Assembly: GCA_903813345.2 (NCBI GenBank)
Contig: CAIIXF020000001.1
Location: 25,916,001-25,980,000, forward strand
Direction: 5' to 3'
Origin: Owenia fusiformis
Lineage: Eukaryota
DNA length: 64,000 nucleotides
Every line of letters starts with the position of its first letter. The stretch's first letter is position 1. This document shows positions 1 to 64,000 of the stretch, one piece after another. The notes below the pieces were generated by a model that was given only the letters and a program-made list of their open reading frames with translations, was not told where the DNA came from and did not search any database. The translations under genes were made by a program, and so were the position numbers.

Positions 1-359
1 AAGAGAAATTTGAGCGGATCATTTGGCTGATCAAATCACATTACATAATAAAGATGTATATAGATCCACAGTGGGATAACTCAGAAGAGATTTTGATAAC
101 ATATGATGGATCTGTGAAAGTACTTTAATACCATTATTTGTGAAAATCATGTTTAACAAAGAAAAATGTTGAATCCTAAATATATTGATGGCCTATCTGT
201 CATTGCATGTCTTTTACTTAGACTCCATTTTTAATTTGTGTGTACGATATTCAATGATTTGAGTTAGTTATGCTTTTTTATCATAGGAAATCCTTTTTAA
301 GATAGTCATCCATCATACATGCAAGAAATCTCATAGGAAAACTGGCTTAAAACACTTAC

Positions 360-445
360 TTATTTTTAGCTTCAAGTTGGGCAATCAATTGTCTCTGTGC
401 AGCACTGGCCTCCATTGAGAAACTCAGTTCCTTTGGGCTTCTAGA
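360..445 (-). CDS. Dyb: Dystrobrevin coding exon 12, start of coiled-coil helix 1 (SRSPKELSFSMEASAAQRQLIAQLEAKN)
   Basis: tttcag acceptor (phase 0), gtaagt donor, 86 nt; resembles vertebrate ...DANKQQRQLIAELENKN. Confidence 0.93.
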
Positions 446-2319
446 CTGAAAGTACAAAACAAACGTTTTAGATCATTGAATGATTGAACAAGTTACACTG
501 ATACTAATGTTTATAACTGTTTCTGTTATAGCATATTATTATGGATATTTAGATCAATTTGATATAAGAACAATATAAAGATCAAGTAGTAACGAAAAAA
601 ATGGAAAGGGGGGTAAGTTCAGTGTTTAGCACCAGCCTGCACCAGCATGCGATTAAATGTTTCAAAGATTTCCTGGAAAGTATATATTTTTCATCCCTTT
701 TATTTTCTGTTTATATGTGTTATTCAATACAGTCAGCCATTAGCTGATTTGAACCAAACTAGATTAATAATTCATGTTTTGTCAACATGTATATTTATTA
801 TTCTCCAATGTGATACAGTAAATGGATCTCTTGGTGATGCATCAAATCTTTCACTTACTTTACATCATAGATCAGGACGGATTAATTGAATATTGATGAC
901 CTCTCAATTAATCTTCTTTCATACTTAATGAAATATACAAAATCAATCGAACCTTGGGTTTAATACACCCATGTTTTAATTGTCTTTCCCATATTATATT
1001 CCCATATTATTCTTACTGTTCTAAAATTTCTTTAGTATGAATTAACAATTTATGGATATGTAGGTTAAGATCATTTACTCTTAATGAATAATTCTGAGAC
1101 TAATATGACAAATGCTGACATTGCCTCTTTAATGTATTCGAAAATGTATTTTTTGATGTGAATCACTAGTTTATTAAAAATTGTGATTTATTTAGTCTAT
1201 CAAAAATTGAATGCCTTAAGAAACATGAAATAAAGGACACATGGCACATGTACTCACAAACTCTCATATAATAACACAATTTAAATTTTTTATGTCAAAG
1301 TTACTTACTCGAAAACTAAGAAAACTTTTGAAATGATAAAGACAGGTCAAATAGAGATTATTGATAGATTTAAAATGATATGCATATGGCTAAATACAAA
1401 TTGCAGGTTTTATTTGATGGATTGATGGACTGACACATAACCTATCTCATATGCTCCCAAAAACCATCGAGGACATAATAACGAAAAATAAATTTGATGA
1501 ACCAAACCAAAATATGGAGCTATTTTGATTTTTTCAAGAATCTTAATACAATTGTCAGAGTGACATAAGGTCCCACGAAGCATTGTTTAAAGCAGTTCAT
1601 CATACAGATCAGATCTGGCATGTTTAACCATGCAGCGCTATAGCATCAAACACAGGCTATGATATTGTCTAAAGAACCTGAAAACTTGACACATTATCTC
1701 AATACAAGCTCATTTTCCTGTCATATCCTATCGGCTTTGAACATCTAACATCATGCTTCGGTATTTTTCAAATCCAGCTACCATAGTAACCATTTTGGAT
1801 AAGAGCATTGCATTGATTCATAATACAAATGAATATGAACAGAAGGATCTTGAAACATCAAACATTATTAGACCTCTTAGATGTCAAGCTGCCTCAATAT
1901 TTGTATTTGTGAATTAACAAATATAATTTTCTTTTACTTCAGTATACTTTTATAATCTGAGAATAGAACTCTTAAAGCTATATAGGCAATTGCCAAAGAA
2001 CTGAGTTATTGACTTTAGAGTTCTGAATGGGTCATCAACCAATCTTTCCTCCTTAAAATCTTGTCAATTTCCTCTTATAGAGCAACCTTACAATAGCAAC
2101 AGAATTTATGGGTTGTTATGAGAATTATTCTTTTTCAAAATTACTCACAATTCAATTCCACTGATGGTATTTTGCCATTCTAATATTAAACTTACTGTTT
2201 TTTAATAATCGTTCTGTTTTCTGTATTCTATTCGTCTTTCTGTTTTCTATTTTTCATATTTTATAGAGATGTCCATTCATAGGAAAGAACCACAATTCAT
2301 AAATGATCAATATATAAAT

Positions 2320-2795
2320 AAAAAGACAACCCATATTTCATAGAAAGGACCCATTATTTCACAGAGAAGACTGATATATAAAAGAGACAACCCATATTTC
2401 ATAGTGATGACCCATGTATAACAGAGAAGGCCCATATTTCATAGGAATGACCTCTATTCTATTGAGTAGACCCATATCTCATAGAAAAGTCAATAGTTCA
2501 CAGAGATGACCAATATATAAGAGGCAACCCATATTTCATAGAGAGAACCCATATTTCAAAAAGATGAGCTATTTATAACAGAGAGGGCCCATATTTCAAA
2601 GAGGGGACCCATAACTGATAGAAAAGCCAATATTACATGACTGATATATAAAAGAGCAACCCATATTTCATAAAGAGGACCCATATTTCACAGGGATGGC
2701 TTATTATATATTACTGAGAAGACCTCTATTTCATAGAAATGACCCTATTCTACAGAGGACCCAACTCATAAAGGAGCCAATATTTCACAGTTTAC
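2320..2795. repeat. Degenerate ~21-22 bp minisatellite (acccatatttcatagagagg-like)
   Basis: Recurring cccatatttca motif. Confidence 0.8.
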
Positions 2796-3156
2796 TAATA
2801 AAGAAGCAGCACCTAATTTGTATTGTTTGATATGTCTCATAATGAAGCCTGGCACAATTTTGTCAGCTTATATTTTATCATGCCATATTTGGATTAATCC
2901 AAGGATTTACTGCTTACGAACAGGCTCTACAAGTAATAAAGAAGGCGGATCAATCAAATAAATGTCCAAATTGCACTCATATGTGTTTTTTCATACTCAC
3001 ACAATTGGAAGTAACTAAACTCCCTAAGGAAGCTTGAATCACTTTAACAGTGTTTCTAGAGGTGCAAACATATTCAGCTTTAAAGAGGATCATGGGGTAT
3101 AAATAGGGGCAGACTAATGGAACAGCCAAAATAACTGGATTTTTGGTATTTGCACA

Positions 3157-3232
3157 AATGAATAAACACAAGGAGCACACGCGTCTCAAACTCCCAACCT
3201 CGTGGTTACGGCGCCCAATCGCCTAGCCTGAA
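3157..3232 (-). mobile_element. Interspersed repeat fragment (same family as 61412-61508)
   Basis: Its reverse complement matches 61439-61508; both ORF translations contain RRVCSLCLFI. Confidence 0.7.
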
Positions 3233-6109
3233 CATCCCTGCGCGCAATTTTCTCAATTTCTGTATTCTGTACTTTAACTAGCTCTTAGTTTAAATAAATA
3301 AGAAATATGTATTAGATCATGAATAAACAGTTCCCACCATATTGGCCATAGGATTTAGTTGAAAATGTATCCAATTGTGAGCTTTTAGGGTGTACTACAG
3401 TCTATATATGCTTTTAAAGCTGAATATACAAGCAAACTCTTGCTTTCCCATTTGTGAGTTAGAACAATAACTTACTTATGGTATTTAGAATTTACAACAG
3501 AAAAAATTATCAAATTGTTACAAATAAATGAATGATATAAAGCGTTATTCCTTGTTCTTAAACCTATATCAACAGAAGAAATAATGAGATAGATGACCAT
3601 AAACTCAGTCGTGCCTAAAAATGATAACTTGACAAATGAAAACTAAGATTATGATAGATGAAGTGGCAATGAGATATATTACACTGCAGTTTAAGACTAA
3701 GACTGCAAACGTAGACTGCATATAATGCCTTAAATCAAATCCCATAGTGAAGGAATCTGCAATGATATATGACATATGGTACTTATTGTAGTCTGCTGCC
3801 GATTTTCAGGCATCTGTCAAATAAATAATTGAAATAAAAATATATATGTACATGGAAAATTTTGGTTGAATGTCATAATTTCATCTTGCATGATTACATC
3901 AATCTAAGGCAAAATTTCAAAGGGCAAAAAAAAATAAAAAAAGGGTAACATTGATGCAAGACTTATTGCAATTGTGTACATCTTTTTTGTATACTTTTGC
4001 TAAAAAGAACCTTTTATTCCATTAACTTAACAATTAGGAAAATATTTTAAGTAATCCTCCTGACATTAATCTAAATGTATCTTCTTATAATAAATTCACT
4101 CTCAATATTCAATGTAGTAATACAAAATTCTCCCGCACCATTAAGGCACATCTGTCAAAATAAACTAATATCTCCTACACAATGTATCCTCAAAATGTTA
4201 ATGAAACCTCCCATGAGATCTCCCCTCAGAAAAAAATAATCTTTCTTAATGTGTTTTTTTACATGGAGATTTTCAATTTGTGTGTAAATGGAAAATTCTT
4301 CAATTTTACAATCGCCGTATCTTGCACAAATTCAATTGATTTATTGGCGGAAACATTTCTTTCCACCTTTTTGTACTGATGACTAAGATCAATGACAGGA
4401 AACTGTTTAATGCCTGGTCACTGAATGGAAACAAAATTAAATGTATCAGAAGCTCTTCATTTAGTTGACAAGTAAATAACAGCAATGAACCAGACTTAGT
4501 ACGATCCTGAAGAATACTCCATGATCATTATACAACGATAATAGTAATGTAAAATAATGTCATCTTCTCCAAACGCCAATACAAACAATGAATGGTTTGC
4601 TTCATATTATTATTTCAAGAAAATCACAAAATAGGAATTCAATATGAAAACATGTAAAGTACTGGACAATCAATACGAAAGGATCCTTGAATAAATTGTC
4701 AACACAATTGATATACAAGTCATGTAACACAGCAATATTATTTACATACAGGATATATGCATAAAGCTCTCCAAAATCTCTGGTTGAGACTTGAATGAAT
4801 AATCAAGTACTTTTCGAAAATCGTGGGTGGAGCATGACCTAAAATGCTGCTCATGTCTCATGATTTTTATTGTGTATCTTATTACAATCACTCTAAATTG
4901 CTCCATACCATGCAAGCAACCATATTTCATACAATGTAATTCTCATAATGGCCTTCATGTTTTCACTTCTCCTCTATGATGTAACAGTGATTGATCTTCT
5001 AATGTAGGTTTTTTCGTAAAAATATAAAAATATTAAAATAATTTTTAGTGTGGTAATTTACTGATCAAATTCAATGTCTGGGTCCTCAGAACATTGTATA
5101 GATTAAAATAAATATGTCAATATATATATAGGTTATTTACTAAGAGGGATTGAATATGGGTTTTATTCCAAGGGACAATATCATATCATATTGCCCAAGG
5201 TCAATATATTTCATATTTCCCTGAAACAGTAGCATTATGGAATCAAGTTTGAAATTCTCAAAATTATGTCATATGCAGAGGATAACATGAAACATAATGT
5301 TTCTGAATCTGCTGACCTTGTAGCCAACACCCACACATCTAATTACGAACAGGAAACACTTCACCATAACAAGCCCACATTTCCTATAGATATTTGGCAC
5401 AACATAGCTGAACAAAGAAACAGCCACAATTAATTGCAAAACTGAGTCTTATACAGAATTCATTGTATTATATTAGATCTTGATCTTTGTCTTCCTCCTT
5501 GAAATATTTCACCATTGGAAAAACATGTTCCTGTTGAGAAGTAAATAGGTTAAAGATACAGTATGCTATATAGGTTTCTCTCCTGGACAATCAAAGATGT
5601 CCCATTATTAGTAATATAATATCTTACATATCTTACCAATATAATTGAGAAAATCACCGAATAACCAACTGTCAGAACACAATTGAGTTTATTTGCGGCG
5701 ATCGAGGGAAAATGTGATCAAGATACAAGAACACGACCATCTGCAAACTGGGCATGTGCCTTAAGCCAGGCCGCCAATCAGATTCAAAGCCAGTTTTTAA
5801 TTTCTTTAAGAATTTCCTATTTATGGAGCTCTTTTGGTCACATGAACATACGAAAACAATTAGACCAGTCAGCTGTGATTGGGGCTTCTTCATTGGTAAG
5901 TAGATAGTATAGGTGAATATGTGGTATGGCTCAACATGCAAAAAAAGTCCAGTTTATTTTTGAATTTGCTTTCCTATGGCAATTGGCAACACCCCTCTTT
6001 AATGAATGCATCAAATATGTATGATACCAAGTGACAGAACAATGAGAGCATTATACTAGATATCTATATTAAGAGCACCATACTGATTGAATGTATGACA
6101 GCATCTTAC

Positions 6110-6322
6110 CATGAAGAGCATTGTACTGAGTAACTGTACATATGGAGAGCTTTGTTTTTGACATGAGTGCACTGACCCTCCTGCTGACTGTCTTAGAAGT
6201 AGCACAATAACAAGAGCTACAAGAGCTATTACCTTAATATGATCAATATCATTTGAGAAACAGATTTGAGGGCTAAGGCCAGGAATAATTAATGAGAAAT
6301 ATTCCCATATGAGATATAACAT
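6110..6322 (-). CDS. Candidate short alternative first exon (minimal coding MLFM at 6121-6110, or a 71-aa version with a hydrophobic segment)
   Basis: Strong donor ATG|gtaaga at 6110/6109, in phase 0 with exon 445-360; ORF track 6056..6328. Confidence 0.35.
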
Positions 6323-6876
6323 ATACACCTCATTCTGATAATCATAGCAATTTTAACACGACAGTTGAATTTAACCCATGAAACATGAAAAGCTCTGTAT
6401 TTTTCAGAACATCGATGTTGAATTTGACTTTATCATAGAGGCAATCTAAAAAAGATGGGATTAAATAATCCGAAGTCACTGTGACAACTCTGTACCCATT
6501 TACTCAGATAATATTAATTATTAATTGAAATGTCAATAGAAACGCATTACTTTTTTCCTAATATTAATAGCATAATTGACAATTACTTAATGCCATCCAT
6601 ACTCATCAATTAACCATGTATCTTTCCAAACATCAAATGAAAGACAAAACAATACAAGATAATATAAAATGACTGACACAATGCATTTTATTAATGCAAA
6701 TTCATATTTTATTTTGAAAAGGGACCTAATGTAGCTAGTCTATTTGCACGATATTATGAAATAATGAATTAAAAATTTAGATTGTTGTCTCATTTAATTC
6801 TAATTTCATTAGAGCAACTGATGAGTCAAGCAAGTTTATTATTTGCAATTCAACTATTTCATCCTCTTCACAAAAC

Positions 6877-7152
6877 AGAGCTTACTTCAGATTGGGGATG
6901 TCACATTTTTAATGCTTTGTTCATAATACAAAGCTCTATATAAAAATAGAGTTTACTTCAGATTGGGGATGTCACATTTTTAATGCTTTGTTCATAATGC
7001 AAAGCTCTATATAAAAATAGAGTTTACTTCAGATTGGGGATGTCACATTTTTAATGCTTTGTTCATAATGCAAAGCTCTATATAAACAAAATAGAGTTTA
7101 CTTCAGACTGGGGATGCCACATTTGCAATGCTATATAATGTAAAGCTCTATG
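6877..7152. repeat. 71-bp tandem repeat, ~4 copies
   Basis: agagtttacttcagattggggatgtcacattttt... recurs at about 6877, 6948, 7019 and 7093. Confidence 0.9.
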
Positions 7153-7165
7153 TATACCTCTTCAA

Positions 7166-7349
7166 AATAGAGAGGTTTCATCGAACACTGTTTTTAACCC
7201 AACGTATCCAAAATCTGTAATGCATTCACCAGATTTATGCATTGTAGTTCAATTAAAATGAGATATGGTTACAAATGTTGTAGTTCAATTAAAATGAGAT
7301 ATGGTTACAAATGTTTTAGCTATAACCCATCATGTGAAACCTCTCTATT
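7166..7349 (-). mobile_element. Internally deleted MITE, inverted relative to 7727-8306
   Basis: AATAGAGAGGTTT...AAACCTCTCTATT termini; its subterminal sequences are reverse complements of those of the longer copy. Confidence 0.8.
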
Positions 7350-7726
7350 AATAGTCCATCCTTTCTAAATGGAACAGTACCTTTACTAAGTGATATTATT
7401 TGGGATGCTATTTCCTTATGAAGACAATTAGGCATGCTCAACTGCTTTATATAGGAGAATTGATTGGTTACTGACACTATAGTCTTTGAATATAAGAACC
7501 TATAACTTCAAATGGACATTTATTAATCAGGTAATACAATACCCTTTAATTAGCTATTCTTGAGTTATCGCGCAAGGCTATAAGACTACATCAAGGCACC
7601 ATTAATACATAATACATTCCTTAATTAAAATAGAAATAAAAGTTTGATAAAAAATAATGTGATGTCCAAGGTTCTTTTACAATTCCAGCAAAATGAATGT
7701 TCTTCTATAATTATCTTCCTCAGAAT

Positions 7727-8306
7727 AATAGAGAGGTTTTGCACAACAGGTTATAGCTAAAACGTATCCGCAATCACATCTTGTTTTAATATCCTTGATG
7801 CGAGTAGAAATAATCCTGATTTACATCATTAAAAATTCACAATTCAATCATATTTGGAATCTACATGTAAAATAATAAAATCACATCTAGATATGTGGTT
7901 TTGAAAAGAGTTTATCAACTTTGAAAATTTAATTTTCTTTGAAAATGTGACTTCTAGGTCGGGGAGATTCCCCATAGACCCAATGTTGAAAATCCACAAA
8001 AAGTGAAATATCTTTTCTTGTGTTGGGCAGATAATATTTGCTTTTACTGGACCTGTTTTAATTTGTATGTCTATCACATACATAAGGGTAATATGAAAAG
8101 TGAACCACTAAAACTGATGAATATTCAGGTTTAAGGGAATTTTGTAATACCCTGCCATGTTATTTCCCCCAAATCAGCCACCTGGTGGCGAAACTGGTAA
8201 CTACCTACTCGCATCTGAGTAATTGAACTGCTACGCATAAATCTGGTGAATGCATTATGGATTTTAGATAGGTTGACCTAAAAACATTATGCGAAACCTC
8301 TCTATT
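7727..8306 (+). mobile_element. Non-autonomous TIR element (MITE), superfamily unassigned
   Basis: Terminal inverted repeats AATAGAGAGGTTT / AAACCTCTCTATT. Confidence 0.8.
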
Positions 8307-9254
8307 CACTCAAATTATCTATTGGAATCAATCTTGAATATCACTAATTTCTAGAAATAGTGAAATCAGGGATACGTTACTTTATATTGTTTCTGATTTC
8401 TATTAATTTCAGTCAATGTATCAATCCCCATAATACTATATCCGGTAGGCCTACACAGTATTAAAAAATATTGACTCAATATTTGTTCTAGAAATTGTTC
8501 AGACAAAAGAAGCCCCCTCTTGTTTTCCCAAGGGCAAGTCTACTTCGTTAGCTAATTAATATTTTATATACAATTGCTAATGTAAAGAAACATTTCTTCT
8601 ATTCGTTAACTTAACACTAACAATATGATAGAATTAATCGAAAAATCTCAGACAATTTGCTCTTACAAATATACCTCGGTGAAATTATTAATGAAGAATA
8701 GCTCAAGCAAAATAAAGAAATAAATCAAAACTTTTATGAAACAATGCTAATTTATCAAATAACATCAGGCAGAAACCATACTGAAAATGTACATACATGT
8801 ACTAAAATGGTAAAACAGCTATAATCATTGGTATAATCCATTTGTCTTGAGAAAAGGAACAAAGATATATTTCTACTAACTTCGGAAGAAAGATAATATC
8901 TTTATTAGAAACTAATAGAAAAACTTCAATGTATGAGTAATCCCGCTATCTCCCTTTACCAGTGAAATCCACAAGTGAATATTGGTATTTTCCAATTATC
9001 AAATCTTAATATATTTTTCTCTGTCAAAGAATTACTTACAATATCAGAAAAAGTCAGGATAGATATTGCCAATATCACAGCAAATCTTTCTGTTTATTTA
9101 TTTGATCTATTAGTCCTGGACTGCAATCTACTTTATTCCTTTAAATAGGACATAAGCCCCTGAGGGAATGACTGACCTTCAACATATGAACTGAATACTA
9201 ATGTTAAAATGTTAGTCGACAAAACACATATGGTTCACAATCTGTATGATTCAC

Positions 9255-9655
9255 AGCAAAGATGACATAACCAGTCATCTGAAAACAGCAAAGATGACAT
9301 AATCAATTGTACGAAAGCAGCAAAGATGACATGAGCAACTGTTTCATAATAGCAAAGATGACATAACCAATGAATTGTCTGAAAACAACAATGATGACAT
9401 AACCAATTGTCCAGAAAACAGCAAAGATGACATTACCAATTGTCCAGAGAACAGCAAAGATGACATACCCATTTGTCTGAAAGCAGCAAAGATGACATGC
9501 CAATTGTTTGATAATAGCAAAGATGACATTACCAATGAATTGTCTGAAAACAACAATGATGACATAACCAATTGTCCAGAAAACAACAAAGATGACATTA
9601 CCAATTGTCCAGAAAACAACAAGGATGACATAACCATTTGTCCGGAAACAGCAAA
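9255..9655. repeat. 33-bp minisatellite (gaaaacagcaaagatgacataaccaattgtcca)
   Basis: About 11-12 units; accounts for the periodic ORFs on both strands. Confidence 0.9.
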
Positions 9656-10576
9656 GTTGAAAAATAAAACCCATACAAATATCCATCTCAAGGGAGTAGT
9701 AAACATAAACACATTAGCAACAAAACTACCTTATTTATGGCTACATAGTGAAAATAAAGCACATAATGGGTGGCAATGACATTATAGCCAAAAGTTTATA
9801 TCTGCTTTATTAGCTTGCACCATGTTAAAAGTGAAAATTGTTATGGCTTTACAATAACGCACAAAGCTAACACAGAATATGCACTCCATTAGGGACGGCA
9901 TTTAACACATAAAACCAAAGTACCCAATAAAGATGACACGATTTACAGGATTCAATTCGACGAAATGTTCCTGCTTGATTTGCTGTTCAGTTCCGCTGAA
10001 ACTAATCTAATTGCAATCACTGCTGCACTATATACATCGAATCAGTGAGATTTCCAAAATTGCATCTCCATGGCAATGAATATAAAATAACTTCTAGGTA
10101 CAATTAATCTAGTCATCATTTATTACATCTTTAAGTTGGTCAAGCTATGACGTATGAATACCCACGGGGAATAGCCACACCTAGTACCCACAACCATTCG
10201 TCCCTATTCAACAAAGTGAAAAGACATAAATATGGAGGGCAAATTCTTCTGAAAATATATCAGAAAATATATAAATCATCCATCAGAATAATGCGAACCT
10301 ACAAAAATGACAATGCAATTCGTAACCCAGCCTCTTTCGCTTAAATCCATATTTCACTTGAGTTGTACACTAGCACACCAAAAAAATAACCCAAATAATT
10401 AAAAGAGCCAAGGCATATGTTGCACCATTGATCAATGCACCTCTGCTCCAATGATCTTAATTTTTCCTTGAAAAAGCCATGAATTATAACACAAAATGAC
10501 ATAATTTGGAAGTCTAACTATTATTTATCGAATGTGAGAAAAGAATTAGATTATTGAATCATTTCAATTACATTTG

Positions 10577-13500
10577 TCACGATATTATGAAAATTGATTG
10601 TCTTACTTTTGAGATGAGTTTAGTTTGTCGCTTTACACGAGCTCTCAGAGGCATCCAATCCGCCTGTTGCAGCTTAAAGAACCATTCACTCAATTGACCA
10701 ATGACACGATTTTGGCTGGACGATTTTTGCGTAACAACACCAGTTGAACAGAACGTTAATCTATTATCTTCTTGATGTGAGTGTTCACCTGGGATCGGTT
10801 GCATGGCAACAGTTGTATCTTTCCCATTAAGTAGACTAGTACAGTTAGAGTGAGTTAAAGTAGATGGGTTTGGGTAAGTATTGTCAGTATAAGTTGAGGT
10901 CGATTTGATGGGGAAAGTACATGTCCTGAGAGTATCATTGATCGTGCTTGCTGGCTCAGGCCTATTGGATTTCAATCTCATAATAGGCTGTGTAGACACA
11001 ACATTATCTAATCCATGTCCATTGATCCCAGACCCAGAGTAAACGTGCTTATAAGAACAATGGGATCTATCCCCAGAAATGCTTTGTGTGCTCAGTGTCA
11101 TATTACCGTCACTTGATTGGGAATTGATTTCACTATTTTTTGGGATTGTTTTGTTGTTAGGGATATTCAAACTGACCCCTCTAGGGATTGGAAAGTCAGA
11201 TTTATGGTTCGGGTTAATCTGATGATTTTTATCAGTAAGATCACCAGTCAGCACTGATTGGTAGAGAGTGTCATGTTGTGGGGAGATTGATCGACTGTTT
11301 CTACCTGGTTCGTCACCTACATATGGCATTGATTTACTAACATTATATTGTTTTCTCACGCAATCAATAGGCAAGCCTCTCTCCTTAAGAAGCTCTATAT
11401 CTTCACTTAAACAAGATGGCATTAAGTCTATTTCATTGTGAATATCTTCTTTTGTTTCTGCGAGGATCTTACACTCAAGTGGATTTCTCATATCCTTGTC
11501 TATATTCCGGTTCAGACTACAATTTATTGTAACGGCTTTCCTATTTGCCTTAGCATGACATTTAGACGATAATGCTTTGTCTTTTGTGAGACTTTCTAGA
11601 GCCTTGAAGATCTCCCGGGATACAGCCTCATCACTAGGGGAGGATGGTGACACAGTTGGCTGCCCTTGTGGTCCAGCATGACATTCTTCATAGTTATCTG
11701 ATGTATGATTCTGCCTAGCATTAACTAATATAGGCTGGATTATGGCTGGGTGATTTATTGGGAGTTGGGTATCCACTAAGGTAATCAGACTTGAAGTTTG
11801 ACTGTCATCATTCATAATTGTATTAACTAAATAGGTATCATTCCAGTCAGATGAACTTATGTCACTATCTGTTTTAGAACCTTGATTTGGTCTTTTCAAT
11901 CGAGCATTCACCTCATTAGCAAGTAAATGTTGTTTTGATAAATCATGTGGGGCAATGGAAGTATTTGCAGCTGAGTTATCATTGTTACCTGATAGTCCAA
12001 CTGGTTGACATATGCTTATACTGTGCTCCCAGTCCTCAGCAAAGCCAATATCAATATTTTTCAGAAATTCTGAATTGATTGAGAAACCCTTTTGATGGGA
12101 AATGTTTTTTAATTTGTCTTCCTGTGGTTTTTTATGAGTTTGCTGTTCAATGTTATTACAAGCACTGGGATATTTTGTTCCTTTAGGAAGTTTGTCTTTT
12201 TCTTTCTTTTCTCTGGTAGAATCAATGGATTGTAAGCTTTCTTTACTTGTAAGGTCACCATAGCTATAAAGTGTACCACTGCTGTTGTCTTGCACACGAG
12301 ATACATGCGCCAAAGTACTTTGAGAACCAAATGGATTAACACTCTTACTTATGCTACAGTTGCTATCTACTAATGTATCAGAACTATCATCATTATTTGA
12401 CATAGTTTGTGTACTGTCTGAATCACGTCTGATAAAATGGGGACTACTTTCTACTATTCCAGATTTACATGAATACTGGACACAACTAACATAGGACGGG
12501 TTTATAATTGTACAATTCTGTTCATTAATCTGTTTAGCATCATGGATACATGGTTTTACATTTTTGAGACCACTACCAGATGTGTACCTCTCCCATATAC
12601 TTTGATATTCCTTACATCTACATGTTACATCTTGTGCTAGTATATCCTCAGCAGTAACTTCAAATATAGCACTGTCCAGTTTGTTCAACCGTTTATACTT
12701 TCCATGGCGCATTGTCACAACGTCCTCAGTATTCTTACCACCTGTGTCTGAGGTTTGTTTTGTTGTACATGTAGTCTTATCATCACTGAGAGGACTAACA
12801 CTGGTTTGTGAAACATCTGTCATGTGGCCACTATCAAAGCTATTACACACCTCAAGTTGGACAATTGGCTTTAGGGTATCACACATGGTTTTGGAGGTTT
12901 TCTCTTTCTGATCATTATTATCAAACCCATGGTCTATATCTGAATCACTGAGATTTTCATTAGAATTAAACCTCACCTTCTGTTCTTTTGACTCAATACA
13001 AGTTTGTTTTAAGCTGTTTTGAATTAATCTACTACTTTCATTATCATTTTTTATTTTTTCATTGTCATTAACAAATGTTGGTTGTTCATTTTTATTGATG
13101 CTTTCAATGTTTTGAGTTTCACCATTATTTGGACCTACAGTGTTTGTTCTTCTACTATGATTTTCGATTTCATTGATCAAAGCTGATTGTTCATTTTTAT
13201 TGGTCCCAGTGGTATTTGGCTCTATACTGCTATTTATGGAAGACATAGTATTACTGACCATACGATAAGCCTTTCTGTCGAAGCTGTCTAGGCAGCTGTT
13301 ACTATGGCAACAGTCCCCTAATTTCCTTGCGTTGCTGTCACCAAGACATAAATCACTGTCCTGATTGTTATTCATCTCACCATCCGAAAGTCTCAACACT
13401 TTTTGCATACCCATCTGCCTTCCTGCATCAGAATTTGATTTCCATTTCATTACATCTCTTTTTGATACTGACTTCTCTACAACTTCAGCAACAATTTGTT

Positions 13501-14380
13501 CCTTTGAGGTATTCACAGACTTTAACATACTTTTCAAGTGTCCATTACATTTTGGAATTGTTGGTTTAGTTTTTGGAGAAGATTCCCCATCTTCAAGTTT
13601 GATTTGAATTTTTGGAGGGGTTTGTTTAATCTTACCTTTCTTTTTGGGAGAATCCTTAGCAATTATATCAGTAGATGGAAGTTTTCTTTGTTTATTGAGG
13701 CTTTCAGCTAAAATATCACTACAAGTTTTTGTTCTTCCAATAACTTCCAGTTTGTGTGATGATCTATCCAAGTTTGCTTGCCTCCGCATTAATTTGCGTT
13801 TCACACTGTATGTTTTAAACATAGTAGCTGCAGATTGTACCACTTCATCAGTAGTTCGTTTTTTGCACTTTTTAAACATGTTGACAGCATTTACAAGAAT
13901 TTCTTCTTGTGTTTTAGTATATGAGATCTCACGGTCAACAGTTTGGAGTGGTTCATCTTGGTTTTTTATATCAGATATGATATCACTTAGAGACTCCTCA
14001 GAGCTGGACTGATGCATTTCCTCAGTGATACTTTTCTGACGTCTCTCAAATGTTTTTTTATTTGGGCTTTCAAGGCTTTCCAATGAGCTACAACTTGAGG
14101 TATCGTACCCAGTCGTTACTCTGTTAAAATCTTGTCCAATTTGAAAACCAGTCGTATTGGGCCAGGGTGGAATATCACCGTAGCTGGGACTCACTATGTC
14201 CCGACCTGTTCCACAACATTTAGTAAATACCCAGGCATCAAATGGTAAAATCTTTTTTCCTTTATGACGTGTTTTCCAATATCGTTTACGTCTTGTCTGA
14301 ATAGGCTCTTGCTTTAATTCATGTTCTTCAGACTGATCACTCCATGTTTGAGAACTATGTTGTAGTTGCAATGAATCCAT
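10577..14380 (-). CDS. 1267-aa uninterrupted S/T/N/K/D-rich ORF; probably a giant alternative first coding exon of dystrobrevin (donor at 10607)
   Basis: 3.8-kb open frame in AT-rich DNA, same strand as Dyb. Good start context (atcATGG). Phase-0 donor AAA|gtaaga just before the stop. No transposase, RT or other folded domain recognised. Confidence 0.85.
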   Translation of the reverse strand: MDSLQLQHSSQTWSDQSEEHELKQEPIQTRRKRYWKTRHKGKKILPFDAWVFTKCCGTGRDIVSPSYGDIPPWPNTTGFQIGQDFNRVTTGYDTSSCSSLESLESPNKKTFERRQKSITEEMHQSSSEESLSDIISDIKNQDEPLQTVDREISYTKTQEEILVNAVNMFKKCKKRTTDEVVQSAATMFKTYSVKRKLMRRQANLDRSSHKLEVIGRTKTCSDILAESLNKQRKLPSTDIIAKDSPKKKGKIKQTPPKIQIKLEDGESSPKTKPTIPKCNGHLKSMLKSVNTSKEQIVAEVVEKSVSKRDVMKWKSNSDAGRQMGMQKVLRLSDGEMNNNQDSDLCLGDSNARKLGDCCHSNSCLDSFDRKAYRMVSNTMSSINSSIEPNTTGTNKNEQSALINEIENHSRRTNTVGPNNGETQNIESINKNEQPTFVNDNEKIKNDNESSRLIQNSLKQTCIESKEQKVRFNSNENLSDSDIDHGFDNNDQKEKTSKTMCDTLKPIVQLEVCNSFDSGHMTDVSQTSVSPLSDDKTTCTTKQTSDTGGKNTEDVVTMRHGKYKRLNKLDSAIFEVTAEDILAQDVTCRCKEYQSIWERYTSGSGLKNVKPCIHDAKQINEQNCTIINPSYVSCVQYSCKSGIVESSPHFIRRDSDSTQTMSNNDDSSDTLVDSNCSISKSVNPFGSQSTLAHVSRVQDNSSGTLYSYGDLTSKESLQSIDSTREKKEKDKLPKGTKYPSACNNIEQQTHKKPQEDKLKNISHQKGFSINSEFLKNIDIGFAEDWEHSISICQPVGLSGNNDNSAANTSIAPHDLSKQHLLANEVNARLKRPNQGSKTDSDISSSDWNDTYLVNTIMNDDSQTSSLITLVDTQLPINHPAIIQPILVNARQNHTSDNYEECHAGPQGQPTVSPSSPSDEAVSREIFKALESLTKDKALSSKCHAKANRKAVTINCSLNRNIDKDMRNPLECKILAETKEDIHNEIDLMPSCLSEDIELLKERGLPIDCVRKQYNVSKSMPYVGDEPGRNSRSISPQHDTLYQSVLTGDLTDKNHQINPNHKSDFPIPRGVSLNIPNNKTIPKNSEINSQSSDGNMTLSTQSISGDRSHCSYKHVYSGSGINGHGLDNVVSTQPIMRLKSNRPEPASTINDTLRTCTFPIKSTSTYTDNTYPNPSTLTHSNCTSLLNGKDTTVAMQPIPGEHSHQEDNRLTFCSTGVVTQKSSSQNRVIGQLSEWFFKLQQADWMPLRARVKRQTKLISKVRQSIFIIS

Positions 14381-17300
14381 GATAGCTCATTTGTCCTTCG
14401 AAGACATCTAATATAAAGAGTAATTTTAATCCATGACACAGGAAGCTCATAAATTCATCATTTATCATGATTTCTCCTATAGGCTACATGTAATCTCCAT
14501 CGAGTTCAATGTTTTGCCATGTCATACCCTGATGAGGCTTATTTCGAAGAATTGCTCAGATCATCTTTAACAGTCGTAATAAAGTGGAAATTAGCTGTTT
14601 GTCCTGTATATGTCAACAGTATATACAAATGATAAGTAGCAATTACTTTAATGCCTGGATGAATCGATCATCATCTTGAACAGTTTTATCTTTTTTATAA
14701 GTAGATGAAAAAAAACATCACCCATTATTTCAAGGACTGAGATGTCCTTAAGCTCCTTCTCAATTCTAAATCATCTTCACCTCTATGTGCAATATTGGTA
14801 ATTATAAAAGTCACTGTTACATTTTTATTTGTTCCGCCCAAAGTCTGATCAAATATTGGCATTCCAATTCATTCCAGAGCAAACTCTGTAAATGTCAGTC
14901 CTTATCTCGGTAAAGATGTGTATCCTGAAAGTCTCAAATCAGATTCTCCGGGAATTCTAATTTTATCCAATATCTAATAAGTGTTCTGTTTCAATACATT
15001 TACTTGGAACTTCTTATTGATGTAACATTTCCAGGGTTGTAATCAAGTAATTTAGTAATGTCAACAAAATAAATCATCTATATACTTCATAGGCTTTGAT
15101 CTTGTCAAATATGTCCTATTATAGTACTAGCTTGTTTGACTTTATAGAAATCTGCTATGAATTAACGTTTGCACTGTTTATAAGTTACATCAACAATGAA
15201 TACACATCGATAACTTGTCCATCTTGTTTGACATACATCCACAGGTGTGTTCCCAACAAAGGATCAATAGTCAATATTAACACCAACAATATCGCTCTGA
15301 TCTTTGTAATTGTACAAGTGAATAGGTCTGCTTTATTGTTACTGTGTCCTTCCAAACAATCAATGTTTGATCAATTCCTCAATTGCATCTTAGCAGTCTG
15401 TCTAACTTACTGACGAGATCGACAGATACCCCCACAAGCAAAAACTGTTCACCAACACGGTTTAATCTGTGTTATGATGCCAAAACATTGCTATAAGCTC
15501 TAGAGCATTATTGAGTCTCAGATGTTATAGCAGTGTCATGATATTTCCATTTTTAATCATCAGTTCTGTAGAACGTAACCATATATGCAGATTAATGCTT
15601 GAAACACTGTAATAAATAGCTGTCACGCTAATTAATCATGCTTAGCTTTTATCCAAATTGATGCACAGAAGTAGACTAAGAGCACAAAAAGGTATTTGCT
15701 TCAACTGCAAAGTTGTGTACAATATTGGAATTGTAGTTTCATTGTCTTATACAGGGAAAGTGTTTAATAGATTTAGGCGTATGGTAAATCAAGGAGAAGG
15801 TGATGACATTATCCTAGCTGGTAATCCATTCAATATATCATCATTAGGATTCTTTTGGATCTGCTTTTAATCCTGCAGCACCATAGTGTCTGAGTACCTT
15901 ACTTTCAGAGTCAATCATTTGTCATATTCTCCATATGTAAAATATACTTACTCACTTTCTTTATATTCAATAATTCAACAATTTCCTACATATTTTTCAC
16001 ATATATAATAAATCTTCAATTGCCTTATTTTTAATCATCATTTCCTACATAAATACTGTACATATTCTTCCATAAATTGAACACACAGTGATCTAAACAT
16101 CATTATAAATATCGCATTTGAAGTGCAAAATGGCCATCTTGTAAATTGCCCAACATGCCCTAAACCTAATTAGATCTTGGCACAAATCTGCTCCTGATTC
16201 TGTGAAAACTCAAATCAAAAAGATGAATAGCTTTCTTGATGACAAAATATCTTGTGTCACCCACCCAGCCATACACCTGCATGCCTGCCTGCCTAGCAGA
16301 GCAAAATGGCAAAAGTCGATATAGCAATTTTCAAATTAGATAAAAACATCTATTTTCCAATATTTGCAATCCTCCTACATCCAAAATATATCTTCTCCAT
16401 CCTGTAACTTAACTATATTGACTTCATTACAATTGATTAAATATTCACAAGGTTTGATGGCGTGAGAGACCTCTAAAGTGTCTAAAGGACCATTGTGTGG
16501 GATACTCCAGGTTTATTCAAAGAGTACCTGAGAGAAGCCATACTTCACAGCTAAATGAGGAATAGTTGCAGATCCCATTAACCCATCTATACTCTAGGAA
16601 ATTGTCAATTTAATCAAGAAAATAAAACTGCTCATCTAAAAGGTTATGGGTTTATCCATTTCTCAATATCTATTCAAACCTTTCCGTTTATGGACAACTT
16701 CAACTGATTTTCTCAATCTAAGGCTTATGTCTTATGGAGAATATTTCATTATTTCCTCAATGTAGTGTTTTATTAATCTATAAAATGAAAATATAGCACC
16801 TAGTGTGTAATAAATCTAAGAGTCTAACATCTAATATTTCTGTTTTATTGCCCTAGATCTGTATTTTAGTTTGCATGCTTTATTCAGCCTTAATACAACT
16901 GCTAAAGTTAATTTCTGATGATATGCAAATAACCTTATGGTAATCAGCTAGCCACAAATGAGCTGAGCTAACAAGACTAATAGAGTAACATATCCCAACC
17001 TTGTCAACTCAGATCAACAGAATGATATCCCCGATTCTGCATATAAAAACATCATTTGAAAAAAACATCAGTGCTGAAACAACTGAAAATGTGCTTGATC
17101 ATCGTGAGTTGAAAAGTACATGGGTTTCAACTGAGTCTTACAAGAGGTCTTGCACTCGAGTTCAATACCTACTCTCAGATTCTAGGAAAGCGTGACATTC
17201 CTTATTTATCTGGCATGACACTTTAATATAATTACAAGACCAGTAAATATACTCAAGAGGAATGATTGATCCTCCAATAGTCTTACAAACGTATCTAAAA

Positions 17301-20279
17301 CATGGCGTGTCTATTTCAGCAGTATACCAACCATATTTACACACAATATGATAGTTTTATATTTAATCACTTTAATAGCGAACCCATTACACGTCGTGAC
17401 AAAATGTCAATTTCGCAATTACTTTTTTGATATGCTTGTCAATCAGAGTAATCACTGGAAAAATGTTTTATCAATTTTTGATCATCAGTTAATATTATGT
17501 GGATGAGCGTGTCATGCTATATATAAATGGGGGTTACAGACAATGGGATGTTACACTCAATAGGGTTACATATATAGAGGGTTACAAACTGGGGTTACAA
17601 CTTCAAAGTGCTACAGACAGTCAACATTTCACTCATTTCTATATAACCGGATAATGAGACTTTGTTTAATGGAAAACTAAACATCTATCTATCTGCATGT
17701 GACTTATTCCACCTAATCACCTGAGGGGGAAATACATCTCCCTCAAAATCATAGAATGGTTCAGACCATTGACTTTAAAAGGTCTAGACACTAGACAGCT
17801 AGGGCAGGTGCATTTATTATTCATATGCAATAAATAGAAGTGAATACCTGTAGACCACTAAATCGTAAACTAAAGGGTAGAATATAAGCAATCCAAAGCA
17901 AAACATTTTTTGAAATCAATATTGCCACAAATGATTTTCTATGAAATCAAAGCATTGATGTTCATAAGCCTTATAGACCCAGGTGCTCACAACTCTTTAA
18001 GTAATTATTTTACAACCATTTATAAAATATAGTGAACACTAAGCTCATGTGCCAAGGGCAAAAAATGATTCAAAACAGTATGCTAAAGATAAATAAATTA
18101 TTACTTAGAAGATCAGATTTTCTTGATTGCAATCTATGGCTACCATGTCATTTACAATCATTGGCAGACAATGGTTGCCAAGCAATGGTTGCCAAGCAAT
18201 GGTTGCGAAACATGTCAAACTCATTTAAGAACAAAAATTTCAAACCATAAATTTGACAAATCCTACATCATCTTATCAACTATTCAATAAAGTTTGACAT
18301 TTCTCACAAAAGCCAGTCGAAAAAATGGCGCCAATAATATTCTAGCATCCCTACTTCTACACGACAAGAAATTCCACATATGGGATCATGTAATAGAGTA
18401 AACCACACTCAAAGAACCAGAATGATGGCGCTACAAACACTCTAAATGGCACTAAAATATTATGACATGTAGGAATATATACTGAATTCAAAGTACCTGG
18501 ACAATATTTGCTTGATACTTGATCCTGAACTTTTAACCTTTCCCATTTAAGTACGAGTCACATGATATTGGAAGTAAGGGAATTTTTAAGTAGAAAGTAC
18601 ATTGATGGTATTACTCTTGGGAGGCCAGTGGGGTTGTTACCATATTACAATCAATATGTGTTGAACAATAGGCATATTTACTTATCAATGTCATCACGAC
18701 AAAACACAGCACAGCACATGTTGGCACAACATAAAACCTCATCACATTTAATTGCTCAATGGTGACTATACATTGGCTGTATTCCCATGAAATTGGTACA
18801 TTTCTACAGTAACCAATAGAAAATCTACGGTCACCTTCCGGTCTCAATACGGCTTATCCAGTTGTTTACTGGCTGTAGAGTCTCCATAGATATCATAACT
18901 CAGGTTTTTTTTCATTGCTACAGTCACATTAGAAGTAAAACAAAAGATGTAGCAAAACCTAAGCAAGGTTCCAGAATCCGTTGAATAACATTTGGCAAAC
19001 AGCCTGAACAAAAATCTTCTAAGAAAAACACTTTCAAGTTTAATAACATAATAAATAATTCATATATTCATAGAATTTTTTTCTCCAAAATATTTCAATC
19101 AGAATAGTCATATAAACTTGTATAATTTACACTGAAAACAACCCTGAGATAATTGATGTCATTATTTTCCAATAAAAATCAGTGGTAATGGATTAGGACT
19201 CCCTTGTAGCTGGTAAAACGTACAACGACACATAATTATTTTTTCTACAATTCTTTAGTATTTTTTCATCAAACATGAAAGAAAAAACTATTGAAACCAT
19301 GAATGCCAACTATCCAATTGAGTAAAAGAGATGCACATGTATATATAACACCTTCATTATGTTAGACAAGATATGTTTGTCACTAACACAAGGGTGGATA
19401 TCATATAAATGGGTGTGAATGGTCAATGGGGATGTTTAACAGCCAAGTGATCTTTAATCAAGCATGGCAGAAATCAATACAGAATATTCTATCCAATTTA
19501 ACATTAACACTGCTCTAAAAGAACATGAGACAACATAATAAAGCAGTTTCTTATACAAATTGCACGTTTTTGCAATTGGATATATTATCGAAGCATTTTT
19601 TGTTATGAAACATCATTTTGTAACCATGAGAATTATATTTTATGAGGGCTCAACAGGAAATCATATGTAAGACAAATGTATTTACGACAAAATTCATTAT
19701 TTTGTCCATAATTAATTATGGGTTTAAGCTTGCATGCCCATTTTGTAACATATAGAATAATAGGCGATGTTATGTCTCAAAACATTCATTTCCGATATGT
19801 AACAGTTCAATGTATGGCATAATTCTTTAAGGATAATCCTTGAGAAGAACAAAGCTTAAGACAATTAGCTTTTATGGCAATGTTTTCTTGACAGCAACAT
19901 TCTTCAACATTCCAATATTAGGATGCAATTATCATCTCAAGCCTAAAGAGCAAATCAATTAAAACAACACAATATCATATTCTAATAAAAATATGAGAAT
20001 TCCAGCACTTCATTTTGTTTTCCTGAGGATTTCAAAGAAAAGCCAATTTCAACTTATTAATGTGTTTAAGCTTAAGGATAACACCATTGATTTTCTACAA
20101 GCAATAATAAAAATTAACTTCAACTTCAGACAATGTCATCTAATAATGGCATATTCAGGCCCTCTTTCTGCCACACTAGAAAGAATCTGATAGAAAACTT
20201 TGATCTTTAAGAAGGCGGGAAGCACTGAGCTGAGAGACCTTTCCTTAAGTAGACAATGATACCATTGATGTTGTTACTT

Positions 20280-20430
20280 GACAATGGCGTCACAACTTAC
20301 CAATGACAATGGCGTCACAACTAACCAATGACAATGGTGTCACAACTAACCAATGACAATGGCGTCACAACTAACCAATGACAATGGCGTCACAACTAAC
20401 CAATGACAATGGTGTCACAACTAACCAATG
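20280..20430. repeat. 25-bp tandem repeat x6 (gacaatggcgtcacaactaaccaat)
   Basis: Six near-identical adjacent units with no spacers. Confidence 0.95.
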
Positions 20431-23400
20431 TACAAAACAGAAGGGATACTATGTGAATCCCTTATATGTACAGTATGATTCATTTGGGAGTCTAGACAAG
20501 GCACTCAGGATCAGAACAAATGCATAAATTCTCTCAGTGAATTATAACCACATTCTTTTAAACGAACAATATCAATTACTAATGACTTACAGGAAAAAAC
20601 ATTCTTTCTGTATCATATATAATTTCTTTGAAATCGAAACTATATTTCCGGAGGGAAGCAAGAAGTCAAACAACAATTTTATGACTTATTGGGAAAGTCA
20701 TATTATTACAAATGATGATCATGTTATCCTGTATGTATGATAGTTTCCTGCAGCTATAATGTCATTAAACACAGAACATCAATTTATAATGAATACCCAT
20801 TTGCTAATTAATTAAATCCCCTATAGTATAAGGCACATACAGGTACATGTAGTATCTACTGAATCTTGCCAAAACACTTGTTTTGATATCTCTCTACAGT
20901 TTTTCATTAATACTTTGGCAACACTCAGTATAATAAATCAGTTAAAATATTATAGCAGTAATGCATGCATGTATAGTATGTCATGAATGCAAAAAGTAGG
21001 TGTGAATTATATTGTGCTGCAATATAAAACAAAATTATTAATAGCTTGACATGCATTATTGATTTCTTGTGAATCAAAATGCAATAGAACCGTGCTATAT
21101 CACATAACTATGCATGGTTAATAAAAAAAACTCAAAAAGATTTTAAGCACAAGCGTCATAGGATTGTGGCTAATAATGCATTTGTTTCTTGTTTATAAAA
21201 GCATTTGTATATTTAGCCTTTAATCAGCCTACACGTATCAGTTTAAGCTAGAAATAAAAGATCATTGTCCTATATATCACCTATGAAATGGCATTTTGTG
21301 GATATACACAATTGGATATATATTTCTAAAATGTGTATTTTAAACCAAGCAAATAGCAATGTGTAATGTAAACCTCCCCATCTAAACCCAAATCAATGAA
21401 ACAAGCTCAATCTAGCAAAATGTGTAACCAAAACTGAAGTGATATAATCTAATCTACCTTAATATATACAATATGTGCCACATTTAGTTTTTACCATCTA
21501 GGCACTTTTTATGATACTCTAAAAATCAATCCTATCTTTATCTACAGATTTAGGAATTTTTTGTTCAGCTTTATATGTCTGACTTATTTTCAAATCTAGA
21601 GTTGGATTAAGGATGGACTTGAGGATTAGGTAGTTAGTATTCGTCACATTGACAAAGAATGAGGCAATTTGTAGCAAATCAAATTTCCTAATTGAATAAG
21701 GCTATATGAGATGCCTTATCAGTATGTATCTAGTGACCACAAATTAACATTCTTTCCACATGCAATCTATCTTTATTCAAAAAATGTTTCAATGACAGTT
21801 GTAAACATGTCGCTTGTGTATTAGATGAAAATCTAAGGACTAAATATCCTGTAGAAATTTTCACATCTACTTTCTTTTTCTCATTGCCCGGGTCTCATTT
21901 TCTAACTCTCTCAAACCAGTGGCCTCTTAACACTAAAGCAATACACACTTCAGTTTTGAGAATTTTGTACCCAACAGAGAACAAATCCTGTTGATGACAA
22001 TATACTATTAAAGGGTTACTTACGTTCTATTATTCTCGATTATTTTAACCTTTTTTATAAGAATCACACCATTAGACTTAATCTCTATGGAAATACAAGG
22101 AGAGAGCAAATAATACATTCTTATTAAAGTTTTTCCTCTTCTAATTCTAAGCTACTCATAAAACATGGGCTACACTGAAGCCGTAATTGGAAAAATAAAT
22201 TCTCTCGAGAAATAATCAAAAGTCGATATTAAACAAAATGCATTTGGCCATCTTAACCAGCAAGAAATGAATGTAATCTCAACTTAATGTTGTTTTTCTA
22301 GACTGCTTTATTAGTTACACTTAGATTTGCTTTGGGACAAATCTCATATATCTTGTTGAAGCTCATAAGTTTATGAAGATATCAGCTATAGATTGATCAG
22401 AGGATCACACGTTCAGTTATCAATAATTCATAGTGATCTATATGACACCAAGGTCAGCACAACCCTAACAGACAGCTACCCTTTCAAAGAGTGGTTCAAT
22501 TTGTCTCTAATTCTTCGAAATGTTGGGTTTTGATCTTTATTAATCTTGCAAACAAATTATCTTTGAAAACTAGAAAAGCAGCAACTTCCTGGATTTGCCA
22601 ATAACCACCAGACATGCAAATTAAGCAAAGGCCATTTGACTTGAAAATCTACAAAAACAGCAAATCCTCAGAGTAGCAAATCCCATCAAACCTACAGATA
22701 AGCAAAGGACAAAGGACCCCCAAATCTAGAAAAACAGCAAATACCGAGAGTAGCAAATCCCATGGAACCTGCAAACGGACAAAGAATATAAGACCTGAGA
22801 ATAATAATCTGTAGTAGTCAGAGGTTAAAGTACTGGAAGATACTACAAAATCATACCACCCTGTAGTCACTCAAAAGCATCAACTTTTAAACTTGGTATC
22901 CTATAACATGTGTAAGAATTTGAAAATATCTGACATGTGGTTTTTCTTGAATTGTGATGACAAAAAAGGACGACATCACATTCACGACAACGCTATCATC
23001 ATGGAAAGCAATTTTATGGACAGATATTTTGTGTCTGAGGCACATTCATTAAGTACCTTTTATCAGTACAGATCTAATGTATGTCATTTGCCATCAGATG
23101 CATACTGGTTATTGAGTGGAAAATCCAAATGAATAGCAACTATTACTAAACTGAAGGAGGTGATAGAAAAGGAAAAATCACACATAGCTAATGAGTTGAA
23201 TACAAGCTAAACTAAGTTATTCCTACTTTGACTCATTTTCCAATCTTCCTGTAGACTACTATATCATCAAAAGTGTCTGATGATGGTCAATCTGACATTT
23301 TCTGAAAAATCTAAATCTACACCAACACTTTCCCCAAAGAATAAATCCTATTTGATATTGGATTTATGCATAATTAACCATTCAATCAGACTTGAGCTTG

Positions 23401-24617
23401 TAAAAAGCCAAAAATCAAATACCAGGGCATGTATTTGACTTTCATTATCTATTTTCACAAGTTTATGCATTATTCATATTTCCCGAGTTCAAGGTACCTT
23501 TTTAATTCAAAGTCTTACAATGTTACATAAGTTCAAGCAATAACATTCTTAAGATACACTACATGAAATTAATATTTCATTTGGCACTTTATTCTTAGAA
23601 AAAGACAACATACTCATAACCTATTCTTCCGCCTGATCAATATTTCTCGAAATGGCCCTGATTTTTGCCAGATGTAATACCTATGGATCTTTTGCTCCTA
23701 GTGATAACATCTGACATATGCCTATGAAACACAAAGCTTTAATCAACAGACAAAGACCATAAAATAGTAATTTTCAAATCATTTAGTAACGTTCAGTATG
23801 CTATTCATTTATTTTTCATTTGGTAAACGTATGTTTATGGCATATCCTAATGCTCGTTACTTGTCTTACAACAACAAATAGATAAACAAATAGATTTACA
23901 ATAATGAGCCCATATATTTCCAGAAAAGAGAAATTAAATATATTTAAGAGTGTGTTTGACATACAGAGTGACCTTTCAAACAATTTTCAAATCATTTTGG
24001 ACATAATTCCTTATTTTGCCCACTCTTTCACCAAACGATTACCCATAACTTTTCACTTATATAATTATTTAAGAATAAAACAATGATTAATAATTCATTT
24101 ATGTGCTTTATATATCATTTGGGAAATGGATTGCTATACTATTTCAATATATTTCATTTAAGCCCTTAGTATGGAATTTTCCCCCTTATGTCGCACTGAC
24201 TTATACAATTTCCTTTTATCAAATAGATGAAGAAATAACTGACTTTTCCATTTGGAATTATACTTAAGTATCTCAAATAATTGCATAATCTATAAAATGC
24301 CACATTAATTTTGAACTCTACTCAAATATAAACTGAAGTGACATCTTTCTGAAGTCTTGCTCAATAAATGGCAAAATGTGTAATAAAGTTAACTTCTTTC
24401 CAATTATCAACTGATATGCCATCTTTGTGAGAGAATGAATGCTGAAGCGATTCAATACACCATTCAAAGGTGTCCAGCAGAAAAAACGTTTTCACAAACT
24501 TTGCTGTTTGTGTGCGAGGCCCAAATTCAGATTTAACTCCTGATTCCTAATAAATGATAAATATGTGATATTGTCTTTCATAAATGCAGTCTTCTCATGC
24601 ATTCTATATATACTTAC

Positions 24618-24720
24618 AGTGTTATGAGCATCAGCAGCAAGTCTGGCAGCGTATCTGGCTATGAGACGATGTTCATCATCTATTCTGTTAGAGTCTAAAC
24701 TGTTGAATCTGCTATTTGGA
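24618..24720 (-). CDS. Dyb: Dystrobrevin coding exon 11, syntrophin-binding region (SPNSRFNSLDSNRIDDEHRLIARYAARLAADAHNT)
   Basis: ORF track 24492..24734; tttcag acceptor, gtaagt donor; 103 nt, ends in phase 0. Confidence 0.95.
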
Positions 24721-25189
24721 CTGAAATTACACAAACAAAAATAACAATGAGATTTCCCTTTTCATATTTTTCAACTAATAATTCCTCAAGTTCTATAATA
24801 AAATATTAGTGGCTACAAATAGTTAGATCGCTGTACACTATCTGTAAAATATGGATCCCCAAAGTGCAATTGTAAATGATAACAATAATACAATCATTCT
24901 AGAAATCAATGTTATAGATTGTTGAATTCCTTTGAGCTTTTTATCTTGTCTACGACTGCCTATATTATTCTAGACAGAGAGCACCTTAGCAAGATGTCTA
25001 GACCGCGTAGAAAACAGTGAAAATGTGCGAATGACTTACTTGTTTTATTTTAAAGCCCCAATGACTTAATAGTGTAAATGCATCTAAATAATTGCAATAC
25101 ATTTAAATGCCTGACTGCATTGCTTATAGTTTAAAAATCTCCTAATAAGATTGCCACTGTATTATCAAAACATAAATAAGTTAAGGTCA

Positions 25190-26195
25190 CCAAATATTAA
25201 ATGGACTCAAAATGATATCTGACTCAATATCCAATGTACTCAAAATAATATGTGACCCAATCACCAATAGACTCACAATGACATGTGATCCAGTGTCCAA
25301 TAGACACACAATGATATGTGACCCAGTGTCCAATGGATGTACAATGATATGTGACCCAGTGTCCAATAGACACACAATGATATGTGACCAAGTGTCCAAT
25401 GGATGCACAATGATATCTGACTCAATATCCAATGTACTCAAAATAATATGTGACCCAATCACCAATAGACTCACAATGACATGTGATCCAGTGTCCAATA
25501 GACACACAATGATATGTGACCCAGTGTCCAATGGATGTACAATGATATGTGACCCAATGTCCAATGGATGCACAATAATATGTGACCAAGTGTCCAATGG
25601 ATGCATAATGATATGTGACCAAGTGTCCAATGGATGCACAATGATATGTGATCCAGTGTCCAATGGATGTACAATGATATGTGACCCAACTTTATTTTTA
25701 AACAATAACTAGCTATTTTAAAATGTTCAAATGTGTCTCATAAGCCCAGATAGGGCTGGTTGTATGATATGATACAAGTGACACTTTAATAAAATAAATA
25801 AATAAATAAATATCCAATGGATGCACAATGATATGTGATCCAGTGTCCAATGGATGTACAATGATATGTGACCCTGTGTCCAATGGATGCACAATGATAT
25901 GTGACCCAGTGTCCAATGGATGTACAATGATATGTGACCCAGTGTCCAATGTATGTACAATGATATGTGACCCAGTAGCCAATGAATGCACAATGATATG
26001 TGACCCAGTAGCCAATGAATGCACAATGATATGTGACCCAGTGTCCAATAGATGCACAATGATATGTGACCCAGTGTCCAATGGATGCACAATGATATGT
26101 GACCCTGTGTCCAATGGATGCACAATGATATGTGACCAAATGTCTAATAGACTCGCAATGATACGTGGCACAATATCCAATGGACTCACAATGTA
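25190..26195. repeat. 33-bp minisatellite (tgcacaatgatatgtgacccagtgtccaatgga), interrupted at ~25690-25812
   Basis: More than 20 units; periodic ORFs in several frames. Confidence 0.95.
25690..25812 (+). mobile_element. Probable 3' end of a non-LTR retroelement inserted in the minisatellite
   Basis: Foreign ~120 bp with a short stem-loop (agccc-agata-gggct), ending in aataaa(ataa)n. Confidence 0.55.
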
Positions 26196-29100
26196 AATGC
26201 TGCACACTTTGAGTGAAATAATCCTTTTTATAAATCCTATATGTGTATAATGCTGAATCTCCTCTGCAGTAGGCTTGACTGGTCAAATAGAGAGATGTTC
26301 TGACATGTTAGACTTGCAACTATGCAGTGTTCCACTTTTATCCTGGTCTTTATCACTTTACACCCTTACATCCAGACTTCAATATGTATGTTCATTCATC
26401 CATCATTGCGTCACCATAAGTATCCTGAGATGGCGATGTGACTGATTACTCACAAGTATAAGCACAATGACACCCTAAGTGCTATGACATCATAAGTACC
26501 CAATTGTTTGAGAATGTCTCAACTGCCAAATCCTAAGAGCATGAAGTGAATGTAAGAATTATCTTTTAGGGGCTTCTTGGACTACAAACTACCCATGAGC
26601 AATGTTTCTAAGATTTATGCCTCCTTCAATGAGCCACTCAACAATTTATTGAGGAGTTTCCCAGACTGATTTGCCTTACTAAATTCTAATAAAAGTAACA
26701 AATATATGACTTTGTGGTTTTCACAGATAACTGGAAGACAAAATTCTGCATTTCTAAGAGTCAACTGCTTTACATCTGTATTGATTATTCTTCAAAAATT
26801 AAATAATTCAATAAATTATCAAAACATATTGGAAATAATGAAGTGAAATGAAAATATATAAATATAAGAAACTTCAACACATTTTTTTCATATAATTGTT
26901 TTATTTGTTTTTCTGTTCTATAATATTTTTATCTTACAGAGTAATGAGGTCTCATGACTCAACATAGTTGAATGTATGTGTTTTTTACAAAACTATTTAG
27001 TCTTAATCAAATCTTGGAAGAAATGCAAAAGGCATGGGTAACATACATGTATACAAGATGTCCTTCAAAGATAAGTAGTCAATGGGAGGAAAAAATGGGA
27101 CTGAAAAAAGTGTTCAGATTGGAAGGTGTTTGGATTAGCCAGGTGTTCAGATACACAGGTTCTACTGTATTACTATCAATTTAACATCCAGCTGAGCAAG
27201 AAACCTGAGAAGATCTCTTGTTTTAGGAATAATCAATTTAATGAAGAAGAACTTGTCATATTTAGCCTTGATGTTTACCCTTTGCAAAAGTTTATCACAC
27301 ACTTTAAATTATTGATAATTCTACAATCTATCCTACAGTGTGTTCACTATCTAAGCACCTCACTCATTTTTCAAGTCATACATATACAGATAGCAATTCA
27401 TAATATGCAGTCAGAAATCAGCACACTTTCCTACCCTTTTCTACCTATAGGCAGCTGACCTCAATTTCACATTCAAACTCCCATGAAAACCCATGAAAGG
27501 TACATTTGAGATCTTAACAGCATTATGGTACTTGGTGTTCTATACCAGTAATTCTATCAATACATTAGGTCCAGCAATAAAGGCAAGTGGAGTTGAAGAT
27601 CGTGTTGCATGTATTCATTGCTCTCTAGAACACTCAGGAAATGAAGAATGGGGAAACAAATTACCGAGATACCTCAGAAGTCAAACACACAATCTCTGTA
27701 ATAATTGGCCTAGAATCAATGGTAGCATCCCTGATAATAATAATATATTTGTGCCTAACTTGTTGACATGATTTTATAAGTTATTTTGGAAAACATATTT
27801 TGGATTTTCTTGACTTTCTTGTTTGGACTAAGTAGATTCTAGACAAAACATACTTTTACATATACTCCTCATTTAATTTATGTCATCTGTTACTTTCCTA
27901 GATTTAATTCAAAATGTTACGCCACTTATATATAGGTTAATCATCATTTGAAATATATTTATCATTAGTTATATCTAAATCATCATATGAAACCTACATC
28001 ATCACTTTCTATCACTGATAATCATTTTTGAAATATGTATTTCATCACTGTGACTAGTATCATCATTTGAAATATATTTTTTATCATCACTTGATGTCAT
28101 CACACGATATATATTTTTTATCATCACTTGATGTCATCATTTGAAATATATCTTTCATCATCACTTCTATCTAAAGCATCATTTGAAAGTGAACCAAGAA
28201 TCAGATGCATTCATCAAAGTGATAGCAAAGAATAAACTTTTAAATAACTGTGTGTTTCCAACATTGCCTCTCTGTCATCAAATCTTAATTACATGACCTA
28301 AATAAGAATTGAGATATGAAATGAGTTATTGAAAATGGTTCTGGAAGAAGTCATGAAACAGCAAATTCTCAAACAACATACGCAGTTCATATCGCATGAA
28401 CATGAAGTCATTTAATTCATAACCAGTTTTGAAAACATATCAAAATGTATATATCTACAGTTTAAGTAAAGAACACAATGTTTGATCATAAATGTGCAAT
28501 AAGACACAAATCTTATGACTTACCTTGTATGGCATCACAGCAGATAGAAATACATGTATGAAAGAGAGATGAATACACAGATAGCGTATATAATAATCAA
28601 TGAGTCAAATTACACTACCAAATTCCTCCACATTCAGTTGAGCATACTGTACTCTAATAACAATTATAAGCTATTATATAGGGACTATCTCAGGATTTTC
28701 CCAATATATGACAATATGTACAATATATTCCCCAATATATGACAATATGTATTATATATTCCCAACAGATGGGCAATTTGGAGTTTCATAAATTAAATTA
28801 CCGTGATAAAATCTCTTACAAATAAAAATCCACGTTATGAATCGTCTTCAAATAATCAATAATACTGCATACCTAAAATCCTTGTTTGTTGTCCAAAAGT
28901 GTAAAAACATAAAAATGAATCTATGATTTAGAAAATTGTTATTGACAAAACCGTGAAATAAGCTGACCAATGCCCAACCTTTTGGAAAGAGATTATTCCG
29001 ATAAACACAGAGTAATACTGGATAATTGAAATTCCCATAGAGCAGCAGAAAAAATATCACCACCCTAGAGGAATCGGTGATTACAAAGCGCTGTGCTGCG

Positions 29101-29447
29101 CTGTATTTTGAGAGATAACATTGTTTGGTTTGAGTGCGTTACTTACAATATTGATTGCTTCACAGAATTAATCATAACAGAGCCACTGACTTCTATTTAC
29201 CACCATTACTTGTTTACTTGGCAGATAGCGATTAACATTTTCCTAACTTCCACTTGAACAAAATGGGATGCATTAAATAATTCGTATTTCTAGGTTTTTC
29301 ACTTACTCCATCAATTCTTCATGTAAACAACAATGTTACAACAACAACCATATTTAATGACATTCTTGATGGACTGTAATTCATTCAATCCTTTACTAAT
29401 CAAATAAATAGCTTTCAGATTAATACTGAATCAAATAAAACATAACA

Positions 29448-30520
29448 TTAGGCTTTAAGACTTAGTAATGAAATAGAAGTACAATGTGAGGCTTTAAGAC
29501 CTAGTAATGAAATAGAAGCACTACATGAGGTAAGACCTTGTAATGATATAGAAGCACTGCATGAGGTAAGACCTAGTAATGAAGCAGAAGCACTACATGA
29601 GGCTTTAAGACCTAGTAATGAAATAAAAGCACTACATGAGGTAAGACCTAGTAATGAAATAGAATCACTACATGAGGCTTTAAGACCTAGTAATGAAACA
29701 GAAGCACTACATTAGGTAAGACCTAGTAATGAAATAGAATCACTACATGAGGCTTTAAGGATGCAGTACCGGGTCGGTTTTCACGTCTGTTTGCGCAGGT
29801 TTTACTTCCGGTTTGAGAAAGCTAGCTCCCAAGAACGTCATTTTCGCATTTAGTCTTATTCAAAAATTATAGTTTATTTCGGTAATGGTGTTTCCAGAAA
29901 AGAATTAAATTGCAAACATTTTATCAAGCATATTTTATCCCTTTCACTTTTATGGGAAAACTTGAGTCACAATTAGTGGATACGAAAACCAGGGTTCGAA
30001 AGGTGCCAGCTCTATTGGAAACTCAAAAAAGTAAAAAGATTCATTTTGGGTGGGTAAAATAATATTTTTATTTTGTAATTACCAGACGGTCAATCCTCTT
30101 CATATTGCACTTGGATGATGATAACATCATAGTGATACATTGTAAAAAATATGAGCAAAATCTAATGTCTGGAACTTTTTCTACGCTGACCTGGTACTGC
30201 ATCCTTAAGACCTAGTAATGAAATAAAAGCACTACATGAGGCTTTAAGACCTAGTAATGAAACAGAAGCACTGCATGAGGTAAGACCTGGTAATTAAATA
30301 GAATCACTACATAAGGCTTTAAGACCTAGTAATGAAATAGAATCACTACATAAGGCTGTAAGACCTAGTAATGAAATAGAACCACTACGTGAGGCTTTAA
30401 GACCTAGTAATTAAATAGAATCACTACATAAGGCTTTAAGACCTAGTAATGAAATAGAATCACTACATGAGGCTTTAAGACCTAGTAATGAATGAAACAG
30501 AAGCACTACACAAGACTACA
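29448..30520. repeat. 36/39-bp minisatellite (gaggctttaagacctagtaatgaaatagaagcactacat) split by a MITE
   Basis: Repeated units on both sides of 29759-30204. Confidence 0.92.
29759..30204. mobile_element. Non-autonomous Kolobok-like DNA transposon, 446 bp, TTAA TSD
   Basis: TTAA at 29755-58 and 30205-08; TIR GGATGCAGTACC / GGTACTGCATCC; the empty site ggcTTTAAgacc is seen in neighbouring repeat units. Confidence 0.85.
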
Positions 30521-32963
30521 TAATGATGGATTACATCAGTGCCACGTGCAACTTAGAATCCTAAGTAATGAATGAATCAGAATATCAGGATATGGAATGA
30601 CATTTTAGTAGTCACAAGGGTTCTCACAAGCATGATTCACATACAGCGTGTACCTTACTATTACAATAGATCAGATAAGTGTGAAATCTAATAATATGGC
30701 AATCCCATAAAGTCTCCCTCAAATCGGGGTTCCCCTAAAAAATAATAATGTGAATATGATAGTAAAAGTAAAAAGTGGACAATCATGGTTTACAGTACCG
30801 AGATATAATTTGACAGTCAACAAATTGAAGAATACAAGGTGAAGTGCATATATCTATCACAATTATCTATTCCATGTCCAATATTACTACTGAAACGATC
30901 CCCTTGCATGATACCACAAGCTGCTAAAGCCATGAAAATATTGACATTCATAAAATATCAATGAGCTTAAAGCGAATTATAGGTGTTCATCTACTATAGG
31001 GAGCTTAACGTTAATTACTCTTTCTGCAAACGACCTTAATGAGGAACTGCATTGATTAAGTATTCAGGCTGGTATTGCACTCTACAACAGTAAATAACAC
31101 GACCTATCTGACATGTTAACGAACTGGTCAATGAGTTATTCTCCTGAGGTTATCTACGATGTTCGAGGTATTATTGAGTGAGCTGATGAATCGCTAAATG
31201 TTTCATTCAGATTGAGTACTTATACACTAGTACCTGCAATAAGAAGAGACTTAGTGCATAGTACCTTAAAATTTTTCTTGTTTTAGGTTAAGTATTGTAC
31301 TGTATAAGTCAGTGATATTGGCACCTTTAAAGTGTTATGAAGGCTAAAATCAAAAATAATGCATTGCAAGAGCTTGCTTTTCCTTGAACTATTTTCACAG
31401 GATATCTTTATCTAAGCCTATATCCATTCATAATATATAGCTAGTAACCTACTATAATATACTACATTTTCTGCCTATAGGAGCTGACATTCATTACACA
31501 TTCAGTCGCTCATAAAAAACATAAAAGTTACATTTGATATCATTAAGATCTTATCTGTATCAAAATTATAAGTTAAATATAGAAGTTAGAGGATAGGCTG
31601 ACAATGGAAATGTAGGTAGAATAGGTCTGGTCAATATACAATAAAACATAGATATGGTATAGTATGGTTTGAAAATACATAGGCTGAAAATTTCTCAGTT
31701 AAAAACTATACTTTCACTCACCCTAGCCACAATACCCTCTGACTATCAAGATAAGTTACACTTTTGATGCTTTTGATGATCTCAAATGGATCTTTCATGG
31801 CGTTTTTTAGGAAGTATGATAATGGATGAATCTTAGCTATCAATATACAAAAATATAGTGTTGTGATTCCCTAGTTTCATAATCTGATAGGATACTGGCT
31901 CAAATCAAAGAATCATATCTGATTCAAAGAGGTCAGATAAACTTTAGCTCTTGCGAAGGGTTATTCCAATGGTACTGTATTATATTGTACCATATTCCAT
32001 GCAGATACAATATGCAAGAATATATCATATCTATAAATATATTTTACTTCTAACAAAATGAATCAATCTCAGTGAATTACAGGCTGAATCCCCATCTAAA
32101 TCTCATTTTACTCTGTAATTTCCTTACATAATTGGGACACATTACAAGTTACTCCTAGAGAGAGAGGAAGTGGAACTTGTTCACTAACGAATTGTTCAGT
32201 AACTTGTCATCCTCCAACAAATGACTACAGGACTTGTTCTCTCTGGATCTTAGAGCCATGCAGGTGGAGGGTGGTATAATGTGTCAAGACATTTAATTAT
32301 ATGTGTCAGTTCATTGACCCATGAGTAACTAAGATAGCTGAATTGGTGCATTTGTATATGAGCCAAAAACATCCACTATTGTCGAGTTTCAAATTCTCAA
32401 TAGAAAAAAGCGGAATATAAATGTACAGCATGTTTCGAAAGTAATTTGACTAGTGATAGCACTTTGTTAATTCTACACCAAGTGTCTTCAAAATTTTACA
32501 TTATGTACTTTTAAGTATTCCAAGTATTTACTTCTGGAACACCCTGTATATACTATAGCAGAGCTTTTAGACTTTATGACAAAGGGTAAGACATTCACCT
32601 GTCATGACCACTTATCTATTTTAAATTGCTTTACATCCTTCAATGCAGAATTGCAATATCCATAATAATATTTGTTTCCCCTTCACCCAGGATAATCAAT
32701 TCAAAATAGGTCAAGCTTATAACCTCGTAATTAATAGATGGTGCATAGATTTCATTCCCAGTTATGATATGACTGCACTATATCTGCACCTATTGTATGT
32801 TTGGAGGAATTCAGATTGAGGAAGAAGGAGAATGGTTCTACAGCCCTGCAATTGGAGGTTGGAAAGGCTACACTGATGGAGTTTAACACACTGTGATTGT
32901 CCTGGACATACCAGTTGTATCAGTTCTTGCTTTGCAGCATTTCAAGACAGTTTCAAAGCTTAC

Positions 32964-33242
32964 CTCAGCTTTTGTTTCTCCCCATTAGCTGCCCTGGGAA
33001 GAGTGTCTGGAGACTTATTCATATTGCCTGATGGAGTCCTGTTCATAGTGCTAGGGGGTGTCCGCGTCATTGTTCCTGGGGGTGTCCGCGTCATAGTCCC
33101 TGGGGGAGACCGTGTCACTATACTATGGTTGTTGCGGTTCATTGTACTAGGGGGTGTTAGGGTCATGGTCCCTGGGGGCGTACGTGATGATCCCGCATCG
33201 ATTCCAGAGCGAGAATCAAAACTAGAATAGTGGCGGTTTGGA
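32964..33242 (-). CDS. Dyb: Dystrobrevin putative cassette exon 10 with (TRTPPGTM)-like repeats
   Basis: tttcag acceptor, gtaagc donor; 279 nt, open, symmetric phase 2-2; a GC-rich island in an AT-rich intron. Confidence 0.75.
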
Positions 33243-33869
33243 CTGAAAGCATTAAAGAGATTATTATTAGATTCCTATGTAACGCAATAAAAATACCTCT
33301 TTAAAAACCTTTTACCATGATCTGAATAGCCTTCAGCTGTAGAAATAACATATTTGTTATATAACATTGCCGCATAATTATAGAATAATAGAAGCAATAT
33401 ATTAGCATGAAAAATAGAGCATTAAGTCAATACGCTAAGGATAAAAGAAAGAAAAATATTGGATCATTAATCCGTTAAGAGAACAAAGCTAGAGTATTCA
33501 ATCATATTCAATGGAGTCAGATCCCACAATGGCTGAATATTCTATTTAATCAAACTGATTTCATAATTAATATTTGGGTAAGATTTCTGTGTATTTTTGT
33601 ATGTAATGTCATTGTAGATATGAATATGTGGGAGTAATCCTCACTTCAGTGCATGTTACATGGTTAAGTAAGTGTCTAAGCAAGCAGTTATAAAAGAGAC
33701 AAGCAAACATGTACAAATTAGATTAGTAACTTTACAATGATTCATTTCAGTGCAATCAAACAATTGATAACCTAGTATTCTCCATTTCTTCCGTTCCGTT
33801 CAAGGATATGTTTTCGAGCTTGTTCTGAATTATTGATTTTGGAAAGTCATTTCAGACGATGAAATGTTG

Positions 33870-34125
33870 CTGTCTGACCTATAATACGTGACCATGACCT
33901 ACTCTTTCTGACCTTGATCTCCTGAACTGAACCTTGAACTACCGTACTTGACCTTCAAATAATATAACTGACCTTGAACAACAGTATCTGACATAGACCC
34001 CCTTACGTGACCTTGACCCAGTGTACCTGACCTTGAAACAATGTACCTGACTTTGAACTACTATACTTGACCTTGAACTATTTAAGCTATGGTAACCCTG
34101 AACTATTTTGCCAGACCTTGAAACA
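33870..34125. repeat. tgaccttga-motif degenerate repeat (HINE-like internal repeat)
   Basis: About ten tgacctt(g)a motifs. Confidence 0.6.
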
Positions 34126-35059
34126 GACATCCTCAAGACAGAATAATCATATTATATTGTCTCCTTGTACATGTACATTTAATATACACACTTGAAATGT
34201 GAACGAATATTACATAAGAATATTGTCCAGAATTATGATTTTTTCTTTTCAAGAGCAAACTGCAACATCTTATCTTGTACAAGCAACACTTTATTTCCTC
34301 ACCATGGGAACCCAATAAATCTAGAATTTATGGAATATTTCATCGGAAGTTGCATCAATTTATTATTTCCATGTTTCCTTAGTCTTCTACTATATTAGTT
34401 ACGATGAATGCTGAAGAAGACAATACATATAAAAATACCCAGTGTTATCAAGTTGTGATTATATGGGCATATTTTATGAAAATGAAATAAACAAAATTAT
34501 TTACGAAATTCTGTATTGAAAAAATCTGATTCTGAACTAATTCATATACAATTGTACAATGTCATGTATATAATGCAAGGCAGGCTTCTCCAGGTAAAAC
34601 CTGTTTTACCTACTTGAACCAAGTCATTGATAATCATAGATTAAAACTTAGACAATGATGATTAGTGGTTAACATTGTGACAAACATAGAAACATGCAAA
34701 ATGTGCTTTCTAGGTATGTCTTACACTTAATTCCACACAAAATCACTTTTGATCATGAGATAGGTGATAAAATCAAATTTTGATCATAAAAATAGAAAAA
34801 ATTCCTCGAGATTCTATATCTTTAACTAAGTGGTCAAACAAAATAGATTTTGTATAGAATTTAGTAGAAACCATTGAGAAGACCCCTAAGCAGCATACCC
34901 CTGGATCACCATGGGTGGACAAGAAGCAATAGGTAAAGTCCACCAATCTTTATGCAAGCTATAATAGTCAACAATTAAACGGACAGAAAAGGGCAGACAT
35001 AAGTTGATGGTAACATTTTCATTTTAGTGCCTTTTTCAATTTTCAACATTATATTATAA

Positions 35060-35550
35060 TTGGTACTATTAGACACTACATAGTACCATGGCTGGTACTG
35101 TTGGACACTACATAGTACCATGGCTTGTACTGTTAGACACTACATAGTACCATGGCTGGTACTGTTGGACACTACATAATATTATGATTGGTACCATTAG
35201 ACACTACATAGTACTATAATTGGTACCATTGGACACTAAATAGTACCATGCCTGGTAGTGTTAGATACTACATAATATCGTAATTGGTACCATTGGAAAT
35301 ACTACATAATACTATGATTGGTACCATAGTACGGTTCACAGTATTATAACTGGTACCATTGTAGACATTATATGGTACTATTGAACACTATACATAGTGC
35401 TATGATTGGTAGACACTACATAATATTATAATTGATACCATTAGACATTACATAGCACAATGATTGGTACCATTTAACACAACATGTACTAAGATTGGTA
35501 CCATTAGACACTGCATGTACATGGGATTGGTATTATGGGACACTGCATAT
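35060..35550. repeat. 32-bp minisatellite (gacactacatagtaccatggctggtactgttg), degenerating rightwards
   Basis: gacacta recurs at 35072, 35104, 35136, 35168 and 35200. Confidence 0.88.
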
Positions 35551-35580
35551 GATTGTTCCATTAGTCCCAATGTATGATTT

Positions 35581-37395
35581 GACAAGGCATTAACATGACA
35601 AAATGTCACCACCTAGTTGCTCACAATATTATGAGTTCAAACTTAATATAAGTCAGATTTGAATTTCTGAGAACTTGTAAAGTCAAATTTGAACTTCTGA
35701 AAAGATGTAGATGATTTTGAAAAAAAAATTTGGTCAATTTGAAGCAAGTTGAAAACAGACCTTTTTGACCTTTTTTGACCTTGAGAAGGTCATTAAAGGT
35801 CAAATGTCAAATCTAAAGTCAGATTTGAATTTCTGAGAACATGTAGATGATTTTGAAAAAAAAAATTAGTCAATTTGAAGCAAGTTGAAAAAAGACCTTT
35901 TTGACCTTTTTTGACCTTGAGAAGGTCAAATGTCAAATCTAAAGTCAAATCTAAAGTCATATTTGAATTTCTGAGAACATGTAGAATGTAGATGATTTTG
36001 AAAAAAAATTTAGTCAATTTGAAGCAAGATGAAAAAATACCTTTTTGACCTTTTTTGACATTGAGAAGGTCATTGAAGGTCAAATGTCAAATCTAAAGTC
36101 AGGTTTGAATTTCTGAGAACATGTAGATGATTTTGAAAAAAGATTTTAGTCAATTTGAAGCAAGTTGAAAACAGACCTTTTTTGACCTTGAGAAGGTCAA
36201 ATGTCAAATCTAAAGTCAGATTTGAATTTCTGAGAACATGTAGATGATTTTGAAAATTTTTTTTAGTCAATTTGAAGCAAGTTGAAAAAAGACCTTTTTG
36301 ACCTTTTTTGACTTTGGGAAGGTCATTGAAGGTCAAATGTCAAATCTTAAGTCAAATCTAAAGTCAGATTTGAATTTCTGAGAACACGAAGATGATTTTG
36401 AAAATTTTTTTTAGTCAATTTGAAGCAAGTTGAAAACAGACCTTTTTGACCTTGAGAAGGTCATTGAAGGTCAAATGTCAAATCTTAAGTCAAATCTTAA
36501 GTCAGATTTGAATTTCTGAGAACACGTAGATGATTTTGAAAAAAAAATTTAGTCAATTTGAAGCAAGTTGAAAACAGACCTTTTTTGACCTTGAGAAGGT
36601 CATTGAAGGTCAAATGTCAAATCTAAAGTCAGATTTGAATTTCTGAGAACATGTAGATGATTTTGAAAAAAAAATTTAGTCAATTTGAAGCAAGTTGAAA
36701 AAAGACCTTTTTGACCTTTTTTGACTCAAATCTAAAGTCAGATTTGAATTTCTGAGAACACGTAGATGATTTTGAAAATTTTTTTTAGTCAATTTGAAGC
36801 AAGTTGAAAACAGACCTTTTTGACCTTTTTTGACCTTGAGAAGGTCAAATGTCAAATCTTAAGTCAAATCTTAAGTCAGATTTGAATTTCTGAGAACACG
36901 TAGATGATTTTGAAAAAAAAATTTAGTCAATTTGAAGCAAGTTGAAAACAGACCTTTTTGACCTTTTTTGACCTTGAGAAGGTCATTGAAGGTCAAATGT
37001 CAAATCTAAAGTCAGATTTGAAGGTCAAATGTCAAATCTAAAGTCAGATTTGAATTTCTGAGAACATGTAGATGATTTTGAAAAAAAATTTAGTCAATGT
37101 GAAGCATGTTGAAAAAAGACCTTTTTGACCTTGAGAAGGTCATTGAAGGTCAAATGTCAAATCTAGTCAGATTTGAACTTCTGAGAACATGTAGATGATT
37201 TAGAAAAAAATTGAAGTCAGTCTAAACAGTATTTGTTAAGTTATAGGAAGTTGTAAGAAATTGTTACAGACGCCGGACGCCAACCGCCGGACGCCAACCG
37301 CCGGACGCCAACCACCAACCGCCGGACGCCAACCGCCGTCGCAAAAAAAAACGGAGACCATAACAATATGTCACCACTTTTGGTGGTGACATAAC
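35581..37395 (+). mobile_element. Helentron/HINE-like non-autonomous element carrying a ~125-150 bp satellite array
   Basis: 5' acaaggcattaac...atgtcaccac, about a dozen internal monomers, a (ccggacgccaaccg)n short repeat, and a 3' hairpin tatgtcaccac-ttttg-gtggtgacata. A shorter sibling lies at 51715-52130. Confidence 0.75.
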
Positions 37396-37458
37396 AAATA
37401 GATTGATATGATTAAAGCCCTAATGCATTGGCATTCCACATGAATGGTATCACTATTA

Positions 37459-40065
37459 CAGGGTGGGCCAAAAAAAACCACCCCCCTAGCCATTAATTCT
37501 GATAAATATTTATTTTTTAACATGTACACGAACAATGATATATCATTTTAAAGATAATTTAATTTGCAACAAAATGATATACAAGGGGCGATCCATATAT
37601 TCTGATAAAAATGCTCTAATTTTGTGATTTTTTCACATATCCCTCTCATTTTTTCAGAAAATGTAGATTATGTAATTACACATACAATGCTAAAATATTA
37701 TAGCTATATCTTAAATTATCAATGAGATAAGGCTGCCATGGTAACCTGTATTAAGGGTAGGCAGGTCAATTTAATTAAAGCATATAAATATCAAAATAAC
37801 TTGTTATTTTAATTATTTTAAAGCATACAGAAATCATGCATTTTTTCTAAAAAAGTTTGGTATTGTTACTCATTGTTTGTTGCTAAACAAATGTTTATAT
37901 GTGCTCACTATAACATCACAACAAATCACAATAGCATTGTAGGACAGAATGGGCCAATTGACATTACATGTTATGAGACACACCAAAAATCAAATTGTCA
38001 GATTAGGTTAATGTGGCTGATGCAGAGTGTCACATTAACGGATACATTAGGGAATACCATTAGAATTGATTTTCTTTCAAGAATAAGTAAGAGGACACTT
38101 TCAGAGACATTCATGGACTCATAAAGTGCATGGGCAAGGTGTTATATCTGCATAAAGAATATATAGGTAGTATTGTAAAGAGGAAAGCATGGTCACTGTT
38201 GAAGATCATCCGCAATCTGGTTGTAAGAAGAGCTTGCGGACAGAGAATAACACTACGATAAATTGAGATGTTACTTATCAAAAGATAGCTATCCCACTGT
38301 ATAAATTATCAAACAAGGGCAACAGGGGTATGGAACAGATCAATGAATAGTTGACAATGACTGGAAGATGCGTTTGATCTGCTTAAAATAGGTACCGAGG
38401 AATGATTAAATTAACATATTTATCTATTTTAGACATTATAATTTAACTGACCTGCCTACCCTAAAAACAGGTTACCATGGCAACCTTATTTCAAAATTAA
38501 TTTAAGATACAGCTAAAATATTTGAGCATCGTATGTGTAATTACATAATCTACATGTTCTGAAAAAATGAAAGGGATATGTGAAAAAATCACAAAATGAG
38601 AGCATTTTTATCAGAATATATGGATCGCCCCTTGTATAATAGAACAGTTTTCAACAACCCTGGCTTGAGATATAACAATTTATGTGACATGGGGGTCAAA
38701 AAACACCTTTTCAATTTTCATCGATTTTGCGAACAATAGCCAATTTCTACCAAATTTTACTGTTCAGTTAAAAATTGCAACATTGTCATGAGTCTTTCAT
38801 TATTGGAGATTATACATGTTTTCATTCAGGTTTTGAATCATGCATGCTCAATAAACATGTGAATGCTTATAAAACCAATTCATTTCTTCTTCAGTCTGTC
38901 CAAATATGGCTCAATAGACCCGCCACCTGACCCATCCTCTGATCAGATTATTCGCTTAAGACGAGGAAGCCATTGGTTGATGGCATAATTGATGGATGGA
39001 TGCGGAAGTACCATTCAATTGCTAGTTATTCTTTGTTTTAGTTACTCAACATCCCTAATAGGCTGGGTATCTTTAAATACCAACTTTTCTAGATGCCCCC
39101 AGGTATGGTAATCAACATTATTGGCATCTGGACTGCCAGTAAGCCATTTGTCCGGGCTAGAGATTGCGTCATTTCGAATCTCCAAAAACTCGAGGGTAGC
39201 ATTGGACCTGTGTGATGAAGCACTTCCTATCAGAAAATGAAATTTCTTTCACATGTTTTTTATATCCTTGAGAAATCCTTTTTAATATCTCATGTCATTA
39301 GCATTCAGAGTATATTTTTGCTCCTAGTTCAACAAAACAGGGCCTGCATGTTTTGGGAAACACCGAGTGGACACCACTACCCTTTCAGAAAAATGTCATC
39401 TCGATTTGAGTAGCCTTTTATCGCAAATGTCCCTATTCTTGCTTGATATATAGACTCTATCCTGTTGATTACATGTATAGTACTTGGGGCATTTAAAACA
39501 GTTGGTCTATGAAGATCACTAGCCTATCAGGGATGTACACAAACTGAAAGAATGAATAATTAGGAGTTTGATGGTACTTCCGCAGAGATCCATCAATTAT
39601 ACCAATGGTTTTCGTGTCTCTAGCGAATAATCAGATCAGAAGGTGAGTCCGGGGGTGGCTCTATTGAGCCATATTTGGACAGACTGAAGAAGAAATGAAT
39701 TTGTTTTATAAGCATACACATGTTTATTGAGCATGCATGGTTCAAAAAATGAATGAAAACAATATATAATATCCAATAATGAAAGACACATGACAATGTT
39801 GCAATTTTTAACTGAACAGTAAAATTTGGTAGAAATAGGCTATTGTTCGCAAAATCAATGAAAATTGAAAAGGTGTTTTTTGACCCCCATGTCACATAAA
39901 TGATTATATCTCGAGCCAGGTCTGTTGAAAACTGTTCTATTATATATCATTTTGTTGCAAATTAAATTATCTTTAAAATGATATATCATTGTTGGTGTAC
40001 ATGTTAAAAAATAAATATTTATCAGAATTAATGGCTAGGGGGGTGGTTTTTTTTGGCCCACCCTG
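37459..40065. mobile_element. Rearranged Tc1/mariner-superfamily (maT/DD37D-like) element, 2607 bp, TA TSD, ~125-bp TIRs
   Basis: TA|CAGGGTGGGCC...GGCCCACCCTG|TA; contains degenerate transposase fragments. Confidence 0.88.
38880..39243 (-). pseudogene. Degenerate transposase catalytic/C-terminal fragment (DD37D-like)
   Basis: Reads FHFLIGSASSHRSNATLEFL...KWLTGSPDANNVDYHTWGHLEKLVF...IRDVE*LKQRI...INYAINQWLPRLKRII...GGSIE. There are 37 residues between the (mutated) QDGA position and the D of DY. Confidence 0.75.
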
Positions 40066-40124
40066 TATTTGGCACTAGGATAAACTATTAAATAGAGAAA
40101 GCTATTAAGCAAAAGTGCACATAC

Positions 40125-40223
40125 CTCCTAGTTGCAGAGTTGCTGTCCACAGATGACATGTCAAGGGACCTACTGAGGGAGGCATCGGGGAAACCATTAT
40201 GTACAGGAGTGGGGGTAGGGGGG
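40125..40223 (-). CDS. Dyb: Dystrobrevin coding exon 9 (PPTPTPVHNGFPDASLSRSLDMSSVDSNSATR)
   Basis: ORF track 40088..40270; ttacag acceptor, gtatgt donor; 99 nt, phase 2-2; continues HIV|PP as in dystrobrevins. Confidence 0.85.
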
Positions 40224-40676
40224 CTGTAAGTAGAGCAACAGTTATTACATCTACAGCCCAGCATCATCATTCATTCAAGTAGTGCTAGAATACACCAAAT
40301 CATTGAGTTTGCACGAAATATAATCTCACTTCCAGCTATTACAAATTACATCCAAAAAGTATATGGACTTTGTCCCGCAAAATATCAGCGTCCCTCATTC
40401 GATTGGACTAATGAACAATGATAGCTCGGTTTTTATGTCACTTAAGTTTCACAAGTTGCTTGGTTCGGGAAAGGCACTGAAAGTTATTATCACAGAGGCA
40501 CTGAACATTGCTAATGGTTATTTCCATGTGGTCCTGGAAAGGTAAATGTTTGATGTGGTTATATTAGTGGTCACAGTCGTTGTAAAAAAGCGTTATTTAA
40601 ATGGTTTATAGTTTCTTGATGCGTACTGTTAATATTAAAATTGGATCTACAAAGGCATTTAGTGAGAATTTTCAGG

Positions 40677-41020
40677 AAGTCTGCCTCCTGTACACAAAAT
40701 GTAATCTGCTACATGTATAGGAATCTGCTGCCAGAACAATATGTACAGGAATCTGCTACATCTACAGGAATATGCTACCAATATATTACATGTACAGGAA
40801 TCTGCTTCCAATACTACATGTATAGGAATCCGCTACATATACAGGAATCTGCTACCATTATCTAGTGTACAAGAATCTTCTACCAGTACATATACAGGTT
40901 GTGTGACCAATACTGCATGTACAGGAATCTGCTACCAAAACTAGACCATATATAGGAATCTGCTACCCAGGAATCTGCTTCAAATACTGCATGTAAAGGA
41001 ATCCGTTACCAGTATTAAGA
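40677..41020. repeat. Degenerate ~20-30 bp minisatellite (aggaatctgctacc...)
   Basis: Recurring ggaatctgct motif. Confidence 0.8.
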
Positions 41021-42299
41021 GTACAAGATGATGTCGAACTTTTGGCAATAATAGATTCAGAATTCTATAATGAATGGTATTTTGTACCACTAGGAATACC
41101 AGAAGGAATATTTACAGTCTCAAAAGACCAATGTGAATCTATAATACTATATCAGGTGTAAGCAACAGCTATATGCATGTCTTTGATAAATGGAGTCTAC
41201 TTGATATTAGCTGTAGTAGCATCAGTTCCTCTATCCATTGTAGGCCATCAGCAGTAAGCTAATACAAGTCCTGTATCTAAGTAAACAATACTTTCCTTAT
41301 ATATCTAGGCCAATCAAAATCCAATTTAATTCTTGGCCCATTACATTTATTTTTTGGACAAATCCAATTTCTATATGATTGCACTGTCCTAAGTTCCTCG
41401 TAAGAAATAATGAATCCGTTATAATATTTGCTTTAATATCTTTCATTCATGAAACTTTAATGATGACAAGCCCGTACTATAAAAATAATAGTCGCTTCTA
41501 ATCTTCATAAAACTCCTTTATTTTTGATGTGTCCAATGTGAACTGACTTGGAATCTGACTTATTGCTAATAATACATCGGTTTACGTCAATGCAATTCTT
41601 GATCATAATCTACCCTGTTTTATTCCATACATAGGAAATCATTCCAGTGATAGTGTATATTGCAGGATATAGTCTGATTGGCCTGTCACTTGCATCTCTC
41701 TTACTTTCTGCATTCCATCCCCATTCTATTCTTTCATTTTATATTGTTTTGTCACCCTCACTTAAAATCAACACTACTTTCAATTGATGATCTCATATGC
41801 TGTTCTTAGAAAATAGCAACAAAAACAGTCTATAGAATACTTCTTATAATAAAGTAAGGTTAGTGTATAGTGTATCTAATGATTTTTTTACTTCACGTCC
41901 TTCATTAAGTGTCCCTAATTACATCAGAAGACAATATCTAACAACGCCTACTTGTGTGGCATACACCGGATCAACTCCCTAGGATACATATTTATTAATG
42001 CCTAGAAAGTGCAAACACCTCGCAATATAGCAGAAAATTAAATGAACAGAAAAGTTGATTGCTGTTTATAAGGTCATTGTTGCAAATGTTAGAGATATTG
42101 GAAATGCTATTCCAGAAAATGGAAATGCATACAAATAACATCATATACAATCATGAGGAATGACTCGGTATATTCCTTTGTGAATATTTGATATTTCATC
42201 GTAAATACGTTTTGTGGCCATTTATGAAATTGATGATGAAGTCTGGTTATTTAGGGTGTTAAAAATGATTATGCTAAAGCAAAATATACAATGAACATA

Positions 42300-42477
42300 C
42301 AGTCAAACCTGTCTAAGTGGAACACATTTCGTTCCTCTAAAAGCTATTCTTCTTGGGAGGTGTTCCACTTACAGAGGTTCATTTAACATTTTAAAACAGT
42401 TGGTTTTGGGTCTCTGAAAAATATTCCACTAACAGAGGTGTTCCACTTCTAGGTGTTCCACTTTACAGGTTTCACTG
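42300..42477. mobile_element. pogo/Tc1-type MITE, 178 bp, TA TSD
   Basis: TA|CAGTCAAACCTGT...ACAGGTTTCACTG|TA with internal gtgttccact repeats. Confidence 0.8.
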
Positions 42478-45400
42478 TATTACAATTCCCTTGTGTGAGC
42501 ATTCATCCTCTGAATTGGAATCCTGAATCTCCATTCACTAGTCACACTTCCCTCTGACTATTTTGATGCTGATAATATCTTTAGAGTTTCAAATGTACCT
42601 TATATGGCATTTTATAGAAATCTTAATGTGAAATGGATTAGCTACTTATTTGCAGAAAATGTAGTGTCATTGATTTTCTGATTGCATTATTCTGATTAGG
42701 TATATGCTGCATCAAAACATTAACTGTAATTTTGAGAGTAAGGCCAACCTCTGGCTAAGAGTATTGAAACAACAAGTAGTCAGAATAAGAACTCAAGGAT
42801 ATACAGCGAGCAGTAACCCCATTTGGCTAAAAGTGTTCAAACTGAAAGGTATTCACATTTGGAGGTTCTACCAACAGGAGACAATAGATATTCAAAATGG
42901 AAAAACAATAAGTGTTCAGTAAGAGAATGTATTCTAGTATTTCTGTCTTCTCTGATAAATGTAATTACCTTCAACCATCACATTGACCATCATTCACTTC
43001 TATTAATTACATCACTGGCCTTTTCAGACAAGACACTAATGATTTTCCAGAGATATATAGGTTAATTAATCACTTTGAAACATCAGAGGTCCGAGACACA
43101 TCATTGCTCACAACCACATCATTTGTCCTTGACACACCATTGGAGACTCTTACTGACACACCATTAATCTTAATAGATATCCACAGCTTATGTGAACAGT
43201 TATAAAAATTTAAACATAGACGTAGAAAACAATATTCGAAACATCATGCACATTTAAATGAAACATGGATTTTTTTTGTTCGATACCCAGTCAGAAATTC
43301 ACAGATTTCTAACCTCATTATGTATTATCTTTTATTGGGAGTAAAAAATAAATGACATGTCAAGATGAGCATCAAACATTTATAAGAAACTTTCATTTTT
43401 CTAAAGAAGATCTAATATACAACAATGTGTCAATGTATATTCTAGATCTGCATCCTCTTGGTAATCAGATTTTTTCCTAATAAGGTCATTTTCATGCACA
43501 TTCATCCTAATTCTGTCAACTGGGATTATACAACTGAAAAAGGCTAAATAAGCGTTAAAGTGCATTTTCGTATCTGCTCGGTCTGTAGAGGTTCTCCATA
43601 TAAACAGTCTTTATGGGAGGATATTTAACGTGAATGCAAAATGTGAGCAATTGCAAAAATTTAGAAAATGTGAAAACTTTGAAAACTTGACATGAGAAGC
43701 CTTTATATCGCACAAGATTAAGCAGCTTGGAAATTAATGAGTGTCAAAATCTTAGTGATGCACTGGATGTGATGTTTTGGCCAGAGGGGATTTAGCTGAT
43801 GCTGTACCAATTGAAGCCAAAATAGTGAAACTTGAAATATATTGCATTTACAGGTCACAAATTGTAACTTCAATGGGCTAACTAATAACATACACATTCA
43901 AAAATTAAGCACATAGGTTATGCATTTCAATTTATAAAAAAAAGAAAATGAGCTATAAACATTGCACTTAGAAAAGCAAGATGGCAACCATTTTATTTAC
44001 CCAGCATGCCTAAAACCTAAATAAGTTCTTGCATCTTTAAAAATTTCAAGTTCTATGGATAAATGGTTTTCCTTATTTTGTTGAGAAGATTTATGTGGTG
44101 CCCGCCTGCCCAACAATGACAAGATGACAATGTAACGCTTTCCAAAGGGCACTAAAAGAAACAATTTGTGCCATATTCAAAGCAAATTAAAACCTGAGAC
44201 AGCAAACATCTACACCTAGCTACAATGAGAAAAAACGTTTAAAATGAAACAAGTCTCATCAGATACGCATTCTTTGCCATGACTCAACTACTCAAAAGAA
44301 TGAGATGACATGACACGAACACAAGTACGAACATTATGACTTTTATATAGCTATCACTTACAGGCCTGATCCATGCTTTATGGCAGATCTCCAATCCATG
44401 TAGAGAATAAGCACATATGAAATCTCTCCAATCCATTTGATTGAAGAGATTATGAGTGTTTTAACATAGAGCAAAAGTGGGAAAAATACCCTCAGGATGT
44501 GGATAGTTATTGATATATTCACACAGAATAAATCAGCCATTATATATAAATATAAGGCATTAATATGCAAAATATCACCACCTGTCATTTGTTACAGACA
44601 CCATCTGCCAGCCACCAAGCACTGACCGCTGAAAGCCAAATCTCAACCGCTGAAGGTGGCCAAACACTGACCACTGAATACAGTCCACAAAAAAGTTGGA
44701 GACTATAACACTTGTGGTAGTGAGAAAATAACCCTTAAAGGACAACTGAAATAGCTTTTCTCAACTTGCAGCTACAGAAATGCGGTTTTCTCCATTGTAA
44801 GCCCACCGTAAAGTTCTTGCGATAGCCATTATAAAATAAATGTTAGATAACTGCTAACGGTCATAGATAACGAAATAAAACTAACTGATAAATCAAATTG
44901 GCCCCCACGTGATTAGTAACGTCATATACAAAATATAGCTTTGGTTTATTGATTCCATAGTAATCGCAACGTCACAGCAACCATAGGATTGTTGTGTAAA
45001 CAAATAACAAAAGATTTTGGCATTGTGACGTCATGATCTAATGGACCAAAACGGGTCACGTGGGGACCAGTGAGAGATCACGTGGGGGCCAATAACGTCA
45101 CAACCAATTCGAATATTGCTTATTAAGCAGCTATAACGATCGTTAGAGTGAAATAGTTTTCACACTACTGATGAGAAAACATGCCCAAATACATCTATCA
45201 AAAATTATATTGATTCCTTTAGGTTAAAAATACCATTTCATATCTGCTTTAAGCATTCTGGTACTCATCATATATTTCTTTTTTCGAACCAGCAATCATG
45301 TAAATGATGTAATTGTAATTCATGGACACCCTGTATATCCAATAACATATCCAATAACCCCATATAAATGATTTAATCTCTTTCAATTTTTTTGATTTAT

Positions 45401-47065
45401 TTATGAGAAGTTTTCTATATAATGTTCTACTGGACCTTTAATTTGAACTCTATATAAATGTTCTCCTGGACCTTTAATTTGAACTCTATATAAAGCTTAG
45501 CAAATCTGGAAGTAAGATGTGGAATTCCCCCTCCCAAAAACCATTATCTGCTATCAAATTTTTCTTTATTTGAATTTCACACCAAGCAACCTTTTGCGAA
45601 TCGACAATATGTTATGGCATTCAATAATACTCAATAGAACCATTAAGTAAAAATAGTTGTAGTAAATAGTGCAGAAATGACATTTATATATTAGTTGTCA
45701 TATATTAAGATATATCGCTTAGTGCCTAGAATGTATGGTTTTATCATGAGAGTCTGGCTGACTAGATTAGACGATAATGTAATTGGACGTTGTAATCTTA
45801 TAACATATGCATGGCTTTTGTGATAGGTTAGGCCATCTATTTGATCATAATGCACAAGTTGTCAAGTATTGCAGATTCTGCTACGATCTTGAATTCAAGT
45901 GTAAAGATACGGCATGTTAGGAAGACGTGATGACATTAAGTTGAACTTTATATTCATTTTCCTCCTACTAGTATTCTGTAAATCAGATTCATAAATTCCA
46001 CTTAGTAATAGTATTAATGGATACTCAAAGATATTGTCAATTTGTGCAAGGTTATTTGGTGTAAAATCAAAATAAGTCAAGATTTTATGACCTAAAATGG
46101 TTCTAGTGGGATTTCTTCATAATAGCATCACTGATCTTTAAGGGAATGAGTCAAAAAGTACTATTGTCTTCAGGAAAGTAATATTCTTTGAAGGGAAAGC
46201 ACTATTCTCTGAAGGGAAAGTACTATTCTCTGAAGGGAATATATGAAGAAAAAGATAAATATGAAACTCTAACTTACATTACAAAATGCTGAGTACCAAA
46301 AACTGGTTTCTATAGCAATATTAATTGCTTCTTTGTTTTGAGGGTTCATTTCTTTATGGCTGGTCCGTACTCTTAAATATTATTATTGAATATTTTTTAA
46401 ATACCTTTCGGCATTTACGTTTATACATTTGTCAAAATACTCATGGCTTGTTCTAATGATTTGTGAATTTTTCATAATCAATGGGTACTGATGGGAATTT
46501 GGTTCAAGCAAGAGCTTAATCCTGTGAACCCGGGTCTTATTCCCTATAGCCAAAGTTTAACAGGTATTCACAGAAAATAAAATGAAATATTGGTTATAAT
46601 CCGTGATGTCTTTACTTTGTATAACTCTTCAAATGAGCAATTTGTGGTTTGATCATATCAAGCTGATGATTATGAGAATGTTCCACAGAATGAATGACAT
46701 TTAATACAACCAGCATATGGCAAAACTGATACTAAGTAATAGAAGGGTTTCAGTTACTAAAAGTGACTTCTCTTTCACCTACAAAATCAAATCAAAATCA
46801 TGCAGCAATAAAAAAAGATGCTAGTCAACTGTCTATTTCAGCTCTTGTATTTTTAGACTGAATTTATAATGTTATTACTAAATGCCATTGGTACTGTTGT
46901 TATTCCATAACATGGATATCAATGTAACAAAAATACATGGCTTAATCAGGGGCCATTTATCAGACATATTTGTTAAGTTGGAATTCCAGTAAACTGTTCC
47001 CTCACTATGATGTCATTATATCCATGGTTACAACAATTGATTTAGGAATTCTGAGTTCATGAATA

Positions 47066-47914
47066 CACCCTATGCAGACAGAGCCTGTGGGAAATATTGG
47101 GTGCGGAGCAAATGAGCGGAGGGTGCGGAGCTAACGGTTATTTTTGAATTTAAATTTTGGATATTTCTGAAACTAAGCCGTTTTGGGACTTCAAATATAC
47201 CAAGATATGTGTATTTGACACCAAATATCAATACAATTGTGAAAATAGTAGTGCAATTCATTATATAGCGACGCAGTGTGCCTTAAACCTTTCCCAGACC
47301 TATATATTTTGAAATTATCCTTTTAATACTGAGTCCCCAGCATTCATAAAAAATGGTGATCAAGGTGCACTATCCATACAAATTATTTTTGCATCTTGGA
47401 AGCCAGGCAGTAACTGTGTGATTTTATAAAAATTCGGAAATGTTCTTCAGATATGAGCCCCTCTAAATATTGGGTGCGGAGCAGCTCCATAAACGTAGCT
47501 CCGCACCCAATATTTAGAGGGGCTCATATCTGAAAAACATTTCCGAATTTTTATAAAATCACACAGATACTGCCTGGCTTCCAAGATGCAAAAATAATTT
47601 GCATGGGTAGTGTATCTTGAACACCATTTTTTATGAATGCTGGGGACGCAGTATTAGAAGGATAGTCTCAAAATATATAGGTCTGGGAAATGTTTAAGGC
47701 ATACTGCGTCGCTATAAAATGAATTGCACTACTATTTTCACAATTTTATTGATATTTGGTGTCAAATACACATATCTTGGTATATTTGAAGTCCCAAAAC
47801 GGCTTAGTTTCAGAAGTATCCCAATTTTAAATTCAAAAATGACCGTTAGCTCCGCACCCTCCGCTCATTTGCGCCGCACCCAATATTTCCCACAGGCTCT
47901 GTCTGCATAGGGTG
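47066..47914. mobile_element. Fold-back (fully palindromic) element, 849 bp, CAC...GTG ends, 5-bp TSD GAATA
   Basis: GAATA at 47061-65 and 47915-19; arms of ~415 bp; mirror ORFs 47070..47261(-) and 47719..47910(+). Confidence 0.9.
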
Positions 47915-48040
47915 GAATAGAAAAAAATATAAGCAGCCAAGCAAGAAAAAAAATCATGGCAAGCAAACTGTGTACTATCACATATTCGCTTAGAGGTGAT
48001 GGTTACCTTAGTAATAATAAAAACAAAAAAAATCACTTAC

Positions 48041-48165
48041 ACTATGTGTGTGAGGTCCAGTGTTTTCTCTGGTTCTTCAGGGAAATGTGGAATTTTGTTT
48101 GATTTTGCTGGCACACACCGGAATGATTTACGTAATGAATGGCCTATCTGTTTGGCAGGTGATTT
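48041..48165 (-). CDS. Dyb: Dystrobrevin coding exon 8 (KSPAKQIGHSLRKSF...FPEEPEKTLDLTHIV)
   Basis: ttccag acceptor, gtaagt donor, 125 nt; matches KSPAKKL...FPDQPEKPLNLAHIV. Confidence 0.94.
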
Positions 48166-49239
48166 CTGGAACAAAACAAATTGTACTGTACATTAAACGC
48201 AACGAATCCACTTCACAACTAAAGTTCAATATATTGAGCACTGTGTATAGTCCTACTCCAAGAGTATATACCCAACTAAGATGTCCAACACTTCATGACA
48301 CAAAAGGGAATATAATGAAGCTAAATATTAACCCTTTATAATTAATATGCCATTTTTAAAACTGCTTCACTAAGCTTGAACTCTTTTGGTTTGCTTTTGA
48401 TAATCTACGAAATATTTGCAATCCTTGTTACATGCTTTTGGCACTATTTATGTCACTTCTCTGGCATTATTATGCTATTCCTGGCACTATTTATTAGACT
48501 ATATATCTTTGGTACTATCTCTGCAACTTCTGCCACTATTCATATTATTCTGGCACTATTTGTAATCTTCATGTCACTATTCATATACTGTATAACCTTT
48601 GGCACTATTTGCACTTTTGATATTTATATCAGTATTACTTTAAAAAAAAACACCACATGTTTCATCCTTGATTGTGAAAGACTAAGAGATCGCCTATGTG
48701 AGGTAATTAAACATTGTTTGTCCCACAACGTCCATACTTAACGTAGGAAATCTCCATGGCAACGAGCGTATCACATATCACCCCAAGGATCCAATCACAA
48801 ATAGTTCTATGATGTCACTTGCTATATAGTGTAATTGTTTTTTCATGTCTAACAAGTTGAGAATTTCAAGTAATATCTAATATGGGGATAGGTATTATTG
48901 ATTGATAATGTGTAAACACGAAGCATGTGCTTTGATGGCTTCCAACATTTCAGCTGTTGAATTATTCAACATCATAAATCACAATGTTTTACTTTCTATG
49001 GAAATGGACTTGACTGGCAAAGATATCCAAGAATTGAAGTTATGTATTTCCCATTACAACTCAATCAATTTATGTGAGAGTCCAAATTCATAATCAGGGA
49101 AATATAAATGTGATGAAACTAGAAAACAACAACTCCACAGAATTGCATATGCACCGAACAAAACATATTTTATTAAATACTACACCCATAATGCGACGCC
49201 ATATATTAAATTTTTTCTTGAGCAGAGGTCTTATATTTT

Positions 49240-49452
49240 TTACGAAAAATGGTGGCCATTTTGAATTGAGTGGCCATATTGAAAATTCTCAAGCAGAGGT
49301 TCTACACCCATAAGGCATAAGCTTACAAAATTTGAACCAAATCCATCAACCAGTTACTGAGTTATCACCAGGACAAATGAACGAACGGACAGACAGACAA
49401 ACACACAGATGGCTTCTCTATATCCCTATGAACTTTGTTCAGTGGGATAATA
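49240..49452 (+). mobile_element. 3' part of a HINE-like repeat
   Basis: aaaatggtggccattttgaa motif, a (gaca)n-like microsatellite and a terminal imperfect hairpin atccc...gggat. Confidence 0.55.
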
Positions 49453-50880
49453 ACATTTACCAGTTTTAGAATATCCCCTCGTCCAAGAATAAAATTCAGA
49501 CACAAGATAAATCAGAGCGTAATAAACAAAAATGCTACCGTGACAACTAATAAATCAAATTATATTAAACAACAAATGAAAGATGCTACTTAGCAACCAG
49601 GGCCTGTAAAGTTGTGAACAACATACTGTAAATGACACTATGAGGTAATGAAATTGGCTATCTACAATCTAAAATTTGAGACACATCTTTAAATGTGCTA
49701 AGCCCTCATTTCAATATGTCAAGATGTTCCTTTATGCATATCTCTCATACACAAATGTGTAAAAGTAAAGAAGTTTTCATTAAAGGATGGGCAGACTGTC
49801 ACTGAAAATTTTCCCGTTAATTCCCATGAGACACATGCAATAGATATCACAATGTAAGTTCCACTTATTGCCTGTTCCGCTTTTCTGAAAACTCATTAAT
49901 CAAATGTATTAAATCATGCATCTTCAAGATTTTCAAATCTGCTTAATTCTTGAGCATTACCAAGATAAAATCAAATTATACTGAATAATTTTACATCCAA
50001 GGGAAGCTTGGTTAGAGAAGATGCAAGAATTGTCAACAGGAGCTGTTCTCATTTGCATTCAACAGTGATGGAACATCTCTATGGGTTATAATCAAGAAAA
50101 AACAGTGTCTTTAACTGAACCATCAATTTAGCTATAAATCATCATTCGCAGCTAAACGTTCATCCATATCAATGGCTCACAGTTTTACATGTTATGTCAT
50201 CTGATATTATGCTTGGAAGAAGAACAACAGATTTAATAGAGGAACTTCTAAGTTGATATTACGAAATCTATATAACTACCTGTTATACTTTCAAAAGATG
50301 ATACTTCACTGTTTGATTTATTATATCACATGAAGGTAAGAAATAATTTCCAGTACATGTATTCCATTTCCTGTACAAAAATACATTAATTCCAAGATTC
50401 TGAAGCTCATACATTCACTATGGCATATATAATTTATCTAATCATGGATCACAAAAATAACATAACATAACCTAAGAATATCCTGTAAATATTATCATAA
50501 GTATTTTCTTAAAATCACTGCATTATTCCTGCCAGTTAATTACCATTCCTTGCTCAAATGGAGTGTCAGGCAATCAATTACAATAACAAATGTGAATTAA
50601 CTGAAGGGAAACACCAATAATTGTCTCAGTTAGGACAGCCACTGTATATTGATATTCTACATCATACCTCTAATCTGTTTTAAGTATAACGTGCAACTAT
50701 TACAGAACAGAGCCCCAAAAATATGCAAAGGCTTCTACATTCGCTTAAAATTTAAAACTTTTGTGAGAATGTATTCTTTGGCCATAAAAATCTATAATAC
50801 TATTCATGTTGAGTTTAGAGTTCAGTTTGAGTAAATAAATCACATTGAGTACATTTTTCCCATTGAGTAGATGTACTTAC

Positions 50881-51047
50881 ATATGTTGAGTATTCTTTGA
50901 CTTCATGTTCATTGTTATGGTTACCAGAAGTCCGTCCTCGCCAAAAGCAGTCCTGACAGAGGTGGTAGTTATAGCAACGCTGGCATTTGTAGCGGAACCC
51001 AAGGAAAGACTCGCGATGGCAACCTTCACACTGCACTGGGTGAAAAA
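50881..51047 (-). CDS. Dyb: Dystrobrevin coding exon 7, ZZ zinc finger ([10 protein letters not shown]...[15 protein letters not shown]...KEYSTY)
   Basis: ORF track 50815..51036; ZZ cysteine pattern; tttcag acceptor, gtaagt donor, 167 nt. Confidence 0.97.
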
Positions 51048-51714
51048 CTGAAAATCATAAAAATCCTGAATTACATATTGATAACATCAGTAAAACATAC
51101 GATTTCATAAACTGACATCACGGTATTAAATAACTTTAGTAATTAAACCACATGTGCTGAATGACACCTAAGTAAATTCTAATCTTGATATCAATGATGA
51201 AGTTTTGAATCCTCCAAATGCTAAATCAATTCATGGTTCCAGCCAAGTAGACAATGTCAAGCCATTTCCCAATTTTGCTGTCCATATACCTATTTCCTAA
51301 TACCAGTATTCTTTTATTTCCTTGAATATCTATCCTTTTACCAATGGTCTGCCAATGTTCAACCCAATATCCAGTCAATATATTATACTACAAGCAGCCG
51401 TGCACAGACTTTAATTAAAAATAGACTGGAAGTGTGGAATATTGGTACTGGGTGTAAATCAAGTTGAACGTAAGTACATTACAATGCAATTGTGCGTCAT
51501 ATTACAGCACTGAGGCAATCAGAGTCCATACACAATATAGATGGCAATGCCTACAGGTACATATTAGGTAAAAATCGAGCAATTACTGTACCCTTTTTTG
51601 CTTATTGGAATATATGTCAATTGGCAAATTTCAAGAAATTTTTCTCAATCTCAGGTCTGTTCATTCTTTTGATCAATAGAAAAAATTGCTGATACATTGG
51701 CTTATATCATGAAG

Positions 51715-52130
51715 AACAAGGCATTAACATAACAAAATGTCACCACCTAGTTAGTCACAATATTATGAGTTCAATCTTAAGTCAGATTTGAATTTCTGAA
51801 AACTCTGTGGATGATTTTGAAAAAATGTTCAATTTGGAACAAGTTTCTTTTATGAATGAGAAGGTCATTGAAGGTGAAATCTCAAATCTAAAGTCAGATT
51901 TGAACTTCTGAGAACTTGTAGATGATTTTGAAAAAAATTGAAGTCAGTCTAAACAGTATTTGTCAAGTTACTGGAAGTTGTAAGAATTTGTTACAGATGC
52001 TGTGATCGCCGAGTGCCATCCACCGATCACTGTCACAATAAAATGGAGACCATGACAATATGTTTAGACTGACTTCAAATTTTTTCATAATCATCTTTTT
52101 TTATGTCACTTTTTGGTGGTGACATAACAA
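51715..52130 (+). mobile_element. Short copy of the 35581-37395 HINE-like family (~2 monomers)
   Basis: Same 5' end, monomer sequence and 3' ggtggtgacataac. Confidence 0.82.
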
Positions 52131-52873
52131 TATGGCTAACAACTAAAAAAATGTTATAATGAGGTCATAGTGTTTTTATGAGTCAAGTTTAACTGTATAC
52201 ACTGTCTATGACATGCCAACTAACTATTACTAAACACTCCAGGGAATTTCATGTAGCTATATAATTGCCTTAGATTTTCAATACAATTTTTTATTCAGTT
52301 TTTCATTTTTAGTTTGAATTTGCACCTTGGCTTTAAATATTCAAAGTTTTTGTTTAAGTTTTATTGAGTTTGATTCATTTTTTTCTTATCCAATCAGCCA
52401 TTCGTGACACTTTACTCCAAGGCACCCCCCCCACACACTAATGGCTTTCCATTACCAAGAAAATAACAATTCCACAAGGATAGCTTTCTGCCATCATAAT
52501 AGATGGAAATATTGGTGTTCCTGAGTTCTTGTGAAATGTGACATCTTTATGAATAATGATGAATCTTTATGAATATAGGATCGAACCCCATGATTACCTA
52601 CATAGAGCAGTGCCTAGCAAGATATAATGTCACATTTACCAATTGTCAGTTCCCCATGCAACTTCTACTGTTCAAGAACACAGTCTAATTCGACTCTAAA
52701 CGTTCACTCTTGAAGTGCTGTCAAGTACTGCCAATTTTTACTTAATTTGAAAAAATCGCTGTAAAAACTTCATCAAGAAACCTGAACCAAAATGATTTTT
52801 TTTTAATCTTAAAATTTCTGGGCAATATAAGGGAAGGGCTACATTACCCTAGGGCTTATATAAAAGTGCTTAC

Positions 52874-52982
52874 CATTTTCTACACCTCCCATACGATGTA
52901 ATATAGGCAACCACATGAGGCACTGGGGACCCGGATCGGACATTAACGTGTCTAGGAAATCATTCACTGTGATCTTCAACTT
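52874..52982 (-). CDS. Dyb: Dystrobrevin coding exon 6 ([36 protein letters not shown])
   Basis: ttccag acceptor, gtaagc donor, 109 nt; matches [22 protein letters not shown]. Confidence 0.95.
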
Positions 52983-53294
52983 CTGGAATAAAAAATAAAT
53001 AAATATTACGATCAGCAAAATCGATATCCATAAATCTTATTTTGCAATTTTAGTACATGTGGCTATGATGATTCCTTTAATGAATATTATTTTATTTTTA
53101 AATGAAGGTAAAATAATAAAACATATTTCCAAGAAGAAATATAACATGTTATTTGCATGGCAACTTTTTTCATAATTCACAGAATAAATTGATTATCAAT
53201 AATTGGTATAGGAATATTAGACCTCAGAATATGAAAAATTGAAACTCAAGCTTTAAATTCTTAAATAAAGACTCAATAACATAGCAAATCTCAC

Positions 53295-53446
53295 CCCATC
53301 AAAGCAAGCCCTTGAAGCTGTATCATTGTAACCGAAAGATGGGCCTTCATAGACTGCTGTGGGAATTGCAAGTAGATCCTTGAGGTACTCTTCAAACTTG
53401 GACTTCACCATCACTCCATTCTTGTCTGATATCTGCATGAAAACAT
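53295..53446 (-). CDS. Dyb: Dystrobrevin coding exon 5 (YVFMQISDKNGVMV...EGPSFGYNDTASRACFDG)
   Basis: ORF track 53253..53456; ttttag acceptor, gtgaga donor, 152 nt. Confidence 0.95.
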
Positions 53447-53714
53447 CTAAAAGCAAACAATCACAAATAGTGTATCAGTAATCACCCATTCTTGTCTGAT
53501 ATCTGCATGAAAACATCTAAAAACACTCAATCACAAATAGTGTATCAGTAATCACCCATTCTTGTCTGATATCTGCATGAAAACATCTAAAAACACACAA
53601 TCACAAATAGTGTATCAGTAATCACCCATTCTTGTCTGATATCTGCATGAAAACATCTTAAAACACACAATCACAAATACTGTATCAGTGATCACCCATT
53701 CTTGTCTGATATCT
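53416..53714. repeat. 70-bp tandem repeat (4 full copies plus a partial) duplicating the acceptor and first 31 nt of exon 5
   Basis: ccattcttgtctgat at 53416, 53486, 53556, 53626 and 53696. Confidence 0.95.
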
Positions 53715-54407
53715 AACAGATCAAAACACGTCCTTAAAATACCTGTAAATCATGGTGCTTAAGATCACAAAAGGTGTGCTATATATCATAATACCTGACA
53801 CTTTATTGCAGACTGATTCTAACCTTAATAGTGACAAATAGGAAATGAAAGTATTTATATGGCGTTAATTATATATAAAGCCTGATATAAGTCTGCGGTG
53901 GTAATTAGACATCTAGGAAGTACTAAGAGACCAAGACAGATTAGACCTGATGCATAAATGAGATTGAAAAGTAAGAAGATTGTCTGACCGGAAACCTCTG
54001 AGATCAATTAGCATAGCTAGGTTTTCCTCTTGCTAATATTTTCTTATAATCTTCATACAGATAAACTGACATTTATTGTGTTGATAAGCTTTAGTTTTTT
54101 CATGTGTTGCCCATTGAACTTCCCAATCTTTCAAGAAACATTTACCAAAGCCGTTATTTTGGTTAAATTGAAAACTGCAGAGTTCTCAAATCACGAGGCT
54201 CTGTTTGTTGTCACTGTTTGTTATTTAGTGACACCACTGAGTCAATCTTCTAATCTTGAACATTTCTGAATCAAGAACTAGCTTCAGATATACAGTCAAG
54301 AAACTCCAAGAAAACATTGTACAATTGTGTATTTGACCAATCGACTTGCTTGATGTCTCAACAAGATTCATCAAGATATTAATTCCATGTATATGTACTG
54401 TACTTAC

Positions 54408-54493
54408 ATTGAAGTTTATCCACAAGTTTCCCAGAGCAGAGGGTTGATAGCACCACCTTCAAACTAAGCACCCTCACTCTGCCTTTACCATCT
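54408..54493 (-). CDS. Dyb: Dystrobrevin coding exon 4 (DGKGRVRVLSLKVVLSTLCSGKLVDKLQ)
   Basis: ttgcag acceptor, gtaagt donor, 86 nt; aligns by eye with human [28 protein letters not shown]. Confidence 0.93.
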
Positions 54494-55439
54494 CTGCAAG
54501 AGAATACAACATATGTTTATCCTTACAAAGAGAACACAATAAGCAATATATGAATATCAGAAATATACAAAAATGATATGAACTAACAAAGATCAATCAA
54601 CCTAAATGATATCCTAGCCTTGCTCGGAATTTGACGTATTTAAAAATATTATTTTGTTATTCATATTATGTTTAGTTGAAGTTTATATTTATTCAAAATG
54701 TATTTCTTATTTCAATAAAGTCTGTTGTCTTAACAACAGTGAATGGGAAGATGAATTATTAATAGAACTTAGATTGAGATGACATCAAAGTGCAGTTTTA
54801 ATGCTTTTGTGTTATGTCACTACACTCGTATATTTCTGTAGTTTATCTCTGCAGTTGGAAGTATAAAGCACATGCCAGAGTGAAAAGATCAATTCATTTG
54901 TTGACACAAGAAACAATGTGGGTAGACAGTATGAAAAGAACTTTATTTCTAGGCAAACTAAATTAATGGATATTGAAATATAATCTGGAAATGTGGTAAA
55001 CATGTATATCATATATCATTGAGGTTGTCATCCCAAAATATGGTGTTATTTAAAGCAATAATATCAACCATTCTATTGTTGAAGTTCATTAAAGGGTTTT
55101 AATGTAATGATTATCTTTATTTAAATTATTCATTATACCCAGTATTCACTCAATATTTATCAATTTGATAGGAAGAGTAAAAATATTGATGTAGATGTTA
55201 AAACTGATATCCTGTAAATACCCCTTTTGGATGGTGGTGAGATTAAAATATCAACAAAACTATTCCAAGTCTTTTCAGGGCAGAGGTACTTCTCGTAAGT
55301 TTCTAAATGACGAAGAAGATTTAAGCTCCCATAAGGCAACAAAAACTTAATGTGCGTCAGTTCTGGATAATAGTTTACTAAAAAAAAACTATTTAAAAAA
55401 AAAATGTAAATGTACAATTTGTCAGTATATGTTCCTTAC

Positions 55440-55653
55440 AGATCATATCCGTTGAACAACCAGTTAAGTGCCAAACTTATACTTTCTTCTACATCTATCT
55501 GTTGGTTGGTTGACAGCCTTTTGTTCAGGTGAAAGTATATAGAGGTCAGGATCTGTTCAACACGTGTAATATTTAATTCTGTCCCATGTTCTAGTGTGTT
55601 GAGACCATTTTCACGGAAGGCTTCAATGATGTTCCAAATATCCACTAAGTACA
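55440..55653 (-). CDS. Dyb: Dystrobrevin coding exon 3, EF-hand region (LYLVDIWNIIEAFRENGLN...LNWLFNGYD)
   Basis: ORF track 55436..55654; ttccag acceptor, gtaagg donor, 214 nt. Confidence 0.95.
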
Positions 55654-56049
55654 CTGGAAATAAAACGTATTAGAATATTAATTGATGTGGATACAATTTG
55701 CAAATTGTGATTTCTTTGTACTGTCATGTACTATCATGTATTTCTTTGTTTTTAGCTTTCATCAGTGATTCTAAAGCTTAGTCTACCAAAGAAAAGAAAA
55801 ATTATGGAATTGATGTAAAAGGGAGACTAACATGTTCTTCCTAAGACAAAATGGCACCATTTATAGTATTCACATGGCGAAAAAAGAAAAAGCTAATTTC
55901 CCCCAAAACGAGGAAAAGGAAGAGCAGGTACCAATTCAGAAAACTACAAGTACAAATCCTCCATAAAATGGATATGATCATTAATTAAGACCAAGAGAGC
56001 CCAAAACAACCCTGTTGGTGTGTAAAAGAGATTTGTAATTACTGACATT

Positions 56050-56432
56050 ATAGTCTATTTGTCACCCCTATACATCCAATAGTGAATCAGAAATTGTTAA
56101 AAGTACGATGTTTTATGGTCGAGTTATGATAATAAGGGTTTTCTGAAGTGATTTAACTGGGTTGCCAAAAAAGCTTGTTTGGGGAAAAAATTATATAGGC
56201 TGATTAGGGAGGGTTGCAATCGCTTAACATGGCGTTGACTATTGACTTAGCGTTGGGATACCACCATATACCTAGTATGTTACCATGGGAATAGATACAA
56301 AATTTTTCCCCAAAGTTATTTTTTTGGCAACCCAGCTAATTCACTCCAATAATCCCTAATGATAGTATTTACGCAGAAAAACATCAAACTTTTAACTATT
56401 CATACGTTCATAAAATGACAAATGGACTATTA
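56050..56432. mobile_element. Old degenerate fold-back/MITE
   Basis: atagtctatttgtca / tgacaaatggactat ends, with inner pairs ctgggttgccaaaaaa / ttttttggcaacccag and tttggggaaaaa / tttttccccaaa. Confidence 0.65.
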
Positions 56433-57964
56433 GCAAAGTACCAGATTGCATTCTAGTTCCTATGTACATGCATAACTAACCTGATCTGATGACTCAGGTT
56501 CACCAGTGCAGTGAAGTGAGCCAAGTCATAAATCACCATATAATAGCAGAATTATGCTTTATGAAAGCCATAATTCAAAATAGTTCCATCAAAATGAAAG
56601 CATAACATTTCGAAAATCAGTAAATGGGTAAGAATATAAATCATAAATCTATATCTTATAGTGTTATTTTCATGCTATCACGATAACCTCTGCTGAGTAG
56701 ACCATTAATCAAAATCCATTTCAATATCTTGCCATTACACGAACATAAAAATAAAGCCTCCTTAAATTGGCTTTTTGTGTATCATATTTTACTGGTACAA
56801 TATCGAAATTGATTACGAAGGACTCCAGTTTCCAATTTAAGAGTTAAGTCGTTCAGTTTGTAATTATATCAATCATCCAAAAATTGGGACACTGGCATTG
56901 ACTTGATTTCCTATTAAAAATCCTATAGATTTGTCTTTGACAAGGTTAAGCCTTATTTGAGTATTACTCCTAATAAGAACCAATGCTTGTAAATTACAGA
57001 TGGAAATCAAGAAAAATCAAAGTCTATATTACAAGCTAAGAATATGTACCTTAAAGATTCCTTTTACTTCTTGTGTGTCAAATACATGCTTTAAACTAGA
57101 TAATGGCAACTCTACAGAATAGAGTGCCAACTGCCAAACTGAACAACAAAATAGGGGGAATAACAAATGACCGAATGACTGAATAACAAAACAGTCAACA
57201 GATAGATGCATGTGCAGAATATATTACAGAGATCCATTATCCATATAACTTGAGAAATATACAAAGTCAGATATTTAATCAAGAACTTCGATTTAAAGGA
57301 CCAAAAATGACAGCCATCTAAAATAAGCAGATTATGATTCTAATTTGAAGTTTTTAAGTTTATAGTATTTTGTGAAAAATAGTGGCTATTTTGAAAAGGA
57401 CGCCTTGATTTATTTCCTTTGAGCAGTTGTTTTATACATCAACATCACGAGGATATTTTAAATATGAACCAAATTGGATGAGGACTACTTGAATTGTCAT
57501 TCAGACAGAAGGACAGATTGCTTCTCTATATCTAAGAAAAGTAATGTGTTCTAATCTGTTCCAATGTCCAAGTACATGTACCTGCTGCTATTTAAACTGA
57601 GATACTGAGACTGAGATAACACATAGATTTGTGTTTGATTATTTGCAAATGGGACAATAGAATAAACTAAACCATTCTGGATTTTGAACAATATATGAAT
57701 GTAAATCCAACAATTGTTTTACACATCTATTTCAGGTACAATTGACTTCAAATTCAGTGAGCCCAAAATACTACATTGATTGCATTATTGTATATTGCCT
57801 ACATCAGAAAACAAGGTATTAACATACAAAATATCACCACCTGCCATTTGTTACAGACATTGACCACCAACACCAAACAGCGAATACCATCCATAAAAAG
57901 TTGGAAACATATAGCTAGATATGGTTGGAATATTTAAATCTGTCACCAATTCAAGATAAATTAC

Positions 57965-58510
57965 TGTATACAATTATTGACCTCTCCAGAGGTTTACTGT
58001 CAAAATTATATCCCGAGACTGTAAACCGAGACCGTAGGTCGAGGTTTACAGTCGAGGGATATAATTTTGACAGTAAACCGAATGGAGAGGTCTATAATTG
58101 TTTTGTTAGTCCGAAGAATATCTTAGATTTTTCTGACCCTTGAAGTTGACTTGAAGTTGGATCCAGACCCTCGAGACGTTCATGTTGTATTTCAGTATAT
58201 CGGCAGTAAGTTCACTCAATGGAGTCAAATTACTCTCCTGGGCGAAGTCCACTAAAAGCTTTGTACAAAGTTTTAGATTTTTCTTCGTATTTTGACTGTC
58301 TTTACTCTCTAAGAGACTAATAATATCCTCTTCAACATTTTTGAAACGGCTAGTGCTAGCGGCGGCCATTTTATCGTCTGATAATGACGTCATTTTAGTG
58401 GAATGCTGGGAATATTATTCACCGGCAATGCATTGCGCGGTGTACAGTTAAAATTATTCACCGCTCGTTGACCAATCAAAAACGAGTATTTCAACTGAGG
58501 TACTAACAAT
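57965..58510 (-). mobile_element. Crypton-like (tyrosine-recombinase transposon) deletion derivative: terminal ~130-bp hairpin plus N-terminal ORF remnant
   Basis: Hairpin 57970-58101 centred on gacc-gta-ggtc. ORF MAAASTSRFKNVEEDIISLLESKDSQNTKKNLK...LLVDF resembles, from memory, the N-terminus of Crypton/DUF3504-type proteins. Confidence 0.55.
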
Positions 58511-59129
58511 AAATGTTATCTTATAAAGTTCCAAAGTGACCTTAATAAGTAGTTTTATTAATCTCATAATCAATATTGACCTTACAGGGAAAGTTGGATT
58601 AATTTGTCATAATATGGTGCACAAGCAATAGAACTCTATCTCAGTAAATGAAAACAACTTCTCAGATAAAAGGGAGAACAAAATGTTATCAGATTTAAAT
58701 TCACAAGACAAATGTTGACGAGAACAATTGCTCATAGAATCAATCAATATGAATTCTAGCCTGTAGATGATGGAAAATTATTTCAACATATTCAATAGAC
58801 ATGGATCAGGCTGTAGCCAGCTTTCTCCAATAGGGGTTCACTTTTCCAAAAATTCCAGGGGAGTTAACATTTTACAATTCTGGCCTAAAATCAATTTTAA
58901 AAAGTACTCAGATTGGTGAAAAACTGTATAATTTTTGGCCAAGGGGCTCGAACTCCCTGACCCCGCCTCAGGGCTACTGGCCTGAGGATTAATTCATACA
59001 ATTGTAACATCTTTCCGATATTTGTATTAAATGGATTTGCATAATAGGGAACCTGTCAAAAGTTGATGCTGGATATGGTGGGGGAGGGTCAGAGACACAA
59101 CTCGCTCAATGTTATATCAGATACTGTAT

Positions 59130-59538
59130 CACGCGGTACTAACTTTGACCGTTAATATGAATTTTTGACCTACCAGATGCTTGAAAATCAAGGATTGCGA
59201 GTCTCATACTGCACTGTTTTTCTTCAAACTTATACCATTAAAAGCAAAACAAAATTGCCTTTATGTCGGTGCATTACTTTATTGTAAAGAGTCCCTCGTT
59301 CTAGCAGCGTTTTGGTCCCCAGCTGTTAGAAGGCCTTCTTACAGATGGGGACCAAAATGCTGCTGGAAGTAGGGACTCTGTTTAAGAGAATAATGTACCA
59401 TCAGAAAGGGATTTTTGTTATGCTTTGAATGGAACAAGTTTGAACAAAAACGGTGCAGTATGAGACTCGTAAACCTTGATTTTCAAACATCGGATAGGTC
59501 AAAAATTCAAATTAAACGGTCGAAGTTAGGACCGTGTG
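59130..59538. mobile_element. Fold-back element, 409 bp, CAC...GTG ends, 5-bp TSD TGTAT
   Basis: TGTAT at 59125-29 and 59539-43; palindrome centred on agaaggccttct (~59333). Confidence 0.85.
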
Positions 59539-59596
59539 TGTATTAAAATATAAACAGCCACTACTATAAAGCATGCTTAGAGAAAATGATACTCAC

Positions 59597-59677
59597 AATT
59601 GGTTCGTTTCTGTATGAATCTAAGTTTACAAGCTGTCCTGTATGTTGCAAAACGAATCACATCGAAATTCTGTGCTC
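59597..59677 (-). CDS. Dyb: Dystrobrevin coding exon 2 ([27 protein letters not shown])
   Basis: ttcag acceptor, gtgagt donor, 81 nt; hallmark YRTACKLRF motif. Confidence 0.95.
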
Positions 59678-59866
59678 CTGAAAGACAATTATAAATATCT
59701 AATAAACATTTATAAATGATTTTCATGTTCAAGTCGACAAATTAGAGTGATGTAACATTGTTTGCAATGTTTCATGGTGTGATAAGTCTATATATCACTT
59801 ATATGTACTTATGCATGTCTAACTAATAAATCATCAGAATCATACTTGCATTATAACATGACTTAC

Positions 59867-59954
59867 TCATATCAGTGACGAGGTGCTTGTAGGCAGTGTT
59901 GGAGCGCTTGGAGGGGGTTGTGCTGGTCTCATCTAGCATGGTTGTATCCTCCAT
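59867..59954 (-). CDS. Dyb: Dystrobrevin first coding exon (exon begins at 59968 after tgcag; MEDTTMLDETSTTPSKRSNTAYKHLVTDM)
   Basis: Acceptor AG at 59969-70, ATG at 59954, donor gtaagt at 59866. The 88 coding nt (phase 1) join exon 2 to give ...[11 protein letters not shown], like human ...EMRAQDLDRIR. Confidence 0.85.
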
Positions 59955-61411
59955 TGAACCAAGATGTCCTGCAAGTATTCAAAGAAACACATATCATTAC
60001 TAATAATGTTTAATGTATGATTAACATGGTTTTCTCTAATGAATACCTCAATATTACACTCATTTTAATACCTCATTTTAAACAACACCTTTTCAAAACT
60101 ATGTTCCTCAATTTACTAATTCTGAACATGGCACAAATAAAATTCTGTATTTCTGGTAAACACATTTCTCTGGTAAACACATTTCTCTGGTAAACACTTC
60201 TCTCTGATAAACACTTCTCTGCATATTGCGCCAAACACATTCTCCGGCAAGTACTTTGAATACATCTCTCTCCATGTCTTACTCCATTGTAAATACTTGA
60301 ATACTTCAGTTTTTGGAAAAACACTTCCTTTACTTGAACCATGCTATACCAGACTTCACAATACTCACATGTCAAACATTTCCCATATTATCCTTGATTA
60401 TTTACAGTTCTATGGGTTCAAACCTTCAAATCACCTGTCTTAAATGACAGTTTTGTTGAATGATACCAATCTTCCTCAAAGTATTGACAATTTTGACAAG
60501 TACATCTTGATATAAACATTTTGCAGCATAGACATCTTCCAGACTACTGTTTGAAGATCATCTAAGAGTTAGTCCGGTGGCCAAGAAGGAAGGGGTCGTT
60601 TTAGGGTATAAAGTTTTTTTCTTTGCATATTCTGATAGTACTTGACATTCTTAAGTAAATTAAACAATCTGCAAAATTTTATAGGTTGAGCATTTTTTTC
60701 TGCTGACTCAGCAAATTTTTTACTTTATTTTTCAATTATTCTAATTTATCTCACTGAAAAATATATTGTGAGGTTATATTAAGCACTTATTTAACACAGA
60801 CCTCTTCAAAACTCGACAAATGCATAAAATTATAATGTCTTAAAAAGTGCTGAGTCATCATTTTTTCTAGTAATTGTTTTTTTGCAGATTTATATCGCTA
60901 ATCTTAGAAAATCCAAGTTTTAAGATCAATATTTCACAAACTAATGCATTTGTAGGCAAAGGCAAATTGCTTTTAATTGGTTATTATCCCAGACATAGAG
61001 TGAAGTCCTCCACCCATTCGTCTGTTATCAAGATGGCCACCACTTTAAAAATGACGGGACTATTTCGCGAAAATATTAACTCTTTATTTTTAAACCAAAG
61101 TACTGAATATTTTTTTTAAAATTTTGGTAGTATATTCACAACATCCATCTTTTCCACATATATTCTATGTTTTTCACCCTGCCCCCCCCCCCCCCGGGCT
61201 GAGTATAGGAGGGAGGGGGTGGGGAAAAAGAAATTTTCATTAATTTTGAGATCTTTCTGAAGTGTAGCTTTATTATACTCAAATGAAAGGCAATTTAGAG
61301 TGGATTGCAAATATTGTATCATTTTTCTGATTCAGACCTCGAAAAATTCAAAATGGCTGCCTAATGTAGGATTACACAATAATTTCCTGATCCATTCAAA
61401 GTATGTCTATA

Positions 61412-61508
61412 TGGCCGAGAGGGCTTGAGCGCCAGCACGTTCAAACTAGGCAATTAGGTGCTGTAACCACGAGTTTGAGACGTGTGTGCTCCTTGTGTTT
61501 ATTCATTT
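61412..61508 (+). mobile_element. Probable tRNA-derived SINE fragment
   Basis: A-box-like tggccgagaggg and B-box-like gagtttgagac; a second copy lies inverted at 3157-3232. Confidence 0.5.
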
Positions 61509-64000
61509 ATACTCAAATTGAAGTAGATAACAATCATTGTATTGTTTCTAGAGTAGAAATTCGCTATTACTCAGCGATTTCTTCAAAGTAAGGCTATATA
61601 TTTAAGAAATATAGACTGAAGAGCAGGTGTTATATCGACGATTACACCATGCAGGGCTAGGTACAAATGTTTTATGTACCCCGAACGACTGAAGGGAGTG
61701 AAGTGTTCGAAAGCTTTTGTGCCTAGCTCTATCATATGGGGTGTACGTATCCTAGCTTATTAGATATGGCATTGCATGCTCTAAATATTTAGATTTTAAG
61801 TCAAGACACAATACTTTAGTGATCAAACTGTTAGGTCAAGGTTATACTTGTAAAAAGTTTAAGAAATACTTTCTGGTCTTTGCTGAAAAATACAAGTCAT
61901 TAATTTCGAAGTTTTAAGTTTTACAACTTGAGATGCTGAAGGATGTAGGAATTGTTTAAGAAATTGGCGCTGAACTCACAATTTTTTCAATTGGCACCTT
62001 TTGAGGTGGATCCCAGCACTGGCATTAATGGTTGAGAAATAGGGATCGAAACCAGCCATAGTTCTCTCCTGATGACCATTGTGAATTATTGTGTTTTATG
62101 GATTATGGCGATGGCTTTTGCGAATGGATGTTGACCCTTTGAAACGCCTATGGACTTGTAGACTGGATTTTATCTATCCCACATCATTTGAGACTGAATG
62201 CTCTATTTTATATGAGTACTTGTATCTACAACTATTTTTGATGTTATGAGTATTGGATATCAATTTCTAATTTTTTCTTCAACATGTATTGTAATGACTT
62301 CAGTATGAATGAAATGTCCCTTGGTGTTCTAGTCTTGGATTGTGATATTGGTTCTTGAATGGCGGGGGAAAGACATTGTTTCTTTTCATGTTAGATCATG
62401 GTTTTGGGATATATGGGGTTTGTTTTTCTTGACTGGTATGCACTTAGAGTTTGCTTTTTCTTGCTAAGTTCCATTACAACTTTTGGTCCTTTCCCTTTGG
62501 CACTCGTGCTTAGATATCTAAGGGGTGTATTTGTCGATATTACACATTATTCGTATTACCAGGGGTAGTGTTGAGGAATATACCCCAGGTGAAATTCTGA
62601 TATATCTGTAATGTATGCCTTTTAATATCTGTCAATTTGATCAAGGGTAGAGTAGATGGTAAATAATCACATCATGCCATATACAGATTCATGAATATAT
62701 TGTAGTGTTCGTTGGGATTTGCTACTCCGTGGAGTTGTCGTTTTCTAGTTAGATAACTATTACATAATCAACACTGTCGCTGTACTGCTAAACAGTCATT
62801 TTCTCCTGAAGCGCGCCATCCAGCCATTCACATTTATGGGCTTCAAGACTTCTGATGAGACACACTGTATGTCTTCTGGTAAAGCTCCTAAGTAATAATT
62901 CTCAACTTTTTCTCAACTAAATTGTGTTGATTCAAGGGCGGATGGATTGGGACAATCTGCATATTTCAAGTTTTCCAATGAGCCCCCTTGAAATTTCTGC
63001 AATCTGCAAACGCCTTAATTGTTGGGGGTAGGGTTCGAACTTCATTGCTGTTGTAGATTGTTTTAATCGCTTTATATCCACCACTGCCCTCCCAGGTGAT
63101 TTTCGCTGCATGGTGGACAGATTCTGCAACTGATGGTTGTGGTTATGATGCACAAGAAGAATATGCTATATATATCATTCCATGCCATATTCATTTGTAA
63201 GATGTTTAGCTTTAATCATCATGGTCATCATTGTGCTAGGGTCGGATGGTTTCATGTCAGCCAATGGCTAGTACTTTGTTAAGGTGGCAGGCTTAACTGA
63301 TTTCTCTTTCATTGTAGTCAATCTGGTAAAGTATCCTCCATACTTGGGGATTTAATAGCTCAATATTCTTTTTAGTTGTACTGCCAATATCACCAATGTA
63401 TGGGTTGACTTCCATCCATTCCAAAAGGACATGTTTGCTCCAAAATTGTTTGAAATTATCTGTATCAATCTAGATACAACAGCAGAAGCCTTGAACTCCA
63501 GCAGTATAGTCCCAAGCGATATTTGTAGAGGTAAATAATTGTAGATAACTAAGTTGGTGATTCAGTAATCTCTTAGAGGGGAAAGATCACAATTGTTATT
63601 TTTCACACCTCTATGAAAATGGAATGTTAGTATAGTCACATTTTTCGTTTGGATGACATTTTTTGACAAATTAGTTTAAAAAGCATCATATTTTGTATCA
63701 CATGATGACTTTATAAATTGAGGTACATTGAATATAATTGCATGTGCTTCTATCAAAATATGTACTATAGGTATTATCTTTTAACAAAGTTTTTTTTTAT
63801 TGTAATACTATGTAATCAATCTCAAACTAGATATCAGCAACTTGCACAGATATTAAGACATACATACATTAGAGATATATAAGAAGTTTCACAGATTTAA
63901 GCATATGAGTGACCATTAAGGGGTTTCAAAGGTATAAATCATCAAGACAATACTATTTGAAATCTAATATAGTATCATGTAACACTACTTTGAAAAGATC

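What the first reader, a model, noticed from the sequence alone, without database searches (positions are those of the whole stretch)
10607..14380. Giant 3.8-kb alternative first exon that would graft a ~1258-aa disordered N-terminus onto the dystrobrevin coiled coil
Seen: a 1267-codon uninterrupted ORF on the Dyb strand, inside the intron between the syntrophin-binding exon (ends 24618, phase 0) and the coiled-coil exon (starts 445, phase 0). Near its end is AAA|GTAAGA at 10607/10606; 14380-10607 is 3774 nt = 1258 codons, so the donor is phase 0. Splicing to 445 would give ...RQTKLISK|SRSPKELSF... in frame. An in-frame stop (14389-14387) just upstream of the ATG means the ORF cannot be an in-frame internal cassette. 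Known: the dystrobrevin coiled coil binds dystrophin, and internal-promoter isoforms with unique N-termini exist for dystrophin (e.g. Drosophila Dp186). Inference: an internal promoter yields a dystrobrevin without EF-hand, ZZ or syntrophin site that could tether a large disordered scaffold to dystrophin. I know of no description of such an isoform; gene finders could split it off as an 'uncharacterised protein'.
Basis: partly seen in the sequence, partly recalled or inferred. Interest (0 to 1): 0.85.

Follow-up and report, generated by a model that had tools for sequence, protein, structure and literature searches.

The report
Giant orphan exon spliced onto dystrobrevin
In the annelid Owenia fusiformis, a 3.8-kb coding exon hidden in a dystrobrevin intron is transcribed and spliced in frame onto the gene's coiled-coil part, giving a large isoform with a unique, probably unstructured front end that has no detectable relative elsewhere.

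Summary
The ORF at 14380-10577 (minus strand) has 1267 codons; the next longest stop-free run in the window is 189. It lies in the 24-kb intron between the dystrobrevin syntrophin-binding exon and the first coiled-coil exon.

The predicted splice 10607->445 is real:
- A deposited partial Owenia fusiformis protein (CAH1773947.1) reads ...TKLISK|SRSPKELSF...
- One RNA contig of run X3 carries the same GT..AG joint.
- No laid contig continues past the donor.

Polymorphisms in the RNA contigs are 11 synonymous to 10 non-synonymous (pN/pS about 0.23-0.33), so the frame is under purifying selection.

- The exon is the first coding exon, not the first exon. A 1.6-kb leader with 48 upstream ATGs and a spliced 5'UTR intron (16024-16264) precede it.
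- The internal promoter is inferred only, from a coverage edge near 18.56 kb.
- The isoform is absent from two raw RNA runs.

No relative was found in any other species among 1.84 billion representative proteins. There is no Pfam domain and no confident fold. Function is inferred, not shown. I class this as a new variant of the internal-promoter isoforms known for dystrophin and dystrobrevin, of moderate interest.

The parts
10607..14380 (-). Coding part of the giant exon: ATG at 14380, 1258 codons, phase-0 donor after 10607
   Evidence: RNA contigs cover 10607-14479 in X3 and 10620-15404 in X1. The deposited models P0003 (residues 1-451) and P0002 (residues 573-1258) match at 100%.
10577..10606 (-). 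Start of the intron: donor GTAAGA, then 9 read-through codons and a TGA stop. No laid contig in X1 or X3 covers it
   Evidence: The depth of bin 10006-10672 is fully accounted for by exon sequence plus one 6.6x contig at 9888-10250.
446..10576 (-). Rest of the 10,161-nt intron (446-10606) removed in this isoform. It holds a minisatellite and a high-copy inverted-repeat element
   Evidence: X3 joint 445/10607, skips 10161, ends CT..AC on the plus strand, which is GT..AG on the minus strand. Repeats.
360..445 (-). Shared first coiled-coil exon of dystrobrevin (86 nt), the acceptor for both the giant exon and the syntrophin-binding exon
   Evidence: X3 contigs join it to 10607 and, through a 255-nt loose end, to the end of the exon at 24618.
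14381..16023 (-). 5' leader contiguous with the ORF in RNA. The stretch 14381-16022 that was scanned holds 48 upstream ATGs
   Evidence: X1 contig 13155-15404 and X3 contig 14708-16022. uATG count.
16024..16264 (-). 5'UTR intron, 241 nt, GT..AG
   Evidence: X3 joint 16022/16264 (cut +1), depth 30, 85 nt on the shorter side. Splice-site sequence read.
16265..18563 (-). Upstream transcribed leader at lower depth (about 5-20x). Its upstream edge is near 18563. A TTAAAAAT motif sits at 18589-18582. This is a possible internal promoter, not shown
   Evidence: Contigs 16271-16800, 16393-17193, 17305-17571, 17702-18303, 18034-18289 and 18385-18563. Depth is about 1 at 18677-19343 and 0 at 19344-20000. 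Sequence.
24618..24720 (-). Canonical syntrophin-binding exon (...RIDDEHRLIARYAARLAADAHNT), which the giant exon replaces as the partner of exon 445-360
   Evidence: The acceptor at 24720 is read from the sequence only.

Best explanation
The ORF is the first coding exon of an alternative mRNA of the Owenia fusiformis dystrobrevin gene. Transcription appears to start inside the 24-kb intron that follows the syntrophin-binding exon. It runs through a long leader with many upstream ATGs and one small 5'UTR intron, then through 1258 codons of unique sequence, and splices from 10607 in frame to the first coiled-coil exon at 445. The predicted protein has a serine-, lysine-, threonine-, asparagine- and aspartate-rich N-terminal region with no detectable domain. 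That region carries basic clusters and a Cys-Cys motif near its start. It is fused to the dystrobrevin C-terminal half and lacks the EF-hands, the ZZ domain and the syntrophin-binding helix. Judged from relatives, the whole protein would be about 1600 aa. Shown here: the ORF, its expression in two runs, the splice joint in RNA of one run and in a deposited protein model, the absence of laid contigs past the donor, and purifying selection on the frame. Inferred: the internal promoter; continuation into the remaining dystrobrevin exons; translation from ATG 14380; and the mode of action. For the mode of action I propose that the protein docks on dystrophin through the retained coiled coil, and so competes with canonical dystrobrevin while bringing a different N-terminal scaffold and no syntrophin site.
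For: (1) The deposited partial protein P0002 (CAH1773947.1, Owenia fusiformis) equals ORF residues 573-1258 followed by SRSPKELSFSMEASAAQRQLIAQLE. (2) In one search, the X3 contig record 10 (530 nt, depth 99) covers 10607-11106 and then 30 nt of exon 445. The joint skips 10161 nt with GT..AG ends on the minus strand. Thirty nt is what a 31-mer assembly graph would leave at a branch, if the contigs were built with 31-letter words (the word length given is that of the run index). The other branch, the end of exon 24618 joined to 445, is also present as a 255-nt loose end. (3) Depth in X1/X3 is 41-112 across 10673-14674, against 0-3 in most other intron bins. No laid contig lies between 10251 and 10606. 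(4) Of the 21 differences listed inside the ORF, 11 are synonymous and 10 are not, against a site ratio of 1:3.9. pN/pS is 0.23, or 0.33 at kappa 4, with binomial P of 0.001-0.011. (5) The frame opens 2 codons before the ATG and closes 9 codons after the donor. (6) The start context has A at -3 and G at +4. (7) The boundary ...RLAAD..N.|(A/S)RSP.E is the same exon junction in Lingula, Lineus, Mytilus, Ruditapes and Capitella dystrobrevins. (8) Precedents exist. [quoted passage not shown] Fly Dp186, Dp205 and Dp117 have unique N-terminal domains (PMC2840664, passages).
Against: The joint was seen in 1 of the 4 runs laid (X3). The X1 contig stops at 10620, 13 nt short of the donor. The two raw RNA runs, X11 and X13, have 0 reads on 10006-14674. 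The tool labels X1 and X3 'RNA?' as a guess; I take them as RNA because of their exon-like depth and GT..AG joints. The deposited model and X3 may rest on the same kind of data and are not independent. The 1642-nt leader stretch scanned holds 48 upstream ATGs, which argues against efficient scanning to ATG 14380. No relative was found in any other species, so there is no cross-species test of coding or of exon position. The 21 polymorphisms come from a truncated list covering the whole 20 kb ('128 more are not shown'). Difference density in the 5' third of the ORF (12 listed in 1226 nt) is not lower than in the leader. Dystrobrevin exons downstream of 360 lie outside the window.
Confidence: 0.8

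Rival explanations
1. The RNA and the splice are real, but the product is not made in meaningful amounts or has no function. On this reading it is a young, lineage-restricted exon that is transcribed and poorly translated.
For: 48 upstream ATGs in the scanned leader. No homolog in any other species. GC3 of 0.30 is close to the intron background and below the 0.42 of the dystrobrevin exons. No domain and no confident fold. Absent from X11 and X13.
Against: A 1258-codon frame has P of about 2e-41 by chance and could not stay open without selection. pN/pS is 0.23-0.33. The frame is trimmed exactly to the ATG and to the donor.
Confidence: 0.1
2. There is no internal promoter. The leader is spliced from upstream dystrobrevin exons, so the canonical reading frame ends in the leader, giving a truncated dystrobrevin, and the giant ORF is a downstream cistron.
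For: Contigs cannot show transcript starts. 201 loose ends were not shown.
Against: Depth falls to about 1 at 18677-19343 and to 0 at 19344-20000. The X1 contig 18385-18563 is laid over its whole length with no overhang, and no AG precedes 18563.
Confidence: 0.06
3. An independent nested gene encodes a 1267-aa protein that ends at the stop at 10577, and only occasionally splices into dystrobrevin.
For: The ORF has its own ATG and a stop 30 nt past the donor. The deposited annotation gives separate models.
Against: No laid contig in X1 or X3 runs past 10607. The only 3' continuation seen is the joint to 445. The one deposited model that reaches the 3' end carries the joint.
Confidence: 0.03
4. 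The ORF is transposon-derived or multi-copy.
For: It lies in a large intron that holds other repeats.
Against: No Pfam family reaches its curated cut-off, whole protein or in three parts. Only the two models of this same locus match among 1.84 billion representatives. No terminal direct or inverted repeats flank it. RNA depth is 41-112, against more than 48,000 for the true repeat at 7338-8671. The whole genome could not be searched.
Confidence: 0.01

Closest known systems
Human alpha-dystrobrevin-4 and -5 (intron-7 promoter, exon 7b; PMC2796648, passages read)
   Same: The transcript starts inside the dystrobrevin gene. [quoted passage not shown] Expression is restricted: brain in humans, and here present in some runs and absent in others.
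   Different: Exon 7b is about 270-290 bp. Translation is thought to start at an internal methionine of the shared sequence, so no unique peptide is added and the syntrophin-binding sites are kept. Here the specific exon adds 1258 unique residues and is spliced in after the syntrophin-binding exon, which is therefore lost.
Drosophila dystrophin short isoforms Dp186, Dp205 and Dp117 (PMC2840664, passages)
   Same: Internal promoters give isoforms with unique N-terminal domains joined to the shared C-terminal module of a dystrophin-superfamily gene.
   Different: They are dystrophin products, not dystrobrevin products. They keep the WW, ZZ and coiled-coil domains. Their unique N-termini are reported as conserved among Drosophila species. 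Here no relative of the unique part was found in any other species.
Vertebrate Dp260, Dp140, Dp116, Dp71 and G-utrophin first exons (PMC1790709, passages)
   Same: Alternative first exons lie in large introns. That paper states that where they encode protein the sequence is highly conserved.
   Different: The peptides those first exons encode are short as far as I recall (their lengths appear in no call here). The exon here is 3.8 kb of coding sequence and has no detectable conservation.
Small optional inserts at the same junction in Lineus longissimus isoform X4 and the Capitella teleta model
   Same: Same intron position, between ...RLAAD..N. and (A/S)RSP.E..., so this intron hosts extra coding sequence in other spiralians too.
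   Different: Those are internal in-frame inserts of roughly 15-30 residues within full-length dystrobrevin. They are not a new N-terminus.

Membership tests
Dystrobrevin gene product | Encoded by exons of the dystrobrevin locus and sharing its coiled-coil exons in frame | tested here: met
   Exon map. In-frame joint to exon 445-360. Only the first coiled-coil exon lies in the window.
Dystrobrevin gene product | EF-hand pair and ZZ domain (PF09068, PF09069, PF00569) | tested here: not met
   These exons (55648-50881) lie upstream of the isoform's start. The ORF has no Pfam match. The isoform is a dystrobrevin-gene product but not a canonical dystrobrevin.
Dystrobrevin gene product | Syntrophin-binding helix (...DEHRLIARYAARLAA...) | tested here: not met
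   That exon (24720-24618) is bypassed. The ORF ends ...EWFFKLQQADWMPLRARVKRQTKLISK instead.
Dystrobrevin gene product | Complete H1/H2 coiled coil and binding to dystrophin | not testable with these tools
   Exons downstream of 360 are outside the window, and no genome is held. The coiled-coil interaction is taken from passages of PMC10293626.
Internal-promoter isoforms of the dystrophin/dystrobrevin superfamily | Transcription start inside an intron of the host gene | tested here: inconclusive
   The coverage edge is near 18563 and depth is zero at 19344-20000. Contigs cannot show a start.
Internal-promoter isoforms of the dystrophin/dystrobrevin superfamily | Isoform-specific 5' exon spliced to shared downstream exons | tested here: met
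   Joint 10607->445.
Internal-promoter isoforms of the dystrophin/dystrobrevin superfamily | Unique N-terminus conserved in related species | tested here: not met
   2 of 1,835,955,588 representatives match at E<=0.001, and both are Owenia models of this ORF. 1 hit among 3891 candidates. Unannotated genomes of close relatives could not be searched.
Transposable-element protein | Transposon protein domains, many copies, terminal repeats | tested here: not met
   Genome-wide copy number was not testable.
KRAP/ITPRID (PF14722), a lead from the atlas | Match to the KRAP_IP3R_bind domain | tested here: not met
   Atlas scores of 0.78-0.81 are in the chance range. There is no PF14722 match at E<=10 for residues 1-200.

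The most novel reading that the evidence does not exclude
A lineage-restricted 1258-residue coding exon, with no detectable relative anywhere, arose or was captured inside a dystrobrevin intron and is now kept by selection. It turns the ancient dystrophin-binding coiled coil into the docking module of a new, stage- or tissue-specific scaffold protein. This protein would compete with canonical dystrobrevin at dystrophin and would remove the dystrobrevin-borne syntrophin site from the complex. It may use its own N-terminal polybasic plus Cys-Cys motif for membrane attachment, in place of the Cys cluster seen at the N-terminus of canonical spiralian dystrobrevins.
Probability: 0.3. Interest if true: 0.65.

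Novelty: new variant of a known kind. Interest (0 to 1): 0.45.

Why it matters
Dystrobrevin and dystrophin are ancient partners whose isoform diversity has been studied almost only in vertebrates and flies. This is a concrete, RNA-supported case in a slowly evolving annelid. An orphan polypeptide longer than canonical spiralian dystrobrevins (the full-length models found here are roughly 600-1040 aa) is attached to the one part of the protein that binds dystrophin, while everything that defines canonical dystrobrevin is dropped. If it is translated, it is a natural experiment on what the coiled coil alone can recruit, and an example of how a large new coding exon becomes part of an old gene. 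It also corrects the public annotation, which holds the exon as two partial unnamed proteins.

Tried and rejected
- Own-genome search for copy number: no genome is held.
- Run search: no RNA holder is listed on record. Six coded runs hold 0.76-0.80 of the sampled words, and only X1 and X3 of these were laid.
- Pfam on the whole ORF and on three parts at E<=10: only a sub-threshold UBD match (E 0.22, 12 bits against a cut-off of 27).
- PDB sequence search: 0 matches at E<=1.
- Atlas: the best scores are 0.85 and 0.78, within the range shuffled proteins reach. The KRAP/ITPRID lead was tested and rejected.
- AlphaFold2 without an alignment: mean pLDDT 34 for P0002 and 41 for P0003. There is no confident fold, and single-sequence predictions are weak evidence either way. 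No fold search was run on these models.
- Search for giant proteins ending in a dystrobrevin C-terminal half: 4 hits among 5516 candidates of 1545-4410 aa. They are a DNMT3A-named model, two wasp leucine-rich-repeat models and an octopus dystrophin. None is an analogue, and this negative is weak.
- Search with the ZZ exon: 99 of 99 candidates are dystrobrevins of other species, the best at 92% identity. No 100% Owenia model came back, so the canonical Owenia C-terminus could not be retrieved.
- Codon-usage correlation with the dystrobrevin exons: r is 0.49 in frame and 0.56 in frame +1, so it is uninformative.
- Rfam on the window: 0 matches.
- Earlier findings of this scan: nothing relevant.
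- Literature searches for dystrobrevin + Owenia and dystrobrevin + annelid + isoform returned 0 papers. None of the 15 titles listed or the 10 concerns an annelid isoform.
They may hold stage and tissue levels for the two partial models.
Full report
**What is there**

On the minus strand an ATG at 14380 opens a frame of 1267 codons that ends at 10577. A TGA lies in frame two codons upstream of the ATG, at 14389-14387. The sequence AAA|GTAAGA sits at 10607/10606, and the frame closes nine codons later, VRQSIFIIS*. 14380-10607 is 3774 nt, or 1258 codons, so the donor is phase 0.

The frame is far longer than chance allows. It has 1269 stop-free codons, against 189 for the next longest run in the 64-kb window. 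The longest run in 200 shuffles was 181, and P is about 2e-41 from base composition. G+C is 0.42/0.40/0.30 at codon positions 1/2/3.

**Context**

tblastn with the Lingula (P0008) and Capitella (P0054) dystrobrevins maps dystrobrevin exons on the minus strand at these positions:
- 59969-59868
- 59675-59598
- about 55648-55440
- 54516-54409
- 53471-53295
- 52982-52875
- 51045-50881 (ZZ domain)
- 48168-48046
- 40222-40127
- 24728-24619 (syntrophin-binding helix)
- 445-360

The syntrophin-binding exon ends ...AHNT|gtaagt at 24618. The next exon starts ttcag|TCT at 445. The boundary ...RLAAD..N.|(A/S)RSP.E is the same exon junction in Lingula, Lineus, Mytilus, Ruditapes and Capitella proteins. Lineus isoform X4 and the Capitella model carry small extra inserts exactly there. 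All of its coordinates are correct.

**The splice is real**

A word-indexed search found one protein among 3891 candidates: P0002, 711 aa, 'unnamed protein product, partial [Owenia fusiformis]', accession CAH1773947.1. It equals ORF residues 573-1258 followed by SRSPKELSFSMEASAAQRQLIAQLE, which is the predicted junction. There is no acceptor in front of residue 573, and the model stops 11 nt before the end of exon 445-360. It therefore looks like a transcript fragment.

The published Owenia annotation was built from StringTie, Trinity, Mikado, Augustus and PASA (PMC9977687, methods passages). I did not confirm that this accession belongs to that gene set.

I laid four coded runs on window 1-20000.
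- **X3:** one 530-nt contig at depth 99 covers 10607-11106 and then 30 nt of exon 445. The joint skips 10161 nt and has GT..AG ends on the minus strand. Thirty nt is what a 31-mer assembly graph would leave at a branch, if the contigs were built with 31-letter words. The other branch is present too: a 255-nt loose end at 445 is the reverse complement of the end of exon 24618, with one synonymous difference.
- **X1:** the ORF contig stops at 10620, 13 nt short of the donor, so it shows no joint.
- **Depth in X1 and X3:** 41-112 across 10673-14674, against 0-3 in most other intron bins. The depth of bin 10006-10672 is fully accounted for by exon sequence plus one 6.6x contig at 9888-10250. No laid contig continues past the donor.
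- **X11 and X13 (raw RNA):** 0 reads on 10006-14674. They do have a few reads on the dystrobrevin exon bin 1-667, with first mates on the plus strand as expected for a minus-strand gene.

In total the joint was seen in 1 of 4 runs, the exon is expressed in 2 of 4, and it is absent from 2 of 4. The tool labels X1 and X3 as RNA only by guess. Their exon-like depth and GT..AG joints are my reason to treat them as RNA. They may not be independent of the deposited model.

**The 5' end**

RNA does not start at the ATG.
- An X1 contig runs without a break from 13155 to 15404. The upstream stop is therefore in the RNA, and the ORF cannot be read in frame from the syntrophin-binding exon.
- An X3 contig runs from 14708 to 16022 and then jumps to 16264. 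Read with the stated one-base shift, this is a 241-nt GT..AG intron at 16024-16264.
- Lower coverage (about 5-20x) continues to 18563, falls to about 1 at 18677-19343, and is 0 at 19344-20000.
- The contig 18385-18563 is laid over its full length with no overhang. No AG precedes 18563, and a TTAAAAAT motif lies at 18589-18582.

This fits an internal promoter near 18.56 kb, but contigs cannot show a start. The giant exon is the first coding exon, not the first exon.

The 1642 nt of leader from 14381 to 16022 hold 48 upstream ATGs, although the main ATG has A at -3 and G at +4. This is the main argument against efficient translation.

**Is it a coding sequence under selection?**

The X1 and X3 contigs differ from the window at 21 listed positions inside the ORF. 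Eleven are synonymous and 10 are not, against 769 synonymous and 3005 non-synonymous sites. pN/pS is 0.23, or 0.33 with a transition bias of 4, and binomial P is 0.001-0.011.

Two caveats apply. The list is truncated (128 further differences over the 20 kb are not shown). The 5' third of the ORF shows no fewer differences per base than the leader.

The frame is also trimmed to the ATG and to the donor. Together these results say the frame is, or very recently was, translated and kept.

**What the protein looks like**

- **Composition:** Ser 12.7%, Lys 8.6%, Thr 7.7%, Asn 7.7% and Asp 7.0%. Mean hydropathy is -0.87 and aromatic residues are few.
- **Family and structure matches:** no Pfam family reaches its cut-off and there is no PDB sequence match. 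Atlas scores are in the chance range.
- **Fold prediction:** AlphaFold2 without an alignment gives mean pLDDT of 34 and 41 for the two deposited halves. It predicts only low-confidence helices, including one at ORF residues 1243-1256 that runs into the junction. This agrees with a mostly unstructured polypeptide but does not prove it.
- **Motifs:** basic clusters lie at residues 30-43, 170-176, 194-201 and 246-253. Residues 30-62 read RRKRYWKTRHKGKKILPFDAWVFTKCCGTGRDI.
- **Possible membrane motif:** canonical spiralian dystrobrevins also carry a Cys cluster near a basic stretch at their N-termini (sequences). A membrane-acylation role for this motif is my inference and was not tested.

**Relatives**

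HMMER with residues 59-1258 against 1,835,955,588 representatives found 2 proteins at E<=0.001. These are P0002 and P0003, the latter being 451 aa and equal to ORF residues 1-451. Both are Owenia models on the same 62-Mb contig. No other species matched.

A search for proteins of 1545-4410 aa ending in a dystrobrevin C-terminal half gave 4 hits among 5516 candidates. Three carry EF-hand and ZZ domains: a DNMT3A-named fish model, a wasp model that also has collagen and leucine-rich-repeat domains, and an octopus dystrophin. The fourth is a leucine-rich-repeat protein with 23% coverage. None is an analogue.

The exon therefore looks lineage-restricted. Unannotated genomes of close relatives could not be searched, and disordered sequence diverges quickly.

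**Rivals**

- **Independent nested gene ending at 10577:** contradicted by the lack of laid contigs past the donor and by the only 3' continuation seen being the joint.
- **Transposon origin:** no support. There are no transposon domains, no flanking repeats and only single-locus protein hits. RNA depth is far below that of the true repeat at 7338-8671. Genome-wide copy number could not be checked.
- **Real but poorly translated or functionless young exon:** remains possible because of the uATG-rich leader and the lack of conservation.

**Comparison with what is known**

[quoted passage not shown] Their specific exon 7b is about 270-290 bp, translation is thought to start at an internal methionine, and the syntrophin sites are kept (PMC2796648, passages).

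Fly dystrophin Dp186, Dp205 and Dp117 have unique N-terminal domains conserved among Drosophila species (PMC2840664, passages). Vertebrate dystrophin and utrophin short isoforms use alternative first exons, and PMC1790709 states that where these encode protein the sequence is highly conserved (passages).

The Owenia case works like these: an alternative 5' end joined to a shared C-terminal module. It differs in three ways. The unique part is 1258 residues long. It has no detectable relative. It replaces everything except the coiled-coil half, including the syntrophin site.

The role of the coiled coil in binding dystrophin is taken from passages of PMC10293626. Searches for dystrobrevin with Owenia, or with annelid and isoform, returned no paper.

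**Verdict**

The internal promoter, the full fusion, translation and function are inferred. This is a new variant of a known kind and of moderate interest.

Noticed in passing
window 7181-8294 (high depth over 7338-8671): A high-copy element. Inverted repeats of 75 nt (7181-7255 and 8220-8294, 83% complementary) flank a stretch with summed contig depth of 48,000-66,000 in X1 and X3. The raw RNA runs give tens of reads on both strands, with hundreds of loose ends at 8176 and 8224-8226. It looks like a widely dispersed, transcribed inverted-repeat transposon in the dystrobrevin intron.
   Followed up: partly
window 9253-9660; 20279-20435; about 25185-26300: Minisatellites in dystrobrevin introns: a 33-nt unit (165-nt higher order) repeated about 12 times; a 25-nt unit repeated about 6 times; and a long array that gives repeat-built stop-free runs of 128-189 codons on both strands.
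   Followed up: no
window 5169-5207: The raw RNA reads show an 'opposite strands' joint, with 19 reads in X11 and 29 in X13, suggesting a hairpin-forming or inverted sequence that is transcribed.
   Followed up: no
window 13056-13202: An imperfect 42-nt direct repeat inside the ORF, 79% identical and 105 nt apart, which encodes the repeated NKNEQ motif. The X1 and X3 contigs break at 13066/13155. The gap between the two deposited partial models (13027-12665) begins just below it.
   Followed up: partly
window 58106-58414 (-): A 102-codon stop-free run (...TKKNLKLCTKLLVDFAQESNLTPLSELTADIL...) in the intron between the dystrobrevin exons at 59598 and 55648. It is not dystrobrevin-like and its nature is unknown.
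   Followed up: no
dystrobrevin locus, window 24619-59969: The search with the ZZ exon returned 99 dystrobrevins of other species and no 100%-identical Owenia protein (best 92%). The canonical Owenia dystrobrevin may be missing or fragmented in the protein collection.
   Followed up: no
P0006 (Lineus longissimus isoform X4) and P0054 (Capitella teleta): Both carry extra residues exactly at the junction between the syntrophin-binding exon and the coiled-coil exon, so this intron is a recurrent site of optional coding sequence in spiralians.
   Followed up: partly
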